32,000 nt of DNA, taken from NCBI GenBank assembly GCA_001430755.1, contig CP013062.1, forward strand, positions 360,001 through 392,000, read 5' to 3'. Position numbers and translations under genes: made by a program. This DNA is from Candidatus Peribacter riflensis (GTDB lineage: Bacteria; Patescibacteriota; Gracilibacteria; Peribacterales; Peribacteraceae). Below, piece by piece: positions 1 through 32,000 of this stretch; the stretch's first letter is position 1, and each line of letters opens with the position of its first letter. Below the pieces are notes generated by a model. The model did not search any database. It saw only the letters and a list, made by a program, of their open reading frames with translations, and had not been told where the DNA came from.

Positions 1-729
1 TGCGAAGAACATAAGCTGGAGACCATGCACGCCAATGTCCTGGGCCCTCTGGTGCTCATGGAGGAGTGCAGTAAGCGCGGCATCTATTGGGTGCATTTGA
101 GCTCCGGATGCATATACGAAGGAACAAAAGGAATGAAAGGAACAAAAGGAGAAAAACGAACGAAAGGAGAGCAGGAAGAGGGATGGACGGAGGAAGACGA
201 GCCGAACTTCACCGGGAGTTTCTATGCACGCAGCAAAGCGCTGTGCGAACGGGCTATTCGGGAATTCCCTGGCATGCTCATTCTGCGCTTGCGAATGCCG
301 TTTGATGGCTCTTCGCACCCCAAAAACCTCATCACGAAGCTTGCGAAGTACGCACGCGTGAATGATGAAGAGAATTCCATCACCTGCCTTACAGATTTTC
401 TCGTAGCGACCAAAGTGCTGATCGATCGGCGCGCCACGGGGATCTACAACATGGTGAACGAGGGCGTTATCTCGCCCTACCGCATCATGGAACTCTATCG
501 TGAGGTTGTTGACCCGCATCATTCTTTCGAACGCCTGCCCCTTCCTTCGCAGGCGGGTGTCACCAAAGTTGGCCGCAGCAACTGTGTGCTCTCAACCACG
601 AAGCTGGAGGGGGAGGGGATACGCCTGCGCCCCGTGGAGGAGGCGGTGAGGGAGTCTCTTTTTCAGATGAAGAATGCAGCTTCACACAGCGAAAAAAGTG
701 ATATTGTGAATACATCTTTTGTTCAATAA
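1..729 (+). CDS. NAD-dependent sugar-nucleotide reductase, RmlD / NRS-ER-like (4-keto-6-deoxyhexose 4-reductase or epimerase-reductase); 5' partial
   Basis: Frame +1 is open from nt 1 (CEEHKLET precedes the track Met at 25), with the stop at 727-729. It carries the SDR catalytic YxxxK (YARSK). Segments NVLGPLVLMEEC, SSGCIYEG, EEDEPNFTGSFYARSKA, LRLRMP and NSITC match my memory of the RmlD substrate-binding / plant NRS-ER family. Confidence 0.75.
   Translation, partial: CEEHKLETMHANVLGPLVLMEECSKRGIYWVHLSSGCIYEGTKGMKGTKGEKRTKGEQEEGWTEEDEPNFTGSFYARSKALCERAIREFPGMLILRLRMPFDGSSHPKNLITKLAKYARVNDEENSITCLTDFLVATKVLIDRRATGIYNMVNEGVISPYRIMELYREVVDPHHSFERLPLPSQAGVTKVGRSNCVLSTTKLEGEGIRLRPVEEAVRESLFQMKNAASHSEKSDIVNTSFVQ
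121..150 (+). repeat. 12-bp purine-rich direct repeat GGAACAAAAGGA x2 (121-132, 139-150) inside the reductase CDS
   Basis: Read directly: ggaacaaaagga atgaaa ggaacaaaagga, followed by the related gaaaaacgaacgaaaggagag. It encodes the TKGMKGTKGEKRTKGE low-complexity insert. Confidence 0.8.
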
Positions 730-733
730 GAGT

Positions 734-1018
734 ATGGAGTTGCAGAGAAGTGGGATAATGATTCTGTCTATGAACGTGGAAGGGAATGTCGGCTCGGTCG
801 ATGTCCTGCTCCCGGAGGGGATGGCTCATATTGGTTTAGAATCTCAGCTCAATGCTTTGATCGGGCGCTGTGCCGTGACGCCGGAACGCCATAAGAAGGG
901 GAATGGCGAGAGAAAATGTTGTCGTGTGAATATCCGGCTGGATTGCATGGCAGAGAAAACAACGCTCGACATCACGCGAATTTTGCGGAGTCTCCAGTGC
1001 GAAGTTCTTGACTGTTGA
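734..1018 (+). CDS. hypothetical small protein (94 aa from the first ATG; the track ORF starts at TTG 719)
   Basis: An ORF with moderate codon-like structure and lower GC than its neighbours. I recognise no motif and see no clear Shine-Dalgarno. Confidence 0.35.
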   Translation: MELQRSGIMILSMNVEGNVGSVDVLLPEGMAHIGLESQLNALIGRCAVTPERHKKGNGERKCCRVNIRLDCMAEKTTLDITRILRSLQCEVLDC

Positions 1019-1051
1019 ATGTCATGAAGACGAACTTTTAAGGGGGAATAG

Positions 1052-1079
1052 TTGACATATATGTTATATATGACACAAT
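1052..1079 (+). promoter_or_regulatory. candidate sigma70-type promoter: TTGACA (1052-1057), 16-nt spacer, CACAAT (1074-1079)
   Basis: A perfect -35 hexamer in the AT-rich 1019-1236 intergenic region upstream of the GGDEF-like gene. The -10 is only a partial match. Confidence 0.3.
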
Positions 1080-1236
1080 TTCATGTGTGTCTATACCTTT
1101 TCAAAAGCGCTATTTCCTGACTCTTAATGAAGTCTTAAGCTGCTGACCCCTACGCCCGCCCGCTCCCGCTCTTCCCATCCATCAGGAACGACTCACCACC
1201 GGCCCGGACCGCGAAGCGGCTACGCTGGAGCAGGTC

Positions 1237-2424
1237 ATGCGTCTGCTGCACGATCTTGAGCAAGAGGCGCGCAGAACCAATGATGCGTCGTACCAGGAAA
1301 GCATGATCGAGAAACTGCGCTCACAGCTGCCCGACAAGATGCGCCGGCTGCTCGACATGCACATGCGCGTGACCGATCGCCGCTTGGCGCACCGGTACCC
1401 CGGCGATCCGGAGAAGACCGTACGCGTCTCCAAAGCCATTCGCAGCAAGACCACGCGTGACGTACACGCGGAGAATCTGTATGACTCCATTCTCTCCACG
1501 CCCGAATTTCCCATCCACTCCAAGGCATACGGCAGCTCACTCATGAACCGGCACCTCGCGACGATGGCGATCGACCGGGCTCCGCCTTCCATGCTCGAGA
1601 CGTACGGCTGGATGTCCTTCGACATGAACGGCGTGAAGGGGATGGTCGACTGCACCACGTACCAGAACGTGACGCACTACCTGCAGGCCACCGCGCAGTT
1701 CCTGCTCGATCGCGAGGGGCAGACGCGGAAGTGGCTTGAGAGCCGGAAGGTCAAGGTGACTCCGCTCGCTGCGGGTGGAGACGAGTTCGCCCTTCTGCTG
1801 GACGGCGATGGGCCGATGTCCGCAGGATTTTTTCAGGAGACAGTCAGCCGCTATCAGGCAGAATTCGCCAATAGCAGGCATCTCGCAAGTTTTCTCGATT
1901 TTAACAGCCGGTCCGTGCAATTGGAATACAGCATGCCGACCGAGTCACAGAGGGCAGTATTCTTTGGCATGAGCCAGGCCGAACAGGACAAGCACCTTGA
2001 TGATGTTCACAATGAACTTCCCGAAACGTTCTATTCGACCTGTGGAGCAGGAGGCGCCAATTTCCGGGAGGGGCTGGAACGCGCGGTCGGCCGCGGGACG
2101 CTGTCTCTGAAGAAGGGAAAAGAGACATTCGATACCGGACGTCTGGCCATTCTCAGACACACCATCGAGCTCGCAGAGGCGAGGCAGGCCGATAACAAGG
2201 TGGAGTTCAAGAAGTGCCTCGAGTTAGGCGATCCCAAGCTGCACTGCTTCTTGCGCCGCAACAATGAGAACCGCAACCTGGATGGACGCCTGCGCGAAGC
2301 GGAGTTGCAGCTGGCGCAGGAAAGATTGAGGAGGGCGGATATGGAGCGGGACCTGGATGCGCTGCATGCGCTCTGTAGCGAAAAGAATTCGCAGATCGAG
2401 GAGTTGCTCAAGAAATGCGCGTAG
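1237..2424 (+). CDS. divergent GGDEF-domain protein (putative diguanylate/nucleotidyl cyclase) with C-terminal coiled coil
   Basis: ATG is preceded by GGAG 6 nt upstream. The domain reads SSLMNRH (cf. GL.NRR), WMSFDMNGVKGMVD (cf. lmlDiDhFKxiND), then VTPLAAGGDEFALLLDG with a literal GGDEF, then YSTCGAGGA (cf. tvSiGva). I see no RxxD I-site upstream of GGDEF. The last ~70 aa are heptad-like and charged (LREAELQLAQERLRRADMERDLDAL). Confidence 0.6.
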   Translation: MRLLHDLEQEARRTNDASYQESMIEKLRSQLPDKMRRLLDMHMRVTDRRLAHRYPGDPEKTVRVSKAIRSKTTRDVHAENLYDSILSTPEFPIHSKAYGSSLMNRHLATMAIDRAPPSMLETYGWMSFDMNGVKGMVDCTTYQNVTHYLQATAQFLLDREGQTRKWLESRKVKVTPLAAGGDEFALLLDGDGPMSAGFFQETVSRYQAEFANSRHLASFLDFNSRSVQLEYSMPTESQRAVFFGMSQAEQDKHLDDVHNELPETFYSTCGAGGANFREGLERAVGRGTLSLKKGKETFDTGRLAILRHTIELAEARQADNKVEFKKCLELGDPKLHCFLRRNNENRNLDGRLREAELQLAQERLRRADMERDLDALHALCSEKNSQIEELLKKCA

Positions 2425-2434
2425 GCACGTCAAA

Positions 2435-2454
2435 ATCCTCCGCTGCGCGGAGGA
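2435..2454. repeat. copy 1 of a perfect 20-bp repeat ATCCTCCGCTGCGCGGAGGA; an 8-bp-stem hairpin (TCCTCCGC-tgc-GCGGAGGA) between convergent genes
   Basis: Read directly and identical to 2785-2804. On the minus strand it is followed by ATTTTG, so it could act as a terminator for the GIY-YIG gene. Confidence 0.85.
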
Positions 2455-2462
2455 GAAGAAAT

Positions 2463-2702
2463 CTACGTGAGATGTTTTTGTCGGAATGTTGTTCCTGATC
2501 CTGATTTTAAGTATTTCTCATATATCGCTGCCTTATCACGAGAAGGGAAAGCAGCGAAATGAATAACACTCCACGGCCGGTATTTTGCCGTCGATTGAAT
2601 TTCGCCGCGATTATGCCTTCCAAGTCTATCTTCCACATTATCTGTCAGCCCAACATATTGTTTCCCTCGTTCATTCTGCAAAATGTAGACATAGTGCCAC
2701 AT
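2463..2702 (-). CDS. GIY-YIG nuclease superfamily protein (small stand-alone UPF0213/YhbQ-like, 79 aa)
   Basis: N-terminus WHYVYILQNERGKQYVGLTDNVEDRLGRHNRG matches the GIY-(x10)-YIG ... R ... HN pattern. GC is visibly lower than in flanking genes. Confidence 0.85.
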   Translation of the reverse strand: MWHYVYILQNERGKQYVGLTDNVEDRLGRHNRGEIQSTAKYRPWSVIHFAAFPSRDKAAIYEKYLKSGSGTTFRQKHLT

Positions 2703-2716
2703 GTCATGAGTATAGG

Positions 2717-2734
2717 TGGCTTGCCATCCGTAGC
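2717..2734. repeat. copy 1 of a dispersed motif TGGCTTGCCAnCCGTAGC
   Basis: 17/18 identical to 28277-28294. The flank TAnAGn upstream is also partly conserved. Confidence 0.75.
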
Positions 2735-2784
2735 GCAGTCAAAAAACCAGCCAACCTCCGCTCCCTTTGGGAGCTACGGTCGGC

Positions 2785-2804
2785 ATCCTCCGCTGCGCGG
2801 AGGA
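2785..2804. repeat. copy 2 of the perfect 20-bp hairpin repeat, abutting the 3' CCA end of tRNA-Tyr
   Basis: Identical to 2435-2454 and exactly 350 bp away. It begins at the nucleotide after the tRNA 3' end on the minus strand. Confidence 0.85.
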
Positions 2805-2890
2805 TGGTGGGCCGGGAGGGACTCGAACCCCCGAAGGCGTAAGCCACCTGATTTACAGTCAGGCCCGTTTGACCACTTCGGTACCGACCC
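2805..2890 (-). tRNA. tRNA-Tyr (anticodon GTA), class II with long variable arm, CCA encoded
   Basis: The reverse complement folds by hand as follows: acceptor GGGTCGG/CCGGCCC, 3-bp D stem, anticodon arm CCTGA-CTGTAAA-TCAGG, variable arm GGC-ttac-GCC, T arm GGGGG-TTCGAGT-CCCTC, then A-CCA. Confidence 0.9.
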
Positions 2891-3038
2891 ACGAATAGCA
2901 GCGGAGATCCAAAGAGCAGAAGAACGACAGAGTGACTCGCCTCGGCGTAGTCCGCAGACGAAGCCGGGCCGACCCACATGCCCCAGTGTAGCAAAGCTTT
3001 TCTTCTCCGCACGTGCATTCTGGAGCAGATTTACCCTA

Positions 3039-3302
3039 CTACACTTTCTTGAGTGTGCACGTTCCGCCAAGCACGGGCTTCGTATCCAGGAGTAATTGCA
3101 CCATGCGTGCATAGTCGTGTGTCAGGCGGGTAATGCGCACTTCACCCATGGCGCATTCAAGCCGGCAGCGGTCGCTGTCGATCATGGCCTCAATCTCAAG
3201 AAAGAGCTGGTGGTTCCGATCGTTGTCGATCGGGTAGACACTGGTGCGGAATGTCAGGTCAGTTTCGGCTTCACCGGTTCGCTGGTGGCGGTGTTTTGCC
3301 AT
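3039..3302 (-). CDS. hypothetical protein (87 aa from internal ATG; the track ORF extends to 3470 but would overlap the upstream gene)
   Basis: Balanced amino-acid composition (TDLTFRTSVYPIDNDRNHQLFLEIEAMIDSD...) and preferred GAC/CAC/ATC/CGC codons. I recognise no family. An antisense ORF (3096-3317, +) competes with it. Confidence 0.4.
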   Translation of the reverse strand: MAKHRHQRTGEAETDLTFRTSVYPIDNDRNHQLFLEIEAMIDSDRCRLECAMGEVRITRLTHDYARMVQLLLDTKPVLGGTCTLKKV

Positions 3303-3435
3303 GGCACAGGAGCCTAAGTGAAATCCAGGACCCGAGAAAGAGAAATCGGGTTTTTCTTGGTTCAGCACGCATCGGCCCCCTCTTTGGCATTCCGCTACCC
3401 GAACTGCAGCGATGTGGCTGGGCAGTGGCCCGTCT

Positions 3436-4533
3436 TCACGCCCGAAACTTTCTCCCCTCATAGCGCACAAGCTTGAGGAGGTTCTGCTGGCCGAGGATTT
3501 CTTTGCTCAGGGGATCGTCGTAGTCAGAGTCGTAGACCACCGTCTGGATGCCGGCATTCAGGATCATCTTGGTGCAGATGACGCAGGGGAAGGTATTGCA
3601 GTAGAGGGTTCCTCCTTCGATGGTGATGCCGAATTTCGCGGCCTGCGTAATGGCGTTCTGTTCGGCGTGCGTTCCGCGGCAGATCTCGTGCCGTTGCCCT
3701 GAGGGAATGCCCAGCTTCTCTCTGAGGCACCCGCCCATCTCGGCGCAGTGGGGAACGCCGCGCGGGGCGCCGTTGTACCCTGCGGTGAGCTGTTGCTGAT
3801 CTTTGGCGATCACAGCGCCGACTCTGCGCCGCAGGCACGTGGCGCGCTTGGCCCAGGTGTAGGCGATCTCCATGAAGACTTCATGGAAGGTGGGGCGGTC
3901 CTCGCCGGTCTCAAGCCGCTCGAAATGCTTCAGCTTCGTTTCCAGATCCTGCAGTGTCCCTTCGTTCACAATGAGGTAGTCGGCGTGGTCTAAGCAGCGC
4001 TGCACCTGCTGGCCCTCGGGCGGTTCGCCGATGCCGCGTTCCCGCTTGAGTTTTGCCAGCACTTCTTCGCGTGAGAGGGGAGAGCCCTCGCGGTTGCGCT
4101 TCTGCACACGTTCCACGATGGTTTCGGGCGACGCCGTGACTCCGAGCATGTGGAATCCGGGGAGCTTCTTCAGCTCCTCCCATTCGCCGGGATTCCGGAT
4201 GCCGTCGATCACCCACCTTCGCCCCGCATTTGCAGGGCTTCGGTGGGCAAGCCCACCTCCATCTTCGCTGGCGGACCGTCGCGCAATTTCTGCTTCGATG
4301 GTCTCGCGGATTTTTTTGCCCAGAATGCCGGCGCCACCTTCCTCGCGGAGCTGATTTCCGGTGTTCTGCAGGTGTTCGCGTGTGTGTTCAAGTCCCCGCC
4401 TGGTTGCCTCTGCGCGCACGGCGTCCGAGAGGGAGGTATACGTGTAGCCGCGCTGCTGCAGCAGCTTCACGAGCTCCCCTTTGCCGCTGCCCATGGTGCC
4501 GGTGAGTCCGATGATCTGTGACATGGGGTTCAT
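3436..4533 (-). CDS. fusion protein: N-terminal P-loop (d)NMP/dephospho-CoA-kinase-like domain + C-terminal dCMP deaminase (ComEB/cytidine-deoxycytidylate deaminase family)
   Basis: GAGGA lies 6 nt upstream of the ATG. The Walker A motif is GLTGTMGSGKG. The C-terminal half has the zinc/catalytic motifs HAEQNAI and PCVICTKMI, and the family-typical TFHEVFMEIAYTWAKRATC...VGAVI. Confidence 0.85.
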   Translation of the reverse strand: MNPMSQIIGLTGTMGSGKGELVKLLQQRGYTYTSLSDAVRAEATRRGLEHTREHLQNTGNQLREEGGAGILGKKIRETIEAEIARRSASEDGGGLAHRSPANAGRRWVIDGIRNPGEWEELKKLPGFHMLGVTASPETIVERVQKRNREGSPLSREEVLAKLKRERGIGEPPEGQQVQRCLDHADYLIVNEGTLQDLETKLKHFERLETGEDRPTFHEVFMEIAYTWAKRATCLRRRVGAVIAKDQQQLTAGYNGAPRGVPHCAEMGGCLREKLGIPSGQRHEICRGTHAEQNAITQAAKFGITIEGGTLYCNTFPCVICTKMILNAGIQTVVYDSDYDDPLSKEILGQQNLLKLVRYEGRKFRA

Positions 4534-4570
4534 CTAATTCCTCTTCGGTGCTATTGGCAAGAGCCGACTC

Positions 4571-6955
4571 TTACCGTGCCAGAACTTCGAAGGTGAGCAT
4601 GGCGCGTTCTTCACCTGATTGGGCTGTGAGCTGGTGCCTTCCCGGCTGCGGCTGCCATTTGATGCGGAAATCCGGCGCCTGTGCTGCCCCGATCTTCTTG
4701 CCATCCACGTACCAATCCATCGTCCGGATAGCGGGTGAGGCGTGAGCTTCGAAGATCACCTGTTCCTGCGCGTCCGGAATGAGCGGATCCAACAGATAGC
4801 TCTCGTTCGGTTGAGGCGAGATGATTTCGATCCACGATGCGGAACCGGGCGCGGAAGAATCGGAGGTGGGGGATTCATCCCCGCAGAGAGGGGAAACGCG
4901 CGTGGGCGGAAGAGGCCATCCCTGCTCGCGCCCCCATTTTTCGGTGTCCTTTGGAAACACGGCGAGCCCTTTCTTATCAACAAATTCCTGATCACAATAT
5001 TTGTTCGAAAGCAGTCCGTTCCGTCGATCAATCTCGAAGAGTCGGTACAGGTCATCCGGCTCTTTCGGTTCCGTTCCTGCGATGAACCACTCCTCGATCG
5101 TGTGGGGGCAGAGCTCCGTCGGCAGCTTACCCGAGAGCCGGCAAATCGTGACCTGCTTCAAGCCTTCGGGCTGAGCGAAATCGCTCATGGGCAGATTCTT
5201 TGTGGCTGCCAATACAACATCGTGGAAGATCGGTCCTGCTCCTGTGACGCCGGAAGTCTCGCGCATGGGCGAGTTGTCGGCGTTGCCCACCCACACGCCC
5301 ACGATGCGATCGGGCGTGAAGCCCACAGTCCAGTTATCGCGGGAGTTCCTCGTCGTGCCCGTCTTGGCCGCCACGGGGAAATCGAAGGTGAGCGGGCCGC
5401 CTTCGCCAAATTCCGAAAGGCGCGCAGAGGCATCACTCAGGATATCGGTGATGAGCCAGGCCACTTTGGGATCGAGAATGTGCGCTCCATTTTGCGTGGG
5501 ATCGGAGAGGAGAGTGCGTATGGGGAGTGTCTCGCCGCCGCGCGGAAAGATCGCGAAGGCTTGGGCGAGCTCGAGTAAGCGCACCTCTGCGTCGCCGAGT
5601 GTGAGGGCGAGGCCGTAATGCTCAGGGGTTTTCGTGAGGGTACTCAGTCCTGCTGAGCGCAGGAACGAGAGCAGACTGTCGATTCCCACGCGCTCCGCCA
5701 CGCGCACGGCCGCAATATTGTAGGAGTTGGCCAGTGCCTCGCGGTACCGCACGAGTCCGTGCTCGAGGTAGTCGTAGTTCCTGGGAGTGTAGGGTGTACC
5801 CTCCCGCGTCAGAAACTGCACGGCGGTATCGGCTACGGTGGTCGCTGCGGTGTCGCCCCGTGCAAGCGCGAGTGCGTAGGTGAAGGGCTTCAAGGCGGAC
5901 CCGGACTGGCGGGCGGCAAGGACGCTATTGACGGCTCCGTCGTGCTCCTCATCGAAGTAATCCGCCGATCCCACCATCGCGAGTATGTCACCGTTCTTGG
6001 CATCGAGCACGACGACGGCAGCGGAGGTAACGTTCTTCTCCTTCAGTTCCTCCAATTTGCGTTCGATGATGCGCTCCACTGCGGTCTGGAGCGTGAGGTC
6101 GAGCGTCGTCGTGACAGTCGGAGACTGCAGATCCTCCGGTCGCTCGTTGAGGAGCCACATCACAAAGTGCGGCGCGCGAATGGCCGTTTGATCTGCGGTC
6201 AGTGCTATAGGCTCCGATTCTATTTGCTCGATTTGGGCTTCTGTCAGGGCTCCCTGGTCACGCATGGCCGTGAGCACGCGTCCCTGTCGTTCCCGGGCTG
6301 CCGTGAAATTGATGAAGGGATCGAGGGCGGAAGGGGATTGTGGCAGTCCTGCGAGCAGGGTGCATTCCGCGGTCGAGAGCTCATGCACGGACTTGCCGAA
6401 GAATGTTCTCGTCGCCGCAGACAGGCCGTAGGCCCGGTGACCGAAGTATGCGGTGTTGAGGTACCGCTCCAAGATGTCATCTTTGGTGAGTGTCTGCTCC
6501 AGTTTGAGGGCGAACAGGGCCTCCAGCACTTTGGAGGAGAGCGTGCGCTCGCGGGTATTCAAGGTGATGCGAGCGAGCTGCTGGGTGATGGTGGAGCCGC
6601 CCGAGACAATGCGGCCGGCCGACAGGTTCTGCCACAGCGCCCGCGCAATCCCTTTGATGCTCACTCCGGGATGGGTGTAGAAGTTGTGGTCTTCAATGGC
6701 GAGCAGGGCTGAGATGCAGGGTTTTGGAATCGCGTTGAGCCCTATCCACTGCTGTGAACCGTGTGTTGGCTTGCGAACCTCGTAGAGCTCCTGTCCGCTT
6801 CGTTCGAGCAGGAGCACGGAGGTGGATTTGCGGTCGAGGAATCGCTCTGGAAGCGGCAGGAGGATGGCACCTGCGAGCGCAAGGAGTGGAAAGAGCCAGA
6901 GGAGGTGGCGACTGCGGGGCAGCATGCAGATACGGGTGATCTTGTTGCCGCGCAT
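4571..6955 (-). CDS. pbpC: bifunctional penicillin-binding protein, PBP1C type (GT51 glycosyltransferase + transpeptidase + BiPBP_C-like C-terminal domain)
   Basis: It has an N-terminal TM helix. GT51 motifs are EDHNFYTHPG and GGSTITQQLAR. Transpeptidase motifs are SALK (SxxK), SYN (SxN) and KTGT. There is an extra ~90-aa C-terminal beta-rich domain. The start codon overlaps the A2M stop (TAATG), with AGGAG just upstream. Confidence 0.88.
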   Translation of the reverse strand: MRGNKITRICMLPRSRHLLWLFPLLALAGAILLPLPERFLDRKSTSVLLLERSGQELYEVRKPTHGSQQWIGLNAIPKPCISALLAIEDHNFYTHPGVSIKGIARALWQNLSAGRIVSGGSTITQQLARITLNTRERTLSSKVLEALFALKLEQTLTKDDILERYLNTAYFGHRAYGLSAATRTFFGKSVHELSTAECTLLAGLPQSPSALDPFINFTAARERQGRVLTAMRDQGALTEAQIEQIESEPIALTADQTAIRAPHFVMWLLNERPEDLQSPTVTTTLDLTLQTAVERIIERKLEELKEKNVTSAAVVVLDAKNGDILAMVGSADYFDEEHDGAVNSVLAARQSGSALKPFTYALALARGDTAATTVADTAVQFLTREGTPYTPRNYDYLEHGLVRYREALANSYNIAAVRVAERVGIDSLLSFLRSAGLSTLTKTPEHYGLALTLGDAEVRLLELAQAFAIFPRGGETLPIRTLLSDPTQNGAHILDPKVAWLITDILSDASARLSEFGEGGPLTFDFPVAAKTGTTRNSRDNWTVGFTPDRIVGVWVGNADNSPMRETSGVTGAGPIFHDVVLAATKNLPMSDFAQPEGLKQVTICRLSGKLPTELCPHTIEEWFIAGTEPKEPDDLYRLFEIDRRNGLLSNKYCDQEFVDKKGLAVFPKDTEKWGREQGWPLPPTRVSPLCGDESPTSDSSAPGSASWIEIISPQPNESYLLDPLIPDAQEQVIFEAHASPAIRTMDWYVDGKKIGAAQAPDFRIKWQPQPGRHQLTAQSGEERAMLTFEVLAR

Positions 6956-9900
6956 TACTCCTGAATCGTCACGATCTTCCCGGCTGTCTGACCGAAGACC
7001 TCGGGGAAGTACATCTGGAAGACATGGGCGGGGCGCTCGTGGAAGGTGCCCGGCGTTGTCGCGCGCACCAGGTAGGTCAGTTGGTACACGCCGGCTGGCA
7101 ACTCATCGGCGAAGGCGAAGAACATGTCATCCCTCAGCTCCCGATGTGAGAAACGCCAGAGGCCCTTCTGCCAGTAGTTCTCATCCCACATGCGGGTGGT
7201 GTCATCTTCAAAGAGCGTCTGCTGTGCGGTCTTCAGGTGCAGGTCGATCGGTTCGAAACCTGCGGGGAACGGGCTCTCGACGGCGACGAATTGGCGGTCT
7301 TCCGGCACGGTGATCGTGAGGGTCACGCGGTAGCTGGAACCCACGGTGAGCGTTTTCTGCTCGCCCGGCAGCGGCTCGATCGATCGCAGCACGCTGATGC
7401 CCTCTTCGGCGGGCGGGAGCGTATCTGCTGTGTAGAAGTACGAGAGTACTGCGTCGTAGTACAGGCGTCCGGTTCCCTGCTTGCCGATCTTTAGTGTGGT
7501 TTCTTCGCCGCGCAGGAGCTCATCGAGTGTCAGCTTTACCTCTTTGCGCGAGAGCACGTTCTGCTTCGTGACCTTCCAGTCGAGGATCTGCGTCCCGTCC
7601 ATTTCCACCCCAGCGGTGAAGTCGGCATTGAGCTCCTTCGTTTGTTCCAGGTATTCGATGAAAGCAAGCAGAACCGAGACGGTGGACTGAGTTGTATCCC
7701 AGTGTCCGTCCTTCCGGATCTGGAGCAGGTAGCGCACGGCATTCGGAATCAGGGCATTCGTCGGGTCGATGCGCAACATTGCCTGCAGGACCAGCGCGGA
7801 CGTGCGGTCATTGGTCTGCATGAGAGAACCGAAGCGCGCGATTTCCTCTTCCTCGAAGTGCGTGCCGCGGCCGTCCACCTTTGCGGACCGCAGAATCTCG
7901 GTGAGGATGTCTCGCGCTTTGCTCTTGGATTTGGCCCGGTCGAAGGCCATGGCAAGCTGTGCCTTCGCGAACAGCGGGAGTTTGGCACGCTGCTCATCGA
8001 GGTTAGTCAGCAGGTTGACGTCCACTTTCCCGGTCTCTGCAAGCACGAACAAGATGTGCGCGCGGGTGGCCAGATCCAGTGACGTATCGGGGTTCGAAAC
8101 GCGCAGGGTGGCATCGAGGTACTGTTGCGTGCGTGCGATCACGCCGTCATCGACGGTGAATCCGCTGCCGCGGATCAGGTGGAGCGCGTGGAGCACATAG
8201 GCGCTCAGGGCGGGGAAACTTCGCTCACTCTCCTGCCAGTAGCCGAATCCTCCGTCACCGCGCTGGAAGGTGTACAGGCGGGTGAGTCCTGTGGTGACCA
8301 TATCACTCAGCTTTTTCTTTTCGACGAAATGGAACGCATCGAAGCCCTGCAGGCGCGCGAGGACGACAGAAGGCAGCACGCTTGAGAGCGTCTGTTCCGC
8401 GCAGCCGTACGGGTACGTCGCAAGGTACTGGAGCCCTCCCGGAAGGTAGGTGGCGAGCGAAGGTGACACGGTCACGGAGAGTGATCCGTCACGCGCATCT
8501 TTTTCGCTGGGCACCAGCACACTCTCGGTGACGAGATCTTCGGTGATGCCGGTCGTCGCGACGCTCTGCGGCGTGCCGTAAGTGAGCACCGGGATAGATT
8601 CCTCCACCTCATCGCGTGCGCCTTCCTGCTCGGCGAGGAACGTGAAGGTGGCTTTGTTTGTGCGGGCGATGGTCACGGGGAATTCCACTTTCTTCTGTTC
8701 GCCGGCTGCCAGCGTCACTTCTTTAGTCTGCGGGCCGCTCGATGTGAAGCCGCTCCCGGTTAGAGAAATTGAGAAGGTTGCGGATGTGTCGAGGAAGTTC
8801 CCCACGATCGCACCCAGGATCACGCGGTCGCCGACCACGACAAAGCGCGGACGCACGGGGCGCACGATCACGCGCTTCGTCTCGATGACGGTCTCTTCCG
8901 CGGCGCCGAACAGCGAGGCTTTGGTCTGGCCGACCGCGAGCAGGTGCCACGTCGTCAGGTTATCCGGCAGGGTGAACGAAACCTGCGCCTCGCCCTTTTC
9001 ATCCGTGAGGATGGTCGGGTTCCAGTAGGCCGTGTCTTTGAAATTGCCGCGTTTCTTCGCTTCCAGCTCCGCGCCGCCTCCGCCTTTGGAGCCGGGCTTG
9101 TAGCGATCAATGAGGTACGTGAGCATTTCGGCGGTGAGCACGCCCACGGGCCGTTCGCCGTAGAAGTTTTCGACAAGATCGGGCAGTGCGAATCCGGTCA
9201 GCGCGAGCACGCTCATATCCACGACGCCTAATGAGATTTCCGCTTGAACTGGGGCTCCCTGCCAATCGGTGGCCGAGAGATTCACGGTCACTTTCTCTCC
9301 GGGGAGGTACTTTTCTTTATCTGCCTGTACATTCACAGTGAGTCGCTTTCGCGAGGTCTCGATGGGCAGCTTGGCATAACCGATGCGGAAAGCCGGTGCA
9401 CCGGTATCGAGTCCGTTTTCGTCGAAGGTTTCGCCGATGCGCGGTTTCATGATCACCACCGAGACGTAGATCGTCGGGGCGAGGTCTTCGGTGATGGGCA
9501 CGGTGATCTTCTGCGCCGAACTCTCGATCGTGATGACTTCCTTGCGGATCACCTGTTCGCGCTCCAGGGTGACGAGGGCTTTCACGTTCTCGCCCTGGAA
9601 GGGGGATTTGATGAGGAGTGTGGCCGTGTCTCCGATGCGGTACTCCGGTTTATCCGGCACGATGTCGATGCGATTGTTGTTCTCGTGGGCCCAGTTTACG
9701 AAGGTCGAAGACCAGGCGTAGAGGCTGGTTGCGGACTTCGCCTCGCGTCCGTCCTGGTCCTCAGCCACAGCGACGACGCGGAATTCTCCACCCTGATCGG
9801 GGCGGACCGTGGCCTTTGCCTTGCCCTTCTCATCCGTCGTGACCTTGGTGGCCCGGATGAACGTGTCTTCCGGCGTGTTGTCGTAGTAGTACTCGCCGTC

Positions 9901-12891
9901 CACACCCTTCTTCTTGATCGAGTTCCACTTGCGGGCGAAGAGATTCAGCGTGACGGTGGTATGCGGCAGAGGCGATCCGTCGGGCTGCACGGTGATCACC
10001 GCCATCTGCGCATCGGTTCCGGGGGCGACGGCGTAATCTTCCGGCCGGATGCCGACGTAGACATTGGCCTTGTGCACGGGCACCGAGACGCGGTTACTCA
10101 CCACCTGATTGTTCGGATCGGTGATATCCGCCTCCACGGTGAGGATCTGGCTCGCGGCCTTATCCGCGATAGTCGCGGGGACGGTGATGGTCAGTCTGCC
10201 TGCGGCATCCAGACGACCTTCACCTTCCGCCAGCAGCTTTGTCTCGCGCTCGCAATTGCGCCAGCACCACGCGTCCTCGAGACCGAAGGAATACCACCCG
10301 TCGCGAACCTTGTTAAAGAAGTAGTCCGTCGTTTGCGCGCGCCACGTGATGTTCGCCCCGTTCATCGGCGCTCCGAAATAATAGGCTCCCTCAATTGTCA
10401 CCCTGACCAAATCGTCTTGGAAGTACTCTTCGCGCTCCGCGGTCAGTTCCACGCGGTACTCGGGCTTGCGGTAGGCGAGCACTTCGAACGAGCCGAAGGC
10501 GTCTCCGTAGGGGGTATCCTGAAATCCCGCAGAGATCTGGTACGTGCCGAGAGCGGCCTTTGCATCGATGGGGAAGGAATCGGCGAAGCTGCCGAATGCT
10601 GTGAGGGGGAGAGACTTGCTCAGCACCTGGTTGCCCTGCGCATCGGTGACGGTGACGGTCACCGAACGGTTCTGTTTGGGCACGGAGAGCATTCCGCTCG
10701 TATTCCGGACGCGCAGGATTCCCTTGAAGTGCACCGTATCCCCCGTGCGGTATACCGGACGCTCGGTGTAGAGAGTGGAGTGGATGCGCTCCGAGCGGTC
10801 CGAGGGACCCCAGAAATCGGTGTAGGAGCCGAACATATCGGGACGGATGCCGTCATTCCAGCGACTCGAAACCAGGGCGAAGTCGCTTCCCTTCTCGGCT
10901 GTGACCCAGAATTCCGGTTCCCATTCGTTCATGGGCGTTACGAACTGTTTGAGGTCGAGTGATGTTTCAAAAAATCCCTCCTGATCCGTGAGGCCTGTCA
11001 CGGGGGTGTCGCCGGTGAGGGAGTGGAACGCGATGGCCGCGCCGGAGACCGGTGCGCCGGTGCGCAGATCTGTGGCCCACACGAGGGCGCGATTGCCCGA
11101 GTACTTGAGCGTGAGGGCCGTATTCGTCAGGAGGAAGGTCTGGGTGTGATGTGGCTCTTCGTCCCCCGATCCTTTTTCGTTCGGCGCGCGTACCTGAAGT
11201 GTGTAGAGGCCGGACCGCAGGGTCTGCCCCGTCTCCTTGGCCACATCGAGCGCGTACAGATCCCACGTATCCTTCTTTGCTGTCGGCGTGTAAGTCCACG
11301 TATGGAGCGGAGTGCGGTTCGCCGGGAGTGTGTTCCACGTCTGCTGTGTTCCGCGGAAAGCCAAAAAGTCCTGCAGACTCACCGACGAGAGTTCAGATTC
11401 CACCTTCGTCACGTTCACGAATTGCAGGCGGTAGACGGGCGGCTTTTCGCGCTCGAAAATGCCGAATTCCCCTTTCGATTCCAGCAGGATCTGCGGGGGG
11501 AGGGGATCGGTCTTGAACGAGAAGGTGCGGGGTTCTAAGAGCTTCTGCCCGAAGGTGTCGGCCAGCCCCGTTCCCAGTGTGACGGTGTACTGCGTGGATG
11601 GGGAGAGCGGCGGGTAGGCCGCCAGCTCGCGGTCATCCGCCCACGAAGAAACATTCCATTCGGTCTCATTCCATTTTTCGACAGAAGGGGTGATGGTGAT
11701 CTGATTCTTGAGGGAATCCTCCGACAACGGATTATTGAACCGGAAGATGACGCGTCCGTATTCATAGTGGGATGTTTCGAGCAGGAGCGGCCCGACTGTC
11801 GAGAAATCGAGTGTGAAGCCCGTCTCGTTGCCCAGCGTTCCCCGTGCTCCTTTGAGTCCCGGCGCGATGGTCAGGGTGTAGCGCGAAGAGAAGGTGAGAG
11901 GAGTTGCGGGCATCACGACGAGTGTCTTCTTGTCGAGGACGGGACGCTCGTCCACTTCCACAGTCCCGAAAGAAACGGAACGGATCGCAACAGCCTCCGG
12001 CTTGCCGTTCTCGCCTGTGCGGATCAGCGAGAGGAATTCCTTTGCGCTATCGGCCCGCATTTCCTGGTTGAAGGAGAGCGAGAGTACGGTCGTTGGTCCG
12101 GCGAGCGCGTACCCTTGGGCCGGCTCCGTCGACACGATCTGCGGGCGAACGGTTTCGAAGGTCCACGAGAAATCCTCCTCGGTGCGGTCGCCCGAGACGG
12201 TCGGGATCCCCTTGGGGATGCTTACGGTGTAGCGCGTGCCTGGCAGAAGCCCTTTCTCGGGGATGAATTCCACGGCGACGGTCGAGAGCCATCTCCACCG
12301 GCCCGCGGTGTCGGGGGTGACAGTCACCGGAAACTGGGCGATGCGCGCGTTTGCGGCTTCACCCTGCACCTGCGTGAGAGGGATGATCGGCCGGTCGAAG
12401 ATGATCGTGATTTTGGAATTCTCTGCGATGTTCTGCGCGCCGACTTCCGGAATGCGCGCGGCGATCGTGGGCGGACCGGCGACGACGAAGGTGAAGGCCA
12501 TCTCCTGCCCCAGGGTCACGCCGTCCGATTTTTCGGCACGGGCATCGAGGCGGAAGGTGAGGGTCTTGCCGGCGGGGAGTGCTGCCGAAGGGCGGAACGT
12601 GAGTGTTTCATCTTCCCATTCCCATGTGCCCGTGATGCCCTCGGGCGGTGCCATGTTCTCTTCGACGCTTCCGTGATCCATGAGAGAGGGGAAGCTGAAG
12701 CGGAGCACCGACGAAGCGGATACCTTCTGCCGGAGTGCGAAATCCATCGTCGTCTGTCCGCTCGGAAACCGGACCGTGCCCGTCGCGAAGAGCGCGATGA
12801 GCGTGATGGAGACGACGAGCACCGTCGCCAATGCGAGCGGGCGGCGGCTGATCACTGCGGAGACAAAAGAGAAACGCTCAGAGAGAGACAT
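6955..12891 (-). CDS. yfhM: bacterial alpha-2-macroglobulin family protein (YfhM/ECAM-like), N-terminal TM anchor, thioester-containing
   Basis: The protein is 1978 aa. YPYGCAEQTLSSVLP is the CxEQ thioester motif. The body is a long series of Ig-like/MG-like beta domains, and the size and pbpC linkage fit the family. The N-terminus (RRPLALATVLVVSITLIALFATG) is a TM helix with no lipobox Cys. Confidence 0.9.
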   Translation of the reverse strand: MSLSERFSFVSAVISRRPLALATVLVVSITLIALFATGTVRFPSGQTTMDFALRQKVSASSVLRFSFPSLMDHGSVEENMAPPEGITGTWEWEDETLTFRPSAALPAGKTLTFRLDARAEKSDGVTLGQEMAFTFVVAGPPTIAARIPEVGAQNIAENSKITIIFDRPIIPLTQVQGEAANARIAQFPVTVTPDTAGRWRWLSTVAVEFIPEKGLLPGTRYTVSIPKGIPTVSGDRTEEDFSWTFETVRPQIVSTEPAQGYALAGPTTVLSLSFNQEMRADSAKEFLSLIRTGENGKPEAVAIRSVSFGTVEVDERPVLDKKTLVVMPATPLTFSSRYTLTIAPGLKGARGTLGNETGFTLDFSTVGPLLLETSHYEYGRVIFRFNNPLSEDSLKNQITITPSVEKWNETEWNVSSWADDRELAAYPPLSPSTQYTVTLGTGLADTFGQKLLEPRTFSFKTDPLPPQILLESKGEFGIFEREKPPVYRLQFVNVTKVESELSSVSLQDFLAFRGTQQTWNTLPANRTPLHTWTYTPTAKKDTWDLYALDVAKETGQTLRSGLYTLQVRAPNEKGSGDEEPHHTQTFLLTNTALTLKYSGNRALVWATDLRTGAPVSGAAIAFHSLTGDTPVTGLTDQEGFFETSLDLKQFVTPMNEWEPEFWVTAEKGSDFALVSSRWNDGIRPDMFGSYTDFWGPSDRSERIHSTLYTERPVYRTGDTVHFKGILRVRNTSGMLSVPKQNRSVTVTVTDAQGNQVLSKSLPLTAFGSFADSFPIDAKAALGTYQISAGFQDTPYGDAFGSFEVLAYRKPEYRVELTAEREEYFQDDLVRVTIEGAYYFGAPMNGANITWRAQTTDYFFNKVRDGWYSFGLEDAWCWRNCERETKLLAEGEGRLDAAGRLTITVPATIADKAASQILTVEADITDPNNQVVSNRVSVPVHKANVYVGIRPEDYAVAPGTDAQMAVITVQPDGSPLPHTTVTLNLFARKWNSIKKKGVDGEYYYDNTPEDTFIRATKVTTDEKGKAKATVRPDQGGEFRVVAVAEDQDGREAKSATSLYAWSSTFVNWAHENNNRIDIVPDKPEYRIGDTATLLIKSPFQGENVKALVTLEREQVIRKEVITIESSAQKITVPITEDLAPTIYVSVVIMKPRIGETFDENGLDTGAPAFRIGYAKLPIETSRKRLTVNVQADKEKYLPGEKVTVNLSATDWQGAPVQAEISLGVVDMSVLALTGFALPDLVENFYGERPVGVLTAEMLTYLIDRYKPGSKGGGGAELEAKKRGNFKDTAYWNPTILTDEKGEAQVSFTLPDNLTTWHLLAVGQTKASLFGAAEETVIETKRVIVRPVRPRFVVVGDRVILGAIVGNFLDTSATFSISLTGSGFTSSGPQTKEVTLAAGEQKKVEFPVTIARTNKATFTFLAEQEGARDEVEESIPVLTYGTPQSVATTGITEDLVTESVLVPSEKDARDGSLSVTVSPSLATYLPGGLQYLATYPYGCAEQTLSSVLPSVVLARLQGFDAFHFVEKKKLSDMVTTGLTRLYTFQRGDGGFGYWQESERSFPALSAYVLHALHLIRGSGFTVDDGVIARTQQYLDATLRVSNPDTSLDLATRAHILFVLAETGKVDVNLLTNLDEQRAKLPLFAKAQLAMAFDRAKSKSKARDILTEILRSAKVDGRGTHFEEEEIARFGSLMQTNDRTSALVLQAMLRIDPTNALIPNAVRYLLQIRKDGHWDTTQSTVSVLLAFIEYLEQTKELNADFTAGVEMDGTQILDWKVTKQNVLSRKEVKLTLDELLRGEETTLKIGKQGTGRLYYDAVLSYFYTADTLPPAEEGISVLRSIEPLPGEQKTLTVGSSYRVTLTITVPEDRQFVAVESPFPAGFEPIDLHLKTAQQTLFEDDTTRMWDENYWQKGLWRFSHRELRDDMFFAFADELPAGVYQLTYLVRATTPGTFHERPAHVFQMYFPEVFGQTAGKIVTIQE
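8392..8403 (-). other. thioester motif codons C-A-E-Q of the A2M
   Basis: The reverse complement of 8392-8403 reads TGC GCG GAA CAG within ACG TAC CCG TAC GGC TGC GCG GAA CAG. Confidence 0.85.
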
Positions 12892-12975
12892 ATGGAATGA
12901 GTGGAAGAATGGAAAACTATGCTACCGATCATATCGCCGTCCGCTCAATTCCAGCGGAAGTCTTCAGTTGACTTA

Positions 12976-13003
12976 TTGACTAAATCGATGCATTCGGTAT
13001 AAT
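12976..13003 (+). promoter_or_regulatory. near-consensus sigma70-type promoter: TTGACT (12976-12981), 16-nt spacer, TATAAT (12998-13003)
   Basis: Read directly. A second TTGACT sits at 12968-12973. The promoter points toward the 13178 CDS and leaves a leader of roughly 165-170 nt. Confidence 0.5.
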
Positions 13004-13177
13004 CTACCGGCTCAGAAGGATAGAGACCTTCTGGGCAGTGATCTTTGGCAGGCACGGTCATTTCTGTGTGGGGGCAGCTCTCAGACCCTGTGAGGATTTG
13101 GGAGCTGCTCTCGCCCTGAAGTGTGTTCACAACGGTTTGTGATCCTGGACGAGATGCTCAACTGTATGGAGTAATCG

Positions 13178-13645
13178 ATGAGACATCGTACGAGTGTGTT
13201 TTTGGGGAAGGGTGTTCCTTCCCCCCTGTACTTCCACCTGGTTGGAGTGGCCTCCGGTCACCAGTTGCGGATTGTCCGCGAGCGTGACTGGTCGGTATTT
13301 CACTTCCCCGGCTGGGCTTCGCCCGTAGCCATGGTCTGGAATAAGCCAGGCCACGAGCGTCTGTTCGTGACCCGCGTCGACGGCACACTGCCCGGCCACG
13401 AGGAAGCACTGAAGAAAATCGACGAGTGGGTCCACTCCGACTGGACGACGCACCGCAATGAGTACGGGGGCCTTTCGATCCCGCTCGCGGTGCACGAGAA
13501 GTGTGTCCTGGTCCCCGAGGCCGGAGACATTCAGGAAGAGGAGGGAGGCCTTCTCACCATCGAGCCGCCTTGCATCTTCTGGTTCGAGCGGCAGGATCAC
13601 GCCCACAATGCCGCTTCCATTGCGGCCGTTGTGACCATTCGCTGA
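13178..13645 (+). CDS. hypothetical protein (155 aa)
   Basis: GGAG lies 7 nt upstream of the ATG, and an in-frame TAA at 13172 blocks upstream extension. G/C preference at the third codon position is strong (cac, gag, ctg, ttc, gtc, gac), unlike the competing minus-strand ORF 13127-13606. I recognise no family. Confidence 0.6.
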   Translation: MRHRTSVFLGKGVPSPLYFHLVGVASGHQLRIVRERDWSVFHFPGWASPVAMVWNKPGHERLFVTRVDGTLPGHEEALKKIDEWVHSDWTTHRNEYGGLSIPLAVHEKCVLVPEAGDIQEEEGGLLTIEPPCIFWFERQDHAHNAASIAAVVTIR

Positions 13646-13665
13646 CCGGCAGCCTGCCCACGTTC

Positions 13666-13706
13666 GTCCCGAGTCGTTGCATTTTGCGCGGCTCGGGACA
13701 GTTTTT
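13666..13706 (+). terminator. stem-loop GTCCCGAG (13666-13673) / CTCGGGAC (13692-13699) followed by a TTTTT run
   Basis: A perfect 8-bp GC-rich stem with an 18-nt loop, and a T5 run at 13702-13706, located 21 nt after the stop of the 13178 CDS. It sits between convergent genes. Confidence 0.45.
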
Positions 13707-15618
13707 AAAGGCCTCGCATCTGACGCAGCGCCGACTGCGCCTGCGCATTCTTCGGATCGTACTCAAGGATCGCCTCAAACTCAGCGGCAGCCTCCTCCAG
13801 GGAGCGTTTGTTGTAGAGCAGGATCCCAAGGTTCAGGCGGGCTGCGGTAAATTTCGGCTGCAGCCGTACCGCCTCGCGGTAGGCAGTTTCCGCCTCTTCG
13901 GTGCGATCGAGCTTCGTGAGGGCGACCCCCAGATTGAAGTGCGCCTGCGGGAAGAAGGGATTGAAGTCGAGGGCCGTGCGGTACGCCGCGACGCCGGGTT
14001 CCAGCCGTCCCATGCCGACGAGCAGCGCGCCCAGGTTCAGGTGTGCGGGGGCGAAGTCGGGAGCAGCCAGGATGGCTTTTCTGTAGAACTGTTCAGCCTC
14101 CGCGGTGTTGCCCTGCTGTCCGGCGACGATGCCGAGCCCCAGGAGCGCGTAGACGTTGCCCGGATTCAAGCGCAATGCTTCTTCGAAGGTCGAGCGCGCC
14201 GTTGTCAGGTCTCCCTGTTCGCGCTCGGCGGAGGCGAGGTTGCTCAGAATCTTCGACTCGGAGCGTGCGAGTGCGGATCCCGGGCGCCCCTCTCTCTTCA
14301 GAATGGCGAGAGCTTCGCGGTACGCAGTGATAGCCTTGGCAGCGTCGCCGCGATAGCGCTCCACGTTCCCCAGGTTCACGTGGGCGACGTACGACTGCGG
14401 CGACACGCGGAGCGCCTGCCGAAAGAGTGTTTCGGTGTTCTTCCACGTCTGTGCCTGCAGTGCGGCGACCACCGCCAGACCGGCGAGCAGCAGGCAGGCG
14501 GCGGTGATGCACGGGCGTTTCAGGTGCTCGCTGCACAGGCGCGCGAGTCCGAGAGCGAAGAGAAAGAAGATCCCGATGCTCGGCACGTAGGCGTAGCGGT
14601 CGGAGGCGAAGTAGAACGTGTCGCCCTTGGCGAAGTTGAGCAGGGTGGGGGAGACGGTCACGAAGAAGAAGCCGATGCCGAAAACGATGTTGCGGGTCCA
14701 CCGGATGAGGATGAGGGAGGCGAGGGTGAGGAGGACGAAGATGGCGAGAGAAACGGCGATGTCGGGACGCGCGAGCGTGACGGCTCCGCTGAACGGATAC
14801 AGCACCGAGAGATCGACGGGGGCGAAGATTTTTTCCAGATAGAACATGGCTCCCCGGGGGGCCATCAGCAGTTTCTCGGCGAGCGTGGAGGAGCCGAGCA
14901 CCTGCGTCTTCCCGATCCAGGCAATGATGGCGAAGAGAGCGGAGAGGAGAAAGAAGGGAATCTTCTCGGCAAGTGCGCGCCTCGTGAACGGCCGGTTTTG
15001 CACAAAGTCCAAGAGGAGCAGTACGACTGGCAGCGTGAGGACGGTCACTTTGGCGAGCAATCCCAGCAGAAAGGTGAGCAGGCTCCACCAGTAGGCCCGG
15101 CGGTTCCCGCCCCGGTAGGTCAGATAAGCGATGAGGCTTGCGAGGAAGAAGAAGGTGGAGAGCACGTCTTTGCGGGCACTCGCCCAGGCGACGGCCTCGG
15201 TGTGGAGCGGGTGCACCGCAAACAGAAGACCGCCGAAGAGGGCGATCCAGCTCTTGCGCGTGAGCAGGAGCATCAGCCATGCGACGAGCAGAGCATTGCA
15301 GGTGTGCCACAGCAGATTCTGGATGTGGTAGATGGTGGGGGTCGTCCCGCCGATCAGGTAGTCTAACTGGTAGCTCAGGAACGTAAGCGGGATATACAAC
15401 TCCGGATCGTAGCTCGTGAAGATGGTCCAGAGGGTTCTGGGTGTGATGGACCGGATGGCGGGATTCTCGTAGATGAGCAGTCCGTCATCGAACCGCACGA
15501 AGGCATTGGTCAGCGAAGCGCCGTAGACGAGGAACGTCACGACGAAGAAGCCGCCGATGATCCACCAGCGCACGGAGCGGGAGGGCAGGGGAGTTGGTGC
15601 TGTAGACGAGACATGCAC
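13705..15618 (-). CDS. multi-pass membrane GT-C-type glycosyltransferase (PMT/TMTC-like) fused to C-terminal TPR repeats
   Basis: It has a GTG start. The N-terminal ~390 aa are highly hydrophobic (about 10+ TM segments), with a first-loop acidic motif FVRFDDGLLIYENPAI typical of TMTC/PMT_2-like proteins. The C-terminal ~240 aa are tandem 34-aa TPRs (e.g. AHVNLGNVERYRGDAAKAITAYREAL, AHLNLGALLVGMGRLEPGVAAYRTALDFNP). Confidence 0.75.
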   Translation of the reverse strand: MHVSSTAPTPLPSRSVRWWIIGGFFVVTFLVYGASLTNAFVRFDDGLLIYENPAIRSITPRTLWTIFTSYDPELYIPLTFLSYQLDYLIGGTTPTIYHIQNLLWHTCNALLVAWLMLLLTRKSWIALFGGLLFAVHPLHTEAVAWASARKDVLSTFFFLASLIAYLTYRGGNRRAYWWSLLTFLLGLLAKVTVLTLPVVLLLLDFVQNRPFTRRALAEKIPFFLLSALFAIIAWIGKTQVLGSSTLAEKLLMAPRGAMFYLEKIFAPVDLSVLYPFSGAVTLARPDIAVSLAIFVLLTLASLILIRWTRNIVFGIGFFFVTVSPTLLNFAKGDTFYFASDRYAYVPSIGIFFLFALGLARLCSEHLKRPCITAACLLLAGLAVVAALQAQTWKNTETLFRQALRVSPQSYVAHVNLGNVERYRGDAAKAITAYREALAILKREGRPGSALARSESKILSNLASAEREQGDLTTARSTFEEALRLNPGNVYALLGLGIVAGQQGNTAEAEQFYRKAILAAPDFAPAHLNLGALLVGMGRLEPGVAAYRTALDFNPFFPQAHFNLGVALTKLDRTEEAETAYREAVRLQPKFTAARLNLGILLYNKRSLEEAAAEFEAILEYDPKNAQAQSALRQMRGL

Positions 15619-15681
15619 GACCGTACTCTAGAACGCCCACCGGGCGTGCGGAAGGCGGAACCAATTGTACAAAAAATGTGT

Positions 15682-16746
15682 TCAGTTTGTCGGTCTCCGC
15701 AATGCCCTGTGCGTGGCGAAGAAGAGCAGGCCAAATGTTCCGAGGATCGTGACCCACAGTCCGGGACCGGTGGAGGGCTGCGCAATCGGCCGTGGAGCGC
15801 CGCCATGCAGTACGCTTTTCGATGACGAGGAGCCGCTGCCGGGGGCGACGGGGTTGCCCTGTTCGTCGAAGGGGTGCGCGGTGGTCGCATTCACACGGTA
15901 GGGATTGACGGGCAGTGCGGCGCTCGGTCTAGGTGCCGATGTGTTGGCCGAGGACGCTGCGCCTGAGCCGAAGGGGTTGAGAGCAGAAAAGTCGTCTACG
16001 TCGTCATCCAGAGGCGGCAGGTTTCCAGCTGACAGGAGTGAGGTGAGGTCCACAAATTCATTCCCTGCGGTCGGGGATGGATCCACCGGTATCCCGCCAG
16101 ATGGTGCGCTCATGAACGAGGCAGCCGAAGAAGCCGGGGCGGATGATGCCGGCGCGGAGCCTGTTCCCCCTCCGGTGAACGGAGCCGCCTGTGCCAGGTT
16201 CTGTCCGATGGCTGTCTTTGCGGTCGGACGTTTTCCCGGCTGCGCGGCGAGAACGGTGATGCTGCCTTCCATACCCTGTGCACTGATGCTGTAGACCGAG
16301 TAGGTGCCCGGTGCGAAGGCATCGGTGATGGTCAGGTGCGCAGTTTCACCCGGGGCGATGGCTGGCGTGACGAAGCACTCCCGGTCTTGTGTGCACAGCG
16401 TGTCAGACTGCAGCACGTGCGAACGGGCGGACTCATTGGTCCATGTCAGGTCGCTGCCCGGGGTGACGGTGATGGTCTGTGGTGAGAAGCCATCCGAAGT
16501 AATGCGGATGACGGTCGGCGTTTCTCCACTGTCCATGCCGAAGAAAAAGGTGAGCCCGACGCTGATCGCGAGCAGCATGCCGGCGACCGCAGCCGGCTGA
16601 CGCGAGAGGCGTCTCACTCGCGGAGGCGGCTTCTGCGACGGAGGAATCTCTTCGCTCTTGGGTTTTTCCACGATGTGAATCGGCAGCGACTGCTCGCCGG
16701 GCGCATCTGATTCCGTCGTCTGCCAGTTGGGATGGATGTCTGTCAT
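15682..16746 (-). CDS. membrane/surface protein: N-terminal TM, cupredoxin-like domain, low-complexity Ala/Ser/Pro linker, C-terminal sorting signal
   Basis: ATGA overlap with the upstream gene. The TM helix is AAVAGMLLAISVGLTFFFG. VIRITSDGFSPQTITVTPGSDLTWTNESARSHVLQSD...GTYSVYS...GSITV resembles the Cupredoxin_1/EfeO-type fold. The C-terminus reads QPSTG-PGLWVTILGTFGLLFFATH-RALRR. Confidence 0.7.
   Translation of the reverse strand: MTDIHPNWQTTESDAPGEQSLPIHIVEKPKSEEIPPSQKPPPRVRRLSRQPAAVAGMLLAISVGLTFFFGMDSGETPTVIRITSDGFSPQTITVTPGSDLTWTNESARSHVLQSDTLCTQDRECFVTPAIAPGETAHLTITDAFAPGTYSVYSISAQGMEGSITVLAAQPGKRPTAKTAIGQNLAQAAPFTGGGTGSAPASSAPASSAASFMSAPSGGIPVDPSPTAGNEFVDLTSLLSAGNLPPLDDDVDDFSALNPFGSGAASSANTSAPRPSAALPVNPYRVNATTAHPFDEQGNPVAPGSGSSSSKSVLHGGAPRPIAQPSTGPGLWVTILGTFGLLFFATHRALRRPTN
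15685..15780 (-). other. C-terminal cell-wall-sorting-like signal: QPSTG + hydrophobic helix + RALRRPTN
   Basis: Tripartite layout (PxTG motif, ~19 hydrophobic residues, basic tail) read from the translation. Codon positions were verified against the DNA. Confidence 0.55.
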
Positions 16747-18377
16747 CGGGAGCGCGGAGGAGCCGTGAGCGCGACAGCCTGTCGCCGCGAGGCGATGGCG
16801 GTTCCGGTCACTGCAGAGAGCGTCAGCAGGAGAGCGATCACCGAGGGCATGCCCGTTTCGCCGGGCACCGTGACCGGCTTGCGCGTTGCCATCAGATCAC
16901 CGGTGAGGGGAGAGGTCGAGGTCTTGGGATTTCCCACTTCCACGGCCACTTCCTGGCTGAAGGCCGACTCTTCATCGGTCAGGCTCAGCGCCCGGATCGC
17001 CACGAAGTACGTGGTCTTTTCCGGCAGGTTGCGGATCGCCATGCTCGTGCTCTCGGCCGAGACGGTCTTGCGCTGGATGTAGCGGCCGGAGGTCGTGCCA
17101 TAGTAGAGGTTGTAGGCTTTCAGCTGGGAAGAGGCCAGCGGATCCCATGCGACGTAGAGGCTGGTGCCCTCTGTCGTAATGCGCACCGAGCGCACCTGCA
17201 GGAGCGCAAAGGCCGACTGGCCTTGGGGCAGTGAGACGAAGGATGCCGCAGACGAAGCGGCGCCACCGCAGCGGTTGCTCTGGCAGACCCCGCTCAAACA
17301 CTGTGTTGCGGTATTGCAGGCTCCGCCATCCTCCACTTTGAGGAAATCGCCGCGGCAGATACCGCTGCTGCACAGTCCTCCCTTACAGGCGGCATGGTCC
17401 GTGCAGGCAGAGCCGTCGGGGAGCTGGGGTGCGTTGGAGCTCTGTGCGGACGAACTTCCTGATCCTGTGAGAGCACTCGTACTCGATGCAGCTTCCCTCG
17501 TGCAGGTGATCGAACAACCATCGCCAGCGAGGAAGTTTCCGTCGTCACACTGTTCGCCGACTTCCACAAGCCCGTTCCCGCAAATGGGTCCGGCGGCGGA
17601 CGAGGCAGCACTTGAGACAGCAGACGAGAGGGAGCTTCCGCTTCCGGCACTCTTGCTTGTGCTGCTCGCGCTGGAACCGCTGCCGGAGTGTACGGATGAC
17701 GCACTCGATCCGGATCCTGTGCTCGTCTGGCTGCCTGCCGACGAGGATGAAGCGGCTGCAAAGGCCACAAGCAGCGATCCCGGGTTCTGTGTGAGGATGT
17801 CTTCGGCTGTGCCGTCTGTTTTCTTCGCGACGACACGCGTGTGGCCGGTGGGCTGCACATCGTAGAAGCTGAGCACGTCGGTCTGGGTCGTGGGAATGGA
17901 TTTCACTTTGAGTTGGATGCGCGCCACGACGATTTCCTCATCCGCAGGTTCCTCATTCGCCCTTGCGGAGAGGTCGATCTTGATGAGGCCGTCTGAGGTG
18001 GAGAAATTGATTTCTCCGGGTGCGGCGGTCGGGAGAGCTGTTCCCGCCGTGATGCCCATACCTTCCAGCACGGCCGGGTTGTACTGAATCCAGGATCGGA
18101 CGCGGGCAATCTTCTTCTGATCCGGATTGATGGCGATCAGATCCATATGGAGGATGTCGTCTTTCTCCATCGCGGGTGTGCGCAGGGTTTCGGGGTCTTC
18201 CACGGCGAACGTGGGGCAGGGGGTCGTGCCCTGTGCGCAGTGCGGACGCAGGAAGAGGGATGTCGTAGCCGTTTCCTCTGCGATGAAGCGCCCAGGAATG
18301 AGAACGACCGAGAGCAGCACCGGGAGGGCCAGGATTTTGATGATGGTCAGCCGACGGGAGATGGCGGTGTGTTTCAT
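16743..18377 (-). CDS. secreted surface protein: signal/TM, cohesin-like domain, Ser-rich linker, CGNG..CDDGN..DGC cysteine repeat, Cys-knot-like repeats, FN3 domain, C-terminal sorting signal
   Basis: - aa ~55-205: ...IARVRSWIQYNPAVLEGMGITAG...GLIKIDLSARANEEPADEEIVVARIQLKVKS...DVLSFYD fits the cohesin pattern (x-YDP-x-xLE..., G-I-x-I, LAxIxFKV).
- aa 207-263: poly-Ser/Gly/Ala linker.
- ICGNGLVEVGEQCDDGNFLAGDGCSITC is a Myxococcus-type Cys-rich repeat (DUF4215-like).
- aa ~392-482: SLYVAWDP...YNLYYGT...TYFVAIRAL is an FN3 domain.
- The C-terminus reads VPGETG-MPSVIALLLTLSAVTGTAIAS-RRQ. Confidence 0.8.
   Translation of the reverse strand: MKHTAISRRLTIIKILALPVLLSVVLIPGRFIAEETATTSLFLRPHCAQGTTPCPTFAVEDPETLRTPAMEKDDILHMDLIAINPDQKKIARVRSWIQYNPAVLEGMGITAGTALPTAAPGEINFSTSDGLIKIDLSARANEEPADEEIVVARIQLKVKSIPTTQTDVLSFYDVQPTGHTRVVAKKTDGTAEDILTQNPGSLLVAFAAASSSSAGSQTSTGSGSSASSVHSGSGSSASSTSKSAGSGSSLSSAVSSAASSAAGPICGNGLVEVGEQCDDGNFLAGDGCSITCTREAASSTSALTGSGSSSAQSSNAPQLPDGSACTDHAACKGGLCSSGICRGDFLKVEDGGACNTATQCLSGVCQSNRCGGAASSAASFVSLPQGQSAFALLQVRSVRITTEGTSLYVAWDPLASSQLKAYNLYYGTTSGRYIQRKTVSAESTSMAIRNLPEKTTYFVAIRALSLTDEESAFSQEVAVEVGNPKTSTSPLTGDLMATRKPVTVPGETGMPSVIALLLTLSAVTGTAIASRRQAVALTAPPRSR
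16746..16865 (-). other. C-terminal sorting-like signal: PGETG + hydrophobic helix + RRQ... tail (a second SPLTG lies 12 aa upstream)
   Basis: Read from the translation. The codons for VPGETGMP were verified at 16845-16868. Confidence 0.5.
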
Positions 18378-18394
18378 GGGGGAGAATCGGGTAC

Positions 18395-18709
18395 TTACAG
18401 CATCGTGCGGAGCAGGCGCAGAGCGTCATCAACCGTGAGCATGCCATCCCCATTGGGATCCATGCGCAGCGCTTCCGTGGTGGCTTGTTCGTATCCCTGC
18501 ACCACCTCGAGAAGTGAAATGACGTCCTGCACATCCACTCTGCCGTCGCCGGTGAGGTCGCCTGTGCGACTCACGGAACCTGCCTCAATGAGGGCGATGG
18601 GCTGCACTTCACCGGCACTCTGAATGCCGATGAGGAACGAAGCCGCAACGCAGATCCCACTGAAGAGGAGTGCCCGCAGGAACTGCCGTGAACGGAAAGA
18701 AATGTGCAT
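18395..18709 (-). CDS. small membrane-tethered/secreted dockerin-only protein (104 aa)
   Basis: It has an N-terminal hydrophobic segment (LRALLFSGICVAASFLIGI). This is followed by two EF-hand-like dockerin repeats, GDLTGDGRVDVQDVISLLEVVQG and MDPNGDGMLTVDDALRLLR (nt 18407-18562). There is no other domain. Confidence 0.7.
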   Translation of the reverse strand: MHISFRSRQFLRALLFSGICVAASFLIGIQSAGEVQPIALIEAGSVSRTGDLTGDGRVDVQDVISLLEVVQGYEQATTEALRMDPNGDGMLTVDDALRLLRTML

Positions 18710-18717
18710 TTCGTATT

Positions 18718-18723
18718 ATTATA
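18718..18723 (-). promoter_or_regulatory. perfect -10 hexamer TATAAT (minus strand), 8 nt upstream of the dockerin-gene ATG
   Basis: The minus strand reads ...gaaatgatcTATAATaatacgaaATG. The -35 is weak (TAGAGC at 18-nt spacing). This geometry implies a leaderless or near-leaderless transcript. Confidence 0.3.
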
Positions 18724-18873
18724 GATCATTTCGGGTTTTCGCTCTACGGACAGAAGTTGACTCCAAGAGAGAATCCATGTCTTGCATATGCCTTTATCCC
18801 AGTACAAGACAATAGATACGAAGTCAGTAAAGTATGAGGATTTCGGCTTCGGGAGTACGATTCAATCTCTTTT

Positions 18874-19878
18874 ATGGAGAATGTCTTCCTCTTCACGGGC
18901 GAAAACGAATTCACACTCCGCCAGGAGCTTCTGCGCTGGATACGGGAGTTTCGCGAGAAGCACGGGGAGGAGAATCTTTCGCGCCTCTCGGCTGCAGGTC
19001 TCGCGCCTTCGGCATTCCTCAACGAAGTCGCGGCGGCACCCTTCATTGCGGAGCGGCGCTTGGTGGTGGTGGATGGTATTCCCTCATTCGCGGCCGAGGA
19101 GGGTTCTGCGGGCAAGCGGAAAGGGGCGAAAGGGTCGCTGGGTATGCAGGCGGTGCTGCACGAGGTGCATCCACAGGTCATCGTGCTCTTCGTCGCGCCC
19201 AAGCCGGACCGCCGTCTCGCTACGACCAAAGAGCTGCTCGAATGTGCGACCGTACGGACCTTCGCTCCCCTGCAGGGGGATGCGCTCCTGCGCTGGATGC
19301 AGGAGGAGTTCCGTCAGCGGGGGACTGCCGCAGGGCCGGAGGTGCAGACACTTCTCCTCTCGCTGGTCGGAGAGGATCAGCAGGTGCTCTCACAGGAGAT
19401 CGAGAAACTCTCACTCGCAGCGGGCGGTCAACCGCTGACCAGGGCTCACATCGATGCTCTTGTCCTGCCTTCCGCCGAGCAGACGATCTGGCATCTGCTA
19501 GATCTCTTGGGCGAGGGGCATCCGGGTGAGGCGGTCGCGTACTGTCGGCAGCTCATGCGTCGGGGTGAGAGTGCACAGGGAATCTGGGCGATCTTTCTCT
19601 GGATTGTCACGAGCTTCGCCGCGGTGACGGCTGCGGTGCAGGAGGGCACCACGAGTATTCAGGGCATCATGGAGGCGACGGGGGTGAAGTTCGGCGCGGC
19701 ACGATCACTCCTCCCCCTTGCCCGCACGTGCCGGCGCGAGGCGCTCTGCGATCTCCTCAACCGCGTCACCGAGGCGGATATCCGCCTGAAGACCGGAGTC
19801 TTCAAATCTGGGGGGGACTCTGAAGAGGAGCTGGCCGCACTCCTCGACCGTTGCCTGCTCAGCTTTCCCACGCGGTGA
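18874..19878 (+). CDS. holA: DNA polymerase III subunit delta
   Basis: The size is 334 aa. The N-terminus VFLFTGENEFTLRQELLRWIREF..., then FIAERRLVVV, and the C-terminal helical domain layout are typical of HolA. The call rests on pattern memory only. Confidence 0.7.
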   Translation: MENVFLFTGENEFTLRQELLRWIREFREKHGEENLSRLSAAGLAPSAFLNEVAAAPFIAERRLVVVDGIPSFAAEEGSAGKRKGAKGSLGMQAVLHEVHPQVIVLFVAPKPDRRLATTKELLECATVRTFAPLQGDALLRWMQEEFRQRGTAAGPEVQTLLLSLVGEDQQVLSQEIEKLSLAAGGQPLTRAHIDALVLPSAEQTIWHLLDLLGEGHPGEAVAYCRQLMRRGESAQGIWAIFLWIVTSFAAVTAAVQEGTTSIQGIMEATGVKFGAARSLLPLARTCRREALCDLLNRVTEADIRLKTGVFKSGGDSEEELAALLDRCLLSFPTR

Positions 19879-19886
19879 AGCACTCA

Positions 19887-20336
19887 CTAGATCTTTCCCT
19901 CAATGCGCCCGAGCAGGCTCTGCGTCTGCTCATCTTCTTCCTGCTTGGCTGCCTGTTCCGTCTGTGAGCGCTGCGTGCGGCGGCGGCGGCGCTCCTCGTC
20001 CACCTGTTCGAGCAGCTGGGTTTCGCCGATGCGCTCGATCTCTTTGGCGTACTTGCGGTCGATGGCGGCGAGCTGCTGCTTCTCGTTCGACAGAATGTCT
20101 TTGAGATTCTGGATCTGCTCGGGTGTCATGACCGGCAGGATGTTCACCCAGTACTGCCGCTCCTCATCATTCATGCTCTCGGACTGAAGAATCAGCCCGA
20201 TCAACTCAGGAAACTTCTTCTTCAGATCATCCGGGATCTGGATGCCGGTGGATGTTTTTGAATCGGCCACGTGACCAGAGTACGCGGAATCTCGGATCAT
20301 TTGCAATTTCATGATTGGCGATTTGCGATTTTGCAT
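19887..20336 (-). CDS. hypothetical protein with charged coiled-coil C-terminus (149 aa; start may be a downstream Met)
   Basis: AGGTGA lies 12 nt upstream of the first ATG. The LQSESMNDEERQYWVNILPVMTPEQIQNLKDIL motif resembles small conserved hypothetical proteins I recall from uncultivated (CPR-type) bacteria. I cannot verify that here. Confidence 0.6.
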   Translation of the reverse strand: MQNRKSPIMKLQMIRDSAYSGHVADSKTSTGIQIPDDLKKKFPELIGLILQSESMNDEERQYWVNILPVMTPEQIQNLKDILSNEKQQLAAIDRKYAKEIERIGETQLLEQVDEERRRRRTQRSQTEQAAKQEEDEQTQSLLGRIEGKI

Positions 20337-20391
20337 ATCAAATCACTTTCACCTAATCGCAAATCTTCAAATCTTCAAATCGCAAATCTTC
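20320..20391. repeat. repeat cluster at the greA/downstream-gene junction: direct repeats AATCGCAAATCTTC (20355-20368, 20378-20391), AAATCTTC x3, and inverted partner GATTTGCGATT (20320-20330)
   Basis: Read directly. The 11-bp inverted repeat brackets the SD (20349-20354) and the start codon (20334-20336) of the 149-aa ORF. Confidence 0.7.
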
Positions 20392-20940
20392 TCAGGCGAC
20401 CTTCAGGATCTCGTACTTGAAGGTTCCTCCCGGAGCGATCACTTCCACATGGTCCCCGCGCTTCTTGCCCAGGAAGGCCTTGCCGATCGGCGATTCATTG
20501 CTCACTTTATTATCGATGGGATCGGCTTCGGTGGCGCCCACGATCGTGTAGCTCTCGGGTTCGTCCCGGCTCGTCTTGTTGCGGACGGTGACGGTGGAAC
20601 CGATTTCCACGGCCCTGTGATCGGTCTTCTCTGAGATGATCTTGGCGTTCTTGATTTTGCGTTCGAGTTCGAGGACGCGTCCTTCCACAAAAGCCTGCTC
20701 GTTCTTCGCCTCTTCGTACTCGGAGTTCTCAGAGAGATCTCCGTACGAGATGGCTTCCTTCAGGCGCTGGGCGACTTCCTGACGGCGCACGGTCTTCAGG
20801 TGATCCAGTTCCTCCTGGAGTTTTTTGAGTCCCTCACGCGTGACGAGCGTCTGCTCATCGTCCCCCATGGGGGCACCTGCGCCGGAACTGTCGGTCTGGA
20901 GCGCTTCTTCGGGGAGGGAGAAATCATCCATATCTGGCAT
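20392..20940 (-). CDS. greA: transcription elongation factor GreA (with ~25-aa acidic N-terminal extension, or a start at the internal Met at 20868)
   Basis: [61 protein letters not shown] is the canonical GreA coiled-coil. The C-terminal globular domain reads GSTVTVRN...YTIVG..EADP...[19 protein letters not shown]. Confidence 0.92.
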
Positions 20941-21012
20941 GGCAAACAGTGGGGAGGAGTGAGCGCTATGCTAGGTGCAGAGAGGGCACCGTGCAAGGAA
21001 TTCCCTATTTTC

Positions 21013-24000
21013 TCAACGCTCCTGCAGGAGCTCCGGCCACTTCATGAGCGGCAGATTTTCGGGTGTCTCACGGAAGAGTGCCTCTTCTACGCGCTTCGCC
21101 AGCTGCACATTGGTGATGAGGGGGATGCCGTGGTCGGTGGCCAGCCGCCGGATGAAGTAGCCATCGGTCTGCTCGACGGAGCTTGAGTGCGTGGGCACAT
21201 TGATCACCAGATCCACGCGCTTCTGCTCCAGATACTCGCGGATATTGGGGCTGCGCGGTTCCGAGATCTTGTGCAGGAGCACCGAGGGGATGCCGCGGGA
21301 TTCCAGAAATTCATGCGTCCGTTGCGTGGCGAAGAAACCATACCCCCGCTCCGCGAGGCGTTTGATAGCAGGGAACATATCCAGCTTGTCCTCGATGTGC
21401 CCGATGGTGACGAGGATATTTTTCTTGGGCAGCTTGAATCCGACGGCGACGAGGGCGAGCAGCAGCGCCTGTTCGGCGTTCTCTCCGAAACAGGCGACTT
21501 CTCCGGTACTGGCCATCTCCACTCCCAGGCGCGGATCGGCGCCGCGCAGCCGGCTGAAGCTGAACTGTGCGGCCTTCACGCCCACGTGATCCAGGTCGAT
21601 GGTCTGGTAGCGCACATCCGCCGGGGCCTTCCTCAGCAGGGCCTGCGTGGCGAGGGTGATGAAATTGACACCGGTCACCTTGCTCGCGAAGGGGAAGCTG
21701 CGGCTGGCGCGCAGGTTGCACTCGATCACCTTGAGACGGTTCTCTTTGGCGAGCAGCTGCAGGTTGAAGGGGCCCGAAATGTGAAGCCCCTGTGCAATGC
21801 CTTTGGCGATCTGCTTCACGCGGCGGAGGGTCTCTAAGTTCACGCGCTGCGGCGGAAGGACGAGTGTTGCGTCGCCGGAGTGCACGCCGGCGTTCTCGAC
21901 GTGTTCCGAAATGGCATAGAGGAGCAGCTGGCCATCCTGGGCAACGCCGTCGAAGTCGATTTCCTTGGCACCCACTTCGAATTTGGAGATGACGATGGGC
22001 GCTTCTTTGTTCACGAACGCCGACTGCTGTACATAGTCCTCCAGATCGTCGCGCGAGTGCACCACGGCCATCGATGCGCCCGACAATACGTAGCTCGGAC
22101 GGACGATCACGGGGTACCCAACGGTCTCTGCGAAACTCGATGCGCCTGAAACCTCTGAGAATTCCTTCCACTCCGGCTGGTCGATCTTCAATTCATCCAG
22201 GAGCGAGCTGAATTTGTGTCGGTCTTCTGCACGGTCGATATCCTTGGGCGCGGTGCCGAGAATCTGCAGCCCGACGGCCGCCAGCTTGGGGGCGAGGGAG
22301 TTCGGAATCTGACCACCCATCGAGACGACGATGCCCGTGGGGTGCGTGAGATCGGCGATATCGCGCACGCGTTCCTCGGTGAGCTCTTCAAAGAAGAGCG
22401 CGTCGCACTCGTCGTAGTCCGTGCTCACGGTCTCGGGGTTGCTGTTGATCATGAATACATCGAAGTTCTGGCGCTGCAATTCGTGCGCCGCCTGCACGCA
22501 GCACCAGTCGAACTCCACTGAGGAACCGATGGAGTACGGACCGCCGCCCAGCACGATGGCCCGGGGCTGGTCTGTATCGAATGTCACGTCATGCTCGCTT
22601 CCGTGGTAGGTGAGGTAGAGGTAATTGGTTTGTGCGGGGAATTCGCCGGCGAGCGTGTCGATCTGCTTCACCACCGGGGTGATGCCGTGGGCAAGGCGCA
22701 GGGCGCGGATCTCATTGTGCTTCTGGTCCGAGAGCTGCGCGATGGCCTTGTCCGAGAAACCCGAGCGCTTGGCGCGGCGGAGAAGATCGGGAGTGAGGGG
22801 CGTCTGCGCGCGGGTCTGACGCAACTCCGCTGCGATCAGCGTGCAGGACCGGATGCGTTCCAAAAACCAGCGGTCGATGCCGGTGGCAATCGAGGCTTCC
22901 TCCGTCGTCCATTCACCGGCGAGCGCGGCAGCGAGGGCGAAGAGCCGTCGCGGCGTCGGACGCTTGATCTCCTTGCCGACGTCTCCGAATTTCATCGAAC
23001 ACGGAGCGAGACCCTCTTCGCCGATGTTGAGCATGCGGATCGCTTTCTGCAGGGCCTCCTCGAAGGTGCGTCCCAGTGCCATCACCTCTCCCACAGATTT
23101 CATCTCACTCGTCACGGCGTCGCTCACGTGCCGGAATTTCTGCAGGTCCCACCGCGGCATCTTCACGGCCACGTAATCCAGTGCCGGCTCGAAATCCGCG
23201 CACGTCACCTGGGTGATGGCGTTCTTCAGATCGGGCAGGGTGAAGCCGAGGGCGAGCTTGGCGGCAATGAAGGCGAGCGGGTACCCCGTTGCCTTCGAGG
23301 CGAGTGCGGAACTGCGGCTCAGGCGCGCATTCACTTCGATCACGCGGTACCGTCGCGACTTGGGATCGAGCGCGTACTGGATGTTGCACTCTCCCACGAT
23401 CTTCAGGTGCCGGATCACCTTGAGGGCGATCGATCGCAGCATCTGGTAGTCGAAGTTATCCAGGGTCTGGCTCGGCGCGATGACGATGGATTCTCCGGTG
23501 TGGATGCCGAGGGGATCCACGTTCTCCATGTTGCAGACCGTGATGCAGTTGTCCGAAACGTCGCGCACCACTTCATACTCGATTTCCTTCCAGCCCGTGA
23601 GATCCTCCTCCACCAGAATCTGGGGCGATTCCACGAAGGCGACTTTGCCGATCTGCCTGAGCTCCTGCTCGTTCATTGCGCGTCCGCTCCCTTTGCCTCC
23701 CAGCGCGAAGGCGCCGCGCACGATGACCGGGTAGCCGATGTTTTTCGCCGCATCGACGGCGGCTTCGATCGATTCCACGGCGAAGGACCGGGGAACGGCC
23801 ACATCGATTGACGCGAGCTCGGCGTTAAAGAGCGCGCGATCCTCCGTCTTGCGGATGCTCTCGACGGACGTGCCGAGCACCTCCACATCAAATTTTTTGA
23901 GCACGCCGGTATCTGCCAGAGCCAGGCCGCAGTTGAGTGCCGTCTGTCCGCCGAAACTGAGCGCGATGGCCTGCGGGCGTTCCTGCGCGATGATGCGCTC

Positions 24001-24300
24001 GACGAATGCCGGTGTGACGGGTACGAAGTACACGTGGTCCGCCAGACCCCAGCTCGTCTGGTTCGTGGCGATGTTCGGATTCACGAGCACGATGCGCGCG
24101 CCTTCCTCCTTGAATGCCTTGATCGCCTGGCTGCCGGAATAGTCGAATTCGCCGGCCTCGCCGATCTTCAGTGCTCCGGAACCGAGCAACAGAATCGTTT
24201 TGCCGTGCAGATCCTTCAGATCGCTGTTCGCGGCATCGGGAAACTGTCTCCCCGTGCCCTTTTGCGGGCCTCGGGGGCCGGCGCCTCGTACAGCGTTCAT
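21013..24300 (-). CDS. carB: carbamoyl-phosphate synthase large subunit
   Basis: It has duplicated ATP-grasp halves (KTILLLGSGALKIGEAGEFDYSGSQA... and RAIVLGGGPYSIGSSVEFDWCCV...) and an MGS-like C-terminal domain. The first ATG is at 24300; the track start at 24339 is a TTG. Confidence 0.93.
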   Translation of the reverse strand: MNAVRGAGPRGPQKGTGRQFPDAANSDLKDLHGKTILLLGSGALKIGEAGEFDYSGSQAIKAFKEEGARIVLVNPNIATNQTSWGLADHVYFVPVTPAFVERIIAQERPQAIALSFGGQTALNCGLALADTGVLKKFDVEVLGTSVESIRKTEDRALFNAELASIDVAVPRSFAVESIEAAVDAAKNIGYPVIVRGAFALGGKGSGRAMNEQELRQIGKVAFVESPQILVEEDLTGWKEIEYEVVRDVSDNCITVCNMENVDPLGIHTGESIVIAPSQTLDNFDYQMLRSIALKVIRHLKIVGECNIQYALDPKSRRYRVIEVNARLSRSSALASKATGYPLAFIAAKLALGFTLPDLKNAITQVTCADFEPALDYVAVKMPRWDLQKFRHVSDAVTSEMKSVGEVMALGRTFEEALQKAIRMLNIGEEGLAPCSMKFGDVGKEIKRPTPRRLFALAAALAGEWTTEEASIATGIDRWFLERIRSCTLIAAELRQTRAQTPLTPDLLRRAKRSGFSDKAIAQLSDQKHNEIRALRLAHGITPVVKQIDTLAGEFPAQTNYLYLTYHGSEHDVTFDTDQPRAIVLGGGPYSIGSSVEFDWCCVQAAHELQRQNFDVFMINSNPETVSTDYDECDALFFEELTEERVRDIADLTHPTGIVVSMGGQIPNSLAPKLAAVGLQILGTAPKDIDRAEDRHKFSSLLDELKIDQPEWKEFSEVSGASSFAETVGYPVIVRPSYVLSGASMAVVHSRDDLEDYVQQSAFVNKEAPIVISKFEVGAKEIDFDGVAQDGQLLLYAISEHVENAGVHSGDATLVLPPQRVNLETLRRVKQIAKGIAQGLHISGPFNLQLLAKENRLKVIECNLRASRSFPFASKVTGVNFITLATQALLRKAPADVRYQTIDLDHVGVKAAQFSFSRLRGADPRLGVEMASTGEVACFGENAEQALLLALVAVGFKLPKKNILVTIGHIEDKLDMFPAIKRLAERGYGFFATQRTHEFLESRGIPSVLLHKISEPRSPNIREYLEQKRVDLVINVPTHSSSVEQTDGYFIRRLATDHGIPLITNVQLAKRVEEALFRETPENLPLMKWPELLQER

Positions 24301-24430
24301 GATCGGCGGGAGGCTACGCGAGCAGCGGCACGAAGGCAAGCACTTCGCGCACCACTCTCTGCTATGCGGCGTGGGTCATCGGTGCTGTCAATTGTCAGCG
24401 CATCTGCAAGGCTGTTCACTACCCTGTCGT

Positions 24431-25273
24431 ATGCGTCTTCAGCCCGCGTTAGCCGTCTTCAGCTTCATGATTCCGGCTTTCGCTGTGGCGGGCCCTCTGG
24501 ATGACGCCGTGCGTGATGCGGCAATTTTTGAGCAGGTGCAGGAGCAGATGTCTCTGGAGCAGAGCGCGCAGGATGCCGATGCCCTGCGTGAGGCAGGTGA
24601 CGAACTTTTTCCGGGCACGGGGCAGGGGAGCGGGAGCAGCCGTCCGGTGACCCTGGAGGAGGATCCGGTTTTCCTCACGGCGCGGGTGGACGGCGTTCCG
24701 GTGATCTTTCGGGATGTGCCCAAAGATGCGTGGTTCGCGCCCTACGTGAGAGATGTGGTGGGCAAGGGGATTGTGTCGGGCTACCGCGAAAGCGACGGCA
24801 CGCTGAAGGGGCTCTTCGGTCCGGATGACCCGCTCACGATTGCAGAGCTCGCAAAAATTGCAGTGCAGGTTGCTCTGGTGGATCTCTCTTCCTGCGGATC
24901 GGGGCTCAAGAATGCGACCGCTGCCGGTATGTGGGCCGAGCCGTACGTGCGCTGCGCGGAGCGGCGGGGGTGGGCGGTGTATGCCGACGGATCAGGTGAT
25001 GTGCAGCGTCTCGCCAGCCGCGCGCAGGTAGTGGCGACTCTGCTGCAAGCCCTCGGAGTCAAGATCGAGCCGCGGACGGGGGGTGTCTTCCGGGATGTCG
25101 ACAGTTCGGTGGAGTTCGCTGCGGCGGTGGAGATGGCTGCCCGTGCGGGCGTGGTCTCGGGCGATGCCGACGCGCAGGGCAATCCCACCGGCTTGTTCCG
25201 GCCGGTTGATCCCGTCAATCGTGCGGAGGTGGCCAAGATCGTTGCGCAGGCCGTGCAGATCTACGAGTACTGA
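24431..25273 (+). CDS. secreted protein with three S-layer homology (SLH) domains
   Basis: The start was reassigned to ATG 24431, which gives a signal peptide (MRLQPALAVFSFMIPAFAVAG). The SLH repeats are FRDVPKDAWFAPYVRDVVGKGIVSGY...LFGPDDPLTIAELAKIAV, a MWAEPYVRCAERRGW... repeat, and FRDVDSSVEFAAAVEMAARAGVVSGD...LFRPVDPVNRAEVAKIVA. Confidence 0.8.
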   Translation: MRLQPALAVFSFMIPAFAVAGPLDDAVRDAAIFEQVQEQMSLEQSAQDADALREAGDELFPGTGQGSGSSRPVTLEEDPVFLTARVDGVPVIFRDVPKDAWFAPYVRDVVGKGIVSGYRESDGTLKGLFGPDDPLTIAELAKIAVQVALVDLSSCGSGLKNATAAGMWAEPYVRCAERRGWAVYADGSGDVQRLASRAQVVATLLQALGVKIEPRTGGVFRDVDSSVEFAAAVEMAARAGVVSGDADAQGNPTGLFRPVDPVNRAEVAKIVAQAVQIYEY

Positions 25274-25280
25274 ACGGGTA

Positions 25281-26297
25281 CTAGTGCTGGTGATGCGATT
25301 TCAGAAAGTGCACAACATGCCCCTCGAGCTTGCGCAGATTTCCCCACTGCACGATCACCGCGCCGAGGATGATGAGTGCCGCGCCGGCACTCTGGTACCA
25401 CAGGATGGATTCCCCCAGGTACCAATGTGCGAACAGGAGGCCCGTTCCCACCGTGACTGTTCCCATGAACGATACCGTGGGGAGCGGAAGGTGTTCGAGG
25501 GATTCGTAGTAGCTGAAGATGAGCAGGAAGCGCGAGATCAATCCGTAGCCGAGCAGCACGCCCAAAAACTCCCAGGGGAATGCCTGCAACTCGGTCACGA
25601 ATGGATGCGAGATGAACGGCGAGAGCAGGAAGAAGAATGCAATCGCGCAGCAGGAACGCACGACGATGATCACCTGAGGTTCTAAGTGCCGCAGGTACTT
25701 GCGAATGAGCACGCCCCCGAGTCCGTAGAGGGCACCGGCGAGCACGATGAGCAGGTCGCCGTTGGCAATGCTCAGTCGTTCCGTGAACCCGTGCAGGGCG
25801 ACAACGAGCAGCCCGAAGAAGATGACCGAGCCCCCGAACCACTGCGTGCGCTTGGGAGCCTGGTGCATGAGCAGGATGCCGAAGAGGATGAGGAACAGCG
25901 TCTCCGCGTTCCCGAACAGCTGTGAGTTGATGGCGAACGTGCGCGTGAGCCCTGTGAACCAGAAGGCGGGAGCCAGCACGCCGTTGAGCACACCTGCCGT
26001 GAACAGCGGCAACACGATTTCCCTCCGCACGCGTCGCAGGTGTTTGAAAATGGGAAAAAATCCGAACGAGATGACCGCGAAGAGCAGGAGCATCACTTCG
26101 CTCAGAAAGAGCATCGAGAGCGGCGAGAAATAGGTGGTGAGCTGCTTGCCGAACGAAGCCGTGGTGGATCCGGCCAGGATCATCACCGTAAGCGCGATCC
26201 AGCCGATGGTGGAGGAGCAGAGGTGCCTGCGAACGTGGACTTCAGGCTGCCGGAGGATTCCGGTGAGGGTGTGCATGTGCGTGGGATTGTGGCTCAC
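25281..26297 (-). CDS. DMT-superfamily (EamA-like) transporter, ~10 TM
   Basis: The protein is uniformly hydrophobic with two similar halves, consistent with EamA duplication. The track start is a GTG; an ATG alternative is at 26276. Confidence 0.65.
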   Translation of the reverse strand: MSHNPTHMHTLTGILRQPEVHVRRHLCSSTIGWIALTVMILAGSTTASFGKQLTTYFSPLSMLFLSEVMLLLFAVISFGFFPIFKHLRRVRREIVLPLFTAGVLNGVLAPAFWFTGLTRTFAINSQLFGNAETLFLILFGILLMHQAPKRTQWFGGSVIFFGLLVVALHGFTERLSIANGDLLIVLAGALYGLGGVLIRKYLRHLEPQVIIVVRSCCAIAFFFLLSPFISHPFVTELQAFPWEFLGVLLGYGLISRFLLIFSYYESLEHLPLPTVSFMGTVTVGTGLLFAHWYLGESILWYQSAGAALIILGAVIVQWGNLRKLEGHVVHFLKSHHQH

Positions 26298-26334
26298 TTT
26301 CTTTCAAACAATGAATGAGCAATGATGCATTTCC

Positions 26335-28158
26335 TCATCTGCAATTGGCGGGGCATCCGCCCGGCGTCCCGTTTGCCGGCCCTGTATCGCAGCGTTCCCA
26401 CGACTCCCGGATGCCATTGCCGCACGCGCGGAATGTCAAAGTAGGCCGAGGAACAAGGCCGGCATTGATATCATCGAATCCATTTTGATTGCGAGGCACG
26501 ATATCCATTCTGAATGTCTCGATGCTCGAGCGTTTCTGCGGGGGAACTGTGAGCACGAGGGACCCGATTGATGACTCATCCGCTGCGTTCCACGGCAGTT
26601 CGCAGGAGAATTCATTCATCATGACTTGATAGGCCGTGTCTTGATTGCACTGCATGGTATCCCCCACCTCAAGGCCATACTCTTTCGACGGAAGTGAGAT
26701 CTTGATATTCACTTTCTGAGGCACAAATGCGCTGAGTGACGTTTTGTAGACGAATACATCCATGGCGACCGTCGTCAATTGTTCTCCGCGCAGGACTCTC
26801 TGGACGTCCGGTCCGCGAATGCCCATAGCCAGTTGTAATTCCGTATTGCACATCAATCCGCACCCATCGCGACCCGTCCGGTTCCCGTCGTCGCAGGATT
26901 CACCGAGATGCGCATCGACCCTACTGTTGCCGCATGCGTAGAACGTTATACCTGCGCGATTAGAATTGATTTCATTTGTAAATCCTTCCTGGGTATAGGG
27001 AATTTCAACCAACACTGTCTCCGTCGGGCTTTCCCGCTCCGACGGAACCGTGAGGGTGAGAGGAGCCGACAGCGACCCGCCCGGGGTGACCGATGGCAGA
27101 ATGCACGAGAATTCCTGCGCCGAAACCTGATCGCACCGCAACGGATCCTCCACCCTGAGCGTGTACCGGCTCGACGGAAGCGTGATCTTGATGCGCACGC
27201 TTGGAGCGACGTATGTTCCCGCATTCATGACGACCAGGTTCATAGAAACATCCGTCAGGTTTTCCCCCCGCCTGACGCGTTCGACGTCCTCTCCCGTAAA
27301 CCGTGGCTGCAATCGAGTAATGATCCTGCAGATGTAGCACCCGTCACCAGCCGTCAGATTTCCATCATCGCAGCTTTCTCTCCCCTCCACGATGCCATTG
27401 CCGCACACGGCTGCGCGGCAGATATTCAGACAGCCATCCGTATCGATGGCATTCCCGTCGTCGCATTCCTCTCCGGTTTCCATGACGCCGTTGCCGCAGA
27501 TGGGTCGGACAGAAGAAGCCGAACTCGCGGCGCTCGAGACGGACGAAGACGACATGATAGTTTCTGAGGATGACTGTGCCTCAGATGAGGACGCTGAGGA
27601 GACAGAAGAAGATGATCGAACGGAAGACAGGGAACTCATTGAAGACGAGGACGCGCTGGAGAGAGAGGAGGATGAGCTTGCTGGCGAGCATGTTCTAAAG
27701 ACAGTGATGAACTGACTGTTGTTCTGGATGTTCTTGTCCTGAGACGCGATCACAGTGGTGTACAACTTCTGCGCCTTCTGGCAGGGGGCGCTCGATGTCA
27801 GTGTGACGGTGAATGTCAGTACCCGGCGGGCGCCTTTTTCGAGATTGCCGAGTGGGCACACCCAATGGCGGGTACCGCTGGTCCTGCACTCTGCAGGGGG
27901 TGTGACGATGGTGAATGTGGAGAGCGATGTCAGAACCAGTGTGACGCTGCGCGCGGCAGTCGTTCCGTTGTTGCTCACCTGGATGTTCGAGGTGAATGCA
28001 TTGAGCGCCGCGTTATAGCGGGTCAGTGCAAAGACAGACACGTCCGTCGCGCTGCTCACCTGTGCGGTGAAGCGCACCGTTCCGAGTTGGACATGCGCGA
28101 AAGCAGCTACAGCGAGGAACAACGCAAGGAGAAATGTTCTGCGTGAGTGGCTTTTCAT
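26335..28158 (-). CDS. secreted modular protein: three DUF11/CARDB-like beta modules, Ser-rich linker, four CGNG..C(D)DGN..DGC cysteine-rich repeats
   Basis: The start was reassigned to ATG 28158, giving signal peptide MKSHSRRTFLLALFLAVAAFA. The repeats are PICGNGVMETGEECDDGNAIDTDGCLNIC, VCGNGIVEGRESCDDGNLTAGDGCYIC, ACGNSRVDAHLGESCDDGNRTGRDGCGLMC and ACGNGIRESWERCD. Modules 2 and 3 are clearly paralogous (G.DV.RV.RGE.LT.V.M...IKI.LPS..Y.L.V.D...C.Q...EFSC.LP). Confidence 0.8.
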   Translation of the reverse strand: MKSHSRRTFLLALFLAVAAFAHVQLGTVRFTAQVSSATDVSVFALTRYNAALNAFTSNIQVSNNGTTAARSVTLVLTSLSTFTIVTPPAECRTSGTRHWVCPLGNLEKGARRVLTFTVTLTSSAPCQKAQKLYTTVIASQDKNIQNNSQFITVFRTCSPASSSSSLSSASSSSMSSLSSVRSSSSVSSASSSEAQSSSETIMSSSSVSSAASSASSVRPICGNGVMETGEECDDGNAIDTDGCLNICRAAVCGNGIVEGRESCDDGNLTAGDGCYICRIITRLQPRFTGEDVERVRRGENLTDVSMNLVVMNAGTYVAPSVRIKITLPSSRYTLRVEDPLRCDQVSAQEFSCILPSVTPGGSLSAPLTLTVPSERESPTETVLVEIPYTQEGFTNEINSNRAGITFYACGNSRVDAHLGESCDDGNRTGRDGCGLMCNTELQLAMGIRGPDVQRVLRGEQLTTVAMDVFVYKTSLSAFVPQKVNIKISLPSKEYGLEVGDTMQCNQDTAYQVMMNEFSCELPWNAADESSIGSLVLTVPPQKRSSIETFRMDIVPRNQNGFDDINAGLVPRPTLTFRACGNGIRESWERCDTGPANGTPGGCPANCR

Positions 28159-28276
28159 CGTGATGAGGAGAATGTGTGTAATACGTGTATTATACAATAA
28201 TTTTAATAATCTCGCCATATAGGAAAAGTGCCAATGACAGTGATTTCCGACGCTCTCCTCGTTATGCGGTTAGAGA

Positions 28277-28294
28277 TGGCTTGCCAGCCGTAGC
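28277..28294. repeat. copy 2 of the dispersed motif TGGCTTGCCAnCCGTAGC
   Basis: 17/18 identical to 2717-2734. It lies 24 nt downstream of the tRNA-Leu 3' end on the minus strand. Confidence 0.75.
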
Positions 28295-28309
28295 TCCGCG
28301 AAGCGGAGC
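28293..28309 (-). terminator. GC-rich stem-loop GCTCCGC-gaa-GCGGAGC just downstream of tRNA-Leu
   Basis: A 7-bp stem read directly. It shares the CTCCGC/GCGGAG core with the 20-bp hairpin repeat at 2435 and 2785. No T-run follows, so terminator function is uncertain. Confidence 0.3.
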
Positions 28310-28317
28310 GAGTCGAA

Positions 28318-28405
28318 TGGTGCCGCCGGCTGGAATCGAACCAGCATGCCCTGTAACGGGCAGGGGATTTTAAGTCCCCCGTGTCTACCATTTCACCACA
28401 GCGGC
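28318..28405 (-). tRNA. tRNA-Leu (anticodon TAA), class II, CCA encoded
   Basis: The reverse complement folds by hand as follows: acceptor GCCGCTG/CGGCGGC, D arm GTG-aaatggtaga-CAC, anticodon arm GGGGA-CTTAAAA-TCCCC, long variable arm GCCC-gttaca-GGGC, T arm GCTGG-TTCGATT-CCAGC, then A-CCA. Confidence 0.9.
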
Positions 28406-28483
28406 AAAGAGCGAAATCTGCGAGAGAGTATAGCCGAAATTCACTGTGACTATCCGGGGTTTACATCCCGCACGCTTTGGCCG

Positions 28484-29707
28484 TTATATGGGCAGCATCT
28501 CCATCTTGTACTTCGGCTGCTCGCGCACAGGCTGCTCGCCCACTGAGAGCACGTCGCCCGTTTCGGGATCCACCTCCTCTGCAGTGATGATGAGGCGGCG
28601 TAAGGTCGTTCCGACCGGTGTGCAGGTCATGAGTGTCGAGAGGCGGCGGTTCGCCGGTTGATCCAGAACATCCACGTTCGACGGCTTCACTTCGAAGACG
28701 GAGCGCACGATGTAGCGATGCTTGTCACCGCCGTAGTACACCCAGTACTCATCGTCCACGTTCAGCGTGTGCAGACGGGCGAAGACCGTCTTGTAGTTGC
28801 CCGTTGCCCATGGATAGTACGAGCTGTGCCCCGTGACGAAGAAGTTGCCTGCCTGTCCGGGCTTGGCGGTTCCCGGATAGTGCACCACCCCCTGCTCCAA
28901 GGATGCCTGAATATCCGTTTCCACTTGGGACCAGTCTTCCCGTAGCAGTGCTTCATACGAGGGGATCACAATCGGAACATTCAGGTCGAGTTTGGGGATA
29001 ATCAGGCGGTGTTCGGGCGGTCCTACTGGTGGGAGAAAACTGAGCAGATTGCCGTCGCTCTGTCCGCCGGCGACCGTGAGCATGGGGGATTTCATTAATT
29101 TATCCCTAAGCTCCGCGCTCGTTCCACCTCCCAGATTCGCTTCCGTCTTCATTTCCTGCAGAGGGTCCAAGCGTGCCTCGAGAATCTGCCAGAAGCTCTG
29201 GTAGTTCAGAGAGACGAAGAGTGCAGCGAAGAGAGCGGCGAAGGTTCCTCCGAAACGAACGGTGTCGATGAGGAAGAGCGAGATTCTGCTGTAACGCTTG
29301 GGCTCTCTGCGAGGTCGCATCACCCAGACCGGCTGTGCGAGAAAGGCCCACACTCCGTGGGTGCCGCTCAGGAATCCCGCTTTGAGTCCGCGCAGAGCTC
29401 TGTAGAATCCTGCAGCACTGAAACGGTACTGTCGGACACTCTCTTCAATGAGCTCATTGGCTCCCATTGCGGCCGTTGCCGGGAGGGCGGAGAAGAGCGA
29501 CCGGCGGGGGGCTGATCGGTTCGGCAGCACAGACTTTTTCTGTTCATCCTGGGCTCCCTGAGCAAGAGGCTCCTCTCCCTTGAGTGGAACGGCCTGCGTC
29601 TGCTCCGGCGGTGGAACAGGCACCTCTGCACCGGTCAGGACGATATTGCCCTCCGTGTCGTAGGAGGCTGCGTGTTGCCGGCGGGAGTGTCGTTCAGATG
29701 GAATCAT
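28484..29707 (-). CDS. sortase-family transpeptidase with ~170-aa N-terminal extension and TM segment(s)
   Basis: The catalytic triad context is NFFVTGHSSYY (His), LSTLMTCTP (TLxTC Cys) and GTTLRRLIITA (Arg). The TM is FGGTFAALFAALFVSL. ATG 29707 (GAGG upstream) is preferred over the track's TTG at 29740. Confidence 0.8.
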   Translation of the reverse strand: MIPSERHSRRQHAASYDTEGNIVLTGAEVPVPPPEQTQAVPLKGEEPLAQGAQDEQKKSVLPNRSAPRRSLFSALPATAAMGANELIEESVRQYRFSAAGFYRALRGLKAGFLSGTHGVWAFLAQPVWVMRPRREPKRYSRISLFLIDTVRFGGTFAALFAALFVSLNYQSFWQILEARLDPLQEMKTEANLGGGTSAELRDKLMKSPMLTVAGGQSDGNLLSFLPPVGPPEHRLIIPKLDLNVPIVIPSYEALLREDWSQVETDIQASLEQGVVHYPGTAKPGQAGNFFVTGHSSYYPWATGNYKTVFARLHTLNVDDEYWVYYGGDKHRYIVRSVFEVKPSNVDVLDQPANRRLSTLMTCTPVGTTLRRLIITAEEVDPETGDVLSVGEQPVREQPKYKMEMLPI

Positions 29708-29776
29708 CACAGTATACCTCAGAAAGCCCTTTTGAGCCAATAGAAGCGGTGAACAATGATAGCAGATCTTTCCGTT

Positions 29777-30898
29777 TCACGCAGGAATCTTCGGCAAACG
29801 GCGTCTGCCCTGAATGATGCCGCCGCCCAGCACTTCCTGTCCCCGGTACAGGACCAGCGATTGCCCGGGGGTGACGGCAGAGACAGGCCGATCGAAGTGG
29901 AAGAGCCCCCGCTGTCCATTGTGGATGAATACCCCGTGCACTTTTCTGGCTTTGGCCCTGATCCGCGCGGTGAGCTGGTGCCGCCTTCCTTTCGACAGCG
30001 GTTCTAAGGTAAAAGTGAGAGAAGATATTTCGATAGATGATTGAAGTTCAGCCCCGAGAGGAGCGACAACAATAGAACAATTTTTTTGTTCTTTCTGCAC
30101 GACGTACACCGGTGCTTTCTGGCCGCCCACGTTCAGCCCCCGTCGCTGGCCGATGGTGTAGAACGGCAGGCCCTCATGCTGGCCGACGACAGTGCCGCTG
30201 AGAAGGGTGATCGGCCCTCCCTTCGCATCGCGAATGTGGCGGCGAAGGAAGGCAGCTGGTGATTTCTCTGGAAAGAAACAGAGATCCTGGCTCTCGCGGT
30301 ACGTGGTGCGGTCAAAGGGAATGCCGAAGCGTTTGGCCAGGGCGAAGACCTCGGTCTTCTGTAGATTCCCCAAAGGAAAGACCGCGTGCTTCAGTTCTTT
30401 CTGCGTGAGGCGATGGAGGAAGTAACTCTGATCCTTCATCTTATCTTTGGCTTCAATCAGGGCTGAAACGATTTTTCCATCCTTCAGTTTTCTGCGGGTG
30501 ACGCGGGCGTAATGACCGGTGGCGACCGCATCGCAGTGCAGGGATTTGGCGAGGATGAGCATGTGAGCGAACTTGAAGGTGCGATTGCAGAGGACGCAGG
30601 GGTTCGGGGTGAGCCCGCGGCGGCAGGCGGCGAGAAACGGATCCACCACGACTGACTTAAACTGCTCCTCGAGTGACAGGATGTGCAGGGGGATTCCGAG
30701 ATTCTTTGCAACTGTTCTCATTCTCGATCGTGTCTGGGTGGTGCAGCACTTGCTCGAGAGAATCTGTGCGTCGGCCGGCGCGAGCGGATCGTGCCAGAGC
30801 TCCAGGTTCACCCCGATGACGTCGTGCCCCTGTTCCTTGAGCAGGCAGGCCACCACACTGGAATCCACCCCGCCTGACATGGCAACGAGAATGCGCAT
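29777..30898 (-). CDS. mnmA: tRNA 2-thiouridine(34) synthase MnmA
   Basis: The PP-loop is MRILVAMSGGVDSSV. The family pattern includes CCTTQ, TPNPCVLCN, ATGHYAR, KDQSYFL and the C-terminal beta-barrel. Confidence 0.92.
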   Translation of the reverse strand: MRILVAMSGGVDSSVVACLLKEQGHDVIGVNLELWHDPLAPADAQILSSKCCTTQTRSRMRTVAKNLGIPLHILSLEEQFKSVVVDPFLAACRRGLTPNPCVLCNRTFKFAHMLILAKSLHCDAVATGHYARVTRRKLKDGKIVSALIEAKDKMKDQSYFLHRLTQKELKHAVFPLGNLQKTEVFALAKRFGIPFDRTTYRESQDLCFFPEKSPAAFLRRHIRDAKGGPITLLSGTVVGQHEGLPFYTIGQRRGLNVGGQKAPVYVVQKEQKNCSIVVAPLGAELQSSIEISSLTFTLEPLSKGRRHQLTARIRAKARKVHGVFIHNGQRGLFHFDRPVSAVTPGQSLVLYRGQEVLGGGIIQGRRRLPKIPA

Positions 30899-30962
30899 GG
30901 CGTCATCCTACCTTGTTACGTCTTCTCTTCAATAATCCCCGCCAATTTGCCATAATGCAGAG

Positions 30963-32000
30963 GTGATTGAAAAATTGCGCGCACTGGCAGGGGAGTACGG
31001 CCGCATCGAGCAGGAGATGCAGGACCCCGTTCTATTGGCTGATTCCAAGCGCATGACCCCGCTTGCCAGGCGTTACAGGGAGCTCGAACCTCTGGTGCGC
31101 CTGCTCAAAGAGTACGACCGGTGCGAGGCGGCCATCGCCTTTGCGGCGAAGGTGACGGAGCCGGATCTGAAACAGTTGGCGGAGGATGAGGCGGCTCTGG
31201 CGGTGACCCGCAGGGAGGAACTTCTCAAAGCAATGCGCGCGTTTCTCGTACCGAAAGATCCCCAGGACGAGCGCAACGTGATTCTGGAAGTGCGTGCGGG
31301 AACGGGGGGCGAGGAGGCGGCGCTCTTCGCCGCGGAGCTCCTGCGGATGTACCTGCGGTATGCCGAGCAGAAGAAGTGGCAGACGGAACTCGTGAGTAAG
31401 ACGGATGCGGAGGGGGGAGGCATCAAGGAGGCCGTCGTACGCGTCGAGGGCCCGGCCTTCGGGGATTTTAAGTTCGAGTCGGGCGTACACCGCGTGCAGC
31501 GGATTCCTGAGACGGAGAAGAAGGGGCGCGTGCATACATCGGCGGCGACGGTCGCCGTTCTTCCCGAAGCGGAGGAGGTGGATATTGCCATTCGTCCTCA
31601 GGATTTGAGAATAGACACATTCAGGAGCGGTGGAGCCGGAGGACAGAACGTGAACAAGGTGGAGAGTGCCATCCGCATCACGCACATCCCGACGAATACA
31701 GTAGTGGCCTGCCAGACGGAGCGCAGCCAGCAGCGTAACCGTGAAATCGCGATGAGCCTGCTGCGCAGTCGTATCTATGAGGCGGAACGGGAGAAGCTGG
31801 CGAAGGAGCGCGGCGAAATGCGTGCGGGGCAGATCGGCTCGGGAGACAGGAGCGAGAAGATCCGTACCTACAATTTTCCGCAGGACCGCGTGACGGATCA
31901 CCGCATCAACGAGAATTTCAGCAACCTGCCCGCGGTGATGGAGGGCGGGCTGGAGGGGGTGATCGAGGCACTGAAAAAGGCAGATCAGGACCGGAGAGTG
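30963..32000 (+). CDS. prfA: peptide chain release factor 1 (3' partial, runs off the window); GTG start
   Basis: It is absent from the ORF track because there is no stop in the window. An in-frame TAA at 30933 limits the 5' end, making GTG 30963 the first plausible start. The translation contains RAGTGGEEAALFA, the RF1-type PxT tripeptide context RIPETEKKGRVHTSAATVAVLPE, and the GGQ motif (SGGAGGQNVNKVESAIRITH). Confidence 0.9.
   Translation, partial: MIEKLRALAGEYGRIEQEMQDPVLLADSKRMTPLARRYRELEPLVRLLKEYDRCEAAIAFAAKVTEPDLKQLAEDEAALAVTRREELLKAMRAFLVPKDPQDERNVILEVRAGTGGEEAALFAAELLRMYLRYAEQKKWQTELVSKTDAEGGGIKEAVVRVEGPAFGDFKFESGVHRVQRIPETEKKGRVHTSAATVAVLPEAEEVDIAIRPQDLRIDTFRSGGAGGQNVNKVESAIRITHIPTNTVVACQTERSQQRNREIAMSLLRSRIYEAEREKLAKERGEMRAGQIGSGDRSEKIRTYNFPQDRVTDHRINENFSNLPAVMEGGLEGVIEALKKADQDRRV

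Follow-up and report, generated by a model that had tools for sequence, protein, structure and literature searches.

Four ORFs, here called g1, g2, g3, and g4, are packed tightly on the minus strand of a 32,000-nucleotide stretch of DNA (the window) from Candidatus Peribacter riflensis, a groundwater bacterium of the CPR lineage that has a tiny genome (Table 1). A first-pass annotation of the window had placed the ORFs at these positions, and the layout it described, in which g1 and g2 are separated by 17 nt, g2 and g3 share a 4-nt ATGA overlap, and g3 and g4 are separated by 63 nt, agrees with the ORF coordinates. (Note that we counted g4 from a GTG codon; public gene callers take an ATG 15 codons downstream, giving a protein of 622 aa.) All of its domain calls were likewise borne out, namely the dockerin of g1, the cohesin, Ser-rich linker, Cys repeats, and fn3 domain of g2, the cupredoxin-like domain of g3, the sorting signals of g2 and g3, and the GT-C and TPR regions of g4. 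It had also remarked on the lack of a glycoside hydrolase context, and we found no glycoside hydrolase among the window ORFs that we scanned. Ca. P. riflensis encodes few glycoside hydrolases, and it encodes a sortase A (PMC4736985).

Table 1 Features of the g1–g4 locus and the sortase gene, numbered from the first nucleotide of the window
Feature	Position	Strand	Description	Basis
g1	18395..18709	(-)	104-aa stand-alone mini-dockerin	ORF
g1 dockerin module	18401..18562	(-)	aa 50-103	Sequence reading and Pfam span
g2	16743..18377	(-)	544-aa surface protein with cohesin	ORF, Pfam/NCBIfam
g2 cohesin domain	17763..18203	(-)	~aa 59-205	Pfam, AF2, Foldseek, sequence profile
g2 Cys-rich repeat	17490..17588	(-)	DUF4215/myxo_disulf_rpt, aa 264-296	Pfam, NCBIfam
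g2 fn3 domain	16932..17210	(-)	about aa 390-482	Pfam
g2 C-terminal sorting signal	16746..16868	(-)	VPGETG, hydrophobic segment (SAVTGT), RRQ	Alignment
g3	15682..16746	(-)	354-aa cupredoxin-like sorting-signal protein	ORF, Pfam
g3 cupredoxin-like domain	16252..16533	(-)	aa 72-165	Pfam, orthologue profile
g3 C-terminal sorting signal	15685..15780	(-)	QPSTG, hydrophobic segment, HRALRR	Orthologues
g4	13705..15618	(-)	637 aa from GTG; GT-C membrane domain and TPR	ORF, Pfam, AF2
g4 GT-C-fold membrane domain	14500..15618	(-)	aa 1-373	AF2, Foldseek
Sortase gene	28484..29740	(-)	418 aa; outside operon	Pfam

Domains of the surface proteins and the sortase

From its N-terminus, the product of g2 comprises a signal peptide, a cohesin, a Ser-rich linker, a DUF4215/Cys-rich region, an fn3 domain, and a C-terminal sorting signal, and its 76 full-length homologues come, where the source is named, exclusively from Peregrinibacteria/Peribacteraceae. 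The N-terminal domain of ~150 aa, which had been described as cohesin-like, is a true cohesin. Specifically, the Pfam Cohesin family matched aa 82-184 with 27.7 bits (cutoff 24.1), an AF2 model of aa 40-210 had a pLDDT of 96.9 and a pTM of 0.91, and the top 50 Foldseek matches of the cohesin model in the PDB were cohesins throughout (best E 2.8e-6, prob 1.00); a sequence profile of the domain also matched the cohesins 1g1k and 2vn5 with E of about 1e-4. The near-invariant residues R94, W96, P120-G121-E122, F125, F171, and D173 map to strands 3, 5, and 8 of the AF2 model, and the sheet holding these strands is the one that binds dockerin in solved complexes. Beyond the cohesin, the Cys-rich repeat matched DUF4215 (30.2 bits, cutoff 27) and TIGR02232 (45.9 bits), a pappalysin match was also seen, and further Cys-rich modules extend to about aa 375. 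The fn3 domain (29.5 bits, cutoff 25) shows the highest conservation in the family, and the invariant columns of the alignment cluster there. The tails of the 76 homologues share the consensus [VI]PGE[TS]G followed by a TM and RRQ, with G509 invariant. The PGETG motif differs from the canonical LPXTG, and none of the NCBIfam sorting-signal models matched g2. The g2 gene encodes a stalked surface protein in which the Ser-rich linker, Cys-rich modules, and fn3 domain hold the cohesin off the cell.

The product of g1 starts with a basic N-terminus and a hydrophobic segment of 17 residues. The conserved motif GIQSAG comes next, followed by EVQPIALIEAGS, and then two predicted F-hand Ca-binding repeats, which we read as loop 1 (DLTGDGRVDVQD), a helix, loop 2 (DPNGDGMLTVDD), and a second helix, with the canonical D/N positions present in both loops. 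Dockerin_1 matched at 20.9 bits, just below its cutoff of 22.9, over aa 50-103 (profile positions 2-56 of 57), and EF-hand_1 and EF-hand_6 scored equally. Among family members, 35 of 42 matched Dockerin_1 at E<=0.01. The best PDB matches of the family profile were the dockerins 2y3n_B (8.5e-5) and 6kgc_B (1.8e-4), with EF-hand CaBPs interleaved among the dockerins. D51, G56, D62, D84, P85, T92, and D95 are invariant. Because the stretch ahead of loop 1 (SVSRTG in the window) varies among orthologues, g1 appears from its sequence to have no E-helix there, as in an F-hand. Every one of the 48 homologues, all from Peregrinibacteria, is 91-127 aa long and without a second domain, consistent with the earlier description of a dockerin that carries no enzyme; g1 is a stand-alone dockerin of ~100 aa without cargo.

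The product of g3 begins with a conserved HPxW..TD motif at its cytoplasmic N-terminus (HPxW is present in 73 of 83 orthologues), followed by a TM, the cupredoxin-like domain, a long low-complexity linker that includes an NPYxV motif, and the QPSTG signal; orthologue tails carry QPxTG (or the variants QPxSG and xTxTG), a TM, and basic residues. Copper-bind matched narrowly (21.4 bits, cutoff 21.2) and Cupredoxin_1 fell short (24.4 bits, cutoff 27), and the orthologue profile matched the type 1 copper cupredoxins plastocyanin and amicyanin over the whole domain with E of about 1e-10. Unlike in those proteins, however, the copper-ligand Cys position of plastocyanin is absent or not conserved in the profile alignment, the second His is usually missing too, and the domain is flanked by an N-terminal TM on one side and a sortase signal on the other. 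The g3 domain is therefore probably a structural or binding domain and not an electron carrier. About 10 kb from the cluster lies a sortase gene, whose product matched Pfam Sortase (82.7 bits) and TIGR01076 (50.3 bits, cutoff 39.35), scored under every class-specific cutoff, and contains a TLMTC catalytic motif. The g2 and g3 signals are probably processed by this sortase.

The conserved unit and the position of g4

A relative of g2 is encoded in 211 species genomes, and we examined synteny in the best 80 of these 211 loci, all from species-level Peribacteria genomes. The order g1-g2-g3 was kept in 76 of the 80, and the other 4 are truncated at contig ends; the pattern is not due to chance, and the pairing of cohesin and dockerin genes is kept in relatives. 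At these loci g1 and g2 share a strand and are separated by about 17-25 nt, and the 4-nt overlap of g2 and g3 was kept in 32 of 78. Each locus has one dockerin ORF and one cohesin ORF, side by side, and no second ORF of either kind was found in the 1.08 Mb of Peribacteria sequence that surrounds them. Nevertheless, adjacency alone is weak evidence, since the upstream housekeeping genes are equally syntenic (holA in 76/80, greA in 68/80, and carB likewise), and the adjacency of the trio partly reflects genome collinearity.

The conserved unit is g1-g2-g3, and the four-gene operon of the first-pass annotation does not hold across relatives. Among the best 80 of 211 genomes, g4 directly adjoins the trio in 9, lies 0.75-2.1 kb away in 17 (with an unrelated VIT-family gene intervening in the one locus inspected), and has no copy nearby in 54. 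We regard the association of g4 with the operon as weak, because adjacency is so rare and because g4 paralogues occur elsewhere in the same genomes. The product of g4, a gene that comes after the trio in the Ca. P. riflensis clade, is a putative PMT_2/TMTC-like protein O-glycosyltransferase. The N-terminal 373 aa had no match in a Pfam search, but the AF2 model of this membrane domain (pLDDT 83) retrieved STT3, ArnT, AglB, PglB, AftD, Emb, and DPY19 as top Foldseek matches (prob up to 1.0, best E 4e-3), and aa ~380-637 matched many TPR families. PMT_2 was matched by 3 of 19 relatives (best 6.7e-9), JGI names some homologues protein O-mannosyl-transferase, and F40, V41, D44, and D45 are invariant in loop 1; we found no DUF1736-type match and no sequence match to a solved structure. 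The protein thus resembles TMTC1-4 and PMT_2-type O-mannosyltransferases in its GT-C multi-pass domain, loop-1 DD, and C-terminal TPRs, and differs in that its membrane domain itself lacks a Pfam match and its tie to g1-g2-g3 is lineage-specific.

Predicted pairing of g1 with g2

In the explanation that we favor, to which we give about an even chance, the trio is a Peribacteria-wide, single-copy surface operon in which g1 caps the wall-anchored stalk of g2, forming a complex that serves attachment or surface organization. The sortase encoded in the window would cleave the PGETG signal of g2 and the QPSTG signal of g3, linking both proteins to peptidoglycan. The g1 protein would be exported, release by signal peptidase being likelier than retention in the membrane, and its dockerin would bind the g2 cohesin in a putatively Ca2+-dependent manner, so that the stalk would carry a small dockerin cap, with the conserved N-terminal peptide of g1 (EVxP...) shown at the tip. 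Where g4 is present, the GT-C/TPR enzyme may O-glycosylate the Ser-rich linkers. The complex would act in surface organization or attachment and not in polysaccharide degradation; attachment might plausibly be to other cells or to a host, the lineage being episymbiont-like.

We consider it quite unlikely that g1 is instead a small Ca2+-binding protein of the EF-hand type, either secreted or bound to the membrane, that does not bind g2 and adjoins it through inherited collinearity in a reduced genome. The equal scores of the EF-hand families, the EF-hand CaBPs in the PDB search, and the synteny of holA, greA, and carB are all consistent with this, as is the MI-APC covariation of g1 with the cohesin, which was no stronger than in the g1-fn3 and g1-g3 controls. 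However, the g1 match covers the whole dockerin profile with two loop-helix units, the variable segment before loop 1 reads as an F-hand, g1 and g2 are closely spaced on one strand beside the translationally coupled g2/g3 pair, and each locus shows a single cohesin and a single dockerin, which adjoin each other.

The first-pass annotation had regarded the dockerin as itself membrane tethered and had suggested that the pair might connect a wall-linked scaffold to the membrane. In such a bridge g1 would be an uncleaved signal anchor and wall-linked g2 would fold back, its cohesin docking so as to tie the wall to the membrane. Tethering is not established, since the hydrophobic run has a modal length of 17 residues and is closed by the conserved motif G-I-x-[ST]-[AV]-G, followed by [ED]-V, at which the signal-peptidase I -3/-1 rule fits 75 of 79 orthologues (-6 Gly, -3 Ser/Thr, -1 Gly). 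Judged by its sequence, the segment resembles a cleavable signal peptide at least as closely as it does an anchor. Some features do favor the bridge, in that F25 and G28 are invariant, the juxtamembrane motif is conserved beyond a typical signal-peptide c-region, and the run reaches 19-22 residues in a minority of orthologues. We nevertheless regard it as very unlikely: the cohesin forms the N-terminal, distal end of a long stalk attached to the wall at its C-terminus, whereas the g1 dockerin would sit within about 20 residues of the membrane, and g3, with its conserved N-terminal TM and C-terminal sortase signal, is a better candidate for a membrane-to-wall tether.

Relation to known cohesin–dockerin systems

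Sortase-anchored single-cohesin proteins are already known (PMC4611034). ScaE of Ruminococcus flavefaciens and Sca2 of Ruminococcus bromii share with g2 a single N-terminal cohesin preceded by a signal peptide and followed by a linker, a C-terminal sorting signal, and a sortase gene in the same genome, and Sca2 is similar in length (534 aa versus 544 aa; PMC4611034). Unlike ScaE and Sca2, g2 has DUF4215 Cys repeats and an fn3 domain, carries PGETG in place of LPXTG, and belongs to a CPR bacterium that encodes few glycoside hydrolases. Moreover, ScaE and Sca2 bind dockerins on scaffoldins, enzymes, and peptidases, whereas the only candidate partner seen for g2 is the cargo-less g1, encoded immediately upstream. 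The shared architecture raises the possibility that g2 is an ordinary anchoring scaffoldin that recruits dockerin-bearing enzymes or adhesins whose genes lie at other places in the genome, with g1 a competitor, regulator, or placeholder cap and not the sole partner. Sca2 binds the dockerins of amylases and peptidases (PMC4611034), and one of the weak g2 matches is a DUF4215 protein with Dockerin_1 (P0081). We think this unlikely, however, given the lack of another dockerin or cohesin ORF in the 1.08 Mb around the Peribacteria loci and the scarcity of glycoside hydrolases in Ca. P. riflensis (PMC4736985). In addition, proteins that match the g1-type dockerin profile as a single domain are nearly all 86-146 aa, and of ten larger matches looked up, the two with a named source are multi-dockerin proteins of Clostridia and Oscillospiraceae.

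In the known non-cellulosomal cases, cohesin and dockerin modules are parts of larger proteins (hydrolases, toxins, or multi-domain proteins, for example). The suggestion that g1 and g2 represent an undescribed use of the module was overstated, because ScaE and Sca2 are known and non-cellulosomal cohesins and dockerins, with the same domains as g1 and g2 outside a cellulose-degrading context, are documented in the survey of Peer et al. 2009, as cited in PMC10066038; two such modules, 2xdh (Archaeoglobus fulgidus) and 2vo8 (from a Clostridium perfringens toxin complex), were among the Foldseek matches to the g2 cohesin model. In the literature that we searched, we found no class-wide conserved operon in which a sortase-anchored cohesin is encoded together with a stand-alone mini-dockerin. 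Because a wall-anchored cohesin is here paired with an enzyme-less dockerin of ~100 residues, the assembly parts of the cellulosome appear to be reused in Ca. Peribacter riflensis for a purpose other than the digestion of plant fiber.

Gene order and chromosomal setting

The first-pass annotation had grouped four minus-strand ORFs into one operon, encoding a dockerin protein (g1), a cohesin surface protein (g2), a cupredoxin-like protein with a sorting signal (g3) and a GT-C/TPR membrane protein (g4). We verified these ORFs together with the 17-nt gap, the 4-nt ATGA overlap and the 63-nt gap that separate them, and Pfam and NCBIfam scans bore out nearly all of the domains that had been read by eye. 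For comparison with relatives we used one genome per species and ran HMM scans on all ORFs in the best 80 loci. A relative of g2 was present in 211 genomes; the best 80 loci were essentially all from Peribacteria, with one locus per genome. The order g1-g2-g3 was found in 76 of these 80 loci, the 4 exceptions being cut by contig ends, whereas g4 was directly adjacent to the trio in only 9, lay 0.75-2.1 kb downstream in 17, and was absent within ~5 kb in 54 (paralogues of g4 occur elsewhere in the same genomes). We therefore place three genes, not four, in the conserved operon; g4 is the part of the proposed arrangement that did not stand. In the one locus inspected among the 17 with a more distant g4, the gene between g3 and g4 (L043, 8495-9244) encodes an unrelated VIT1/CCC1-family membrane protein. 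Loci L036 and L038, on contigs labelled Gracilibacteria and Kiritimatiellales, carry Peribacteria-type g1-g2-g3, the labels probably reflecting mis-binning or mislabelling of MAG contigs.

Because the neighbours upstream are equally syntenic (holA in 76 of the 80 loci, a 149-aa ORF and greA in 68 each, carB in 59), the adjacency of the trio is partly general collinearity; downstream, the alpha-2-macroglobulin gene adjoins the trio in only 11 of 80. The operon argument for the trio rests on the common strand, on the tiny gaps and overlaps (the 4-nt overlap of g2 and g3 is kept in 32 of 78 loci), and on the secretory nature of the three proteins. A scan of the window for promoters and terminators gave nothing above shuffled expectation, with no terminator between g1 and g4.

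Peregrinibacteria are part of the Candidate Phyla Radiation (CPR). The window is an exact match to Peregrinibacteria contigs, of Ca. Peribacter riflensis and Peribacteraceae, from Rifle aquifer samples and from GCA_003500185.1, and is a chromosomal region in which the trio lies amid housekeeping and envelope genes; in addition to the features in the table it contains greA, carB, mnmA, and genes for an SLH-domain protein and an EamA transporter, and its only Rfam matches are two tRNAs. The alpha-2-macroglobulin and PBP1C genes are the classic A2M/PBP1c pair, in this case from a CPR genome. Consistent with the first-pass reading, we found no glycoside hydrolase among the window ORFs scanned. Elsewhere in the window, a 395-aa ORF that has no Pfam match and ends in a coiled-coil-like tail contains AAGGDEFALLLDG, resembling the GGDEF signature of diguanylate cyclases; the 149-aa ORF between holA and greA is charged and coiled-coil-like and matches no family; and a further ORF fuses AAA_17/AAA_18 nucleotide-kinase-like and dCMP/cytidine deaminase domains, a fusion also present in locus L006.

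Features of the window, in window coordinates
Feature	Position	Strand	Details
395-aa ORF	1237-2424	+	
Kinase-like/deaminase fusion	3436-4533	-	
PBP1C-type penicillin-binding protein	4571-6955	-	gene boundary common to alpha-2-macroglobulin
Alpha-2-macroglobulin	6955-12891	-	1978 aa; MG domains, bait region, thioester CAEQ motif
g4, GT-C/TPR membrane protein	13705-15618	-	
g3, cupredoxin-like protein with sorting signal	15682-16746	-	354 aa
g2, cohesin surface protein	16743-18377	-	544 aa
g1, dockerin protein	18395-18709	-	104 aa
g1 repeat 1			DLTGDGRVDVQD...LLEVVQG; loop and helix, window protein
g1 repeat 2			DPNGDGMLTVDD...LRLLRT; loop and helix, window protein
holA	18874-19878	+	
149-aa ORF	19887-20336	-	
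DUF11/DUF4215 Cys-rich secreted protein	26335-28218	-	627 aa; three DUF4215/myxo_disulf_rpt repeats
Sortase	28484-29740	-	Pfam Sortase 82.7 bits

The cohesin and dockerin proteins

The N-terminal domain of g2 had been read as a cohesin, and several lines of evidence agree with that reading. In particular, residues 82-184 match the Pfam Cohesin family (PF00963) with 27.7 bits against a cutoff of 24.1, alongside matches further on to DUF4215 (30.2 bits) and fn3 (29.5 bits) in Pfam and to myxo_disulf_rpt (45.9 bits) in NCBIfam. A profile built from residues 40-210 of g2 and the same region of 49 homologues matched the solved cohesins 1g1k, 2vn5, 4ums and 1aoh (the first two at E ~1e-4), and had no significant match other than cohesins. 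The AlphaFold2 model of the domain (pLDDT 96.9, pTM 0.91) is predicted to have the nine-strand jelly-roll cohesin fold, and the top 50 Foldseek matches in the PDB were all cohesins, of types I, II and III (best E 2.8e-6, probability 1.00; TM up to 0.75 on target length), the non-cellulosomal cohesins 2xdh and 2vo8 among them. These results rule out the Ig- or CARDB-like fold that had been named as the alternative. The near-invariant residues of the family (R94, W96, P120, G121, E122, F125, F171 and D173) would lie, judging from strand order in the model, on strands corresponding to 3, 5 and 8, which in solved cohesin complexes belong to the dockerin-binding 8-3-6-5 sheet. The protein has one cohesin only, and its orthologues carry clear AxA-type signal-peptide sites. 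Among known proteins it is closest to ScaE of Ruminococcus flavefaciens and R. bromii Sca2, which are anchored by sortase, have a single cohesin and recruit partners that bear dockerins (PMC4611034).

In the window protein g1, Dockerin_1 (PF00404) scores 20.9 bits, just below the cutoff of 22.9, over profile positions 2-56 of 57, and EF-hand families score about equally; among 42 relatives of g1, 35 match Dockerin_1 at E<=0.01 (best 1e-6). The best matches of the family profile among solved structures are the dockerins 2y3n_B (8.5e-5) and 6kgc_B (1.8e-4), with EF-hand proteins interleaved. The protein and its homologues carry two ~22-residue repeats, each a 12-residue Ca2+ loop (D/N/T at positions 1, 3, 5, 9 and 12) followed by a helix. 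The first-pass claim that this dockerin has no cargo holds for all 48 homologues, which are 91-127 aa long, come without exception from Peregrinibacteria and have no other domain, and this is equally true of the g1 ORFs of 82 loci. Two orthologues (L062, 5669-6004, and L071, 5627-5953) are exceptional in having the second repeat without the first Ca loop; g2 and g3 still adjoin them. At recognition positions 10/11 and 17/18, repeat 1 has V-Q and L-E, and repeat 2 has V-D and L-R, a charge difference that, by analogy with studied dockerins, would favour a single binding mode over a dual one.

Although the first-pass annotation took g1 to be membrane tethered, its N-terminus reads somewhat more like a signal peptide. 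Across 79 species loci the hydrophobic run, most often of 17 residues, ends in G28 (79/79), I, x, S/T31 (79/79), A/V32 and G33 (74/79), followed by E/D34 (66/79), V35, x and P37. Position -6 is thus occupied by a helix breaker, and the residues at -3 and -1 are small. This arrangement is the classical signal-peptidase I pattern, and because of it release of a mature dockerin of ~71 aa is somewhat more likely than retention in the membrane. F25, G28 and A43 are also near-invariant, and the unusually strict conservation of the segment leaves room for another role.

We next consider whether g1 pairs with g2. Inter-protein covariation (MI-APC) over 77 non-redundant g1/g2 pairs reached 0.34 between g1 and the cohesin, compared with a shuffled-pairing maximum of 0.22. 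However, the controls were as high or higher (0.39 for g1 with fn3, and 0.46 for g1 with g3), so the covariation between g1 and the cohesin is phylogenetic and unspecific, with no specific signal for this pair in the set. Each locus has one dockerin and one cohesin ORF across 1.08 Mb of Peribacteria DNA around the loci, and neither enzyme-borne dockerins nor multi-cohesin scaffoldins, the marks of a cellulosome, occur in that DNA or in the window. A search of 1.84 billion representatives with a dockerin-only profile returned 246 matches at E<=1e-10. The top scorers were tandem multi-dockerin proteins, and the single-domain proteins among the best 150 matches were almost all 86-146 aa long and g1-like; of ten larger matches looked up, two carried an organism name (Clostridia and Oscillospiraceae). 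This search, which covered sequence representatives rather than a census of the Peribacter genome, gave no sign of g1-type dockerins on enzymes.

Putative sortase substrates and the GT-C protein

The C-terminus of the g2 family, [VI]PGE[TS]G followed by a hydrophobic segment (SAxxGT) and RRQ, is conserved in 76 homologues; in the window protein it reads VPGETG, TM, RRQ, with the Pro one position off LPXTG. It appears to be a variant of the sortase signal with the Pro shifted by one position, and no NCBIfam sorting-signal model matched it. PEP-CTERM, PGF-CTERM and other exosortase or archaeosortase signals were considered for VPGETG and rejected, none of their NCBIfam models matching; the window contains a sortase and no exosortase or archaeosortase. 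The g3 family ends predominantly in QPxTG, with QPxSG and xTxTG as variants, and this motif precedes a hydrophobic segment and then basic residues (QPSTG, TM, HRALRR in the window); by this pattern g3 is predicted to be a canonical LPXTG-type substrate. The window sortase has the catalytic motif TLMTC, and an N-terminal extension of ~240 aa precedes its catalytic domain. The general sortase model recognises it, but it falls far below every class-specific NCBIfam cutoff, its best class-specific score being 58 bits against 160 for class C. Possibly it belongs to a CPR sortase type outside the present classes, matching the unusual PGETG and QPxTG motifs. The DUF11/DUF4215 secreted protein encoded nearby has Ser-rich linkers as in g2 but no C-terminal sorting signal, and is one of the cysteine-rich extracellular proteins of the Ca. 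Peribacter genome paper, which also describes a sortase A and mentions neither cohesin nor dockerin (PMC4736985).

The window g3 matches Copper-bind with 21.4 bits (cutoff 21.2) and Cupredoxin_1 with 24.4 bits (cutoff 27), and a profile built from the central domains of 30 orthologues matches plastocyanins and amicyanins at E ~1e-10; the domain is therefore a true cupredoxin homologue. In alignment to plastocyanin 3bqv, the positions of the copper-ligand Cys and of the second His are unconserved; the window protein reads YSVYSISAQGMEG in this region, and the full His-Cys-His-Met ligand set of type 1 copper proteins is absent from g3. Because g3 lacks the Cys ligand, we rejected the idea that it is an active blue-copper protein. 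In orthologue L005 the cupredoxin domain is absent altogether. A single orthologue, AYFHGF...GVYGYHCTIESHVKGEF (probably L039, 7421-8293), has Cys and His at the copper-site positions, and the other orthologue domain sequences compared have no Cys there; this one retention hints that the ancestor of g3 may have been a real blue-copper protein. At the cytoplasmic N-terminus the motif LHPHWxxTDD...VPV is strongly conserved (73 of 83 orthologues), followed by SRxPAA and then a TM with no obvious peptidase site; an NPYxV motif is conserved ahead of the sorting signal. If its N-terminal TM stays uncleaved, g3, which also has the C-terminal sortase signal, would itself reach from the membrane to the wall.

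The first-pass description of g4 as a TMTC-like glycosyltransferase proved a fair one, in the form "GT-C plus TPR, TMTC/PMT-like". A strong TPR array occupies residues ~380-637. The N-terminal 373 aa had no Pfam match at E<=10, including to TMTC DUF1736, and no sequence match to solved structures; this region has >2000 homologues, some with PMT_2 and some named protein O-mannosyl-transferase by JGI. Among 19 aligned relatives, 3 matched PMT_2 (best 6.7e-9). The AlphaFold2 model (pLDDT 83) has a predicted GT-C membrane fold, its top Foldseek matches being STT3, ArnT, AglB, PglB, AftD, EmbB/C and DPY19 (probability 0.75-1.0, with E-values only to 4e-3), and in the acidic motif FVRFDD of the first extracytoplasmic loop, residues F40, V41, D44 and D45 are invariant. 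The description follows from these fold matches, the PMT_2 domains of relatives, the FVRFDD loop and the TPRs. Plausibly, g4 would use the Ser-rich linkers in g2 and g3 as acceptors.

Proposed surface role

Taken as a whole, the first-pass reading is confirmed in what it observed and partly supported in how it interpreted it. The domain architecture of the trio and its conservation are evident in the loci compared, and from them we infer binding of g1 to g2, processing, glycosylation and a biological role. We propose that g2 is exported and loses its signal peptide, and that the sortase processes its C-terminal signal, leaving the protein as a stalk that is linked to the wall and ends distally in the cohesin. 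The dockerin protein g1 would likewise be exported, probably cleaved, and would dock on the g2 cohesin with Ca2+; g3 would be a second sortase substrate and may tether the membrane to the wall. The Ser-rich linkers may be glycosylated by g4 in the P. riflensis clade, where it is a neighbour of the trio. The function would be surface organisation or attachment, not polymer degradation.

It is also conceivable, though we regard it as improbable, that the trio forms a dedicated Peribacteria attachment organelle or, more radically, a sortase-ligated, self-polymerising fibre. The cohesin at the tip of the sortase-anchored g2 stalk would then capture the secreted ~70-aa g1 dockerin, whose conserved N-terminal peptide would be the actual ligand for the surface of a partner or host cell. 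In the radical version, the g1 N-terminus left by signal-peptidase cleavage (G/E-V-x-P) would act as the sortase nucleophile, so that the C-terminus of either g2 or g3 would become joined to g1. Such a ligation product would bear a cohesin and a dockerin at opposite ends and could polymerise with itself into a fibre resembling a pilus. In both versions the cohesin-dockerin system would have no enzyme as cargo; the cargo would be a peptide or else the scaffold.

It is chiefly for holding cellulosomes together that cohesin-dockerin pairs are known; although the domains are widespread, what they do elsewhere is largely unexplored. Cohesins and dockerins outside cellulosomes have been on record since the survey of Peer et al. 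2009, as it is cited in PMC10066038. What appears to be new here is a cargo-less minimal dockerin as a dedicated gene beside a presumed cohesin, a class-wide pairing conserved in a CPR lineage poor in glycoside hydrolases, and an association with a copper-less cupredoxin sortase substrate; a literature search combining Peregrinibacteria or CPR with cohesin and dockerin found no description of the g1-g2-g3 operon. The preferred reading, surface organisation or attachment, concerns a pair pared down to a single cohesin and a single dockerin without cargo, and operon-conserved across a whole CPR class. That such a minimal pair is kept throughout the class, in reduced genomes with few glycoside hydrolases, argues for an essential function at the surface that has nothing to do with the breakdown of biomass. 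If g1 and g2 do bind, they would provide the protein-engineering toolbox with a naturally minimal, orthogonal Coh-Doc pair, and would offer a simple, experimentally tractable handle on how these uncultured, probably partner-dependent bacteria build or use their surfaces. Together with the copper-less cupredoxin and the PMT-like GT-C enzymes, the co-occurring sortase signals fill out a view of the Peregrinibacteria envelope as Gram-positive-like and glycosylated.
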